From Epithemia pelagica (taxonomy: Eukaryota > Protista > Bacillariophyta), in the NCBI GenBank assembly GCA_946965045.2, contig OX337241.1, positions 2,604,001 to 2,668,000 of the forward strand: a stretch of DNA of 64,000 nucleotides, in the 5' to 3' direction. The notes below the pieces were generated by a model. The model ran no database searches and was not told the origin of the DNA. It was given only the letters and a program-made list of their open reading frames with translations. Of the stretch, positions 1 to 64,000 are shown piece after piece; positions within the stretch are counted from its first letter, which is position 1; the number at the start of each line of letters is the position of its first letter. The position numbers were made by a program, and so were the translations under genes.

Positions 1-443
1 ACCAAGACCCTGTTGGATTGCTGTGTTGCTACTCCTTCTCAATTGGAACAAGGGCCGAGACACCAAGTTGGTGCACCCACTTCCTTCACCCCTCCATTTC
101 CATCGACCAAGACCCTGTTGGATTGCTGTGTTGCTACTCCTTCTCAATTGGAACAAGGGCCGAGACACCAAGTTGGTGCACCCACTTCCTTCACCCCTCC
201 ATTTCCATCGACCAAGACCCTGTTGGATTGCTGTGTTGCTACTCCTTCTTGATTGGAACAAGGGCCTAGACACCAAGTTGGTGCACCCATTTCCTTCACC
301 CCTCCATTTCCATCGACCAAGACCCCGTTGGATTGCTGTGTTGCTACTCCTTCTTGATTGGAACAAGGGCCTAGACACCAAGTTGGTGCACCCATTTCCT
401 TCACCCCTCCATTTCCATCGACCAAGACCCTGTTGGATTGCTG
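1..443. repeat. Tandem array of a 105-bp unit (about 4.2 copies in window, continues off the left edge)
   Basis: Unit accaagaccctgttggattg...ccatttccatcg restarts at 1, 106, 211, 316 and 421. Two sub-variants occur: ctcaattgg/gccgaga and cttgattgg/gcctaga. Confidence 0.97.
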
Positions 444-2805
444 ATTGGTGCATACCGCCGTATACCATCCATCATTATCTTGACAGATTCAACTGATCGT
501 CGCGCTGTTTCCTTCGCGGCAGGAGAACGTGGGTCGCTATCCCAAAATCTATCCATCCTTGTCCAGTTGTTGAAACAGAGTATTGTCTCAAACAGGAAGA
601 GGAAATCCAGATATGGTTCCCGCTCACCTTCATCCCAGATCGATGCATATGCCACAGGGTCATCGTTGAATACTGTTTCGCTCGTAACCTGTACCTCAAT
701 GTGAGGTTCACAATATTGGTAATCTTCATTTTCCTGTACATGACCGGGCAGATTGTCGTTGATATTTGTGGTTATTTCTTCGTTCCTATCATCCACAGAT
801 GAGTCATTCTCATCCGAATCGGATGAATCATCAGCGATACTGTGGTGTACAACCCGTTTCTTTTTCGATTGTCGTTGACGTTTATTGTTGGTAGAGGATA
901 CGTTGTTTTGTCCAGCGCCCATTCGTTGTGGTTTTTTCTCTTTTTTTCTCATTGTTTTTTCTTTCTCTTCTGTTCTTTCTCTTCTTCCTTTTTCTTTCGT
1001 CTCTCTTCTTCTTCTTTGCACCATTGTTTCCACTCTGCAACTACTTTTTTCCATTTCTCCGCCATAGTCGAAGCGAAAATAAGATGACCACGAACAGAAA
1101 CACACAAAGCGGCTGAGACAAACATGATACCAACCCATTCATTGGCTGTTACCTTTGTAACATTACTGATACCTGCAGAGAAGGATGTTCTGGGGTACCC
1201 CCAACTAGAAGAATAAGAGAATACCGACTGCCGGTTGGCTCGGAAGAAAGAGATGTACAAGAAATCAAACATGGCTTTTTCTCTCATTGTCATCAGAGCA
1301 AAGAAATCAGTCATGATATATTTCATGATCCCCGATTTCAAAGTATGTAATACATCACAACATGCCGCGGTAAAAATCCCATGTGTTTTATTAACACCCT
1401 CACCCAAATACAAATGGTTGTAGATGTTGTTCACTGGGTATTGTCCAATCTGATGTAAAATTTTCTTGGAATTGTTCACAGGTTCTCTCCAAGGATCCTC
1501 TCTTGGATCATCTATACCGGGTTGTCCAGAATCGATAACTACTGGGTTTCCTGATGGTTTTTCTAAACCAAGCACACGGAGGCTTCTGAAATGGATAGGG
1601 TTTTTGAAGAGGTAGTTGCATGTGGACCATGGGTATCTAGACTCCCGAGGTGTGCAATCACACTGCCAAACAAGCCGGCCAACACTTTGATGATGAGATG
1701 CATATCTTCCTGCGATGTTATCTTGTGACTTCGCATCTCCCTTTATCATGATCACGGGTAATACTTATCTCACCACCTTCTCGATCCCATGGATCCGTAA
1801 TCGCATCCACAATCCACCTCGATTCTGTATCTTCAAAAGAGCTTGGTGTATTCGCGAGAGCTGTGCATGATAATTCCGACAGGGGGACCCCCTATCCAAG
1901 ATGTATTTGGCCCCAGATGACTTCCGTTCCATATCTGTGATCAACCCTAAGATGATTTGTCTATTCGGTTTTCGCATTTCAGACATCGTCAAAAATGAAG
2001 GTACCATAACAACTGGTTCCGCATTAAATCGACCATCCCCCGTCGCGTGTGTCTTATCCATATAAGACAATAAACCAACAACGAAAGTATCGTTGTCATG
2101 TCTGTATTTCCGTACGGTACGTTGGAAAACATGGCCATCTTGTATGTTTTCGAGACATTTATTTGGTATATAAGGGCGATACGGGTCATCATCACATAAT
2201 ATTGTTTTATCCTTGGAAGTGGCTTCAGGATCTTGCAAGACACCTCGAAGTTGATGCACAAAATCAAATATAACGGTATCAACGGACTTCTCGCTGTCTG
2301 GAACGATTATATCCTTTTTGGTTGTAACTTCCATTGGGACGGTGACAATCTTTGGTTTGGGGAAATCGAAACCTCTTTTTTCGAATTTCGCCATGAATCC
2401 CTTTCGCCGTGGATGTTTTTTATTGAAAAAACGTGAGCCACAACACTCGTTAGTAGAATCAATCCATGCCAAAATGGCATCGAACATGAACTTCGGACAC
2501 CCAGCATTCCGGAGGAGTATGGCCAACCTCAATAAAGCCTTGTCATCTTCGGAAAATCGGAGACCATTTTGTTCAAGATACACTGGAAATTCCAAAGGAT
2601 TGTCTTTTGAGTTTCCATCGATAACATGGTCATCACTGGATGAACCTTTGCCTTGGACATCCTCATTGTCATCGACAGTTTGTTGGAGCCCATCATCATG
2701 ATCTGCTGGTGGTCCCTCTTCTTGGTCATCATCTGATTCTTCCTCATTCTCAGACGACAGCAAGGAATGAGCAATATTTGTACTATTCTGACATGGCTTT
2801 CTCAC
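401..2805 (-). pseudogene. Plavaka/CMC-like DDE transposase, disrupted
   Basis: Motifs LLSYMDKTH, EPVVM, RNYHAQL, IKGDAKSQDNIAGRY, HGIFTAACCDVLHTLKSG and LFETILCFNNW. In-frame TAA at 1765-1767 (KVVR*VLPVIMIKGD), a frame change in the K/E-rich tract near 950-1000, and the 3' end runs into the tandem array. Confidence 0.75.
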
Positions 2806-3689
2806 GATGGGTTGTTTTTGTGTAGTGGGTTGCAGATCCTCTCTTTCCTCATCTTCTCGATCGTCCGCCCAGGGTATCCCTACAGCACTATCATCGGTTC
2901 CTCCATTTTCTCTGAAATCCCTACAGCACTATCATCGGTTCCTCCATTTTCTAAAAGATTTCCCTGATCTTTATCATGAGAGGTATTGTTCTCGACTCCA
3001 GCAGTTTCGTGGCATATCATGGACGATTCGTGCTCCAATGCATGTGAGACCAAAGTGCCGTTTTCTCTCTTGGTATTACAAACCCTTTCATGTTGGAAGA
3101 TACCGGAGACGTGGAATAATACATGACAATTTCTACATTTACGACATGGAAGAATGGAACCACCTGTACTTGCATTTGGATCTTCGCCCACCCATTGATC
3201 TTTGATGACGGAAGGTTTATTTCTCAAATACCTTGGTTTACAAGGACGGCCCATGGTATTGGTTTTGTGGTCCTTAGTCTTTGTGGAATGAGAATCATTG
3301 CTAGTGTGACGACTGACACGAATGGTTTCGATTTTATGGTCGCCCGGCTCGCTTTCTCATTGGTTGTGGATGGATATGGTTTACCCCCCCCCCCCCCCCC
3401 CCATCCCCCATACTATGCCACATAAACTATGAGTCTATCAGTACATGGGATCGGAACGAACACAAATGCCCATGTGGCATTGGACGTTTGAATGTATAAT
3501 TGTCGCCTGTCGATTTGGTTCATTTCAAAGAAAACCGGGTGTACTCGGAACAAACGGCTCGACTTTTGAAAGTTGATAGTCGAAAGGTAAGACCTCAATG
3601 AAAACGGATTGGCATAACATTCTCCTCTTGTTGCATCCAAAACTCATTGCATTGTCAACACTTCTTATATCAGGTATACTCTTCTTGTC

Positions 3690-6024
3690 ATGTCGCCCCA
3701 TTCTGAAACAAACCAGGGGACCAAGAATAGAAAACAAGGAAGCCAACACTGTGGTGATCCAAAGCAAGATAAAAAGGACAACCAAAGCAGTAAGAATTCA
3801 GCGTTCCATGGTTTATCTGGTGGCAAAGATGCTGGAGAAAGCAGTACCGATGATGAAACAGACGACGAAGAAATAACGATCAGAGATGTCAACAACAAGA
3901 ATAGCAATGATGACCGTAACCAAGAGGATTCAGGATCCGTATCTGAAAAGAGTCAGGTAATATTTCAGGAAAGAGGAGGACGGGGAGCTTCATCCAACGA
4001 ATCCCAGGACCAAGGTAGTACCATGAGCTGTATAAGAACCCGTGGTGTTACTAATACAGGAGCACCTATGGAATCCGAACACAATACTGCTGTTATGAAT
4101 GGAGTCGACCATGGTCAACGAGTTCCTTATAATGCGAATGGAGTTGCTCCATATCCGAATCATACCCATCCTTATCCTCACCAGCAACCAAATCCATCGG
4201 TGTTGTCATTTCTTCCTCAAGGGCAACAACAACATCAGGTCCATACACAGTTCAATTATTCCCAAGCTCCTGTTGGGGGGCAACAACATCATCATTTCCC
4301 GGCGGCCTCATCATCTACGATTTATCAACAACAAGGAACTGGTATTATGGTGCATCAAGGATACCCACAACAGCAGATGATGTCTGTCCCATACTCACCC
4401 AATGGGGGCGTTCTGATGCAAGGAGGCGCTGGTGTTCACCAACCACAGCAAACACAGATGCACCATATGGATACAAATAATATTGAGTGCGCAGCTAATG
4501 ACAATGGTGGTGTGACTGTAATGTCGCACCAAGATGTTGAAAATATTATGGAAGAGGTTATGGGTGGTGGTGGTGGTGGTGGTGGTGGAGGAGTCAGTCG
4601 CGTTTGTAAGTAAGGTGTACTTCCTTTGTTTTGTTTGTGCCTTATCGGTATTGACTGGTTAGAGTGGAACTCTAAATCTGGGTTGATGTGGGTTTGGAAA
4701 TGTACAATCGAAAAAGATGTGGACTTCTGGATGGATGATGTTTCCTCACTTTCTGATCTCTCTTGGTCGTCATCATCTCTTGTAGCCATGGAAGTTGGAG
4801 GCGATAGCTCAATGGTTGCATCATCTATCTATGGTACTAGTGATGGTCAGAGTTCTGGGGCTAATGCAACGGCTGGTGAGAGGGAAAGAAGGAGAGAAGA
4901 CAAGAGGGAAAGAAAGAGAGAACAGCAAAGAAAGAGCAGGAGAAAATAAAAGGATCTACCCTTAGCTTGTCGTACGGATGAGTTCCAGACTTTTGTGCCT
5001 GATGTTGCTTGGAGGTACGTGAAGTATTTCTCACTTGCCGATGATTGTGATGCAGATGATAATGGATTATGGCATTTGGGGAAGGATCACTTCAAGGCGT
5101 ATTTCGAACGAGAAAAGATTATTGGTGATGTGGCTAAGGCAAAGTGGTGGGAAAGGTATTTCCCCCATTTGAGGAAAGAATTCAGAGGCAAGAAGAGATC
5201 AAATGTTCTACAATCGCTAAGGTTCAGGTTCATGAGTAAGTCGGTACTGTCTTGGTGCTATCTTGTTCTCATTCTTGTGGAAAGTTTTGCTCTAACATGA
5301 GCCTTCCTGCCTGGCAGAACATTTCTCGTTGAATCTATGGAGAACACATGGTGGTGGAATTGTTCAGCGACAATTCCCTAAGTTATTGGTTGACGATGAA
5401 AATCTAGGTCCTATGCCAAGTCTTGAAGAGATGATGCAAATGAGAGGAGTGAATGGAGACAATGATGCTTATGTTTTCATGTTTGAAGTATTTGGGGGGT
5501 CGGTTTATGGAGATGGAATGGTGAGAGATATCATTAATCAAGATATTACAGCTAATACACCAGAAGCACAAAAGCAAGCAATATGGAAGGAAGCGATGAG
5601 TAAGTTTACTACAAGTGATGAAGCATTCATTCTCTTAGCTCTTGAAGATTCATGGGATGCATGGGCTCTGAGGAGCAGACAAGAGTTCAAACAAAAGTTG
5701 TACAAAGAAGACCCTGCTTGGTGTCAAGCGCACCAAATTAATGAAGACATTGATACAGATGGAGTAGAACAATACAAGTATTCAGGTTGTGCAAACAAAA
5801 AGGGACGTGGTATGAGTGATATTGGCCTTGATCGTCTTGATGAATTGCAGCAGAAGGTGAGGGATGATCGAGAATATGTATCAGTTGATGGACTGTTTCA
5901 GAGACAAAATGTGTTCATGGAGATTCTTAAGAAACATCGGGAGAGGATGGGATATGTGGACAGTGCTGATCAAGATCAACCGCAGCAGAAAAAGCGGAGG
6001 AAGCACGGACTCTGGTTTTTTTAA
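3690..6024 (+). pseudogene. Spliced accessory (TnpA-like/ORF2) gene of the CACTA element, with a premature stop
   Basis: GT-AG intron 5236-5317 with a CTAAC branch point joins RFM|KHFSLNLWR in frame. Motifs FTTSDEAFILLALEDSW and GMSDIGLDRLDELQQKVRDDR are typical of CMC accessory ORFs. In-frame TAA at 4947-4949. The 5' exon structure is uncertain. Confidence 0.65.
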
Positions 6025-6114
6025 ATAGTATCTCTTCGTTAGCTTCTGTGCATGTTTTCACATTCTTCTGTGGATGGTATCGATTGTGTTGTGAAATGAG
6101 TTACCATAAGTGTG

Positions 6115-6300
6115 TGGCTTCTGCTGGTGCTTTTGGAGCCTGAGATGCAAAAGGTGGGTGGCTTCTGTCGGTGCTTTCGGTGCCTGAGATGCAAAAGGTG
6201 GGTGGCTTCTGCCAGTGCTTTCGGAGCATGGGATGCTAATGGTGTGTGGCTTCCGCTGGTGCTTTCGGAGCATGGGATGCAAAAGGTGAGTGGCTTCGGC
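6115..6300. repeat. Degenerate internal repeats (about 50 bp, 3-4 copies) near the CACTA end
   Basis: Recurring ggtgcttt(c/t)ggagc...gatgcaaaaggtg.gtggcttc blocks. Confidence 0.7.
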
Positions 6301-6657
6301 TGGTGTCATTGGAGAATGGGATAGGAGAGATTGGGGGTTTGCCCTTGTGTTATTGCACCTGTGGAGAGGGTGTATAGATGCCTTGTTCCGATGAGGTTGG
6401 TACTTTGTGTTCAGAGTGTTTTGGACGTGAAGGGCAAGGTCAGTGTGCTTAGAAGGTAAGTTCTCTGTGCGTGGAAGATGGGAGTGTGCGTGCGTGGAAG
6501 CTAGGGTCGCCGTGAATGTGTATGATGTTGTATGTGCGTGGTGGTGGGGGGGGGGATTAGTCAAAATGGTGTAAATCCGTATAAAAAAACCGGGTACGAA
6601 AAATGGCGCATGCCGACGGCGCGTATGGGGTGCGCGTTTTGGGGGCGCGTGACGCTG

Positions 6658-6672
6658 CCCTTAGACGTAGTG
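6658..6672 (-). repeat. CACTA terminal inverted repeat (one end)
   Basis: cccttagacgtagtg = reverse complement of CACTACGTCTAAGGG. Confidence 0.78.
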
Positions 6673-6828
6673 AAAAAGAAGAATCTCAGAATCTCACTTG
6701 AAGGAAGACTAGACTACAATAAAGATTTAGTTTGTGTAGGCGATCACGGATTGAAGCAAACCATGCCCACAAAAAAACAAAACACAAAACGGTGAACGGT
6801 CTGCCACTGCCATCCCTTTTTTTGAGCT

Positions 6829-6981
6829 CAAATTACAACACCGATACTGGATGAAAAATCGTCCAAATCAAAGAAGTGGCTACTTTATCTGCCAACGATA
6901 TGAGCGACTGGCGAGGGGCTAGAGCTCGCCGATTGCTAGCTAGATCGCCCAAATTCCGGCCACTATCATAGCCATATTTTG
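6829..6981 (-). repeat. 3' LTR of the outer element (153 bp)
   Basis: Matches 19255-19407 except caaattacAacacc vs caaattacGacacc. Confidence 0.92.
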
Positions 6982-6989
6982 GTCCCCTC

Positions 6990-9900
6990 ACGATTCCAGT
7001 GTCCACTGATGAGGTGATCGTGCCTCTAGTTTCCCTTCTCATGTACCAAATAAACCATCTTTGTCATCGCATCGTGATCAAACAACTCACAAAGTACATG
7101 CGGAAGCATGCAATGCATCGCCAGAGCCAACAATCCAAGACATGAGCCGAGTCCAAATGGATCTTGCACACGCAACTGCATGATTTAGGACGAGACCATG
7201 ACTCAGACCATCATGTTCTTCCATCTACCATGACATATTTCATACTTCTGGTCGTTGCACTAAACTTCATTTCATACCCTTGGTGGTTCCACTCCATGCG
7301 TACATCCACCAATCAAACTTCATTCTCTTTGGTGGTTCCGTTCCACACGTACATCCACCAACACAACACTGTATCTGACTTTGTGGTTCAACCAATCCAA
7401 CGGTCTAGTCCACAATCTGCATCTCTCCTGATGGAAAACAACATAGAAAAACCATCTCAATCTCTCTGTGGTTCGGCAAGACCATTCTGCTGCTTACTCC
7501 GCAGTTCCATTTACCTTTCGACCCCATTTTGGAGCCAAATTCATGCAAATCACAAGAAATAGGGGCAAAAAGGACCATTTGGGCCCTTTGACTCACAAAA
7601 CAACCACTATGCAAAATCAAGGTCATTTCTTCTGCATTGTGCTTCACGGATCCAAATTCGGAACAATTTCTCCCTCATTTTGACACGAACATTGCAATTT
7701 TCGTGCACTTCGATCATCCTCTTGCTGAAATGCGAATACTTGAAAGCAAAGACAGCCTTTATCTTTGCGCATAATGGCAACAATTTCCATGAATGATGGC
7801 CATATCTGACGAAAAGTAGAGTGGCCAGAAGTCGTTGCTTGAAATCGTGTGTTCAGAAAATTCCAAGCCTTGACAAAATCTCAACAAAAGCCAAAATCAA
7901 GGGATTTTCACGGCCATCAGGTCAAGAGCAATATGCAAACCTTGAGGAACAAAGGGAAGAAATCCAACATGGCAGGACACGAGTCCTCAACACAATTGAT
8001 CAGAGGATTTCCTTTTCTGCATCAGCTTGTACCAAAGAATGAAGTACATGTATTTTCAACGAGACCAGCTTAGGCGATGAAGACACAATAGTGTGAAGCC
8101 ACCGATGCCTACAGAGCCTCGACAATAGCTGTGTCCTCACGGCAGAAGACTTTAAGCTGTCGTCGCCTTCCTTTTCAGAATCAGCTCTGCTCAACGCGAC
8201 AGAATGTCCAATTACGACCGGCTAGAGAAATATCAAACATCACTGGCCCCAGCAGATTTGCATTCATGCAAGTGTCACTACGACCACCAGCAACTTGTCA
8301 TTCTCCATTTTGCGGCCATCGCAAGCAAAATCAAGATGCAACAAAGAATCAACTGAACCAAATTCCAAAGGCCCACGCTTGTTGATCTTTTCTTCTTATT
8401 CCAAACATCAAGGATGCTTAGCAGCCATGGGGATGGATGACAACACGTTCTAGGACTCAAACTCTGTCTTTTGGAGCATTCCATGTGTCGTGGTCTTCTA
8501 GCTCCGTCATCTTCCGTTCATTCTTGCTTCTCCAAAGCCCAACAGATTTGCTTCCAAACAGAAGCCTTGTAAAGTCTCAAGTCTTCCCATGAATCGGGTG
8601 AGACATACACTCGAGCAATGACCATAGGCCATAGCAATGATGGCAAGGAACATAGTCCTCAAAACATTCTTGGCCATGACAACCCTTCCACCATTTGTCG
8701 AGCATTCACGACAACAGCTAGCACTTCAAAGCGCGGGCTCAAGCAAAACCATGATACGCACTAATATGAACACAAAATCAGTGTTCGTGCAAAAGGCTCA
8801 ACCCATAGGGCGAATCTGTCAACCATAGACAGAGTTCCACAAGGCAAACTCGAGTGACTTGTGTAATCAAAGGGGAAGTCATTTGACTTCGCCAACACAG
8901 TGGGAAACCAACGACTGATAGCAAGAAGCAATGTCGGTACGCAAAGCATAGCATGATAGACATACCAACAACCGCACACCGCGAGAAGGCAAATGCATAA
9001 AACACATCATCAGTCCCCTTTCAAGGGTCCTTCACAACATCTCGACCAACAAGACACAGTTCTCATGCGACAAGGACTGAATGGGAATTGTACTGGGGTA
9101 CAACAACAATCAACCATGCAATGCTTCTTCTTCCTCATTTACCATGCCATTCACTCATGGCCCAGGGGCCATAGGATGAGTCCCCTGTCAACGATGGATG
9201 TTCTGTGAAGACAGAACGAGACCCAACAACAAAAGGCTTGATCATCAAGCATCATCCTCTTGCTTGAATTTCCATAGAACATAGCACCAAGCAAATGCCG
9301 TACGAACAGCAACTTAAATGACAAACAAGGCCGACTCCAACAACCTTGACTGCTTGACCTCTGCTGCCATGTTTGGGCAAAACAGACAGAGGCACAACAA
9401 TCATAATTTTCCTTAAACGACACCCACCAGTCTGGTACAGGTCACTCTCTCATGTCATCAATCAAGCAAACCCAGTCGTTGACAATGATAAGTGGTTAAG
9501 AGCTGACAGCATAACAACACTGCATGTTCTCGGACCATCAACATATTCAACTTATGATAATCCAATGCAGAGGATCCTTGAGAGATAGCCCAAATCATAT
9601 GGACTCAACGAACCACTTAGGATTCGTAACCCATAGCAAAAACAATCAACAATACTCAGCCCAATGATGCTGATACTTCCCTCAGCACTCAACAGGGCCT
9701 CATCGCGACCTCACAGAGAAAAGAACAAGACATTCATAGAGCAAGTCACCGACTCGTCCCATAGCAATCATTCTTGACGAAGACAAGGACAGAGTCAATG
9801 GAAGGGTTACTCTCGGGGTTCACCCTGCTCCACAATGGATGACAAAAGTTCATCCCAACGACTGCCATAACACATGACAACACCACGTCGCCAAAATATT

Positions 9901-10676
9901 GATGGTAAACCAAACCTCATGGATACCACCAGCACAAAATAGACCAATCATGCCGCCATCATAATTTGACGGCTGTTGTACTCAGCAACAGGCATAAGAT
10001 ATGCCAAATATTAAGCTTGACTGCTTCTTTCCTTTCGGAACAATGCCAAAAGTCCATGGCATGAGAAAAGGGCATTATCAACGCCACAAAAACAACAGAT
10101 CAATTCATGATCTCATACTCAGCACACCAACTGCCGAACGAGCAGAATCTTATCTTCAACTCTTGTTGTCTGTTTATCTCGTAGACAGTGCATCACAAAT
10201 GCACCCAATCCACAGATAAGACAAATTATATGGGAATTGCCATCCATGGCACCATCAAACCCAGAACACTGCGTGTCCTCAAGATTCAACAATCGATTGC
10301 AGTACAAGCACAATGCGCTCTCTGCTTGCACCGCACAAGCAATCATGGAGTAAATCATCCATGCTCAGCCCACAAAAGGGGCTCACTTACGAAAGGAGAC
10401 ACAGAGTCCCCTGTCGTCGACAGACATTTGCTTACTGTCCAATTTCGTACCTCTATAGTGCATCCTCTTCTGCACTTTCGCAGTGTGCGACTTCCTTCGT
10501 CAGCACCAAACTTTCTTTGTGACTTCTGGTGTGTATGTCCGAATCCTCATCGAGTTGAGCAACGGGCTCGCAATGAAGCACCGTCTGTCGAGTGATCTAC
10601 ATGCGGCATGTTCAACTTGGAACTCCAACAATGTAGAAAAACGGCGTACGTCGATTAGCAACCGAACGCATCCGCA
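6990..10676 (-). pseudogene. Heavily decayed internal region, possibly a copia-like pol remnant
   Basis: No long ORF. Weak remnants FGEARMNGKMTELEDHDTW (about 8481-8540; resembles the copia RT start) and KAVFAFKYSHF (about 7727-7760; resembles the RNase H KHI.IKYHHF motif). Confidence 0.35.
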
Positions 10677-10681
10677 GTGGG

Positions 10682-11464
10682 TGTTACAATTCTCATGGAA
10701 TTGCAGTGGTGTTGATGCTCGGTAGAGCAGACAATCAGGTAGTCACCAACCGATACAAACCTCTCCACGGGTAAGAGAGGAAAGCAAGTCGTAGTCTATC
10801 AAAAGGATAGTCGGGACACAAAAGAGGATGTGATAAATGGTGATATTGTTAGATTGTGTGTTGATTACTACGATAGGTCTACGTGAAATGTTCGGTCCTG
10901 CCAAGGGTCATGTGTCATAGGTTCTTGGCGGCAACAGGTTTGGAATAGTTGGAGTCGATTCATGTGATGTATATGACATGTATATGTGGACGGATAACAT
11001 ATACAGGGTCAACAGCTCTTGCTTTGGATTGGCATAGTTGTTTTCATGGCGCGCAGCTTGTTGACAATTTGGAGATTGTGGGAATGGAAATATGGTCTCG
11101 CGTGATCGTGTGTCGTGCTTGGGATACTTAGACCGTTGGTCGGATAGATGCCGACAGCGCTCGGATGTCGCTTGGGCGTGCTTGATGATTTCGGGCGCGT
11201 ACGCTTAGGGCGTTAGTATAATGTCCAAGCAACGGCCAAATTTACGTCCGTTGTAATACCGCACGACCCAGTTTAGTCTTGAGAGTGAGTTCGTCAATCT
11301 ATTCTCACTTTTCATGATTTGCGAAGAAATATAGGTCGATATAGCGCGAAGCTAGGGAACATAGCTCGAAGCTAGATGGCATGATGCGATAGCACGAGGC
11401 TATGTGACATGGGGAATCGATGAGATGTAGAATCTAACCACCATAGACGGTGAGAATTCTTACA
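10682..11464 (-). repeat. 3' LTR of the nested copia (783 bp)
   Basis: Near-identical to 18224-19006. Two substitutions spotted by eye (gtggT/Cgttg; ttaca/taaca). Confidence 0.96.
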
Positions 11465-14400
11465 CTCCCCACAACTCGTCGTTTCAGCCTTGTCATCATT
11501 GGATTTGTTGAGGTCTTGAACTTCTCCTTTCCAAAACAACCATGGCTTGAGCATGGGCCAAATAGATACGAAATCCCAATGTTTGCTAAGGATATCGGCA
11601 GGGTTGGTCTTTCCATCTTTCCAGTAGAATGCGACATACTTTGCTGCGATGGCTTCACAAACTCGGTGGTATGACAGAAGATGGTGTCTCTTGGATAGTA
11701 TGGAATGAGGAACGGTTGCATTGAGCACAACAGATCTGTTATCTCCGTACATGTAACTTCGCTCTCGGATAGGTACTCCAAGGTAGCGGAGAGAATGTTG
11801 TAATTCTGTAATCTGATCTATTGCTGTCCTTGCAGCCACAAACTCGGATCCATAGGTAGCAGTTTCCACCGTGCTCTGTCTCTTGCTGTACCAGTCAATA
11901 GGTGTTCCGTTCAACAAATGTAGAACAGCAGTGACGGATTTACCAGTGACTATGTCATGCATGAGATTGGCATCAACATAATGAGTTGTGGTAACATAGC
12001 GGCCAAGAGGTGTTGGGCAGTCTTCAGGAATACGTTCACTTGCATTTGAATAGACAGTGCGAGTCCAATCGAATTCTTGGGTAGGAAGACTTGAATAATC
12101 AGGCTCTCCAATCCTAAATCTGATTGCGCCTTCTGGGAGATGTGCAAGGTATCCATAGATACGCTTGGCTCTATCAAGATGTCCTTTCCTCGGAGCTGCA
12201 CGAAAGCGTGATAGCGTCATTGTAGCGGTGAAGACGTCGAAACGACCAATAGTGATCACCCATTGGAGTTGTCCAATCAGAGTTTGGAAATGGCTAGTAC
12301 CTTCTTCATCAAGGAGCTCAGAATCATCCAATTCAGGATGGTCTCTACCAATAAGAGGTGTTTTGGCTTTCTTGGGTTTCTTTTTGAAGATTCGTTCGAA
12401 AGTGTCCATCATCTTACCAATGTAGCGTCTTGGATCTGCTACTAATGTTCCATCAGAATCCTTGGTGTAACAACATCCCAAGTGGAAATCAAAAGGTCCA
12501 TCTCCTTTGAGTTTGAAGTTGTATTTCTCCTTCAGGATCTTGCAGATATTCCCAGGATCAGTAGAAATAATGGCTACGGCAATGTATTCGTAACAGTCTT
12601 CTCCAGGTGCTTTCCTCATCCAGATATCCGGATCTGCTTTGCTTGGTGAAAATCCCATGTCTGTCAAAACATCAAATAAGACATCATGCCAGCGTGCGCC
12701 TGATGACTTCAATCCATAAAGTGCCTTGTCTATAATCAGGATGTGACCTTCTAATTCCTTGAATTCAGGTCCTGCGACAATGAAGATTTTCTCCCCTGTC
12801 AAGGCTTCCAGATATGCGTTTCCAATATCTGCTCCCCATATTTCCAAGTCATTCAAAGTACCCAGGAATAAGGCAATGCGGAGGTTGCGAATGGAAACAA
12901 CACCTGAATAGATTGTCTCAACAGGTTCTTTTGTGAGATGTCCATCTGCGACAAGTCTTGCTTTATGTCGTCCATCATGTTTTACGTCAAAGACAAGATG
13001 TACACGTATCTTATGATATCCTTCAGGTGCATTGGATACTTTCCCTTTAATGAAGATGGCTTTCCCAAAATCCTTGAATGTCTTGTAGGACTGGATCTGT
13101 GACAATTCTAATTCTGTTGCATCCTGCCACTTTGTGTTGCCATGTTGTTTATCAAGAGCGACAGCTTCCTCATAATTGCGTGGTACTTGGAATCCAAACT
13201 TATACTTGACGGAATGGTGAACTTGTTTAATCCTTGACTGTTTGGCTGCTCGAATGAGACGTTTGCTTGTTTTGACATAACGTTTCAAATGCTTCCATCC
13301 AGGTTTGTTGAGTAAACCATGTTTCTTTCCATAAATTGCTACAGTGATCGGATCATCATTGGCGATGAGTGATAAAGGTTCATAGGTAGTCTCCCCAGCT
13401 TCCCAATCAACAAGCAAATTATATTTGCTCCCCTTGTAATCTGGATCAGTTGTGTTCAGTGGGTCTTGATGGGCAATGACGTCCCTGAGCCTGAAAAGAT
13501 GATCTCCAGAGGTTTGAGCTTGGTTATCTCGTTTGATATACTCCATGAGTTGATTATAGGATATCATCTCATCAACATCAGAATTTGTCTTTCGGTAGAT
13601 GTACTTGACACGTTCTTCCTGTTTCGTTGCTTCTTCATTAAGATCAATGACTCGTTTGATGACACGTGCACGGTGTCGCTCCCCATTTTCTTCTGTGTCG
13701 CATAGGAATGTGCGTCCTATCATGTCGTCAAAATCGATCGTGGGCATTGGTTTGGATGGATCTTCACTATCACTGCGAATGAAGACAGTGTCAGCTTGCT
13801 TATCATTGTCATCCTTCTCAGACGAATCCTCCCCTGAAGGTCGATCCACACGTAGGTTAGGTGTAGTGGATTCAACACGGCGAACGGCAGAACGGTAGAT
13901 TATCTGGTTATCCTGGGTGAGAATCTTCCAAGTAAAAGAATCAACGTTGTGAGCAAAACCAACCCAGTGGCCAAGTTTCTCATCAGAAGAAGATGGATAT
14001 GAACCAGAATTGGGTTCAGCGGGGTCGACACTGTAGTAAACCTCATCCCAGAAAGGAAAGAACAAGAGATGAGTAATGTCGGGTGGACGTCCGGAGAGAG
14101 CCTCAAGAGGAGTGCAACCGGAATGGGTGGGTGATGATGTATGGTTCAATAAGTCACAGACATACTCAAGGCAAAGAAGCCAGGTGTTGGCAGGGCAACC
14201 AGTGGCATTCATGAGAGCGTTGGTCATACGTTTGACGGTCTGGTAACGGTTTTCAGCCTTATTCTGGTGTTGATGATAAGGTTCGGATCGATACTCCCCA
14301 ATAAGCAAAGTGCGAAGAATGTCTTTGACCTTTTGAGAGATGAGAGATGAACCACCATCACTGATAAGAGTCTCCATGGCACCACGAAACCGGATGTTGT

Positions 14401-17087
14401 CCTGAAGAGTATTGACAAACTGTTTGGTCGACTTGATCCCATAGATATCAGTAACCAGAGTATCTCGACCAACAAAGATTTGTGCGACTTTACCGCCATG
14501 GTCAACAGCAGGGGTGTCGGAGAAAACCGAGTCAGTAGCAACGGGTTCATGACGTCGAGGTATATTAAGGACCGGATTGCGAGCCTTGAAATGTTTCTTG
14601 AGGGTGTTGTGGTCAAAAGTAATGCTACCATTACGTGTAGTGTGCTTGAACGTATCGGCAATAACATCTTCAGATTGCCAACCGAAGAATGGACGGAACT
14701 TCTTCCAGTCATACGCTTCCTGGTAACGACGGTGGACAGAGGCATGAAGTGTAGGATCATTACCTTCTGCGTCAGCATAGATAGAAAAGAAGGGTGCGTC
14801 GTCAGATCCATGATCGTATGGGAGGTCCAAAAGGAGATTGAGGTTACAAACAACACGATCAGTGTACTCCCCATAGTTGTCATATGGATGGTTCGACATA
14901 CTACCATTAGTCTTGACGTGTTTCCAATCAGGATCATTGTCAGAGGGTGTGGGAGAATACGAATGGTCCAGAACACCAGGATCCCATGTGTCGGGTGACG
15001 TGAAGATGATCTGAGGTAAGGTATTCATGTCATCGTCGCTGGGGATACCCAAGGAGTGGATGTAGGCTAACCCATCCTTGATGTGAAGGGGTATAGCACG
15101 ACCATCAAGTGTAGTGATGCGTTGTTTACCATCAACTTTAACAGATCGTTCATCAACAGCAAGTCCGAAATGCTCGAATTGACCAGGAGCATGGATAGAT
15201 AAGCCCTTTCCATAATAAGCATATTCATTGAAGATGTTGACAATAGGTCCATCATTGGTCTCAAACTTTGCGGCACAGGTGACGACAGGAAGTCCAGTAA
15301 GTTCATGGTTATCAATACCCACAATAGTGATATGGCGGCCAGTCTTAGAAAGGATGCGCATGTCAGAACCGGCAAGGCCTCCATTAGCACCACGGTCAAT
15401 CAATTGATTTCCTGGTAAAGTAGATTTCCTCGAAAACAAATAGCGTGGAACATGTCCTGCTTGTTTATGCATGTTGGCTTTGAAAGTAACCTTCTTGCTC
15501 GTCTTGGACTTGGCGTTAGAAAGAACACTAGTCAGGTCAGTGGCCGAGTGATTGATATCAGTCGTCATGGCTTGGTTGATAAATTGTGTAACCGGATCTG
15601 AATCATCTGGATGCTCAGGGACTGCGCCAGGTGAGTCGTCATCAGATGCAACTTGGTGGGGTTCAGGATCAGGTTCCGGATCAATGTCGAGGGCATATGT
15701 TTGCACTTTCCTCGGTGTTGTTGATGAAGGTGCTTGAATCATCTTGTTATACTCAATGATCAACTTGCGATCTTCTTCTGAAAGTTTGAACCATAGGTCA
15801 CGCGGTAGACTAACCTTGGACGAAGAGGATGGAGATTCAGATGTCACTTTGGTGTTGTGGACATGATACTCCATATCATCTTGTGAGGTTATGTCAGCAT
15901 CTGTATCTTGGCCATATAGTGATTCATGCTGTTTGACATGTCGACGGTGACTATGAACAGATGACTGGGTTGCTTGATCATGGTCATAAGCTGCGTCTAG
16001 AAGGAGACGGAAGTATGATTGATAGCAAAGGGATTTTGCACCGGATTTGGTGTTCACCACATTATCCAAGATCTTGACTCGGCGCAGATCAGGTACCTTT
16101 TCTACAGCTTGCATGAGGAAGGTCATCCTGGTATGATCAGGGATGCGATCAGACAATGTCACTAGATTGTCTAGCAAACGTAGCTGCTCTTGAAAGTGTA
16201 GAAGAAATTGACGTGTTGTTCCGCGCCATGTGTCGTCAAGACGTAGATTGGAAATGTAGTTGGTTAAACGGAGGACTTCTCGTTTTGCTAGGTCGGATTC
16301 GGTATGCAAAGAGTGTAACTTCTGCAATACAGCACGCGCATCTTCATCATGTTCATGTTCACGTACATAGGCTCGACCCTGGTCAGTCTGAATGATACGG
16401 ACAAGAACGGAGTAAAGAAATATTTGTTGCTCTTGAAAAAGTTCTTTGGCATACTCATCATCATGGGGTGGTGTGTATTTGAAATTCAGAACGTTGGCCT
16501 TGAGCCTTAGCTGTAGTCTTGACTACACGCCAGAATGAATCGTAGTATTGTTCATCCTTGAATACCTCATACGCAGTTGCGTCGCGCTTAGTTCCCTTTC
16601 TGAATGCTGTAAGGTCTTGTTGAGATTGGGATGCGGCAGTAACTGTGCTGACAGATTTCACAGATGACGGTGACTTCATTGGCGAGACTGGAACTTGGCT
16701 AGGTGGTCCCTTAGAGAAATCTGTGTTGATCCTCCAAGTGTTGAACTCTTTCCTCGTTAGGTTCATCCAGTCGCTATTGGATAGCTCGTCTTGAATTTCA
16801 TTGGTCTTGTATATGGCCCAATAAGCCAAGAGCTTGATCTGCTGTCTTGTGGGGCCTTGTAGATCATGTGTCTGTTTGTTGACCTTGTATTGTGTCAGTT
16901 CGTTCATGGATTCCTCGGTATTAAAACCATGGTATTTCATCCACTTCGTTAAGTAGTCGGCCCTTTCCTTGGTAAAGAATTGGCAGACAGTAAATATGAT
17001 GTGGTCGAATAGGTCTGTGTTCGAGACATTGTCTTGGTTATCTTCTCCCTTAGGAGTCGTAGGTGTCTTGGGTGATTGAGGATCCAT
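11372..17087 (-). pseudogene. Copia gag-pol polyprotein with a gag frameshift and a deleted RT catalytic motif
   Basis: PR LIDRGANGG; INT ATDSVFSD / SDGG / QNKAE; RT ADIGNAYL and LYGLKSSG; RH YVDAN and YGSEF. Frameshift near 16497 (AKAQG/NVLNFKYTP). RT reads YEYIAV-AIIS, lacking YVDDL. Confidence 0.93.
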
Positions 17088-17407
17088 GGTGTTATTTGGT
17101 TGGTTCGATGTTTATTTAATGTGCGGTGTGATGTGGTTTATTTAATGTGTGATGTGATGTGAACCCGGATGTACCACGTGTGCCACGTACGTACCACGTA
17201 TGTGATACCCGGATGTGTGTTGTAATGTGCGACTCCTGGAAATTTCCGTTGATTCCGACAAATTTTCGCCGAGCTTCAACAAATTTTCGCCGAATTTTCG
17301 CGATTTGACGGGAATGTGTGGCGTGTTGTGCGACCAAGGGTACCCGGATGTGCGTTGAGTTTAAGTCTTGGAAAGGTTTTGAGAGGACGGGAGTTAACTA
17401 TGAGTAA

Positions 17408-18187
17408 TTAAGCTTCGGTTTCCGAATCTCCACTCTCTTCCGAATAATCAGAGTCGTTTCCAGGCTCAGATGGGGCAGCACAAGCAACAGAAGAAGGGGT
17501 ATCACCTTTAGCCAAGTGGTTCTCGGCCTCGGCACGCAAAGGGAAGATAGTTGCACGATGGTCCTCGATGGTATGGACCTCGTGGATGTAGGCAACGTAG
17601 TTATCTAGGCGAACAACGTTAGGAGGCAGTGGGCAAGTCGTCGTGTTCACGACGTAGATGGCATTGTAGTATCCAGTTGGGCGCTCGAAGGTTAGGAAGC
17701 GGAGGTGGACAGTACGGATGGGGTTGCCCGAGAGGGCGGCCAAGATGAGGCGACGCCTCGGAGAGCGATGAAGTTGGTCGTTCAGACGTTCAATGTCTTC
17801 TTGGTCGACATTGTGGGTCACCAATTGGAACTGGCGTTCGATCTGGGTCTCCCCACGGATGATCTCGGGATCAAAGGTCGAAGAAGTTGGTTGACGGAAG
17901 TACTTGATATGATCAGCAATCAACCGGGTGGTACGACGGGATCGAGAAGGGACGAGCCGACGAGGCGGACTCGGGGGCCGAAGCAACGGCGCAGGGATCG
18001 GAGCGTGAGGCTGGGTTGGAGTCTCGAATGGGTTGCTGTTGGAACTGTCGACGGAGATGTTGACCGATGTGTTGGCTGCCTTCGGCGTCGGCACAAGTTC
18101 CTGCTGCACCAGGGTATCGGGCTGCCCGGAATGCAGGTTGGCTCGATAAAACTGTCGTACAGGAGTGATAAGCTCGTTAGTATCCAT
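17408..18187 (-). CDS. Extra 259-aa ORF between the PBS and gag (unknown function)
   Basis: Uninterrupted ATG-started ORF beginning 18 nt after the PBS, with a Pro-rich N-half and an acidic tail. About 320 nt of spacer separates it from the gag ATG at 17087. Confidence 0.6.
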   Translation of the reverse strand: MDTNELITPVRQFYRANLHSGQPDTLVQQELVPTPKAANTSVNISVDSSNSNPFETPTQPHAPIPAPLLRPPSPPRRLVPSRSRRTTRLIADHIKYFRQPTSSTFDPEIIRGETQIERQFQLVTHNVDQEDIERLNDQLHRSPRRRLILAALSGNPIRTVHLRFLTFERPTGYYNAIYVVNTTTCPLPPNVVRLDNYVAYIHEVHTIEDHRATIFPLRAEAENHLAKGDTPSSVACAAPSEPGNDSDYSEESGDSETEA

Positions 18188-18204
18188 GAAACCACAAGGA
18201 AATA

Positions 18205-18223
18205 AGCGTTGAGACTGTTAATC
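18205..18223 (-). other. Primer-binding site complementary to the tRNA-Asn(GTT) D-stem/anticodon arm (about nt 22-40)
   Basis: Plus strand reads AGCG-T-TGAGA-CTGTTAA-TC immediately before the LTR's TG. Confidence 0.8.
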
Positions 18224-19006
18224 TGTTACAATTCTCATGGAATTGCAGTGGCGTTGATGCTCGGTAGAGCAGACAATCAGGTAGTCACCAACCGATACAA
18301 ACCTCTCCACGGGTAAGAGAGGAAAGCAAGTCGTAGTCTATCAAAAGGATAGTCGGGACACAAAAGAGGATGTGATAAATGGTGATATTGTTAGATTGTG
18401 TGTTGATTACTACGATAGGTCTACGTGAAATGTTCGGTCCTGCCAAGGGTCATGTGTCATAGGTTCTTGGCGGCAACAGGTTTGGAATAGTTGGAGTCGA
18501 TTCATGTGATGTATATGACATGTATATGTGGACGGATAACATATACAGGGTCAACAGCTCTTGCTTTGGATTGGCATAGTTGTTTTCATGGCGCGCAGCT
18601 TGTTGACAATTTGGAGATTGTGGGAATGGAAATATGGTCTCGCGTGATCGTGTGTCGTGCTTGGGATACTTAGACCGTTGGTCGGATAGATGCCGACAGC
18701 GCTCGGATGTCGCTTGGGCGTGCTTGATGATTTCGGGCGCGTACGCTTAGGGCGTTAGTATAATGTCCAAGCAACGGCCAAATTTACGTCCGTTGTAATA
18801 CCGCACGACCCAGTTTAGTCTTGAGAGTGAGTTCGTCAATCTATTCTCACTTTTCATGATTTGCGAAGAAATATAGGTCGATATAGCGCGAAGCTAGGGA
18901 ACATAGCTCGAAGCTAGATGGCATGATGCGATAGCACGAGGCTATGTGACATGGGGAATCGATGAGATGTAGAATCTAACCACCATAGACGGTGAGAATT
19001 CTAACA
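18224..19006 (-). repeat. 5' LTR of the nested copia (783 bp)
   Basis: Near-identical to 10682-11464. Confidence 0.96.
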
Positions 19007-19240
19007 GTGGGCACTCTTTCATATTCCATACCTCCCAACGGGTTGCCCGAATATGTGCGCAACAGCAGACCACACATTCCTCCTCACCACTCATCCCCCG
19101 CTGTAGGACCAGTATTACGACTGAGGAGTTCTTGGGCGAATGAACCTTCCATGAGGACTCATCCAGATATTCTCGCGACCTTCCCAGGCTGGATATTTCG
19201 ACCTTCCCAGGCCTCAACTCATGGTGAACGCTCAGAGACT

Positions 19241-19254
19241 TGGGTCTGATAAAC
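19241..19254 (-). other. Primer-binding site of the outer element (tRNA-Ile-like anticodon arm)
   Basis: Plus strand TGGGT-CTGATAA-AC. The same 14-mer is the PBS at 37248-37261. Confidence 0.75.
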
Positions 19255-19407
19255 CAAATTACGACACCGATACTGGATGAAAAATCGTCCAAATCAAAGA
19301 AGTGGCTACTTTATCTGCCAACGATATGAGCGACTGGCGAGGGGCTAGAGCTCGCCGATTGCTAGCTAGATCGCCCAAATTCCGGCCACTATCATAGCCA
19401 TATTTTG
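19255..19407 (-). repeat. 5' LTR of the outer element (153 bp)
   Basis: Matches 6829-6981. Confidence 0.92.
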
Positions 19408-20582
19408 AGCTCCACGGTCCACGGGACGGTTGTTCATATATCTATAGTAGCAACAGCTTAGTTCCACTTGAACCAAAACGCCACCATCCAAAGTCCGGAG
19501 ACATTCGTTCACCATGACGACGACAACAACAAAACGGTCTGCTATTTCTGAGCTCCACGGGACAGTTGTTCCAAGGAGTACGTAGTTCTATGGTAGCTTC
19601 TAATCGAAGTAATACGTCTCATTTCATGCATCAAAGAAAAGTAGATAAAGCCTTGGACATGAAAAATGATGTATGGGAAACTGTGGGTGCTGGTGCAAAA
19701 GACATATCTGAGTGGGATCCTCTTGCAGACATAGATCGGGTTCGCTATAGAGATGGTATTGCTATCATCGGGCCTGTCGTATTCTCATCTGTCACTTGCT
19801 GCGACGGTAGGAGAACGGTGACCCAAAAGCAACAAGTACAACAACCAAGTACCAATCAATTTTTCGTAGTTTTCCATTTTCTGAATTCTGAACTCCCCTA
19901 GTAGGTGATCAATATCGTTGAATATGATGTACTTTCCTTTTTAGCCACTTGTAAACCGACAAGGGTACCTTGTACCTCATTGTACCTCGTTGTACCTTAC
20001 AACTTACAACTCCTCCTTCTTTCTCTTTGCTTTCAGTAATTGAGCCGAATCTGGTCAATAAAAAATAATCTCATGTCTTGAAGTCTCAAATCGTAACTCT
20101 CCCATCTCCCATTTACGAACTATTGTTTCTCCAATCTTGATTATTGAGGGCTGGGTGCTGGGGACTGGGTAATTGGTACTCCTAATTGGTTTAACTTGGT
20201 AGTTGGTAGTTGGGGTTTGGGGTTTGGTATTTGGTAACAGCGAAACTGGAGACCCACGACTCAGTGTATTATCACTTGCATCCATCCAGGAGGACAATAG
20301 AAATAATAAAACGATAATATACATAATACTTACAGGTCTTTCTGAATACGAGTACGAGTATTAATAAAAATATAATGTCCTTCTTATTTCAGCTTCAGCG
20401 CGATATAGTTAGAATATTGTTCAAAAACCTTGGTTCGTACTTGGTACTTGGTACTCGTATGATAGATAATATTATGATTACAACATCATACTTTAAGTTC
20501 CAAAGTCCTATTATCATCTAAAAACTAAAAATACGCGACTTTGATAATATCGTCTCAAGGCTCAAGAGGTATGAGGTATAAG

Positions 20583-21161
20583 TAGAGGTGGCTCATCTCT
20601 GCTGGAGCTAGGTAGCTAGGTAAGCGCTGGAGACGTCTCTGCTGGAGCTAGGTATGCGTGTCCGCTGGAGAAAAGACTACCTGTGCTACCAGGAAGAAAA
20701 TACTTAGCTAGAAGCTAGTGAATCTATCTTATGGTGAGAATTCTCACGTAAAAAATTTAAATCTGTAACGGTGGAAGGGTCCAGTGATACTCGTTTTGCA
20801 CATATGATCAGTCCTGCAATACTGAACGCCCCTTCAGAAGAGGCAGCAGTCGCAGGCAATGCAAGAAATGTTGGGACCTTCTTTTTCTGGGTATCCTTCG
20901 GAGTGCCATCCATATCAAGCTCTTCCACCCTTGAGGAGTCATCATTATCATTGCAATCAGACACTGTGTAAGGCAGTGTAGAGCAAATGAATGACACAGG
21001 TTCAGTAATGACCAGTGCGGAGCAAATGAATGACATGCAATAGTCACAGAGAACGGTGACCAATAATGTAGCGCTTACCTGCTTACCTTTCCAGCAACAG
21101 AAGATCTCTGCTGGAGCTTCTCCAGCGCTGGAGCTGCGCGTCCGCTTACCGAGTGAGCCCC
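20583..21161 (-). mobile_element. Internally deleted hAT transposon (579 bp) retaining the dimerization-domain exon
   Basis: 8-bp TSD GGTATAAG at 20575-20582 and 21162-21169. Left TIR TAGAGGTGGCTCA; right TIR truncated (TGAGCCCC). GCTGGAG subterminal repeats. Peptide FLALPATAASSEGAFSIAGLIICAKRVSLDPSTVTDLNFLREN matches the hAT C-terminal dimerization motif. Confidence 0.85.
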
Positions 21162-21285
21162 GGTATAAGGTCAGAGAATAGAAACAGCAAAGAGTGTGAA
21201 GACTATTTTAGGAGTTTCGGTCTAAGACTGGGAAGTGTTCTACTTCTCGCTCGCTGACGCGCGGGCTGGCTGGTCGTCGGCCGGC

Positions 21286-23850
21286 CTAATCTATCTCCAC
21301 TCGCATCTGGTCGCCGTAGTCAGCTTCATCAGTGGTAGACCGGGCTGAAACTAGCGGTAGCTCCTCTAGTTCACCTTCTTTGAATACCACAACTGGAGGG
21401 GTATCCTTTGGAGTGCTGAAGGTGAATCTAGCTTGGAGGCCACAGCTTCTTCGTTCGTGATAAGACATTTGGGGGACCTCGTTTAGAATACTGTCTCCCC
21501 TCATGTCCGTGCCCGTGTCTGTTTCATCATTTGAAGCATTGTTGGCGGCGGATGCGTTGGAGGGGGAGGTTGATTCCCAAGTGAAAATCGACGATTTGGA
21601 GTCCACAGATGTGGTTGACACCGGGCGGCAGATGACGACCCTTTCGTCGTCAACCGACTCATCAGTGCTGGCGTTGTTGTTGTTTTTAGGAAACCGGTGG
21701 AATCTAGGTTTATGGCGACAGGCGCCATAGACCTCGTTGCATTTGTTGATGGCCATCTTTGGAGATTTCCTGGTGAACTTTTAAATTTCGAGCCTTTCTT
21801 TTGCGCAGAGTTTGCAAGAGCGGGTGCCGAAGGTTTTGACGGTGGACAAAGGTTTTCCCTGCCGAAAAATTTCTACCTTGAGCTTGACATGGTTCTTCAT
21901 CTCCTTTCTTGGTATGTCGCGTGGGACGAAACAGGTGAAATGGCTGGCGAACGAGTCGGATTGTTTGTTGTGTAATACTAGCGCTTTCACGTCTTGGACG
22001 TACTGCTGGAGGCGCTTCTTGACGTGTTGTTGCATATTCCCGATATATTGTTTGCCAGATTGGAGACAGGTGGCTTTATACACAACGATAGAGCGTCTGC
22101 AACGGCCTCCATAGGGGCAGGCCTCTCTGTTGCGACAGTTGCAATCGAGATCTTCGAAATCAAGGGATCTTAGTCCGTCGGCGAGTTTGGCGTTTAGGTC
22201 GCCTTGGAACAGTTCCCGGACATTGTTGAATCTGTGGTATGACATAGATACCCTCAGCCAAGCCAGGGATGGGAATTTCCCTTTGATCTCTTTGATGATT
22301 TTGTGTATTGGTTTGCGCCAAAAGTCTGAGTAGCCTATTTTGAAATAGACTGCTCGTTTGCGATCGCGTTCCCTGCGTTTCTTTAGGGCTTGCGAGGCGG
22401 TGTCGTTCTTCTCTTTTTCCATTTGCTTGTTTGACATTCCAAGGGTCGGGATGGATTCTTGTTTGATTAGGTTTGCTTTGGTTAGAGTGTCGAAGTGGAC
22501 TGGGTAGATTTCCGCCAGTACTTTGTCAGCGTTCTCATCGTCGACTGTGGTGAGTTTTGTCAATCTTTTGATAACTCCACTGGGGATCGCTTTAAAACAG
22601 CCTCGAGTATGAGAACTTCCTTTGTTCAAATACTTAAGTTGTTGATTCTTCTTGACGTGGACCTTGTACTTGAGGACTTTGTTGTCGCCCCAGTACATTT
22701 CCATGTCCAGGAAGGGAAATGTGTTTGATTGTGCGATGGAGATGTTTTTGTTGTCAATTGTGGAGGTGTTGTGTTCTGAGAAAGGGTCCCAAATCACAGC
22801 TGTAAACTTTAGAAAGTTGTTACCTGCGATTTCGTTGACGTCGGTTTGGAAGGATTCTAACCAGTCCTTGATTTCTTTCGTTGACAGTTTGCCTTTGAAG
22901 ACGGCTAGGCCGTCGTCTCGGTACATTCCAAAAAGGTGCATCGGATCGAAGAGCGAATCGTAGGTTGCTTCAAGGAGGTAGGACATTACGAGATCGGCCA
23001 GCCATGCCGATTCGTATCCCCCGATGGTGAGCCCGCGTTCGGCCGGTTTCAAGTCTCCGTCGTAGAGATAGTACTCATCTTGGAAGGCAATGAGGGTGTT
23101 TGTCATGCCAAAGAAAATGAGATCTAGACAGAGGTTGATTGTGCGGTGTGTTTCTGGGGGGAGGGCGTCTGCGTAGTATAGGACTGCGTCGTAGATCAAT
23201 TGAAACTTGATTGAAGGATACATTGCTTCTGCGTCCACTGAGACGATTGTCGCGTTGGACGAGTCGAAGGACATGGCTTCTAGTTTCTCTTTGAGGTCCG
23301 AAGCTTGGACTATGTTGCGGAGGCCGTAGTCGATCTCGTACTCTTTGAAGAGGTTCTTGATTCCCAAGTACCCAATTTTGGGGAAACCGGCGGTGAAGTT
23401 GGTGGCAGGCACAACTAGACGAGTCGGGTAGTTGCCGTCTTGGTCCGGTTTTTTGTGGTCTTTTACAAGGATTTTTGGGTTTGGGATTGCTTTGGATTGC
23501 ACTTTTTCTTTGAGGAATTCTCTTTCGTCCTTGGAGATAAAGGGATCGAGTTCTTGGATGAAGGAGTTGCAGTTGTCGACGATTTCTGTCAATTTGGAGC
23601 GGGGGATAGGGACGGCACTCTTTTCAAGGTGTTTGTTGATTTCTTTGCGGTACTCGTTGGTGGACATCATGGTGAACGAGTTTGTTTTGTCCGTCGGAAT
23701 GACAACAAGGTCGTGCTCTTTGAGTTGGGTGAGCAAGTATGGCTGATCGCTGATCGCTGGTAAAAGAAAGCCGATACTCGTACTCGTAATCGTGAGCAAT
23801 AAGCAATGCGAACAGTCCAAAAGATAACTTGTTGGGGTTTCGCTTTTCAA
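21286..23850 (-). mobile_element. Penelope-like element (RT + GIY-YIG endonuclease), probably 5'-truncated, with one nonsense codon
   Basis: VVIPTDKTN, IVSVDAEAMYPSI, GLTIGG, MYRDDG, VVYKATC...KQYIG and INKCNEVYGACRHKPRFHRF. In-frame TAA at 21781-21783. Recognisable homology starts near 23750. Confidence 0.92.
21624..21670 (-). ncRNA. Hammerhead-ribozyme-like core (minimal/degenerate) in the Penelope 3' region
   Basis: CTGATGA-GTCG-GTTGA-CGAC-GAAA with a perfect 4-bp stem II. Stems I and III are weak. Confidence 0.45.
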
Positions 23851-24111
23851 TATCTTCGATCAGCATCTTCCGGCTTCATTGATATGGAAACTGGAAACTG
23901 GGCTGTCCTGATTCCCGATTCCCTATGATAGTTCCTCCGACACAGCGACCATTAGATTGTAAAAATCAGCATCAATTTGGATATTCAAAGTTCACTTTAA
24001 ATGACACGTCGACTGTCGACTTACTTAGGAGTATTTTTTGAAATTTCAAATTTCTAAATGGACTTTGAATTGTACGCATGTTATATACGTGTACTAGATA
24101 TCCATTGTTGC

Positions 24112-24417
24112 TAGAGGTTGGACCCGCACCGCGGTGCTGCGGATCGGACCCGCGGATTCGCGGTGCTGATCCCTCGCACCGCAGCGAAAAAGACTGGCGG
24201 GTCCGATCCGCACTACTCGCACCTTCGCACAGTAAAGGCGGGGTGCAGCGATTTGGTCCATTCTAGGTCTGACCGCCCGTACGTAAAATTTGTCAAGAGT
24301 ACATAAAATCCCATAATAGCGCGGAACTGCGGAACACGCGGGTAGTTGGAACCGCAAAGGCTGGGATGCGCGGTTAACCTACCCGCATCGATTTGAGCTC
24401 GCGGGTCCAACCTCTAA
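24112..24417. mobile_element. hAT-type MITE (about 305 bp)
   Basis: 16-bp TIR TAGAGGTTGGACCCGC / GCGGGTCCAACCTCTA plus one extra A. 8-bp TSD ATTGTTGC at 24104-24111 and 24418-24425. Internal ACCCGC repeats. Confidence 0.9.
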
Positions 24418-24697
24418 ATTGTTGCGTCCTACGCCCAAAGTTAAGGATTGAGGCCTTTTAATGTGACAGGGGTTCTGAGTTGATGTCGTTTGTTCAAGTT
24501 GAGATGCAATTCTTCCTGAACATTAAACTGGTGAGCTGAATAAGGCATTCACGTTCCGTATTCTGAATATTCGTAGCTCCATAAGCCAAAATCCAGCATC
24601 ATCGCGAAACCGCCATGCGAGAGAACATTCAACATTCCGCACCCTTCATTTTTCGGACCCACCACAACTTTTCGCTGAAACGATCATACTACTGGTA

Positions 24698-25796
24698 ATG
24701 TGCAAGATGAACTCCTTTGTGCGCTTTCACCATGACCATCTCTCCACTCAGAACGAGTGCTCGTGCTCTTGTACGAAAAAGGATGAAGAAGACTCGTTTG
24801 ATCGGTTTTTGGAAGAAATACTGGGCAACGACGAATCGTTCATCCTTTTCGATGATGAGAAGACGAACTTGAGAAAGGGAGCAATCGCTCGAGCTTCTGA
24901 TCCATTTCCCCATCCATCAGACATGGATTCCAGAAATGAGTTTTCTGTCTCGCATTTAAACGAATCGAATGAAGTCTTTACTGGCAATGAGCAAACTATG
25001 TTATCTACAGTTGCCTCCTCGTTGTCTTTCTCACAAACCGCACATCCTACAAGAACGATAGACGTACCACCAACTACAGCAAGTAGCATTCCATCTGGGA
25101 ACGATGAATCTCAAGGATCGAATGTCGCAAAACAAGCGTCTCAGTCAAAACCATCATTGATCAAGCCAAAACGCAACCTTACTGCGTACAACTTCTTTTT
25201 CAAGTCGGAGCGAGAAAAAACTCTTGCGAACTCTCCCGGTTCCCAATCCCAAAAAGAAGCCCAAGCATTCTCATGGAAAGATTGGCTTTGCAGAAATGGC
25301 TCGTACCATATCACTGCGCTGGAGACAGACGACACTTGAAGAACGAAAAGTGTTTTAATCCATGGCGTCCATGGATCGACAACGATACGACCTAGAAATG
25401 ACCCAGTACAGGCACCAGGTATCACAAGCTTTAGAAGATGCTTCTAACATGGAAGGCCATTCCGCCATTGATCCTAGAGTAGAGGCTGAATCAGGAACAA
25501 GGGACTATTCTGACTATGCCGAAATGAGCCAAGAGGAGTCGAATAATCCAGAAACAGATGCCAAGCCGCCTTCTGTCCACCATACAAAAGAAAATGAAGA
25601 TGAACCAAGAAATACTACTGGTTTCAGCAACATTTCTTCTGTGACCCTGCCTGTCGCATCAGGAACAACTGGTTTCCAGCACTCAAGTTCCGAAAGTCGA
25701 ACTCAAAGCCCGAATGCGATTTTTGAAACTTGTTCAAGCACATCATATGACGCCAACGAATTCGAATTCGAGCCATTGCCGCTGCAAGGGGAATGA
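24698..25796 (+). pseudogene. HMG-box protein gene, frameshifted and with a premature stop
   Basis: KPKRNLTAYNFFFKSERE, then in a shifted frame HGKIGFAEMARTISLRW...ERKVF*SMASMDRQRY. Frameshift about 25240-25255; TAA at 25356-25358. Confidence 0.82.
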
Positions 25797-26182
25797 GTCT
25801 TCCTCTCTTTTGCCATTAAGTTTGAGTCACAGGTGACTCCACAAACACTCTTCTTGACCATTTTGACTGTTCATCTCTCGACTGGGAATTTTCCGGGGTC
25901 GTAAATTTTGTCCCATATAAAAGTCAGAACTTGAACACTTATATTCCGTGTCCACTATTCTCTCTAGCCATTATCAATCATAGCCAAACCTCTACGCTGC
26001 CAACTTTATATAGAAACCAAAACCAAAGGTCTGGTTCCTGGATTGTAGAAATGGTTGTGCTGCGATCCTCATGACACGGAGTGGGGACTTCATCATTGGC
26101 AAACCAACGCCACGCGTGGAAAGCCAACCTTGAAAATATCACCAGTCCATTGAAACATCGACTGTCAGAAGATTTGCAGTGA

Positions 26183-28462
26183 CTAGGAATAAAAATGAAG
26201 AATCACATTGTCAATTTCGAGTCGACAGATCGGACACCCCAATTTCTGTGCTTGTATGATGCGAGCACATTCCAAACAGCAACAGATATGCCCTGTTTGA
26301 CCATGAATCATGGTGGCATTGGCCACCTTGTCTTCACAGCACATGCACAATCGCGCAGTTTGCGGCATCGACGATACTGGTTGGTGAGTGTTGGTAGCGG
26401 TGTCCACCGACTCTGATGAGGCCGAGGATGAAGATGAGATTGACTCCCCTCCGACCGAGGAGATTTCGGTTGTAGAAGCCGATGTAGTAGTTGCCGTAGG
26501 TGCAGTATGAAGGGGAGAGTGGCTAATTTCGGGCGTTGTTGCTGTGCTGGACAACGCTGGTGGGGTTGGATCCTCGGCAACATGTAAATCAGCAACGAGA
26601 GGAACAGATGAGAAGGACAAAGACGCTGGAGGGATAGGTCTGGTCCATTTCAAATGGTTTTGCCAGTGGTAGAGACCAGGTGTTGCTGGATCGAAGGTTG
26701 CATCAATTTCTCCGGTAGGTTCCAAAATAAACGACGCAGGAGAAAGGCTCTCAGTACTTCGAGGCAACCAGGACAATGTGCGTTTACTCGTCCGTCCACT
26801 ACTTTGTGCCATGTCCGTGTGAATGTTGACGGGTCCATTGATATGCAGACTGGCAAAGGCATGTGGTGCAAGTTGCAGACGAGGGAGACAATTCCGTGCA
26901 GGGAACTCGGTAAAGTTTCGTGCCAATACGGGTACGGTAGCACCGACAATCCCAAATGTTCGAACTACAGCACTGGAGAGTTCTATTTCCTTCCGGACCG
27001 TACACGGCTGTCGAATCTGAAACCAGACTGGTACTGCCATGGGGACCGGTTGCAAAATGGCTCCTCGTTGACCTGCCATGGGATTCAGAAACTGGGAGCA
27101 CCATCCTTCGATTTGTTGGGGCGAGTCGGAAGCATCATGGGTCACTATACTGGCACGCACCAGGAGGCGTGACAATCCAACGGCATTGACGACTTTGCGC
27201 AACACTTGAACCTGAGTGCCAAAGGGAAGAATGCACAACTGACTGGTGTTGAGATCCAGTCCTTGACGAACAATTGCACCGTCATGATAGGTGACTTTCC
27301 ACCACCAGCAACACGAGGCTCTCTCTTGGTTCGAATGCTGTTCAGCATATCTTCTACCCAATTGATGTTCTTTTCTCTGCGGCTGCTCCATACCAGTAAA
27401 AAGAGAAGACGTGGGCAATCCAGGTGACAAGACCGAATATCCATCCACACTAAAGAGAATGTATCCTTCAAGGGGTGATTCAGTGTGCAAATACTGAATC
27501 CGACCTGGCCGAGGACAATGTTCTGGAACAATGCGTTCGTTTCCATCAAAGTAGGTACATTGGCCAATATATTTGAAACTGTGATCACCTGGGGTGGTTT
27601 CCAGTTCAAAAGTATGAAGCGCCAGAGCAACCACTGTGGTTCCCGGTGGCAAGCTCGGTGGATCCATGTCCTTTTCTTCGTGTGAAGAAGGGCGCGGACA
27701 GGGCCGGGTCGAAAACACCCGCAATTGAGCGGTACGAGGACAGAGCCACCAACGGTGGGGTGGTCGCCCCTGTGGTTTCGTCAAGCTGAGCAAAATGGGA
27801 ATTTTGGGAGCCCTTGCGTTCCGTGACGAACATGTTTCTTGATGCTGCCGAGCAGCAGCGAGCCACTCGACAGCCATCCGCGTCGACCAGGTGACTCTCT
27901 CTTCCTTCCATATGGTAATGGCTTGTTGGACCATCCAGTCTTGTCGTTGCTCCTGAGCATTGATAGCATCGGTGGTTCCGGATTCCGTTTCGAGTTCGTC
28001 GTACGCTTGTTCTTCCTCCACCAACACATAGGAATCTTCAGTGGGAGGGGGAGCCTCTGCGCGACTGACACTCCGTGATCGGAACGGTTGCAGTGGTGCT
28101 GCTGTAGCCGAAGACGGAACCATTATCGAACTGCCGGTAGTATTAGCCGACCGTGAGGAAGAGGAGGTCGTCGTTGTTGTTCTCAAGTATCGAGAGGGTA
28201 TGCCTTGTCCCAAAAACGTTTGTGGAAAGGGAGACAACGACGCCAAACTTGGTGGTGGAAGCAATCTCGTTCTTGCTCGGATTGGACTCGTCTCTTCTTC
28301 TTGAATCAAAGGTGCTTCACCGTCTTGCGATAGGTGCTGAAAGTCGGGTGCCACATTGATGGTATTCAAGAGACCATCTCCTGGAATTCCTTGCAAAATG
28401 ACAAAACTTCCAGGAATTTGAATGTTTCGCTCCCATACCAAGTCAGTGGTTTGAGGATTCAT
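26183..28462 (-). CDS. C3HC4 RING-finger (MDM2/XBAT-like) protein, putative E3 ligase, 759 aa
   Basis: C-terminal CMCC...HGQTGHICCCLECA...CPICR. Central WKVTYHDGAIVRQGLDL...LPFGTQV segment resembles SH3-like repeats of stramenopiles. Confidence 0.85.
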   Translation of the reverse strand: MNPQTTDLVWERNIQIPGSFVILQGIPGDGLLNTINVAPDFQHLSQDGEAPLIQEEETSPIRARTRLLPPPSLASLSPFPQTFLGQGIPSRYLRTTTTTSSSSRSANTTGSSIMVPSSATAAPLQPFRSRSVSRAEAPPPTEDSYVLVEEEQAYDELETESGTTDAINAQEQRQDWMVQQAITIWKEERVTWSTRMAVEWLAAARQHQETCSSRNARAPKIPILLSLTKPQGRPPHRWWLCPRTAQLRVFSTRPCPRPSSHEEKDMDPPSLPPGTTVVALALHTFELETTPGDHSFKYIGQCTYFDGNERIVPEHCPRPGRIQYLHTESPLEGYILFSVDGYSVLSPGLPTSSLFTGMEQPQRKEHQLGRRYAEQHSNQERASCCWWWKVTYHDGAIVRQGLDLNTSQLCILPFGTQVQVLRKVVNAVGLSRLLVRASIVTHDASDSPQQIEGWCSQFLNPMAGQRGAILQPVPMAVPVWFQIRQPCTVRKEIELSSAVVRTFGIVGATVPVLARNFTEFPARNCLPRLQLAPHAFASLHINGPVNIHTDMAQSSGRTSKRTLSWLPRSTESLSPASFILEPTGEIDATFDPATPGLYHWQNHLKWTRPIPPASLSFSSVPLVADLHVAEDPTPPALSSTATTPEISHSPLHTAPTATTTSASTTEISSVGGESISSSSSASSESVDTATNTHQPVSSMPQTARLCMCCEDKVANATMIHGQTGHICCCLECARIIQAQKLGCPICRLEIDNVILHFYS

Positions 28463-30239
28463 GATTGTGAAATCGAATGTGTGATGGGTGATGGCTCAAT
28501 GCACCTTTTCTCACTGAGCGTGCAACGAAATTGGAAGAAGGAGGAGCCTTGGTTCAGAAGGCCAATCAGCACCCCCAAACGCACCACTTCAGAATGTCAA
28601 ACAATGGTAGCAGAAACTTTTAAATCCTTCCTTTCTCAAAGGAAGATGATCGACTTGCTTACTCCTTCCCTCACTATGATATGGAACCAACAAATGGAGA
28701 ACACTACAACTCTTCTGCAGGTCCTTGCAAATAAGCATCCAACGATCAATCGAACCCCTTGAGACTTGGTTCGGTACAGTCCTTGATTCTCTTGTTTCTT
28801 TAGTTCTTGCGAAGCTGAATGGATTCGTTGCTGGGGTAAGAAAGGAGCAAGCAAAGAGCAAGAAATCCTCCAGCTTTGGAAGAAAGTTCACAGCAATGAC
28901 ACAGACCAAGAAACCGCAGAATGGTCCGTTTGCACGCTCCTCCGGCGTCTCGCCAACGAGAGAAGGGTGAGATTGCAAGGGGTGTCACCCAATCCAGAAC
29001 AGAAAATAATAATTCAATGCCATGTTCTTTCCAGCCGTGTTTGTTGTTGGCAGCGGAGTTCTCTGTTTTGTGTCATGTCAGCATTTGAATAGTCGCGCTT
29101 AGACCGCTTACAGAGCGCCGTCTTGCTACCTCTTACAATGTCGTATCCAAATGCTATGCACCCTATGGTAGTGTTTAGGAGTAGGAGTAGTTGAGAAGAC
29201 CTCTATACTCCTACTCCTAGTGTTTTGTTGAGAAGATAGACGACTTGGCAGCATTCATGCATCCTGCGCACCATGTATGAAACAAAGGTTGATAGTAAGT
29301 AGAAGCCGTGAAAAAAGAAAAGACTGTATCTAACGTCTGTTACTTTGTCAGAAACGGTCAAGAGCAATCACTCCATAAAGACAGAAAGCTCGTCTGAAAT
29401 CTTGGGAATTACAAGAAGTATTAGGAGTACACAGCTATGTACAAGCCGAGCCAAATCACTTTCATGATCGTCTCGAAAGGAACCGTATTTCCTTTGCTTT
29501 GAACTGCACGGACTGTCATACATTCGGAACATCTGTCCAGCCTTGTGCCAGTTTCTCTTTTCGACGAACCGGGTTCACACTTCACACACAAAGATGAGGA
29601 CAAATGGATCGCAGCCAGTGGAACAGGCAAACATTGCTGTTCTCGATGGAAACTCGGTTCACTTTCGACAAGACCGAGTCGCACAGGAATCTTCTCCATG
29701 GCTACGGTAGCTAGGTAGGAGAGTACAAAGGTTAGTTGGCCACAGATGCAAGGGATGCTTTCGGCATTGTTGCGTATCCAGTCCCGTCTGTTTGTGGGGG
29801 AGCTCTCCCACGAGATTATCGAATCGGAGAGGCGACTTGGGGGCAGTGGGCAATACTATGAAGAATATTATGTTGGTGTAGTAAGAGTGTTAATTATTAT
29901 TGCTTGATGTCTGTACAAGGGAATTGAAAACCTGTGAAATCGATAGCGGTACTAACGGGCAGTGTCCGGAGTCCGGACTGTCCTCTTCGGTCTACTCCGC
30001 TAAAATCTGAGGATGGAACCTCTTCTTGGAAATCTTATGGGAAGTCAGTCGCAGAGTACAGGAGGTACTCTATTACCAGGGTTGAGTCATGAGTGTGTGG
30101 ATCCGTTTGCAACTGCTCCCACAAATCTGAAGCACCAACGGATCTATCCAAAGCTGTAAATTCGCTCTCCCAATTCACAGCCATGGCATCTTTGCCATAA
30201 AAACGAAGAACCATAAAACAGAATCACGAGAATTCCGCA

Positions 30240-30989
30240 ATGGTTTTGTTTGGATCCTCCCAGAACTGCCCGCCACTGATGGTGGCCAATGGCGATGACG
30301 AGAAACAAAAAATGACGATGATGCTGTTCGACCCGGCCCTCAAGCAAGTGGAACCCACACCCCTTTTGCCCAAGCAAAGCCAAGACAAAACAAGATGTGT
30401 GAGCCCAACCATTCGACCAAGATCACCCGGTCTACGGGTAAGGTTTGAAGATTCACCGAGTGATTACTGGCAATGCTCGTGTCAAGTACACGACGTCGAT
30501 CCAATGACCATGTGGTTTCACCAAGCCGACTACATCAACTTTCGAAGAACGTGCATTGAAGATGCTCGTCAAGTAATTCGACAATGCCGACAAAGCAAGA
30601 ATCGAGCCGTAGGGTCTATTCGAAAGGCCTACGAAAAGTTCAAGGATTCCTCCTCCACCACCAATGACGTCATGTCATTGGAACAAGATTCGTCCTTGAT
30701 TGGCATGGAAGTGAACTATCACAACTGTATCAATGTTATTGGAATTGAAAAATTGTTGGCCAAAGAAACCTACCACGACAAGAAACGAAGACGCCTTTGT
30801 ATTCTGAACGCAGTGCATGAAATTCAAACAGAAAACTTTCCCACCAGCATGAGGCCCGATGTTTTGAGACAATTATGTCACATCATCAGTGGGCCGTCCA
30901 GATTATTTGCCGAATATCTTGGTGCGGCTGCCGCCGCCTCTTTATCCACCTTCCCAACATCAAGCGGTGAAGCCGAAAGATTTCTATAG
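30240..30989 (+). CDS. Diatom-type hypothetical protein (249 aa)
   Basis: Intact ORF with VRF...MWFHQADY..F...GIEKLL...RRR...AV...IISGPSRLFA pattern, common in diatom uncharacterised families. Confidence 0.65.
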   Translation: MVLFGSSQNCPPLMVANGDDEKQKMTMMLFDPALKQVEPTPLLPKQSQDKTRCVSPTIRPRSPGLRVRFEDSPSDYWQCSCQVHDVDPMTMWFHQADYINFRRTCIEDARQVIRQCRQSKNRAVGSIRKAYEKFKDSSSTTNDVMSLEQDSSLIGMEVNYHNCINVIGIEKLLAKETYHDKKRRRLCILNAVHEIQTENFPTSMRPDVLRQLCHIISGPSRLFAEYLGAAAAASLSTFPTSSGEAERFL

Positions 30990-31140
30990 CAGATTATTGC
31001 GCCGTGTGGCCTAAACTCCAAACCGCTAGCAAAAAAGTTGGCTCTAAGGGGTTTTGATAGGAAAGGATACAAAGCTTGAGCTCCATATAGAGATAAACGA
31101 CAACTTGAATGCTGTAGATCCTTGGTTCATTAGAATTCGA

Positions 31141-34100
31141 TCACTCTTCTGTCGCTAGTTCCACGGTTGCATCTTTTTCGCTCGTTTCAGCTCGGAGGGT
31201 AGTTTCTATCCCTTGATCTGATGTAGCGTCATCCTTCGTGCTTTCTGTTTGCAATCTTGTTCCTGGAGTTCCTTCTTCTTCCTGATCATTTTTTTCTTTG
31301 TCTTCGTCGTCTTGTCCGGAGGACGCATACTCTTCTTCAATTTTGCTCTTCGATACTGTCCCCGAGAGCTGGCTCAGCATGCCCGTAGAGTTCTCGGACT
31401 CTTTCCTGTTTCTCGAAAAAACACTTCTTCTGCTGGAGTTGGAGTGGTCGAGGCTACCAATCGACGACGAAAGGCGCCGAGCCACTTCGTGAACAGCTTT
31501 CGCTTCCTTGTAACGAAGCCATGCATTGGAGATGACTTCCACTGAAAGCTCGACCTTTTTCAACAATCTTAACTGCCACATTTGATCACGGATGTTGGCT
31601 CCACTAACTGGAGAAGCTGTTGTTGCCACGCGCATAATGGAGTGGGTTCGATCCATGCGGTATCGTAACAGTCCAAACGAGATTCTTTCAAAGAATGTTT
31701 CAACACGACGCCCCATTTGGTGAAACATGACCGCCATGGAGACAAACCGCTGCACACTCCCAATGCGGCTTTCATACAATTCCATTGCATGGTGCTGGCG
31801 ACGTGCGACAGAAAAGTCTAGAGAGCGCCCAGATTTACCCGAGTTGTATTTGCGCAGTGTCTCACCAAAATACTTCTCACGAGACGGTTCAATTTGAATG
31901 TTGCCTCGTATATCTCTCATACTTGGTGGAATCTTGAATCCGGATGACATGTCCGGATTTTGGAGCAACAGAGTGTGAAACTCTTCATAATCCAACGCCC
32001 CGCTGTTATCTACGTCTGCAATGTTGAATAGATGACGAAGCTCTTCAATTGTGTATTCGCTACCAGTTTAAAGAAGTCCCCATCCATTGATATATTCTTC
32101 TTCGGACACTAGGCCATCTTTGTCCAAATCCAGGATTTCAAAAAGATTCCGAGTTTCGTCTGACCATTTCTTTTCTTCGATGGCGGAAGTCATTATCATT
32201 TCAATCGACCAGTCTGCTGACTTGGATTTCCTGTACCACCATTCTTACCACTCTCCTCGAACGCTCTGGTGGATGCTTGAGATGAATACTTGATTCACGA
32301 TGCCGACTTAAGGCAAATGGATCCACATGTTGGGCCACATTCGAACTGGAAGTGCCATCTTTAGCAAAATCCGACTCAAGTAAGACACGTTCCGAAAGAA
32401 ACAAAGGGCGTTTCCGTTTGAGAAAAATTCCGTGCTTACTTAGCGGAAGCTTGAACGGGTTGTGCTGCACCAAGAATACACGAGAGTTATGCCCATTTGA
32501 TCGTATTGCCATAGGAACAAAGATTTCAACACCACTCACTCCTATTGTGATACTCTCGCAGGTTCCTCCATACGACTGGATAGAGGACGCTTGGTTCACA
32601 GAGAGACAAACCGAAGCCTCCGCAGTCGTCAATGCTGATAGTTGTCCATCTGGCCTCCACAAACTAGCAACGTTCCCCTTGTCACTCGATGAGTGTGTCG
32701 ATGCACCAAATGATCCGAAGGATTCCCACTCAACACGTTCAATCCTGCAATACTGTACGACACGGCAAATATCTTGGACAGAAAGGCTTCGGCACATTGA
32801 GCTACCCAAGGAATGTCACCAATCACGACTGTTCTTCCCACCATGCGGTGACGGAGATTTCGGCGTTGGAGAATACGCAGCAGCATAATATTGATTTGTG
32901 GCATCCAAAAATACAGCGCTGCGTCGATCGTGCGTATTGCGTAAATCCAGTCATTCGAGTCATCTAGCCCGGCGGCATGGGCAATGGCATATGCAAGAGG
33001 GAAACCGGATATTACAGTCACAAAGATGTAGACGAAGGTCATCATGTACGCTCTTGCATTTTCCAGAACATGGTCGGCCCAAACGTCGCCAGCTTTCCGT
33101 AATTCCGATTCGACAATGTCTTTGTGCTCGATCCTCAAGCCGTGGTGGCTAACTCCAACAATTTCACTGAGAGCTTCCAGGTTGTCTCTGTTACAGCGCT
33201 CCAAGATTTGCAAGTCCTGCTCCGATATTGTCGCACCGGTAGTTTGCCGATAGCGCATATCGCTGATGATCAAAACAGAAATATACTCAAAAAGGTTGGT
33301 CAACAGTTGATGAGTAGCAACCACTGATATCTGCAAATACCAACATAATTCGGTGTAAGTTCCAATGCAACACAAGAAAAAATGAAATCATAGGGTTGTC
33401 TTACAGAGCAGGGTTCGGCTGGACGGAAACCAACTTCGGTCGTGAATATCCGACTGCGGAACAGTCGTTCCATGGAGGCATCCGCGTTTTTCTCTGTAGC
33501 ATCCATGGCCCGGAGCTGGTTTCCAATGTTTGTATCCCATTCGGACGTGACCGTAAAGATTTCTTTTGTCGAACTTTGCAACAGATTGCTGCAGGCTAGA
33601 GCGGCAAACGATGCACCACTGTGGCTGACAATAATGACCACAGTATCCGTAAGGTCCAGCGTTTTGGCCGACTCCGGAAAGCCAAAGGCTGGCACCGGAA
33701 CGTCTTGACCAAACAGACCAAGTAGTTTGTTGCTGCTGATTGCCTTGGTAACGAGTTTGGGGAATGAGTTTTGAATATCACTGGCAAATTGTTCGGCCAA
33801 CCAAAGGGACACTTCACATCCCGTCATGAGAATATCGACCGCTTGACTGCTCCGCTTCCCTTAGACACGGGCATCTAGCAACCGCCGTAGCGCTCGCGAT
33901 AATGTGTGAGCCGTCAGACGATTCATACTGGTGGCCGCCCGATTGGAATGCCAATCCTCTTGAATATTCGCACAAACTCGAGGAATATCCTCAATGTCCC
34001 TCAAAATCAAATCTCGACATCCATCATCTTCCGGCAAGGGTTTGACTTTCCGATTGCGGGACAGTCGTACCATGCGATGATAGATTTGCTTGTCATCCGC

Positions 34101-36820
34101 ATGTACCGTACCCACTTTGGATTCATGAAAAATCACCGCTGTGAGTGCCCCATTCATGAGTTTGTGGTGAGTCAAGGTTCGATTGGGATACGAGACGGGA
34201 GAACTTCCTGGTATGTGGTTTCGGTCAAAGTCCAAGAGAAGAATTTCACCACCAAGATCTATAACGAATACCCGCCGCCACAATTGTGAGAACAACACAA
34301 CGAGAAAACATGACAGGACAGACGCAAACTCAACGTACCATCCAGGTCTAACCGGAGGGAATCATTGTCTACGTCCAAGGTACTATGATCCAAATCGTGG
34401 GCCGCATTGCCGGGAAAGGGAACACCCAGTCCAGCCTTGACCGCTCCTTGATCGGACCCATAGAGGATCATACCCTTGCGGGGGTAAAAGGCCAAACTGA
34501 TGCTTTGTCCCCGCGCGGCCAAGCACAATTGCCGGTGCGCATCCAACGATGATGTCACGGCAATGCCAAAGGATCCGGCCGCATTGGCCATAAACATTTG
34601 TGTGGCCGACATGAGGTCATTGTCAAAAAAGGCCCGAATGGTGGTCATGCAAAAGGCCTGGAGGGAGGCTCCTCCTTCATCATCGGTGATAAACTTGTCC
34701 AAACCGGATTGAAAGGAAAAGAATTCGGCTCGTCGATTCTTGAGTTTTGAAACGACTCTCCACGTAAAGGCCTTGCGAAGACCGGGAGTTTTTTCGAGTG
34801 CACTGAGTGTGGTAGTTTTGAGCATTTCCTCCAAGGCTTCTTCAAAGACCATACCAATGGCTTCAAAATGACTGTAGGGTGGAAAGGTTCGTGTGGATGT
34901 CGCCTTGCTGTTCCTTGTCTTGTTCTTTGACGACGCCGGCTCACAGGCCAAGATAAACTCAAAGAGTGAACTGGGTAAGGACGAGGCCAATCCCAAACAA
35001 ATGGCATAGCGGGCACTGAGGCCAAAACATCCTTGGGTCCGCAACACATCCATGACACCGGCAATGGCACAGGAATCCACTTGGGCCGGTAAGGGTGCAT
35101 CCAAGACGCGTTCCAACCATTTTTGGACTTGCCCCAGTTCGTACGAGTTGCCATTGACGCGATAAAAATCAAAATCGCCATTGTGTGTGACATAATTCTC
35201 CACGAGGAGCACTTGGGGAGGTTCCCAACACGAGGATGGAGTGGTCGCACGAGCCGTATTAGTATGCGAGGTGGAGGAGGTGGAATCGGACGAGGACCCG
35301 GTGCTGGACTCGGTCGTCAAGGCACCACCACCGCCTCTTTGTGACTGCTGCTGATGATTGTTGTTGTTGTGATGGTGGTGAGTTGTTTGGTGTCGCATGC
35401 GGGAGAGGCAAAAGACCCGTCGAGGTGCGGGTGGGGACCATCGATGCGGATGGGTATCCGGAATGGTGGCCTTGCTCGAAGTGGCAAAGCGTGTATGACC
35501 AAACAAGACGGGGACAAACGAGGGTGGAAACAACAACTTTTGGTGGTGGTTGGGGGAACAGCAGGTTGTTGTTGCCGTCGTAGTAGTAAAGTGATTGTCA
35601 CGGGCCATGGTTTGACGCAACAAGACACTGAGATCGGATCGTTTTTGATTGACAATGCGTGTTCGAATGCCCCGCAATTGGACCAGACCATGATCCGCAG
35701 GGTCTTGAGTTTTGCTCGTTGATTCTTGTTCTTGTGGTTGTTGTGGTTTGGCTGTTCCTCCTCCCCCTTGTTCCTCTCCATTTGGAATGGTGCGCAGCAT
35801 GGCTTCCTCTGTTTCGTGGTTGTTGTGGTCATTGCTTGTTGAATTGGGATTGACAGTGCTGCTCGTCGTGGCTGGATTGGAAGGTGCTTGTGGTGGCGGA
35901 TAGTTGCATCCAGCAAGGCAATTGGTCGTCGTCGTATTGGTAGTAGTGGTAGGATGAAAACACACGACGCCACCCGCTTGCGCGCCGCGCATCATGGTGA
36001 CTTGAATCAATTTTTCCAAAATGGACAAGGACGCTTGCGTGCCACCGGTATCTTGAGAAAACCAGGCATGATGCAACAAAATCATGCCAAAATTGCCACA
36101 GGCAAAACAAACAAATTGTTGGCTGCTAGTAGTGGACGACGACACGAGACCCGCCACTTGAGGTCCGTGCAACAAATCGGTCCACACGGCTTCGGCGGCC
36201 GTCACCCATGCCGCCCAGTGCAAGGGCGACACTCGCCGATCCAAGGACACGGACGACAAGGACCCACAGTGTTGGCCGCTCGCCGTCCAATGTTGATGTT
36301 GTGGACGACGACAACGGTTCCGATATTCCAGTGCCATTGCGAGCAAGAGACTGAACATCCATCCTACATGTCGAATCCAAGGAATGGCATTCTCCACGAG
36401 TTGTGGTTCGTTGCTATTCGTAGTTGTTGTGGACTGAAGTTGCAGGAGGAATTCGACGGGCAGAATCAATTGACGACCCACGAGCAAGGAATACCAAAAT
36501 TCGATGGATTGGAACAACGACGACGACGACAAGAAGGCGATCCAATCAGCACCATTTCTGTGATGATTGATCCACCACAGGGCCACGACCGCATGCGAAA
36601 CTTCATGCACTATACCACACACGAGATACCAAACCACGGCTTGACAATGCCAGTTCCATCTTCGTTCGTCTTCTTGTTGTTGATGCTGCCGTCGTGATAG
36701 TAGTGATGATGGTGATGGTGCGCTGCTGTCTGGAACTGGACCGCCTTGCTTCATTTCCCCGGCCGTCCTCCCACCTGTGTCCTTGGTGTGGCAACTTGGT
36801 ACTACCAGGATCCTCTTCAT
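31141..36820 (-). pseudogene. Paralog A of the HExxH-membrane/Ntn-amidotransferase/SIS/EF-hand fusion, multiply disrupted
   Basis: Introns 34259-34338, 33331-33404 and 32465-32539 are at the same positions as in paralog B. TAA at 33861-33863, a 1-nt deletion near 32655, and a further frameshift and TAA at about 32060-32260. Confidence 0.85.
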
Positions 36821-36898
36821 CGTCGTCCTTGCCCTTGTCGATCAATAGAGACGAGAGAACCTCTACAGCAGCAGCCGTCGGTTTGCAGATGTTGTAGT

Positions 36899-36900
<2 letters not shown>

Positions 36901-36987
<87 letters not shown>
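36901..36987. repeat. (GTT)29 microsatellite
   Basis: Perfect trinucleotide run just upstream of paralog A. Confidence 0.98.
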
Positions 36988-36989
<2 letters not shown>

Positions 36990-37080
36990 GTGTCAAAAAC
37001 AAAGGATTTTGGAAATTTTGGGATATACGAGTAGAGGAGGGAGTAAATTGAAACGCGCGATCTTTTGGAGTCCCCCCAAG

Positions 37081-37247
37081 TGTCTCATTCCGGCTGATAC
37101 ACGAATTCTGACCCGATACGAGACACATACGTCAGAAATACAACGGTCATTACCGTTTACCGTTTTACTGGTTTCATGCGTTGAATGTAGCGTAATTCTT
37201 CATCTTAATCTTTCCTTGGAGTGGATTCTATCAAGTAGAATAAGACA
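37081..37247 (+). repeat. 5' LTR (167 bp)
   Basis: TGTCT...AGACA, matches 43488-43654. Confidence 0.97.
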
Positions 37248-37265
37248 GTTTATCAGACCCACCGT
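37248..37265 (+). other. Primer-binding site complementary to a tRNA-Ile-like anticodon arm
   Basis: GTTTATCAGACCCACCGT; its reverse complement ACGG-TGGGT-CTGATAA-AC abuts the LTR's CA. Confidence 0.78.
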
Positions 37266-37291
37266 CTGGTAAGGGTAAGAAAGAGAGAGAG

Positions 37292-40200
37292 ATGGTTACT
37301 TCAACGCGTTCTAACACGAAAACGGCTGCTACCGCAACTGGGACTCAGGGCGGTAGTGGAGGAAGCGGAAGTGGAAGCGGAAGCGGAAGTGGAAGCGGAA
37401 GCACAGGAGCCTCGGAAACTGGCAGGGATCGTACTTCACGCCATGGCGCGAGTACGGGAGCTGGAGCCGGCACTCATGCCGGAGGAGGGACGCCAGGAGC
37501 TACTACCATGGGGACTGGCGCCGGGACAGCGGCCGGTGCGGCCGTGGGTGGAGGCATGGCTCCTGATGCAGGTGCAACTGGAGGTGCACCAGGAGGTGGC
37601 GCAGGAGCTGGCGCTGCGGGAATGGGAGGCGCTGGTGTTGCTGCCGGCGCAGGAGGAGGAATGGCAGGCGGAGGCGCCGCAGCAGGAGTACCTGGCGGCG
37701 CAGGAGGAGGTGCTGGAGGGCATGGAGCAGGCGGAGGCGCTGGTGGAGGCGCTGGTGGAGGCGCCGGTGGAGGCGCTGGTGGCGGTGCTGGAGGTGGCCC
37801 AGCAGGAGGCGGTGGTGGCGACGGCGGCGCTGGAGGAGGAGGAGGAGGAGGAGTACCTCCAGGCGTGCCTCCCCCACCATTGTCTGCAGTCGGGATGGCA
37901 CTTACTACTTGTGGGGCCAATCCCTACGAGATCTACGCGCTTGAGCATACGGAAAGGCTTAACACAATCGCAGCCTTCGGACGAATGACCTCTGAAGACG
38001 TGACGAACCTTGTGTCCCGACTCGAGAAGCGTCCGTACCCTCACAGTGTAACCATCCCTACCAGTGTCATCAAGAACATTCAAGGTTTGTGCTTCTGGTC
38101 CGCCAGGGCGCGTCGCCAGGGGCGTCGCCTTCAATATGGCGATTTCGATCAGGACGCACTAATGGAATCCCTCGACGCTATGGAAATTCAAGCCGAGAAG
38201 ACTTCTTCGCCGGATATTAAGCCCTCTGCCCTCAAGGAAGATGACTGGGAAGATTGGAGTCAGGAGTTCCCTACCTACCTGTCCCACATATTTGGCAAGC
38301 AGAAGGCCCCGTTGGACTATGTGATTCGCCCCGACTTGGATCCCGCACACGTTTTTGCAAGTACCCGTGAGCAGGAACTATACAGCTACCCCCTCGGTGG
38401 TCCGTATTTTCGTGAAGACAACAAGGAAGTGTTTAGGTTGTTGAGCGACTTGGTCAAGGACCAGCCAGCAACGTGGATCCAGCCTTTCCAAGCGTCGCAA
38501 GACGGACGTCGTGCCTGGTTGGCACTCGTGAACCATTTCAATGGCGGTGGACAAAAGGAGAAGCGGATCTCCAAGGCTGAGGCCGTCCTTGACACTCTGT
38601 ACTATAATAATGAGCGTGTTTTTAGTTTTGATGCTTATGCGTCTAAGCTATTACGTGCATTCCGGACTCTCGACAACACACCCAATCGGCGTACCCCGTC
38701 CAACCAAGTCAAAATCCTCATCGATAACATCAAGATCACGTCGGCTGAGTTCGCGGTCATTAAAGGACACGTGCGTAGCAACCATCGCATGGACCTGCAT
38801 GCCGCAATCGATTATATTTCACGTGAGATTGCCGAAATCTTTCCTGATGTCTCGATTGGAAATCGCCGCGGTCAGGCGCGTCATCGATTCGTCTCGGAAA
38901 CCGCCTCTCAAGCGGCGTCTCGACCACGCAACTTCGCTGGATTGTCGCATAACAACGGCATCTATACCTTTTATGGTGTAGATGTCACCGATGTGACGCG
39001 ACGTTTCACATCGCAAGAAATGATCACTCTTGGAACGCAAGGACAGGCGTACATTCACCAAGAAAGGGCTCGGTTGCGCGGGCAAGGTGGTGGTCGTGGC
39101 GGCCGTGGTTTCGGCGGTCGGGGACGAGGAAACTATGGCGGCCGTGGTGCTGGTGGACGTGGGGTTGCCGAGATCAGCACAAGTGGCGACCAGTCTGTTA
39201 TCACGGACATCACCAACGACCAAGGGGACCGCACGACAGCGGCGGAAACGGGGACAACAAACACTGACAGGGGCAGCCACAATGGCCGAAGATTTGGAAA
39301 CGGGGCATATGAACAGGGAAATGGGAATGAAGAGGAAAGTAGTCGTACAGGGGGAAGAATCTCCGTTGTGAATTGTGGACCGCAACGTCGCGTAGGAAAA
39401 GTTGAAAAGGGTTGGTTGTTGGAAAGTGATTCCGCCGTGGGAAGGAACGAGATGGACACGATGGCCGACACTTGTTGTGCCGGCAAGAATTGGGCACTGG
39501 TAGAAACTACTGGCATGGAATGCACAGTAAACGATTTCGCGGGGAATCAAGTGGGCAGGACGTCGGTACCTGTTGCAACATGCGCCACGGTGGTTAGAGA
39601 AAGGAAAACAGGAGTCGAAATTGTGGTGATCGGACACCAGATGTTATGGTTTGGTAATTACCTAGATAAATCTCTTCTTAACCAAAATCAGATTCGGCAT
39701 GCTGGACACGAAGTGAGGGATGATCCGACAAGACAAATGAAAGAAGGATTTGGGATTTGGGTGGACGGGGTCCACATTCCGTTTGAAGTACAAGGCACGA
39801 CTGTGTATTTCGAGTCACGTGCTCCTACTCAGCACGAGTTGGAAAATCTACCGTCGATAACACTCACGAGACAGGAGCTATGGGACCCACAGAATGTGGA
39901 CATCACCCAACAGGATTCAAGTCCGTATCTGGAAGCATATGGTGCAAGCATGGCGGGCATTGGGGAAGTGTCTCGCGTGTTGACGCCGCAAGGACTTGCT
40001 TCCGAATTGGCTAGCATCCCGCAAGTCCGACAGGTCGAGAGCTCGCGACATTCTGCCGTGACGGCCGAATCTCTCAGTCGCAAGTGGAAGATTGGTCTTG
40101 ATACCGCAAGAGCTACCCTCCGAGTCACCACCCAACAGGGGATCCGGACAGCTATATCACCTATTACACGTCGCTATCGCGTGGACAATCTAGCCTTGCA

Positions 40201-43200
40201 TCGGAACAGGCTCCAGACAAGATTTTATACGGATACATTATTTTCTAAGACATTGTCTTTGTCAGGAAACAAGTGCGCACAGATCTTCACCGACGGGCAG
40301 TTCACGACTGTTTATCCGTTATCTAGCAAGAGTCAGGTCGGACAGGCCTTGTCGAGCTTTATTGATGAAGTCGGAATCCCAGATAGACTTACCGCCAATC
40401 TGGCCGGTGAACAAGCCGGGGACTCAACCTTATTCAAGAAACTCGTTCGATTGCATCGCATTGACATGCAATGGGCGGAGCGTCACACGGGCAAACAAAA
40501 TCATCGCGCCGAACGTGAGATTGGCCTTTTAAAACAACGTTGGCACCGTTGCATGATGGAGTTGGACGTACCTCGTCGTCTATGGGATTTTGGTCTCGTC
40601 TACGAGGCCGGTGTTTTAAGTCGAGTCGCCCGGGGACCAGATATGCGCTCCGGCGTTGAACGACTCTCCGGCAACACGCCTGACATCTCGGAATGGACCG
40701 ACTTCTCGTTTTATGACGTCGTTTGGTACCACAACAATGTCAAGGCTGACGCTACCGATGATCCAGTGCAACTTGGCCGGTGGCTTGGAATAGCACACAG
40801 GATCGGGAGCGACCTCTGCTACTGGATTCTCACCAAGAGCGGAAAAATTATCGCAAGAACCACCGTCCAACACGTCACCGAGGAGGACTTGGCGAAGCCC
40901 GAAATGGAAGGACGTATTCGACAGTTCAAGTTGATTGTTGAGGAAAGGTTGGACGATCGGAACTTTACGGACAATAGCAAGAATGGACCCGGTTACTTGG
41001 AAGACGTAGATTTGGAGGAAGAAAAGCGGGGACGTGCCGGGGTTGTACCGTCCGATGAAGAATACGGTGGAATGATAGTTGAACAAGCTCCCGAGGCAGA
41101 TGAGCACGGGGATGGATACGACAACTATGTCGGGGCACAAGTGCAGGTCGATATCGGGGGAGAAACGATCCTGGGAACGGTAACAAAGAGACAGAAAGGG
41201 TTAGACGGCAAGCCAGTGGGAAGGGCGCATCGGAATCCGACGTTCGATACACGGACTTACGAAGTTAGTTTTCCAGGTGGATTGTTACATGAGTATACCG
41301 CCAACATAGTGGCGGAGAACCTTTACTCAAGATTGGACAACGAAGGGAAGAGGCATCTGGTGATCAAAGAGATCGTCGGACACAGGAAAGACGGGGACGC
41401 CGTCCCGCAGGAAGAAGGCTACCAGTATTCATCCAATGGTAACAAACACCCGAAAAGGACAACGAAAGGGTGGGAGATAGCAGTCGAATGTCGTGACGGT
41501 ACCCAGATTTGGATACCTCTCAAGGATGCAAAGAATGGATATCCTCTGGAACTTGCCGAATATGCGATTGCGCAGGGAATCCAAGACGAACCGGCATTCA
41601 AGTGGTGGGTACCACAGACGATCAACCACATCCGCCGCCTGGTGAAGAAAGTGAAGAAAAAGTACTGGAAGACGACACACAAGTATGGGGTGAAACTCCC
41701 GCATTCGGTCGATGAAGCGCTGAGGATTGATGAGCAGACAGGTACTAGCCTATGGAAGAACGCCATCGACAAGGAACTCCGAGTAGTCAAAATAGCATGG
41801 GAAGCACGGGAAGACCTAGACCTGGACGAGGTGAGGGCAGGAAGGCAACTTGTGGGCTATACTGAAATAAAGTGTCATATGGTCTTTGACGTAAAAATGG
41901 ACCTTACTCGGAAGGCGAGGTTGGTCGCGGGAGGACACATGACGGAAGCGCCAGCCAGTCTTACTTACTCAAGTGTCGTGAGCCGAGATTCCATTCGCAT
42001 CGCTTTCTTGGTTGCTGCACTAAATGGACTGAACGTTTTAGCGTGTGATATTGGAAACGCGTACTTAAACGCGCCGTGCCGAGAGAAAATATGGTTCCAT
42101 GGTGGACCCGAAGTTGGAAATGAATTTCAAGGAAAGGTATGTGTCATGGTGAGAGCTTTGTACGGATTGAAGTCGTCAGGGGCGAGTTGGCGGGCAACAT
42201 TAATGGCGACGCTGTATGACATGGGATTTTCGGACACGCAGGCCGATCCTTGTGTACTACGGCGAAAAAGGAAGAAGTCAACAGGAGAAGAGTATTATGA
42301 GCTTATGTTAGTATATGTAGACGACATTCTACTGGTGAGCGAGGTTCCACAGGAAGTACTCGACCAAATCGACAAACACTACAAGATCAAGGCCGGTAGC
42401 ACAGGGGAACCGACTGTATACCTAGGTGCCCAAATATACAAGCACAACCTTCCGAATGGATCATGGGCCTGGGGGATGTCGAGCGAAAAATACGTCAACA
42501 ACGCCATCAAGATTGTGGAGGGACTCTTGGAAGAAGACGGGGACGGGAAGAAATTGAAATCAACCGCCAAGGTCCCAGTATCGTCGTCTTACAAACCTGA
42601 GCTAGACATGAGTCCGGAGCTCAGCCCAGCCCTCACATCACGGTATCAACAGTTGATTGGTATATTGAGGTGGGCCGTGGAGTTGGGTCGGGTGGATATA
42701 TACCTGGAGGTATCGCTCCTTTCCCAATTCTTGGCCAATCCACGGGTCGGCCACCTGGAAGTGGTGTACCACATCTTCGCATTCTTGAAGTCTCACCCGA
42801 AATTGAAGATGGTCTTCGACCCGATGAACGTGAACCTTGATGAGAGTTGTTTCCCACAAGTGCCCATCGATGAATGGAAGGAGTTCTATGGCGACGTGGC
42901 CGAGGAATTGCCTGTGAAAATGCCCAAGCCCCTGGGACGGCCAGTTACCATCACTTGTTTCGTAGACGCAGACCACGCGGGGAATGTGGTCACTCGACGT
43001 TCTCACACCGGGATTGTTATCTTCATACAGAATGCCCCGATCTTGTGGTATTCCAAGAGGCAGAATACAGTGGAGTCGTCAAGCTTCGGAAGCGAGTTCG
43101 TGGCACTCAGGATCGCTAAAGAGATGATTGTTGCCTTAAGGTACAAGCTCCGAATGTTTGGTGTGCCTGTTCCTTCACCGGCGAACATACTCTGTGACAA

Positions 43201-43474
43201 TCGTGGTGTCGTGAAGAACACCAGCATACCTGCTTCCGTGTTGAATAAGAAGCACAATGCCATCAACTACCACTCAGTCAGGGAAGCCGCGGCTGCATCA
43301 ATCTTACGAGTTGGGAAGGAAGATACCGAAACCAACATTGCAGATTTGTTCACAAAGATCCTGCCACGAGAACGGAGAAACGTGCTTATTTCGCAATTTA
43401 CTTATTCTTCGGCGTTTGGTCCAGGGGGGCCCCCATCCATTGCGAACAAGCGCGTATCCCCCGCTCACTTCTAA
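37292..43474 (+). CDS. Single-ORF gag-pol polyprotein (2,060 aa), apparently intact
   Basis: Gly/Ala-rich N-terminus; PR MDTMADTCC; INT YTDTLFS and QNHRAE; RT CDIGNAYL, LYGLKSSG and VYVDD; RH FVDADHAG and FGSEF. Confidence 0.96.
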   Translation: MVTSTRSNTKTAATATGTQGGSGGSGSGSGSGSGSGSTGASETGRDRTSRHGASTGAGAGTHAGGGTPGATTMGTGAGTAAGAAVGGGMAPDAGATGGAPGGGAGAGAAGMGGAGVAAGAGGGMAGGGAAAGVPGGAGGGAGGHGAGGGAGGGAGGGAGGGAGGGAGGGPAGGGGGDGGAGGGGGGGVPPGVPPPPLSAVGMALTTCGANPYEIYALEHTERLNTIAAFGRMTSEDVTNLVSRLEKRPYPHSVTIPTSVIKNIQGLCFWSARARRQGRRLQYGDFDQDALMESLDAMEIQAEKTSSPDIKPSALKEDDWEDWSQEFPTYLSHIFGKQKAPLDYVIRPDLDPAHVFASTREQELYSYPLGGPYFREDNKEVFRLLSDLVKDQPATWIQPFQASQDGRRAWLALVNHFNGGGQKEKRISKAEAVLDTLYYNNERVFSFDAYASKLLRAFRTLDNTPNRRTPSNQVKILIDNIKITSAEFAVIKGHVRSNHRMDLHAAIDYISREIAEIFPDVSIGNRRGQARHRFVSETASQAASRPRNFAGLSHNNGIYTFYGVDVTDVTRRFTSQEMITLGTQGQAYIHQERARLRGQGGGRGGRGFGGRGRGNYGGRGAGGRGVAEISTSGDQSVITDITNDQGDRTTAAETGTTNTDRGSHNGRRFGNGAYEQGNGNEEESSRTGGRISVVNCGPQRRVGKVEKGWLLESDSAVGRNEMDTMADTCCAGKNWALVETTGMECTVNDFAGNQVGRTSVPVATCATVVRERKTGVEIVVIGHQMLWFGNYLDKSLLNQNQIRHAGHEVRDDPTRQMKEGFGIWVDGVHIPFEVQGTTVYFESRAPTQHELENLPSITLTRQELWDPQNVDITQQDSSPYLEAYGASMAGIGEVSRVLTPQGLASELASIPQVRQVESSRHSAVTAESLSRKWKIGLDTARATLRVTTQQGIRTAISPITRRYRVDNLALHRNRLQTRFYTDTLFSKTLSLSGNKCAQIFTDGQFTTVYPLSSKSQVGQALSSFIDEVGIPDRLTANLAGEQAGDSTLFKKLVRLHRIDMQWAERHTGKQNHRAEREIGLLKQRWHRCMMELDVPRRLWDFGLVYEAGVLSRVARGPDMRSGVERLSGNTPDISEWTDFSFYDVVWYHNNVKADATDDPVQLGRWLGIAHRIGSDLCYWILTKSGKIIARTTVQHVTEEDLAKPEMEGRIRQFKLIVEERLDDRNFTDNSKNGPGYLEDVDLEEEKRGRAGVVPSDEEYGGMIVEQAPEADEHGDGYDNYVGAQVQVDIGGETILGTVTKRQKGLDGKPVGRAHRNPTFDTRTYEVSFPGGLLHEYTANIVAENLYSRLDNEGKRHLVIKEIVGHRKDGDAVPQEEGYQYSSNGNKHPKRTTKGWEIAVECRDGTQIWIPLKDAKNGYPLELAEYAIAQGIQDEPAFKWWVPQTINHIRRLVKKVKKKYWKTTHKYGVKLPHSVDEALRIDEQTGTSLWKNAIDKELRVVKIAWEAREDLDLDEVRAGRQLVGYTEIKCHMVFDVKMDLTRKARLVAGGHMTEAPASLTYSSVVSRDSIRIAFLVAALNGLNVLACDIGNAYLNAPCREKIWFHGGPEVGNEFQGKVCVMVRALYGLKSSGASWRATLMATLYDMGFSDTQADPCVLRRKRKKSTGEEYYELMLVYVDDILLVSEVPQEVLDQIDKHYKIKAGSTGEPTVYLGAQIYKHNLPNGSWAWGMSSEKYVNNAIKIVEGLLEEDGDGKKLKSTAKVPVSSSYKPELDMSPELSPALTSRYQQLIGILRWAVELGRVDIYLEVSLLSQFLANPRVGHLEVVYHIFAFLKSHPKLKMVFDPMNVNLDESCFPQVPIDEWKEFYGDVAEELPVKMPKPLGRPVTITCFVDADHAGNVVTRRSHTGIVIFIQNAPILWYSKRQNTVESSSFGSEFVALRIAKEMIVALRYKLRMFGVPVPSPANILCDNRGVVKNTSIPASVLNKKHNAINYHSVREAAAASILRVGKEDTETNIADLFTKILPRERRNVLISQFTYSSAFGPGGPPSIANKRVSPAHF

Positions 43475-43487
43475 AGCTTGCGGGGAC

Positions 43488-43654
43488 TGTCTCATTCCGG
43501 CTGATACACGAATTCTGACCCGATACGGGACACATACGTCAGAAATACAACGGTCATTACCGTTTACCGTTTTACTGGTTTCATGCGTTGAATGTAGCGT
43601 AATTCTTCATCTTAATCTTTCCTTGGAGTGGATTCTATCAAGTAGAATAAGACA
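43488..43654 (+). repeat. 3' LTR (167 bp)
   Basis: Matches 37081-37247. Confidence 0.97.
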
Positions 43655-43808
43655 CAAGCCCCCAAATTCGTCAATCCATGTTTTCAAAGTTTTGGGAACC
43701 AAACACAACAACACGGCAACGACAAAAGAAGACGAAGAAGAACCATTGTATTGGATCATCCTCTTGCTCTCTCTCTCGAGCGCTACTACGTACCTATACA
43801 CACACACC

Positions 43809-45701
43809 ATGAAACGAACACGACACTACGGCCATGTTCCCTTGGTCCTTCCGACCACCACCAGCAAGGAGGAGGATTGCCGTTCGACAACAACGACAAC
43901 AACAACGACACATTCGAATCGTTCGGCCACAACAGCCACAACAAATGTCTATCAACCCGACTATGCGGCCTTGCTGGCCTATTGTGCGGCCTGGTCCTAT
44001 GCCTCCCATGCTCGCTTTCAACGACACGTGCAACAAGCCCTACAAGCCATGTACCACCACAACCACAACAAGAGTACGGGCACCCATTCCTCCTCCACGA
44101 AACACACCACTACTACCAAGCTGCATGTGGTGGAATTGCAAGCTCTGGATGTGTCCCGTTGCATTGTGGCCACATGTCAACTCGTTTCGTTTTATCGGTC
44201 GGACCAGGAACGAGTCGTTCTCGTGTGCTTTCGAGGGACGGAACCGGCCAATTTCTTGAATTGGGGCACCGATGTGCAAGCCACACTGGTGCCCCTCGAC
44301 GACTCGGAACAATCGTCGTCCACAGCAACGACAACCACCCAGTCATCATCATCATCGTCATCGTCGTCACAATGGTCCTGGAACCGTCGTCGCACCAAAC
44401 ACGACCGAGAGGATGCATCGAATTCCAATCCGAAAGAACAACAACAAGAATCACAAATACAAGAGAAGGAGGAAGAGGAGGAGGAACCATCATTGGAGGA
44501 GGATACTGATGATAGGGATATTGCCACTCCCACCACCACCACCCAAAAACCGACACCCCCTCATTGGATCGCCACACGACACTTGGAGGAGGACCCGGTA
44601 CAGCAAGGTGGTAGCAGTACTGCCAGCACTTCTACCAATCCTTCCTCCAGTCGTCTCTTGGCACACAAGGGGTTTGTCCTCAATTTTCGGGCCGTGTGGG
44701 ATGGACCCGACGGCATTTTGGCCCATTTGATGCAGCCTCATCTCTTGACGTCACCCACACCAAAGGACAATGACAACAACAATAGCAATAGCAATAGCAA
44801 CAACAGTACCAGTACAAGTGCTACCTCAACAACAACCACCACCACCACCACCACCACCACCACAACCACCACAACCACCACAACCACCACCACCGCCACA
44901 GCTCCGCCCAGTACACACTTGTACTTGACGGGTCATTCTCTGGGAGGTGCCATGGCCGTCTTGGCTGGTTTGGAATTGGCCACGCGCCATGCCGACTTGT
45001 ATCGCAGTGCCGTCCGGGGCATTTATACCTATGGACAACCCATGGTGGTGCCACCGCCGTGTCGCGAGACGGCCCACCATCTCATTGGGCACGACTTGTT
45101 TCGTCACGTCTATCGCAACGATTTGATCCCCCAAGTCCCACCTCAACCCATGGGACGGTTTGTTCATGTGGGACAAGAATATCGACATGGTGCTGGTTCG
45201 GCCAGGACCACACCACTCCTACCGGGTGTCTTGGGACCCCGGTCCAAAAATCACCAGCAACAACACAATCCAAACGATACTTCACAAAAGAGCACCAGTA
45301 CTGCTTCGTCGGCGTCGGCGGCGTCGTCATCATCATTGACAGGATCCAAACAACTGCAACAAGATGCAACACAACCTCCTTGCTCCGCCGGTTGGTACCC
45401 ATTGGGTCCGGACGAAACGGGGACGACGCAATTGTTGACAGCCTTGCCAACCCTGCCCTTGGTGTTGACCGATGCCGTCGTGCGGGTCATTCCAGGAGGA
45501 GGCTTGGTGACACGCACCGTCCCAAGTCCTTGGTCCATGGCCGATCATGTTCCCTATGGCTATGTCCACTCCTTTGAGGCATCCTGCTCGTGGTTGCCCT
45601 GCTTGTGGTTGCCACAAGTAGGCCGACCAGAATCACTTCGCGGGGAGGGCAGTGACGACACCAAGAACGACAAACCATTCTGGAAAGCAATGTCCGTCTA
45701 A
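43809..45701 (+). CDS. Class-3 (fungal-type) lipase, 630 aa, with low-complexity inserts
   Basis: VCFRGTE, AHKGF, LTGHSLGGA (nucleophile elbow), YTYGQP, NDLIPQVP and DHVPY. ATG at 43809, 155 bp after the LTR. Confidence 0.9.
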   Translation: MKRTRHYGHVPLVLPTTTSKEEDCRSTTTTTTTTHSNRSATTATTNVYQPDYAALLAYCAAWSYASHARFQRHVQQALQAMYHHNHNKSTGTHSSSTKHTTTTKLHVVELQALDVSRCIVATCQLVSFYRSDQERVVLVCFRGTEPANFLNWGTDVQATLVPLDDSEQSSSTATTTTQSSSSSSSSSQWSWNRRRTKHDREDASNSNPKEQQQESQIQEKEEEEEEPSLEEDTDDRDIATPTTTTQKPTPPHWIATRHLEEDPVQQGGSSTASTSTNPSSSRLLAHKGFVLNFRAVWDGPDGILAHLMQPHLLTSPTPKDNDNNNSNSNSNNSTSTSATSTTTTTTTTTTTTTTTTTTTTTTATAPPSTHLYLTGHSLGGAMAVLAGLELATRHADLYRSAVRGIYTYGQPMVVPPPCRETAHHLIGHDLFRHVYRNDLIPQVPPQPMGRFVHVGQEYRHGAGSARTTPLLPGVLGPRSKNHQQQHNPNDTSQKSTSTASSASAASSSSLTGSKQLQQDATQPPCSAGWYPLGPDETGTTQLLTALPTLPLVLTDAVVRVIPGGGLVTRTVPSPWSMADHVPYGYVHSFEASCSWLPCLWLPQVGRPESLRGEGSDDTKNDKPFWKAMSV

Positions 45702-45824
45702 GATAGAAGTTGATTTTATATATTGATTGTATAGGTAGTTCTAATGCTTGACGATTTCTCTCTTTCTTTCCTCTAACTCTCTACATCTGTTTGGTATTCT
45801 CTTCTTCTACATTCGAAAGCCCTT

Positions 45825-48800
45825 TCAGTCCATTCGAATCTTGTGTGGCTTCAATGCATTCGTGTTCGTACCCTCTGGTTCACAAACATCTCCTGAATGT
45901 TGGCTTTCTCCACACTCGGTGTCTTCGGCAGAGGAACGGTTTTGCGCCCATTGATGAATGTCCCTTCCTTTCTTGTACTCCAGCCACGCCGAAGAAATGA
46001 CCCGAACCGAGTGTTGAACATGCCGGAGCAGACGCATTTGGTACATTTGGTGTCGAATATCAGCTCCACTCACAGGGGAGGCTGTTGTTGCAATACGCAT
46101 TATGGAATGGGTTCGATCGAAACGGTACTTCCATAATCCGCAAGAGATGGATTCAAAGAATCTCTCTACTCTTCTGCCCATTTGATGGAACATGACAATC
46201 ATGCAAACAAACCGCTGCATGCTGGCAATGCGGCTTTCGTACAATTCCATTGCATGTTCTTGACTCCGAGCAACTGAGAAGTCCAGGGTTTTTCCTCGCT
46301 TTCCAGAGTTGTACTTGCGAAGCAGTTCGCCAAAGTACTTCTCTTCTGAAGGCTCAATCTGAATAAGACCACGACTGTCACGATGGCTCGGAGGTACACT
46401 GAACATTCCCTGTAGATAAAACAGTGCTGTTCATCAGCAGAGTTCGAAATTCATCATAATCCAAAGTTCCTGTATCATCAGTATCTGCCATATGAAAGAG
46501 GTCAGTAAGCTCCTCTGCCGTCATCGTTCCGGTGTGATGCTTGGACCAGCCTCGAATAAATTCATCCTCTGTCAAGACACCGTCATTGTCCCTATCGAAA
46601 GCGCGGTACAGATGATGGATTCGATCCGACCATTTCCGGTCTTCAGCTGCCATTTTGATAATCATATTGATGGAATTTTCAACCCTGTGACTGTCGACCC
46701 CAGCTGATGATGATGGAGAGTCGGCGGAGGTTTTCGACTTGTTCTCATGGTCTTCTGCAAAGTTTCGAAATCTTCCAAGCAGAGCAGCAGCAGATTCTTT
46801 CCGATGGAGGACAGGGCGAACACTGGAGTCGCGGTGGTAGCTCAAAGAAGGGTCTAAAAAGTCACCGGAGTCCTTGTTCACAATACCTCCCAACAGACAT
46901 TTCATTCGATTCCATCCTTTGACTTGTGCTTCTGATTTGTTTCTCGAATCGATAGTAGATCTCCCCTCCGTCATGGCGTCCGACTCTAACAACATGCGTT
47001 CACAAAGAAACAAAGGCCGTTTCCGCTTGAGAAAGATTCCTAGTTTACTCAATGGAAGCTTGAACGGGTTGTGCTGTAACAGAAACACAATCAGCAGTCA
47101 GTTCATGCAAAACACACATGCGCTTTCCAACCAACCATACTTACTCCAATTGTGATACTCTCGCATGTTCCTCCATACGACTGGATAGACGACGCTTGAT
47201 TCACTGAAAGACAAACCGAAGCCTCCGCAGTTGTCAATGCCGAGAGTCGCCCATCTGGTCTACCACAAACAAGTAAAGTTCCCCTTGTCACTCGATGGGT
47301 GTGTCGATGCACCAAATGATCCGAAGGATTCCCACTGAGCACGTTCAATCCTGCAATACTGTACGACACTGCGAATATCTTGGACAGAAAGGCTTCGGCA
47401 CATTGAGCTACCCATGGAATGTCGCCAATGACGACTGTACGTCCCACCATGCGATGAAGGAGATTGCGGCGTTGGACAATACGTAGCAGCATGATATTGA
47501 TTTGTGGCATCCAAAAATACAGTGCTGCATCCATGGTGCGGACTGCGTACATCCAGTCGTTCGTGTCATTGAGGCCTGCGGCACGGGCAATGGCATACGC
47601 CAGAGGATATCCCGAAATGACTGTCACAAAGATGTAGACAAAGGTCATCATGTACGCTCTCGTATTTTCCAGTACATGGTCGGCCCAAACGTCTCCAGCT
47701 TTCCGTAATTCCGATTCGACTACAGTGTTGTGATTCTCAAGATTGCCGCGTTGTGTGGTTCCCACAATTTCACGTAGAGCATTCACGTTATCCCGGTTGC
47801 ACCGTTCCAGAATCAGCAAATCTTGTTCGGTAATACAAGCTTCTGTTATATGGCGATATCGCATGTCGCTGAGAATCAGGACTGAAATGTCCTCGAAAAG
47901 GTTGGTAAAGAGTTGATGAGTGGCAACAACGGATATCTGTTTCAAAGTGAAGAAAAAACGGACATGAGGAATGAAGCACCATCATGCCATACACTAGATA
48001 CAAGATGTGACACGTACCGAGCAGGGTTCTGCCGGTCGGATGCCCACCCCGGTCGAAAAAACACGGCAACGAAAGAGTTGATCCATGGCACTATCGTTCG
48101 AATCGCCCATGGCATCCATGGTTCGAAGTTGTTTCCCAATTTGAGTGTCCCATTCCGACGTGACGGCAAAGATTTCGTTGGTCGAGCTTTGTAAGAGACT
48201 GCTGCAGGCCAATGGCGCAAAGGTTCCACCACTGTGACTCACAATAATGACAATCGAATCGTGTAAATCCAGCGTCTTGGGCGATTGGGGAAACCCAAAG
48301 GCTGGCACTGGAATGTCCTGACCAAACAAACCAAGAAGTTTGTTGCTGCTAATCGCTTTCGTGACAAGTTTGGGAAAGGCTTTTTGGAGATCACTAGCAA
48401 ACTGTTCGGCAAGCCAAAGAGACACTTCGCATCCTGTGAGCAAAATGTCTACCGCATGGGTGCTTCTATTACTCGTCCCATTGATGCGACCATCCAACAG
48501 CCGACGAAGAGCCCGTGATAACGTGAATGCAGTGAGTCGATTGAGGCTTGTCGCGCCATGATGTGCGAGCCAATCATCTTGAATGTTGGAGCAAACCTTG
48601 GGTATGTCTTGAATGTCCTTCAAGACCAAATCGGTACAGTCCTGATTCTCGGGCAATGGCTTGACAAATTTGTTGCGCGACAGGGGAACCATGCGGTGAA
48701 AGATCTGAGGATCCGGAGAGGACATGACCTTGGATTCTTTGTACAGAACCACTGTAACATGTCCATTCATGAACGTGTGGCGTGGCAACTCTTGGTTGGG

Positions 48801-50956
48801 TACCGACACGGGTGACGTCTTGTCTTTGCCAAAGTCGAGGAGCATTACCTCTCCTCCAAGATCTGTGAATCATCCGTCGTGAGCAAAGAAAGAATCATGA
48901 GACAAACTTTCATGCTTGCCACAGGATAGGATACGCACGCTGGCCACACAATACATTCCTCCTAATACTACGTACCATCCAGGTCCAACCTCAAGGCATC
49001 ATTGTCCACATCGCCCAAGCTGTGATCCAAGTCGTGCGCGGCATTGCCGGGAAAGGGCACTCCCAATCCAGCCTTGACGGCGGCTTGTTCCGACCCATAC
49101 AAGACGAGACCCTTGCGGGGATAAAAGGCCACACTCATGGTTTGTCCCCGGGCCGCCAAACACACTTGGCGGTGGGCATCCAAGGACGATGTCACACAAA
49201 GGCCAAAGGATCCACTGGCATGCGCCAAAATGGTTTGTGTGGTAAAGAGCAAATCATTGTCCAAAAAGGCATGAATCGTGGCGAGACAAAAGCTAAAGAG
49301 AGAAGTGCCACCCAAATCTTCGGGGTCGTCCTGTTCGGTCTCTTGCAGGTCTTGCAAAAAGTGGGAGACTCCCGTAGCCTGCAACAATTCTTGTGTTCGA
49401 GCACGGAGTTTACTCACCACCCGCCAGGCAAACGAGGCTCGAACACTGGGCGATTGATCAATGGTATTCAAGTCGGTCGTCTTGAGCATTTCCGTCAAGA
49501 CATGTTCAAAAACACCTCCAATACGTTCCAAATCTCGGTAGGAGGGAAACGAGTGGGCAGTCGACTCGTTGTTGTTGGTAGGAGTAAGAAACTCCAAGAG
49601 GGTCCGCGTCCACGGGGCCGATAAATCTCGTCGTTCCATGCCCAAACACAGGGCATACCGGACACTGGTTCCAAAACAAGCTTGCGTTCGAATCAAATCC
49701 ACCAAACCGGCAATGGCGCCCGAATCCACATTGCCGGGACGCGGATACTGCAAGAAATGTTCCAACCACGTTTGAATGGCATCCACCGATACCGTTTGTC
49801 CATGCAACCGATAAAACTCCAAGTCTCCATTGTGAGTAATATAGTGCTCCACTGGAACAAGGCGGGGTTTCTTGGCCATGGCCGTGGGAGAGGAGGAGGA
49901 GGAGGACGACGACATGGAGTCGGGGGTTCGCTTCGGACTGTCATGCCGCCATTTGGGGTAGACGCGACGCGGGGACGGTGGTGTCCACTGTTGGAATTGA
50001 GTATCGGGCAAGGTGGCCTTGCTGGAGGTCGCAAATCGGGTATGACCACAAAACACGGGACTCGAGTCTGTGGGAAACGGTCCGCCCGACGAGAACCAAC
50101 GATGGGTGGGCAACCAGGATGATGATGATAACAAGCCATTGTCGTGAGCCACCTTATGGCGCAACAAGACACTCAAGTCGGTTCGTTTTCGATTGACCAC
50201 ACGAGATCGTACTCCCACCAATGACACCGAGTCTTGACCCGTACTAGTAGCAGTTTTGGAAGATGGACGAGGATGAAAACACACGACACCACCCGACTGT
50301 GCTCCACGCATCATGGTGACTTGAATCAATGTTTCCAAAATGGAGAGTGCTGCTGGTCCATCCCTGGCATCCGAATGCTGATTCCTCCACCAGGCGGGAT
50401 GCAACAAGAGCATGCCAAAATTGCCACAGGCAAACACGTGCGGAATTAAGACAGCACCACCACCAGCAGGCCACGCCAAAAAGGAGGACTGAATGGGAAG
50501 AATGGGCCATTGCAACAAATCGGTCCACAGGGCCTCCGCAGCCGTCACACAGGCCGCCCACTGCAAGGCACAAGACCAAGTCGTAGTAGTAGTAGTAGTA
50601 GTAGTCGCAGCTTCAGAAGCAATGCCTCGGTTCCGAACGTAGTCAATTCCCAGAGCCACCAAGCAACTGACCATCCATCCAGCATGCCGAATCAGATCCA
50701 TCTGCCAAGGATCGACTTCTCCTTCTTCTTCTTCTTCCACTGGCTCTACGACGGTCCACACGACAAATTTTCGACCCAGTATCAAGTGATACCAAAATTC
50801 CCCGGACCACCCGGCCACACTCGTCTTGTGTGGTAATAGAACAATCGTTGCCATCCCATAATGTGCCAGTTCATGAATCATGCCCATGGTCAGATACCAC
50901 ACCAGGGCGGACCACCACAGGGTGCGCCAGTTCCAAACGGGGGGTGGTTCCTTCAC
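45825..50956 (-). CDS. Paralog B: about 1,620-aa HExxH-membrane domain + class-II (Ntn) glutamine amidotransferase + SIS-like + TM hairpin + 2 EF-hands
   Basis: Exons 50956-48976, 48862-48018, 47936-47145 and 47073-45825 (GT-AG). Motifs HELAH, CGNFG, RGAQSG, GHTRFAT, THNG, VSHSGG, DRDNDGVLTEDE and DTDDTGTLDYDE. One apparent +1 frameshift near 46408, which could be real or an assembly error. Confidence 0.8.
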
Positions 50957-51899
50957 ATCAAAATATTGTGGTCACAACGAAAGCGGCGTGCTTGCCATAA
51001 ATTGTTGGAAGATGAAGCCGTCGATCCAAAACGCGTTTCTCTTCCGATCCGCAGCAGTCGGTAAAACGTGCCATCCACACAAAGTTTGGAACCAACCAAA
51101 ATAGAAAGCGGCAAGGACGACGATGCCATACAATCCACATCCTTCAAACGTGACAGGTTCCAGCCCTTCTCGTCGGTTGTGGTGTATTTGCATCATGGAA
51201 CAAACTAGAACAGGATGACACACACCAAAGTTCTGGCACTTTTCGATGGGAGGCTTCGCATCCTTCGAGATGATGTATTGTAGTATGGAGGTGTGTCATC
51301 CCCGTTCGATTGGGATCAACAGAATTCCCTTCTTGTTGGTACCCAATCTGTCATTCTCCATACGCCAACCGATGGATGGTGTGGAAGCCTTCCAGTGGTT
51401 CTGCCACTTTCATGCGTTTCCCACAGCATTCAACCAAGAGCGTACAGACACGGTGTGGTTGCCGAACTTGATACCTCTGGAAAAAAACAAACATTCAAAA
51501 GGAGAGAGACGTATGGTCCATCCTGAATTCCCATCCTTCTTCCAACCCCGGAGGATCCGTCGCCATCCTCATGGTCGCAGAGCCTTGCTTGCAAATTGCA
51601 ACCATCTTCCTGAACATTGACATGGTAGTGTGAGCGTGACACATCACAGACACGGTGTTTTGCTTTCGTCGGCACGTCGATGCGAGGCCACACGTGCCGC
51701 CTCGGATGCAACGCGCCTGCATGGATCTTTTCTGATCGTGATCCCGTCAAAAAGATCCAAGAGCACGTTTGGAACTTTGGAAAGATCGAGCATCTGTCTT
51801 GTCGGACGGTTGCTTCCCCGTTTCCATAGGGTTCGATACAACGAGTCCATGACAGTCATTTCTCTCTGGCTGGTGAAACCGGAGACTCTCTGGTGAAAC

Positions 51900-52260
51900 C
51901 GGAGAGCACCGACCATAACTGAATCCATCCAGATTCGATACCAAGATTGGCGGACATGACAACAAATCAGCAATCCATCTTGAGAGGAACGGGGACGAGT
52001 GGATCTAGATTTCACACACGCACATACACCACCACAAACGACACAGTATGCGAAAACGTCGAACCTCGAGTCACCATGCAGCTGCGTCGTCACGGAATAG
52101 TAGTAGCACTATGACCACGGCTGTGGCCGACGACGATCGATCCTTGGCCGTTGCCACTACTGCGACTACGACTAGCGCCACACGATCTCGATCGACCAAC
52201 TCCAAATCTTCCAAATCCTTGGGGGAACACGAGACATTGTCTGTCTCGGTCACCAAATGA
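51900..52260. repeat. Diverged copy of about 63480-63830
   Basis: Shared gagcaccgacca..actgaatccatccagattc and acaaacgacacagtatgcgaaaacg...cgatctcgatcgaccaactccaaatct blocks. Confidence 0.85.
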
Positions 52261-52489
52261 ACCTACCTCTACTCCCTCTTGTCGGAACGAGAACAAGCCG
52301 AATTTGCCCAATGGATCATGGAAACCACCACCACGACAACGGCTGCCACAAGAACGGGAATGGACTAATCACACACCAACCACACGGACGGGCGGCTGTG
52401 ACAATAATAAGGGAATCATGCGAGCGACGTGCTTGGGCATTCCCCAACATTCTCCCTGGTTCAGGCTCTTTCCAAATGGGTTGGGTTGC

Positions 52490-52945
52490 TTCTGGGTGGG
52501 TGGGTTCGATCCAAGACGATTCTACTACGTATATTCATTTGAGAGATTCCCAAAACCAAATAAAACCAACAAGTGTGCGTGAGACAACAAGGAACTCAAC
52601 ACGCAACACAGGCTTCGTCTCTGGTACTCCCCGGTTGGGGTTGCGGCGAGAAGACCCCCGGTTTGGTTCATGCTCCACAGGCCATATTATAGCGAGGACT
52701 CCTGGAACCCAACACCAACGATCCAAAGGAGAACGAGGGAGATCCGCAAAGAGCCATCCTCTCCATCTCCATGGGGGTGGAATGACTCTACTGCTACTAG
52801 CGGATTCGAATGGGGTTGTGGTTCCCATCCTCCTCCTCGAAGGACATTGTCTCTTCTCCCAGAGGGGAAGGAAACAACACGACTCCAAGAGAAGTATTAT
52901 AGAAATAGAATAGAGAGACGTACCAAAACAGAAAACGAGAGAAGC
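52490..52945. repeat. Diverged copy of about 62370-62810 (upstream region of the TF gene)
   Basis: Shared gggtgggttc.atccaagac, ggactcctggaacccaacacc, ggggtggaatgactc, agcggattcgaatgg and accaaaac.gaaaacgagagaag blocks. Confidence 0.85.
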
Positions 52946-53113
52946 GTCAAGCCTAGTGGAAGGGTGAGTCATGAGATTTCGTGACTTCCTCTTTTTGTAC
53001 TCACATCTCAGGTTTTGAAGTAACCGTGTTTTTCGAGCGTCAGCTTGCAAACCAAAGTCATCTTGCCGGATTTCAGGTTTTCGAGCAATCTTGCACACAA
53101 AAGTCATCTTACC

Positions 53114-54556
53114 ATGTATGGACGACAAATCTGGATATCCATGGCTGCCTTTGTTTGGCATCGATCTTCGTGTGGAGGGCTCTCCTTCCGGGCGACAAGG
53201 GTATCCGCATTATTCAGGCAACTGTCTAGTAGCTCAGCTGCGTCGCAGGCTTCACGAGAGTCGAGCAAACTATCGACCCGCATCGCACTGCATGATGCCA
53301 TCGAAAACACTCGGCCGCCTTGGAGTTCCTCGGATTTTTACCAGACAATCGTGCCCACCCATCATCTGTTGGGCAAGGAGGACCAACAGGTGCTGAGCAC
53401 GCTGGAAAAGATCTGTGGCATTCCTCGGGTGTGCTTGGAAATGCAAATCAGCAATATCCATTCTCGCCATCTGGAAGAGTGGCGGCCATACAGTCGAGGT
53501 GCAGATCTCTTCATCAGTGGCCTCGGTTCTTTCGACATCGAGGGAACCTACCGCAACTGGGTAGCAAGCCGGGAACTGGATTTTTGGGTTACGATGTTTG
53601 ACTTCTACACGTATGATGTAGATTTGATAAAAATTTGTCTAGCGATTTATGGGGATGGATCACGCGGGAAGAAAAAGGATCGTATTCGTCGCCTCTTGGC
53701 GCACGAGTCATTCGATGCACCGGCTCGACTTTTGAAAATAGCCAGAAAATCAGTGCTACGAAAACAACGTGTTATTTCCCAAGATCTAGAACGTGGTTAT
53801 GATTGCATCGATATTATTCGCCGCGACATCAATCGAGGAATCTGTGCTGGAACAACTGGTGAAAGTCCGTATTGGTTTCCTCTCCCAAGCTCGCTGCAAA
53901 GGCAAGCATATTTCCCCACCGCCAATACCAACGAGTGGCGTATCATTGAGATCATCCTGCAGCAACCAAAGGAGGACCCTCGGCGTCAGCACCTCATCAA
54001 GTACTACACCGAATGGATAAAAAACCTTGGTTCCGTCGATGAGCTGCTAAGAGCGTACAACCCAAACTACAACGACGCTTGGCCAGAACATTGGGAGAGT
54101 ATGAATGTCCCCCAGCTGGTTAACTACATTCGAGATCGGGTTATTCAGGTGCAGCTGAACCAGAAAGGTTTAGTCACGTATGATCATTTGCGTGAGCTGT
54201 CTGACTCGGACAAGTGCAGGGTTCTGCGAACATCCCGTGCAATCGTAGACGTAGCGAAGGCTCTGAAGAATTGCGCTGCAATGTACGCGGACAATGTCAA
54301 TTCCGGGAAGTGCCTCCTTGTGGCGTACTACGAGGAGTCTGACACCAGCAAACCCTACGCGTTGGGTATGTACACTTTTGGCCATTCTGTGTTAGATGGC
54401 AACATTCCCTCTGGAGAATGGACGCAGATTTACTTGTCGTGCAACCAGAAGGCTCCCAAAAAGGTACACGATGAATATGACCGCTATACGCCAACCATTC
54501 GTTCGTGGCTTGCTGCATATTCCAAAAAAGTCAAAGAAGAGCGTAAGCAAAAGTAA
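53114..54556 (+). CDS. Intronless 480-aa protein with a C-terminal PcfJ-like motif
   Basis: Intact ORF. RVLRTSRAIVDVAKALKNCAAMYADNVNSGKCLLV...WTQIYLSCNQKAP resembles the PcfJ pattern (L..EG..xxC...Y...v..G.c.I ... Q..G..N). Confidence 0.6.
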   Translation: MYGRQIWISMAAFVWHRSSCGGLSFRATRVSALFRQLSSSSAASQASRESSKLSTRIALHDAIENTRPPWSSSDFYQTIVPTHHLLGKEDQQVLSTLEKICGIPRVCLEMQISNIHSRHLEEWRPYSRGADLFISGLGSFDIEGTYRNWVASRELDFWVTMFDFYTYDVDLIKICLAIYGDGSRGKKKDRIRRLLAHESFDAPARLLKIARKSVLRKQRVISQDLERGYDCIDIIRRDINRGICAGTTGESPYWFPLPSSLQRQAYFPTANTNEWRIIEIILQQPKEDPRRQHLIKYYTEWIKNLGSVDELLRAYNPNYNDAWPEHWESMNVPQLVNYIRDRVIQVQLNQKGLVTYDHLRELSDSDKCRVLRTSRAIVDVAKALKNCAAMYADNVNSGKCLLVAYYEESDTSKPYALGMYTFGHSVLDGNIPSGEWTQIYLSCNQKAPKKVHDEYDRYTPTIRSWLAAYSKKVKEERKQK

Positions 54557-54659
54557 ACAGACGGTTCCATCGAGACTGCGTTGAAGAGCAAACGATTTTG
54601 TTTTGATATTCAGAGACAGTCCGCTTCTAGAGCTGTAAACTGCTGACATGCTCCAACTT

Positions 54660-54985
54660 GCAAAAGAATACTTGTTGATGCTCGACTTCCTTGGCTACTC
54701 TTGACTGGACCTCTAATGACCTACTCGCTTGCTGGATTTGGCTGTCAAGTCTATATTATTATAAGTACTATTACAGGATTTTCTTCTTCTCTTGTTGTAT
54801 ACACAAATAGTAATTTCAAAAACAGGCAACGCGAGCAAAAACACACCCTTCTCGTTTCACCATGGCTTGTTGGGCGGCCAAGGCCGAACCCAATTCTTCC
54901 GATTTTCGTTTGGACGACGACGACGACGAGTTCCAGGCATTGGCCAATTCTGGATTGGATTGCAACAATTGTTGTTATACCAACA
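54660..54985. repeat. Diverged copy of about 59495-59860 (3' end and 3' flank of the TF gene)
   Basis: Shared gatgctcgacttccttg, ccttctcgtttcac...gccaaggccgaacccaattcttcc.attttcgtttggacgacgacgacgacgagtt and ggattggattgcaacaattgttg. Confidence 0.88.
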
Positions 54986-56318
54986 ATCAAGCCTTGTCCC
55001 TGCCATATCGTGGTTGTGCGGCGGTCATGGCCAATCGGTTTCACGGATCCGCCTCTCCACTTCTCGAGCCAAGCGAGCGCCTCCACATTTGGGCACAACG
55101 TGCCCAGACATTCACAAAGAAGATCCCGAACGGCGCCAGTCACAGAAACATACTTGTGCGCCACCAGAATGGCCGGCCGTAGTATCTGGCCGTTGATTCC
55201 CCACTCAGGAGTCGTCGTCCAGTGAGCCCACTCATTCCACCACAAAATCCAACAAGGCTTGCGCAAGACATTTTGCGAGGCCCGATTGCGTGCCTCTCGA
55301 ATTCTTTGTTTTCATATGGTGCCTTGATAACATTCCTCGTATCGTTCTTCCATGGAGTGCACTGCGTGTAAAGGGAATGTGTTCGCCATAAGAGAGAGGC
55401 ATGTGATTCCAAACTAGATTGCAACTGAGCCTTGGAGTATCCGATAGAAGTTGTGGCACTGCTCCCGGTATTTGATGAATGGAATCCGTGGAGCGTCTTG
55501 TTGCGACCTTTGGACGGCCCGTGGTCAAAGATGATGACGAGAAACCAGAACTATGATACCATGGGTTGAGCCTGAGCGTTGGTCCGTCCCGTTGCTTTCG
55601 TTCGTCGTCCTCCGATTCATTTGAGGGAGCACCACGCAAAACCGCATCCTCCTGAGATGGTTCTCGCTTTCGGTTGCAAATCTCCAAAAACAACATCAGC
55701 AAAATTGGGATATGGAACAATATGCTCAGGGTCTGCTTCCAATATTTTTCCTTCCTTTGAAGACTACAATGACGTTGGGCCACGCCATCTTTACCTCTCA
55801 AGTCTCAATGCCGACAAGCCCGCACTGGAATGGTGTCGTCACAAATCGACCAATTGCATGGCACTGGGCGACGTCCAATTGGTCGCTGAAGCCGTGTTGT
55901 TGTGGTGTGGTTCGACCATCCCCAACTCCTCCGCGAAAATTGATGGCGATTGGCACTGCTCGTATTGCTTCAACGCAGCGGCACCACCACCACCACCACC
56001 GCAATCCGGGTGCCTTTTCGGAGACACAGTCAATCTTGGTGGACGCTTGCATGGGTCCCACACCAACAAGATTTCATATAGGTAGAGTGTGTGTTGCGGA
56101 TCGACAAACTCTGGATTGGAACCATGATGTTTGATGTATGTGAGACGAATCGGTTTCACGGATTCGCATCTCCGCTAACCAAGCCAACCGAGAGCGCCTC
56201 CCTAGCTATTTGGGTACAACGTGCCCACACATACACAAGGAAGATCCCACGATTGGCGCCAAACACACTTGTGCGCCACCGGTCGTAGTTTTTCCGGGCG
56301 TTGTCGAATTTATGAATC

Positions 56319-56423
56319 GTGATCGTGAATGCCTAATACCTCTAGTAGTAGATGCTATTTGAGTACACAACGAATCACTATCCACAAGTACTCGCGCTAG
56401 GGCGTAGTATCGCTTAGCCTTCG
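56319..56423 (+). repeat. 105-bp direct repeat, left copy
   Basis: gtgatcgtgaatgcc...cgcttagccttcg; two mismatches versus 57529-57633. Confidence 0.93.
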
Positions 56424-56543
56424 ACAAGATCTCGTAAAAACACCGACGAGGACGCCACGAAAGGGTCCGGATGTCGTATCGAAAGCATAGTCTTTCTTTC
56501 TACAGCTTTGAATGAAGACCTCAACTCGTTCACTCTAGCAGCA

Positions 56544-57467
56544 ATGAGCAGCGAAAAGACGACAAACGAAGAAGAGAAGAAACACGAGGAACTGGGGGGA
56601 TTTGAGAGCAAGGGTGAGGACGAGGACAAAGACGAAGACAAAGACGAGACCGACGACGAGGTGACATTATTGACGCCGCAACTAGCGTCGATTTTCGGTG
56701 ACCACAGCTTTGGCACGGAGGATTCTTTGCACCAGTTCATGGACGAGAAAGGCATTGGTGACTTGCGCATTGTGTTGGTTGACGGAAAGCCACGTTTGGT
56801 GATGCCAACAGATCAGCACAACTCTTTTACATCAAAACACGTGTTTAAGTTCGCCGTCCTTCACGGGAAATGGGGGTATGTTAGTGGCACACACAATGTG
56901 CATCTTTCGACAAATTCTCGTCGTGAACCAGATGTAAGCTTCTTTGGCTACGTTCGTTGCATGCGGGACAAAAATGGAGTCTTGGAGCTAAAAGATAAAG
57001 GGGCCGTCCCGGATGTTATAATTCAGTTTAGCTGGAAGAATAAAAGAGGATACGAAGAGGAAGCCATGGACGATATGATGAATTTATCTCTCGAAAACGA
57101 AAGAGGCACTCTGTCCCGTGACCGCCCTAGAGTTGGTTATCTGATCAAAGTCCGCTTCTCGAAAAAGCGACCCCTCCCCGGGTCTATTAAAGGGACCAAC
57201 ACTCAAGATTTGGAAGGGTTGGACATTTTTCGGCTGCCGCATGGAACGACTGTCAATGATGCCATGAACGGGAACAATGGAGCCAGTAAATGGGCCTACT
57301 TCCCATCCACTGGACTAGATGACGAGATTCATATCCGTCCACAAGACCTTGGAATTACGGGATTCTGGTCCGTGTTTTGGGGTGGTTACCGGGTCAAAGT
57401 GTCCGAGATCTTTGACGAAATGAATAGCTTCCATAAAGCTCGTCAGAGCCAAGGGCTTGCGACTTGA
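56544..57467 (+). CDS. Uma2/DUF820-like restriction-endonuclease-fold protein (307 aa from the ATG), intronless
   Basis: LRIVLVDGKPRLVMPTDQH, RREPDVSFF and PDVIIQFSWKN follow the Uma2 pattern (El..G...mp...H; PD; PD.v.EV.S), with Q at the E position. Confidence 0.72.
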   Translation: MSSEKTTNEEEKKHEELGGFESKGEDEDKDEDKDETDDEVTLLTPQLASIFGDHSFGTEDSLHQFMDEKGIGDLRIVLVDGKPRLVMPTDQHNSFTSKHVFKFAVLHGKWGYVSGTHNVHLSTNSRREPDVSFFGYVRCMRDKNGVLELKDKGAVPDVIIQFSWKNKRGYEEEAMDDMMNLSLENERGTLSRDRPRVGYLIKVRFSKKRPLPGSIKGTNTQDLEGLDIFRLPHGTTVNDAMNGNNGASKWAYFPSTGLDDEIHIRPQDLGITGFWSVFWGGYRVKVSEIFDEMNSFHKARQSQGLAT

Positions 57468-57528
57468 TTTGGGAGTCGCATACATAGTACACATGTGAAT
57501 TTGACTTTTTTGGGAGGTCAAGTAGTAA

Positions 57529-57633
57529 GTGATCGTGAATGCCTAATACCTCTAGTAGTAGATGCTATTTGAGTACACAACGAATCACAATCCACAAGTA
57601 CTCGTGCTAGGGCGTAGTATCGCTTAGCCTTCG
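57529..57633 (+). repeat. 105-bp direct repeat, right copy
   Basis: Matches 56319-56423. Confidence 0.93.
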
Positions 57634-57950
57634 CCAACGCACACGCCTCCTCCCTCCTCCTCCGCTTCCGCGCTGTTGGTGGGAAAAGCTTCATCATGCA
57701 CACACTCGAAGCCGCACACTCGAAGCTTGAAGCGTTGGAAAACAAAACCCGCACAACCAGACACAAATCGTGGTACCACAACAAACGAACCTGACATTTG
57801 CAGATACATACATACAAACAAACAATCGGTACAAACAATCGGTACCATTGACAACGTGCAGGATTTGGACAAGGCCGGCAGGAGTCAGTAAAGTTTCCGA
57901 ACAAGAGTCTTTTCGAAGCTCGAAGTGGTTTTTGTCATTCACATTGAAAA

Positions 57951-59303
57951 ATGGACAACAAAGAGAATGACAAGACCAACGTACCCATGACAACTGAAGA
58001 GGCCTCATCCCCTGCCATCGCTTCCTCGCAGTCAGACATGGAGACTGTCTTGCAGCAATTACAACAAATTATAGCCACCGAGGTCTCCAAAATTCAAAAG
58101 GAAATGGCCACCAAAGAAGACATTGACAAGATCCGAGAAGAAATGGCCACCAAAGAAGAGATTGCCGAAATTCGAGAGGAAATGGCCACCAAAGAAGAGA
58201 TTGCCAAAATTCGAGAGGAAATGGCCACGAAAAAAGATGTGACCACCATCACCGATAAACTGGACCGCCTTTTGGTGGCCACTCCTGCTGCTGCCATCCC
58301 GGAGGGCAATTTTGTTCTATCCCCGCCCCGAGAGGACTTTGCCGCGCCTGTGATACAGGGGGGTCGGTGGACCTTTTCGCTGGTGAAGCACCGCTCGAGT
58401 GAAGACAACGACTATAGGTACTTCGTAGTGAGCTGTGCCCATTGCGCACTGCGGCAATGGTTTTACGAAGGTGAAGCCGACGAGACTACCGATTCTGTGT
58501 ATCTTACAGTGCCGAACAAAATTATGAATGTTGCTCAACGAGTGGGCTTTGTGTTTACGGAGGATAGCAAACTGCGAGACTTTGTGGCAATCGAAGTCAA
58601 CCTGAAGGGTGACAATCCAACGGGGGTAAAGAAGGAAGATGCTCTCGAGTGGCCCAACAACAACCAAGCGACTGTCGAGCTCGGTCGTCCAAATTCGTCC
58701 GCAGGACATTCGCACAGTGCACCCGTTCGGGGGCAAAACGTTGTCTATGGTAATGATGGGAACTTTCATTTTGTTGCCGATTCAAGAGAGAAAGGTAACA
58801 GCGGGGCCATCATGTTTTTGGAAAACAGAACATTGGTGGGAAATAATCAAGTGCATGTCCTTGGACTATTCAAGGGGACCAAAGACATTGGAAGAAAGGG
58901 AGAATATGAAGAAAGAGGGGCCATTCTTCCATTTCCCAATTTCGATAATGTTCAGTTTGGGGAATTGCAAGGGAAAGCGGATCTGCCCAGGCAGCTGAAT
59001 TCTAGGTCAGTAACGACCGACAAAGAAGACACCCGCCTTTTCATAAGGCCCGAGAACGATAAAGACGGCTACTACTACTTGAGTACCGATCCGCGAAACC
59101 CAATCCCACTTCGCCAAGCGACGTTCCCGTCAATAACCTGGAACCGAACAATGGTTGCTTCTGCTCACCAGGGTCGCGGCTCTCACGGCACGAGTGCCTA
59201 TGGTGGTGACGATGATGGTGCCTATGGTGGTGACGATGATGGTGCCTATGGTGGTGACGATGATGGTGACGATGGCGGTTGTTGGAGGGTGTTTTCTGGG
59301 TGA
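57951..59303 (+). CDS. Coiled-coil-repeat + trypsin-like serine protease, 450 aa, intronless
   Basis: Four 11-aa EEMATKE(D/E)I repeats. Putative triad SCAH / RDFVAI / GNSG. C-terminal GAYGGDDD repeats from a 24-bp unit at about 59199-59274. Confidence 0.68.
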   Translation: MDNKENDKTNVPMTTEEASSPAIASSQSDMETVLQQLQQIIATEVSKIQKEMATKEDIDKIREEMATKEEIAEIREEMATKEEIAKIREEMATKKDVTTITDKLDRLLVATPAAAIPEGNFVLSPPREDFAAPVIQGGRWTFSLVKHRSSEDNDYRYFVVSCAHCALRQWFYEGEADETTDSVYLTVPNKIMNVAQRVGFVFTEDSKLRDFVAIEVNLKGDNPTGVKKEDALEWPNNNQATVELGRPNSSAGHSHSAPVRGQNVVYGNDGNFHFVADSREKGNSGAIMFLENRTLVGNNQVHVLGLFKGTKDIGRKGEYEERGAILPFPNFDNVQFGELQGKADLPRQLNSRSVTTDKEDTRLFIRPENDKDGYYYLSTDPRNPIPLRQATFPSITWNRTMVASAHQGRGSHGTSAYGGDDDGAYGGDDDGAYGGDDDGDDGGCWRVFSG

Positions 59304-59682
59304 GTTTTTGTTGTTCGTGGGACGACGGGGAGAGACTGGGGTCTACTCATGGTAGAATGTAGGTTTATGTACGTAGCCTGCTTAGATGGACAGGGATAGC
59401 CCTCTTAATTACTACCTAGGTAGGTAGAGTGCCCACTTCAGTGTACCATTTTTGTGGATGCTCGAAGTGCCCACTGCGGACCTGCTTCAGTTCACAATAC
59501 TTGTAGATGCTCGACTTCCTTGACTACTACTCCTATCGACTTGAACTCGAATGGGCCACTCGCTGGTTGGTTTTTGGCTGTAACGTCTATAACTATAAGT
59601 AGTACAGGATTCTCTTGTTGTATACACTGTTTGTAGTTTCCAAAAAAGACACACACATGACAATCCTCAGGAATGTGGAGTA

Positions 59683-62310
59683 TCATCCTTCTCGTTTCAC
59701 CTTGGCTTGTTGGGCAGCCAAGGCCGAACCCAATTCTTCCAATTTTCGTTTGGACGACGACGACGACGAGTTGGAATGTTGCTGTGATAAATTGGCCAAG
59801 GATCGAGAGGACAAGGCATTGGCCAAGGCTGGATTGGATTGCAACAATTGTTGTTGGGCCAACAACCGAGCCATGTCTGGATTGGTTCCACCACTGCTAC
59901 TGCCAGTGCCGCCATGTTGTTGTTGTTGTTGCGCCGCGGCCACGGCCAATTGTTGCTGCATGAGGGGAATATTCAAGAGTCCTGGATCTTGATGGGGAAT
60001 ATCCCCCGTGGCCATGAGACTCAAAAAATCATCCACTGACGAATTGCGTTGGGCCAACCCATCTTGGACTCTCAAGGCGGACAAACCCGTACTACTGGAA
60101 TCTTGAACTCTTAAGGCGGACGACAAGCCCGTACGACTGGAATCTTGTCGTAACAAATCGGCCAATTGCATGGCACTGGGCGAGGTCAAATTGGCAACCG
60201 AAGCCGTGTGATGGTTGGTGGACGATCCTCCCCCCAGTCCTCCCAAGAAACTGGCCGCTGATTCCTTGTCCATATTCCGCAAAAATTGATTGAGATTGGC
60301 ACTGCTTGTATTGCTCAACGACGACGAAGTGGCAGCACCACCACTCGTCGTCGTCGACGAAGAAGTCCCCGTGGCCGCGGTACCACCGGGATTGGACGAC
60401 GTGGCCCCTGCGGCAGCTGCTAGACTGGTACTACTAATCGTGGTCCCATCTCCCGCTGTCAAACTGGCCATGGGATCGGTCGAGGAAGGCGTATTCGTCA
60501 AGCCATGCGCGTGATTGGACGACGACGACAAGAGCGACCCGAGTCGTCCGGCCGACGACAATCGTTGAGCCGACGAGGACGACAAGTTGGACGAACTCGT
60601 CAATCCAAAATCGGCATTTTTGAGTCCAGCCGAAGGATGGCTCGTGGCCGCACCACCACCGCCGGTTTGAATCAAATTGGCCAAATTGTCAATGGATTGA
60701 AAGGATTGAAAATCCAGGGACATGAGAGCATCAAAGGAATTTTTGCGTTTCATGGCATTGCTCAAGGAAGCTGTCGACAAGCCCCGGGCGGCTGCCATGG
60801 CCGCTTGTTGTTCGTGTTGCTGCTGTTGTTGCGGATCATTGGTCGAATGCAAGAAATTGGCCATGCTCGATGGATTGCTCCCCAACCCGGCCAATCGCAC
60901 CGCCGACGCATTTTGGGCCAATTGGGCCAAGGCAGCACTCGACAAGCCATTGGTCGACGACGAAGCCGCAAAGGGATGATTGCTCGTTGTAGGGGTGGCC
61001 GTGCCACTATTGAGCGTGGCGGTACTCCCATTCAAGGCCGTTTGCAAAAAGGATTGATGGGAGGCACGTCGTTGCAATTGGGCCAACAAATCCGAAGCCG
61101 AATTGTTGTTGTTATTGTTGTTGTTGGCAAAGGGACGACCATCCACGGCTGTATTGTTGTTGTTGTTGTTGTTGTTGGTCAAGCCCAAGGCGGCCATGGC
61201 ATCATTGTTGTGATTGGAATTCGACGACGAGGATCCCACCAAACTTCCCAACAAGGCTCGTCCGGCCGCGGCGGCGGACGGATTGGACGACAAGTGCGCC
61301 GCGGCAAAGGCGGCTCCTTGTCCTTGCTTGTATCCACTGGGGGGCAACAACCAGGGCGGTGTCGTTCCACTACCACTACCGCCATCCAACAAGCCGCCCA
61401 TGCCCAAGAGTGCTGCTCGTTGTTGCTGTTGTTGTTGCTGCTGCTGTTCCGAAGCGGCCAACAAGACGGCCGACATGGACGAATTGCCAGCAGCTGCGGC
61501 GGCCGCCAAGAGATCGGCGGCCGTGGCAGGGCCAGTTCCTCCCAATCCATGCGACCCAAAGCCTCCAGCTCCACTGAGCGCCGCAGCCAAGGGATTGTTG
61601 CCCGCGGCTGCAGCCATGGCTACCATATCACCAGCCCCACCATTGCCCACCAAGGCACTGGAAGGCAATCCATTGGTCGTATTCGGAGTAGGCGTGACAC
61701 TATTATTTCCGGCTGCCGGAGTCGTGGTGTTGGTGGCGCTCGGATTCGTCGTGGTCGTCGTCGTGGTGGTGACCATGGCATTGGATTTGACGCGGTTGGT
61801 TTGGGCGACGCGTTCCAGAAAGCGTCGTTCCAATTCCGACAATTCGGCCCGCGAGGTTTGAATTTGTTCGGGCGTGAGTCGATTCAAATCGGCCGTGCGA
61901 CGACGAAAGACTTGCTTGCCAATGCAATTGGACCCGACAAATTTTTTGCTAATGCGCATGGGATCGCAATTCAACAATTTGGACAAGAACGTGCGCAACG
62001 TCGTGCCATCGGTGAGAGGCAACAAGCCCGCCTTGAATTCTTGAATCAAGCGATTGGCGTAAGCTTCTTCTTCGGCCGTCCATTTGCCACGACGCAAGGG
62101 AGGACCCTTGCTGTTGTTGTTGCTGTTTGATTTGTTGTTGTTGTTGTTGTTGCTATTGTTATTATTGGACTTGTTGTTGTTGGTATTGTTCGAAGTGGTG
62201 GTCGTTGTGGCTTCGGGAGGTCGTTGGTGGGGCGGTTGCATGGCCCCCTCGGCTCCCACACCATCGGCTTGAGCCGCACTTTGCGCGGCTTGCAACACCA
62301 AACTGGACAT
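59683..62310 (-). CDS. Myb-like putative transcription factor (875 aa) with long low-complexity tail
   Basis: LRRGKWTAEEEAYANRLIQEFKAGLL...GTTLRTFLSKLLNCDPMRISKKF, a domain conserved in stramenopiles. N/Q/A/S-rich remainder. Confidence 0.85.
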   Translation of the reverse strand: MSSLVLQAAQSAAQADGVGAEGAMQPPHQRPPEATTTTTSNNTNNNKSNNNNSNNNNNNKSNSNNNSKGPPLRRGKWTAEEEAYANRLIQEFKAGLLPLTDGTTLRTFLSKLLNCDPMRISKKFVGSNCIGKQVFRRRTADLNRLTPEQIQTSRAELSELERRFLERVAQTNRVKSNAMVTTTTTTTTNPSATNTTTPAAGNNSVTPTPNTTNGLPSSALVGNGGAGDMVAMAAAAGNNPLAAALSGAGGFGSHGLGGTGPATAADLLAAAAAAGNSSMSAVLLAASEQQQQQQQQQRAALLGMGGLLDGGSGSGTTPPWLLPPSGYKQGQGAAFAAAHLSSNPSAAAAGRALLGSLVGSSSSNSNHNNDAMAALGLTNNNNNNNNTAVDGRPFANNNNNNNNSASDLLAQLQRRASHQSFLQTALNGSTATLNSGTATPTTSNHPFAASSSTNGLSSAALAQLAQNASAVRLAGLGSNPSSMANFLHSTNDPQQQQQHEQQAAMAAARGLSTASLSNAMKRKNSFDALMSLDFQSFQSIDNLANLIQTGGGGAATSHPSAGLKNADFGLTSSSNLSSSSAQRLSSAGRLGSLLSSSSNHAHGLTNTPSSTDPMASLTAGDGTTISSTSLAAAAGATSSNPGGTAATGTSSSTTTSGGAATSSSLSNTSSANLNQFLRNMDKESAASFLGGLGGGSSTNHHTASVANLTSPSAMQLADLLRQDSSRTGLSSALRVQDSSSTGLSALRVQDGLAQRNSSVDDFLSLMATGDIPHQDPGLLNIPLMQQQLAVAAAQQQQQHGGTGSSSGGTNPDMARLLAQQQLLQSNPALANALSSRSLANLSQQHSNSSSSSSKRKLEELGSALAAQQAKVKREG

Positions 62311-64000
62311 GATAAAAAGTGTAGTAGTGGTGGTTGTGGTTCTTGAGGCTCGTCAAGGTTCCAGGTTACTTCTGGGTGGGTGGGTTCATCCAAGACAATT
62401 CGACTAGAGGTAGTTCCATCGACAAACAATAATACAAAAGAGCCATTGGCCAAAAACCAACAACAACAACATCAAGAGGCATGAGACAACAACACCAAAT
62501 CAAGGAAATCCACACGCAACGATGTAGGCTTCTTCTCTAGTACTACTGCTCTCCCCTTGCGGCGAGAGGACCCTAGGACTCCTGGAACCCAACACCGCAG
62601 GAGAGCCATCCTCTCTTTGGGGGTGGAATGACTCTCCTACTCCTAGCGGATTCGAATGGTGTTGGGGTTCACATCCTCCTCATCCAAAGGCTTGGAAGAG
62701 GACATTGTCTTTCTCTCACACACAAAGATGAATGAAACCACACGAGTCCATTCATCTCTATATTGTTTTAGAGAATGGACTTACCAAAACGGAAAACGAG
62801 AGAAGTCCAACGCAACGTCAAGTTGATGATGAAGGAACGATGATGGATGATTGTTGATTGTCTCTGTCTCTCTTCAACGTACAATACCATTTCTGCTGTT
62901 GAATGTTCGCTTCAAGCAAGAGAGAGAGAGAGTCTTCCACTATAACAACGGGAAAGTTATCATTCACGTAGAATTTGTACGAATTTCTACGAGAGTCAGA
63001 GATCGCTCCAGTCAGGCCCTTCTTCGGGCGTTGCACTTCCACGATCGATTTCAGCCCCCCTCGCTCGCCAATGAATCTTGCCATGGCCTCTCCCAAAATG
63101 CCCCCTAAAAGGAATAAACAATGGGGGTGGTTCATGAAGTTCCAACACTCCGTACGGACAGACCACTTCTTTGGACACTCTTGATGCCCCCATTATGTAA
63201 CAACCATCAAGGGGTGCCCGTGGCAGTTCGAATCCACACCATCGATCCAGGGGGCCTGCCCCCCGGCATATGCCCCCATGTGGGGCAAATCTCTACCCAG
63301 TCAGCGTCTGGAAAACTTCTTCCGGAACTTTGAAGACACTACATCAATGTGTACTACTTATGAGTACAGTCAGAGATTATTCTATAGTACAATCATACTA
63401 TCTGCGACCCCTTTTCGTGCGACTCTTTTTCTGCGACCCGAGTGGGAAGGACGAATGCGTGAGTCGTCCAGGAGATCCAAGAGCACCGACCATGACTGAA
63501 TCCATCCAGATTCTTCGCTGAATGCTCACATAAAATAGACTCGGAGCAGCAAGCAGAGGAACCAAGCAATCCCGAAGCAAAGCGGAACAGTCGATCGAGA
63601 TTGCACATCACCACCACCACTGACCAGCAACACAAACGACACAGTATGCGAAAACGCAGAACCTCGAGTCACCATGCGGCTGTGTCGTCACGGAGTAGTA
63701 GCAGCAGTATGACCACGGCGGCGGCCGACGACGATCGATCCTTGGCCGTTGCCACTTCGGCGACTACGACAACCGCCACACGATCTCGATCGACCAACTC
63801 CAAATCTTTGAAATCCTTGGGCGACCACGAGACATCGTCTCCCTTGACGACCAACCCGAAAAAAGGAGGAGGAGGTCTCTTGGCGTCCTTTCGATCGGCA
63901 TCTCCACCCATGACCAAATCATCCAGGAATCCGAGTCCACCGACTACCAGCAAATCCATATCATCGACTGTACCACCACCACCACCACCACCACCACCAC

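Follow-up and report, generated by a model that had tools for sequence, protein, structure and literature searches.

A conserved algal membrane protein joins a site-2-protease-like leader to a GlmS/GFAT-like module with an internal cysteine of the catalytic type

Ntn amidotransferases require their catalytic cysteine as the free N-terminal residue, with a free alpha-amino group. How, then, does a gene of the diatom Epithemia pelagica come to place such a cysteine at residue 177, behind a membrane-embedded leader? The gene (gene B) lies on the minus strand, positions 50956-45825, of a 64,000-nucleotide stretch of contig OX337241.1, here called the window. As was predicted from the letters alone, the cysteine is internal both in its ORF, counted from GTG 50956, and in paralog A, at residue 241. 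Since the residue is normally needed as the free first residue, a protein with its cysteine behind a leader is either cut to become active or serves uncut as a sensor. Activation through cleavage at [FL][FYL]/C is favoured here, and the main rival is an uncleaved, sensor-regulated protease. We have high confidence in the architecture itself: a polytopic membrane protein with a site-2-protease (S2P)-like leader and a GlmS/GFAT-like module, belonging to a conserved algal family.

The original prediction had treated 45825-50956 as one large fusion. The fusion stands as a gene but not as a single ORF, being divided into four exons with the last 193 codons in the +1 frame. Splicing exons 1-4 produces a single reading frame of 1437 codons. 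The first in-frame ATG is Met24 at 50887; none precedes it because of an in-frame TGA at 50974-50972. The exon 1 donor, G/GTACGT at 48976/48975, yields the joint LDLD/DLGGE, matching intronless homologs; a contig of run X3 stops at 48976, and its loose end is the start of exon 2. Introns 1 and 2 are both seen spliced in this RNA-like run, which is likewise colinear across the junction of leader and glutaminase; one of its contigs begins exactly at 47145, the border of intron 3. At the latter site the homologs are uninterrupted (...SITIG/HNPFKLPLS). Gene B appears to be transcribed and spliced. It encodes, in order, a three-helix HExxH...D membrane domain, a glutaminase, a double SIS, EF-hands and a C-terminal domain, a transmembrane (TM) hairpin splitting the SIS halves (Table 1). 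All the motifs that had been listed for it lie at their positions on the minus strand, and their conservation in 106 aligned homologs shows that they are not chance occurrences.

Table 1. Positions in the window of the features of gene B and of its paralog A
Feature	Position	Strand	Remarks
Exon 1	48976..50956	-	ORF list; 660 codons from GTG 50956
S2P-like membrane domain, residues 8-151	50504..50935	-	AF2 model
HELAH (H28, E29, H32), putative zinc-binding/catalytic motif	50861..50875	-	99% conserved, unselected alignment
IRHAGW, leader	50692-50675	-	
WTDLL with Asp146, candidate third metal ligand	50513..50527	-	end of last leader helix; D146 100% conserved
Linker, residues 152-176	50429..50503	-	ends in hydrophobic P4-P1 HVFA ahead of Cys177
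Class-II (Ntn, PurF-type) glutaminase, starts at Cys177	48976..50428	-	VIA-align to GFAT-1/GlmS
CGNFG, Cys at residue 177	50428-50414	-	
MRGAQSGG	50311-50288	-	
GHTRFAT	50047-50027	-	
THNGD	49837-49823	-	
VDSGAI	49729-49712	-	
Intron 1	48863..48975	-	113 nt, GT..AG; spliced in run X3; depth falls in same bin
Exon 2	48018..48862	-	glutaminase end, linker, first SIS subdomain; tblastn of long homologs
SIS phosphate loop SHSGGT	48239-48222	-	first SIS subdomain
Intron 2	47937..48017	-	81 nt, in frame, stop inside; run X3 joint 47936/48018, CT..AC ends
Exon 3	47145..47936	-	remaining SIS1, TM hairpin (47657-47475), SIS2
TM hairpin, hydrophobic helices	47657-47586 and 47528-47475	-	
GNPSDHLVHRHTHRV	47333-47289	-	in SIS2, exon 3
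Intron 3	47074..47144	-	71 nt, GTAAGT..CAG
Exon 4	46378..47073	-	SIS2 end, non-conserved linker, EF-hand pair; TGA stop 46380-46378
EF-hand pair	46626-46432	-	loops 46596-46561 and 46485-46450
+1 frameshift (~46408)	46400..46415	-	4-nt insertion vs paralog A (DNA alignment), between EF-hands and C-terminal domain
C-terminal domain, IQIEP...ELYESRIAS...DRTHSIMRIATTASPVSG	45825..46406	-	last 193 codons, +1 frame in copy B
Paralog A, same architecture	31144..36820	-	ATG 36820; HEVSH 36607-36593 (residue 72); Cys residue 241
Paralog A, in-frame TAA	33863-33861	-	window sequence
Paralog A, 1-nt deletion in CGRPDG motif of SIS2	near 32655	-	window sequence

Neither the glutaminase nor the SIS domains are detected by Pfam, NCBIfam or PDB sequence and profile searches, the Pfam models GATase_2, GATase_6 and GATase_7 giving no match at E up to 0.1. 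Both were recognised only by structure comparison. Three UniRef members bear the name 'Glutamine amidotransferase type-2 domain-containing protein'. With VIA-align the AF2 model of the glutaminase matches human GFAT-1 with Z 20.4 (rmsd 2.8, 232 residues), E. coli GlmS (1xff) with Z 18.3, PurF with 16.4, and AsnB and EgtC with 12; in ESM Atlas it reaches TM 0.87 to a GATase_6/7 cluster. Residue 177 aligns with chain residue 1 of E. coli GlmS and PurF, or 2 of human GFAT-1. The class-II fold first suspected from motifs is thus borne out, with Cys177 on the catalytic Cys1 position.

The glutamine site is conserved as well. C177-G-N-F-G is invariant in the 106 aligned homologs; so are G218, R307 and D411, and R217, N376 and G377 are nearly so. 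Taking Arg26, Arg73, Thr76, Asn98-Gly99 and Asp123 of GlmS as reference, the corresponding set R217-G218, R307, T310, N376-G377 and D411 is invariant or at least 90% conserved; hhalign pairs GHTRFATSS...THPH with AHTRWATHG...AHPH of GlmS, and the remaining equivalences are drawn from motif order. Between Asp411 and the last beta-strands lies a long, mostly helical insertion (roughly residues 425-580).

The SIS fold was scored on P0098, a homolog with 58% tblastn identity to the window protein in the SIS region. Residues 381-1114 of its AF2 model match the GlmS isomerase domains with Z 27.0 (rmsd 2.7, 316/357 residues), so that the GlmS-like segments noticed earlier form a double SIS fold. The SHSGGT loop is near-invariant and is paired by hhalign with SQSGET of GlmS, the S-x-S-G-x-T loop. 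The predicted TM hairpin is present as two hydrophobic helices, 346-382 and 402-429 of the P0098 model, which sit between the SIS halves. The GlmS isomerase residues compared were Lys485, Glu488 and His504: when helices and strands are aligned by eye in their order, an invariant Ser-Lys stands opposite Glu488 and an invariant Asp-His beside His504. The GlmS C-tail with the Schiff-base Lys603, which had been called absent, indeed has no alignable equivalent. Beyond about GlmS residue 570 the structures no longer align, and the segment after the aligned SIS2 is non-conserved, with pLDDT <50 in the P0098 model. Judged from these alignments, the synthase half appears to lack equivalents of Glu488 and Lys603.

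GlmS/GFAT (glutamine--fructose-6-phosphate aminotransferase, EC 2.6.1.16; MEROPS C44), in which a class-II Ntn glutaminase is likewise followed by two SIS subdomains, is thus the best structural match of both the glutaminase (Z 20.4) and the SIS half (Z 27). The Cys, Arg-Gly, HTRxAT, Asn-Gly and Asp motifs of the glutamine site and the phosphate loop are all kept. The algal protein differs in several respects: i) its cysteine is internal, behind a leader of ~150 residues or longer; ii) its sequence is too dissimilar for detection by Pfam, NCBIfam or PDB profiles; iii) it adds the helical glutaminase insertion, the hairpin between SIS1 and SIS2, and membrane embedding; iv) it has no alignable Lys603 tail and, by the by-eye alignment, apparently Ser-Lys for Glu488; and v) it carries two EF-hands and a further C-terminal domain. 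The two EF-hands, also foreseen, are found by Pfam at E about 1e-12 (EF-hand_1 8.5e-13, EF-hand_7 3.9e-11; EF-hand_6 also matched), and their 12-residue loops, DRDNDGVLTEDE and DTDDTGTLDYDE, are both canonical. The C-terminal domain has no match in Pfam or Atlas; its copies in B and A share 72% amino-acid identity (pN 0.20, pS 0.87), and it is found in diatom, haptophyte and cryptophyte members. Orthologs hold EF-hands and C-terminal domain in one ORF. The EF-hand pair is a diatom addition, and the C-terminal domain is common to all lineages.

The leader had been compared to M50B-type intramembrane proteases. Structure search and hhalign uphold a likeness to M50/S2P proteases in general, but not to M50B specifically. 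The AF2 model has three long helices: 10-43, inside which the HExxH is located; 83-115, with RHxGW and S97; and 125-147, with E141, T145 and D146. When searched against 48,161 PDB chains, its best membrane matches are the four S2P entries listed, an RseP orthologue (Z 7.9), SpoIVFB (7.1), MjS2P (6.9) and Aquifex RseP (6.0), unrelated membrane proteins scoring Z <=6.1; values of 6-7.9 are modest, in a range that the alignment tool flags as possibly generic for helical bundles. The leader's HExxHxxxAxxxG, placed as in S2Ps in a membrane helix, is paired by hhalign with RseP H22-G34. H28, E29 and H32 are 99% conserved in the 106 aligned homologs, in line with the conservation that the original prediction implied, and an invariant Asp ends a later helix. 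SpoIVFB chain 25-142 aligns with model residues 8-151, which puts D146 near SpoIVFB D137, a zinc ligand (PMC11486902).

There are also clear differences from S2Ps. D146 stands at the end of helix 125-147 in the context E-A-x-x-T-D-L-L-G, with neither Asn nor Pro; the third-ligand Asp motif of S2Ps is NxxPxxxLDG, whereas that of the algal family is [ST]D[LF]L(G). The leader has only three long helices and no PDZ or CBS domains, and a re-entrant beta-hairpin is not seen in its AF2 model. Peptidase_M50 is the commonest weak Pfam match (14 of 113 members; M50B, 1 of 113), but no M50 or M50B score among the 113 exceeds the gathering threshold, the best E being 0.004 and that of the Prymnesium member against M50 0.0096. 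The leader nevertheless models S2P-like, as a metalloprotease reading had supposed: modelling and PDB search show a resemblance to the core of site-2 (M50) intramembrane zinc proteases, with the HExxH and the later Asp kept. Zinc binding and peptidase activity are putative.

The linker between this domain and the glutaminase is short and disordered, residues 153-177 having pLDDT <50. The Asp-to-Cys spacing in 170 homologs is 13-48 residues (median 23). Positions P4-P1 are conserved and hydrophobic: P1 is F, Y or L in 145/170 and never Met, and P2 is F or L in 139/170. The cysteine lies at residues 100-300 of the homologs. A downstream start was checked as a way out; complete MMETSP transcript ORFs from many diatoms carry the leader, and do not place the Cys at the N-terminus. 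Diatom homologs hardly vary in HExxH, Asp146 and CGNFG, and the order HExxH...CGNFG recurs in Prymnesium (a haptophyte), Guillardia (a cryptophyte) and other distant members. To our knowledge, this algal family of leader plus GFAT-like module is widespread and unstudied.

In the favoured model the protein would be made as a zymogen. The original prediction had likewise supposed activation by a cut, at FA/CG and possibly by the protein's own protease domain, of a Ca2+-regulated aminotransferase or sugar-phosphate sensor. If its topology is like that of RseP, the Asp helix would exit on the cytosolic side, and the glutaminase, SIS, EF-hands and protease-like site would therefore face the cytosol. 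Cutting of the bond [FL][FYL]/Cys177 would free the alpha-amino group. The most parsimonious protease would be the neighbouring S2P-like site, acting in cis or in trans within an oligomer, though Ntn self-processing could also do it. The cleaved enzyme would be held in the membrane by the TM hairpin and, in diatoms, modulated by Ca2+. Since the SIS half seemingly lacks the catalytic Glu and C-tail Lys of GlmS, its role would probably be allosteric binding of a sugar phosphate or some different chemistry, rather than canonical GlcN-6-P synthesis. There are precedents among S2Ps: pro-sigmaK becomes active once SpoIVFB has taken off its N-terminal pro-sequence (PMC11486902), and in RseA the bond cut by RseP, Ala108/Cys109, lies just ahead of a Cys (PMC10024687). 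The difference is that the putative substrate here is the leader's own C-terminal neighbour. We consider the chances of a cleavage step before Cys177 to be evenly balanced, and doubt that the protein's own S2P-like site would be the cleaving protease. The explanation as a whole, a zymogen with an S2P-like leader giving a membrane-bound amidotransferase-like enzyme, is tentative and falls somewhat short of an even chance.

The main rival leaves the chain uncut. The S2P-like domain would be an effector acting on other membrane proteins, and the Cys-blocked GFAT module a non-hydrolysing glutamine/sugar-phosphate sensor, which together with the EF-hands would gate the protease in the manner of the CBS and PDZ domains of SpoIVFB and RseP. 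The invariant HExxH and Asp suit such a role, and regulatory domains are common on S2Ps, for example CBS in SpoIVFB (PMC11486902). The SIS half keeps its phosphate loop without recognisable Glu488/Lys603 equivalents, the hairpin tethers the SIS module to the membrane beside the protease-like core, and the lack of an acceptor site for the glutaminase speaks for sensing and against catalysis. However, diatoms, a haptophyte and a cryptophyte all conserve the nucleophile Cys and the oxyanion-hole Asn-Gly pair, which is more than ligand binding by itself should need, the three-helix core is smaller than every characterised S2P, and we know of no substrate for the leader. This rival is considered fairly unlikely.

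Alternatively, Cys177 might itself attack the preceding peptide bond, as in other Ntn hydrolases and C44 amidotransferases, the HExxH domain being a mere membrane anchor or having an unrelated role, e.g. metal binding. Propeptide class-II amidotransferases (PPAT/PurF type) also carry precursor residues before the catalytic Cys that must go, but theirs are described as 'a few amino acids' removed autocatalytically (PMC9140057), whereas the algal protein has in front of its Cys a membrane domain of roughly 150 residues that is conserved and enzyme-like. HExxH seems to be missing from at least one distant member, P0241, in which CGNFG is nevertheless retained, as pure self-processing would allow; the invariant, catalytic-looking HExxH...D upstream in diatoms, haptophytes and cryptophytes would be left unexplained, and we regard this alternative as unlikely.

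Both window copies carry lesions. The +1 frameshift of gene B is present in all runs compared, the contigs of X1, X2 and X4 being identical to the window at the site, and the X3 allele has an extra 1-nt deletion at 46283; gene B also has no in-frame ATG before Met24 and reads TQFQ where the family has a near-invariant THPH, and paralog A has a stop and a deletion of its own. The window copy of gene B is probably a damaged allele. That the protein is a non-catalytic scaffold, or the gene is decaying in E. pelagica so that the copies are pseudogenes uninformative for the organism, is quite improbable, since dN/dS between A and B is 0.09-0.3 (pS saturated in the C-terminal domain), B departs from the family at only 8/107 and 4/201 conserved positions and is apparently transcribed and spliced, and hundreds of intact orthologs exist; the lesions are thus recent or allelic, with no bearing on family function.

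The favoured model can be carried to its full extent: a built-in intramembrane metalloprotease would cut its own chain just before Cys177, yielding an active Ntn amidotransferase, with either the step or the enzyme gated by Ca2+ in diatoms. So complete a chain of events is rather unlikely. If true, this would be the first metabolic enzyme found fused to an intramembrane protease that activates it, and would add a new route by which an Ntn nucleophile is unmasked.

The minus-strand gene at 50956-45825 (gene B, or copy B) appears in the ORF list of the window as five open stretches. Its four exons join into a single frame of 1437 codons; the GT..AG introns between them measure 113, 81 and 71 nt, and the second contains a stop. 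At the first and third junctions, intronless homologs read uninterrupted through LRLDLDDLGGE and SITIGHNPFKLPLS, respectively. The locus is present in four public sequencing runs (X1-X4). In run X3 a joint skips exactly 48017-47937 (intron 2), one contig ends at 48976 with the first bases of exon 2 as its loose end, another begins at 47145, and depth is low across intron 1. These spliced contigs suggest that X3 is RNA-like; no RNA run is on record for the organism.

Exons of gene B, in window coordinates
Feature	Coordinates	Strand	Basis
exon 1	50956-48976	-	long-homolog comparison and junction inspection
exon 2	48862-48018	-	long-homolog comparison and junction inspection
exon 3	47936-47145	-	long-homolog comparison and junction inspection
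exon 4	47073-46378	-	long-homolog comparison and junction inspection

Residues are numbered from the GTG at 50956, and the cysteine of the CGNFG motif is, as first proposed, residue 177 of the ORF that opens there. Copy B has no in-frame ATG before Met24 and a TGA lies at 50974-50972, but conserved WNW...WY residues are encoded upstream of Met24. A search for an in-frame upstream start returned only out-of-frame uORFs (ATG at 51140 and 51129), with no splice in X3. The two uORFs overlap, are ~60 codons each (51140-50958 and 51129-50953), and X3 is colinear through both.

The domains of the protein were recognized largely from structure. Searches of Pfam, NCBIfam and, by phmmer/hmmsearch, PDB sequences with any exon or family profile gave no GATase, SIS or M50 match above threshold; the only match that passed was to the EF-hands, and Pfam confirms the predicted pair (E about 1e-12). 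The motifs listed for gene B in the original prediction were all found in place. When exon 1 was aligned with 105 homologs, C177-G-N-F-G, G218, R307 and D411 were invariant, and R217, GHT(R)FAT, N376-G377 and many other positions were at least 90% conserved. Judged by such conservation, the glutaminase and leader motifs are not chance. An AlphaFold2 model of exon 1 built on this alignment (mean pLDDT 81, pTM 0.71) has four helices within residues 10-147, disorder at 153-177 and a beta-rich domain from 178. Its best PDB matches in Foldseek are human GFAT-1, the E. coli GlmS glutaminase domain and PurF. In VIA-align, GFAT-1 scored Z 20.4 (rmsd 2.8 A, 232 residues, 19% identity), GlmS (1xff) 18.3, PurF about 16, and EgtC and AsnB about 12. 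In every VIA-align row the aligned range starts at model residue 177, opposite chain residue 1 or 2, the catalytic N-terminal cysteine; a GATase_6/7 cluster in the ESM Atlas (TM 0.87) likewise begins to match at residue 176.

By motif order, R217-G218, R307, T310, N376-G377 and D411 correspond to GlmS Arg26, Arg73, Thr76, Asn98-Gly99 and Asp123. Independently of motif order, hhalign paired HTRFAT...HPH of the family with HTRWAT...HPH of GlmS; family profiles run against single E. coli GlmS or RseP sequences gave motif-length alignments only (HTRxAT, SxSGxT, HExxH). With these glutamine-site equivalents and the HTRFAT pairing, the domain therefore looks, in sequence and model, like a catalytically complete class-II glutaminase. 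It holds a long, mostly helical insertion.

The GlmS/GFAT-type sugar-phosphate (SIS) module was modeled on residues 381-1114 of homolog P0098, whose tblastn identity to the window protein is 58%; the 103 sequences aligned for the model included the window exons (pLDDT 80, pTM 0.75). Foldseek matched the model to GFAT-1 and to isolated GlmS isomerase domains with E about 1e-9, and VIA-align covered both SIS subdomains (Z 27.0, rmsd 2.7, 316/357 residues). The phosphate loop is SHSGGT, paired by hhalign with SQSGET of GlmS. The predicted transmembrane hairpin was borne out as two long hydrophobic helices (47657-47586 and 47528-47475) between SIS1 and SIS2. The structural alignment ends near GlmS residue 570, beyond which the sequence is unconserved and of low confidence up to the EF-hands; thus the GlmS C-tail with Lys603 has no counterpart, in agreement with the earlier reading that the catalytic Lys tail is absent. 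By-eye helix and strand order would put an invariant Ser-Lys at the position of GlmS Glu488, and GlmS His504 beside an invariant Asp-His in the conserved NPxDHxVHRxTHR. The C-terminal domain had no match in an Atlas feature search.

The leader, the HExxH membrane domain ahead of Cys177, is itself well conserved. Among sequences covering it, Y21, G25, H28, E29, H32, R62, G93, W94, S97, E141 and D146 are 97-100% conserved; these include all three HExxH residues (HELAH), on whose conservation the proposed protease domain depended. The exon 1 model was aligned exhaustively to 48,161 PDB representatives. For residues 7-153 the top membrane-protein match is a Kangiella RseP orthologue (Z 7.9, 129 residues, 19% identity), followed by SpoIVFB (7.1), MjS2P (6.9) and Aquifex RseP (6.0), these four being every site-2 protease (S2P) entry among the matches listed, with unrelated membrane proteins no higher than 6.1. 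Scores of this size are modest, and helical bundles can reach them by chance. Over the aligned ranges (SpoIVFB chain 25-142, model 8-151), H28/H32 lie near H43/H47 and D146, the Asp of WTDLL, near D137; H43, H47 and D137 are the SpoIVFB zinc ligands (PMC11486902). Peptidase_M50 is the commonest weak Pfam match, in 14 of 113 leaders (best E 0.004, below threshold), and the Prymnesium leader also matches it weakly. By hhalign, HExxHxxxAxxxG of the family aligns to RseP H22-G34, and the first Atlas feature match for a leader, a lead only, is a cluster that bears the name 'Peptidase family M50' (score 0.77). DUF6678 was dropped as an assignment, having matched a single leader of the 113 below its gathering score (E 8e-4).

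There are also differences from S2Ps. The Asp motif is E-A-x-x-T-D-L-L-G in the leader whereas it is NxxPxxxLDG in S2P, the model lacks the S2P re-entrant beta-hairpin, and Pfam M50 thresholds are not reached. The leader is therefore called S2P-like, a probable assignment from model and sequence that falls short of proof of M50 membership. The resemblance to intramembrane zinc proteases in the original prediction stands in the fold matches, but it is not specifically to the M50B type.

Several lines of evidence indicate that the leader is part of the protein. In many diatoms, complete ORFs derived from transcripts (MMETSP, EukProt; 1450-1660 residues) start upstream of HExxH and continue into CGNFG and the SIS domains, and also into the EF-hands in those where the motif scan detected them. 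A downstream start or splice form exposing the cysteine would have counted against the idea; these transcripts keep the leader ahead of CGNFG. Nearly every sequence that lacks HExxH is a truncated ORF call, and leader-lacking proteins were rejected as true leaderless forms on that ground. None of about 290 fetched proteins starts Met-Cys-Gly-Asn-Phe-Gly. Across 170 homologs, the residue before the cysteine (P1) is F, Y or L in 85% and Met in none, P2 is F or L in 82%, and the invariant Asp lies 13-48 residues (median 23) from the cysteine.

The family comprises hundreds of clusters. Named relatives of gene B are diatom proteins, from Mayamaea, Fragilaria, Cylindrotheca, Seminavis, Thalassiosira and others. 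A search with a distant homolog, L002, added members from Prymnesium parvum, Guillardia theta, Closterium and GC-rich organisms. Prymnesium, Guillardia and several other members retain the order HExxH...RHxGW...[ST]D...CGNFG...HTRFAT...C-terminal RIATTA[AS]P, with the SIS loop present where the motif scan found it. These distant members are without the EF-hands, so EF-hands are probably a diatom addition; the same scan found no HExxH in the fetched Closterium record and a few others. The family is present in diatoms, a haptophyte (Prymnesium) and a cryptophyte (Guillardia), and probably in the charophyte Closterium; the core of leader, glutaminase, SIS, hairpin and C-terminal domain appears old. 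L002 itself (JAIYDP010000129.1, 30% identity, without EF-hands) is labelled a Verrucomicrobiaceae MAG and is the sole 'bacterial' match. Its frame changes and the broken genes beside it led to the rejection of a bacterial origin; the contig is probably eukaryotic and misbinned. One neighbour, also with broken frames, has an NGSGKHNNWS motif and is glutamine-synthetase-like by eye. In Epithemia clementina, a single 885-kb contig carries two family members, P0154 and P0193 (ACA910_009849 and ACA910_009847), at a distance of two locus tags, and close tandem paralogs like those of the window may be a conserved arrangement in raphid diatoms.

Both copies in the window carry lesions. Relative to paralog A (copy A, 36820-31144, minus strand), copy B has a 4-nt insertion that shifts its conserved C-terminal domain (46406-45825) into the +1 frame. 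Contigs of X1, X2 and X4 agree with the window there, and the X3 allele has an additional 1-nt deletion at 46283. An intron near 46408 was considered as a rescue of the frame and rejected, since the RNA-like contig is colinear there and GT..AG pairs of suitable length are absent. Copy B also has TQFQ in place of the near-invariant THPH. Copy A, as assembled, is interrupted by a TAA in frame at 33863-33861 and by a 1-nt deletion within the CGRPDG motif, near 32655, and is otherwise well conserved. The dN/dS between A and B is 0.09-0.3 (C-terminal domain: pN 0.20 vs pS 0.87), and copy B differs at few conserved family positions. A 48%-identical gene in an ENA assembly shares the layout of four exons, and there a single 383-residue ORF holds the EF-hands and, apparently, the C-terminal domain. 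For these reasons the lesions look recent or allelic, and the same evidence argues against long-standing pseudogene status. The functional argument rests on the family, not on the window allele.

The window is eukaryotic. DNA runs X1 and X2 have a contig in which the 27 letters before 50968 are identical to 60974-61000; the 61000|50968 junction has 3-nt microhomology, and depth over 50968-51200 is ~1.44x that of gene B. This may reflect a ~10-kb tandem duplication or rearrangement in the heterozygous state, with its left breakpoint 12 nt upstream of the gene B ORF and its right one inside an 875-codon ORF (59683-62310, minus strand). Between the paralogs, a 2060-codon ORF (37292-43474, plus strand) with a Gly/Ala-rich N-terminus and integrase and reverse-transcriptase-like sequence is, by eye, a putative Copia-type retrotransposon. 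An 814-codon class-3 lipase ORF (43257-45701, plus strand; Pfam Lipase_3, E 5e-16, GHSLGG motif), which has long stretches of poly-Thr, poly-Ser and poly-Asn, is convergent with gene B at the latter's 3' end; an X3 contig extends from B into it. Within ORF 57951-59303 (plus strand), about five units of a 39-nt tandem repeat (58080-58274) encode a repeated EEMATKE-like peptide.

In class-II amidotransferases the free alpha-amino group of Cys1 is the general base, and preceding residues are removed (PMC9140057). Conservation of the nucleophile, the oxyanion hole and the residues that bind glutamine, in lineages very far apart, favours an active enzyme, which would have to be cut at [FL][FYL]|C; the chances of cleavage before Cys177 are about even. 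Either the Ntn domain or the S2P-like site next to it could do the cutting. The latter would be more parsimonious, because the catalytic-looking HExxH...D is invariant and always directly upstream, the Asp helix ends at the start of the linker, and P4-P1 are conserved and hydrophobic. Precedents are pro-sequence removal by SpoIVFB (PMC11486902) and RseP cleavage before a Cys (PMC10024687). On the whole, cutting by the S2P-like site is rather unlikely. After any cleavage, the hairpin would keep the enzyme in the membrane. If the topology follows that of RseP, the Asp helix would emerge on the cytosolic side and all soluble parts would be cytosolic. The main alternative, about as unlikely as cutting by the S2P-like site, is that the protein stays uncut and the GFAT-derived module is a ligand sensor gating an intramembrane protease. 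The uncut module would be unable to turn over glutamine and appears to lack the synthase residues; CBS and PDZ domains gate other S2Ps likewise.

A protein with S2P-like, class-II glutaminase and SIS parts fused in this order was not found in the literature searched. Database names of members are 'hypothetical' or 'EF-hand domain-containing'; three are named 'Glutamine amidotransferase type-2 domain-containing protein', so automatic annotation has picked up the GATase domain in part. None of the source names found refers to the SIS, S2P-like or hairpin parts. The individual folds are known, and the combination and the implied mechanism are new. For enzymology, the question is how an Ntn amidotransferase works, or is unmasked, behind a ~150-residue membrane domain. 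The family is under strong purifying selection, and with its size and wide spread its function in algae, as yet unstudied, is probably a basic one. It may be a point at which nitrogen status (through glutamine) and carbon status (through sugar phosphates) meet Ca2+ signalling and regulated intramembrane proteolysis, all open topics in diatom physiology.
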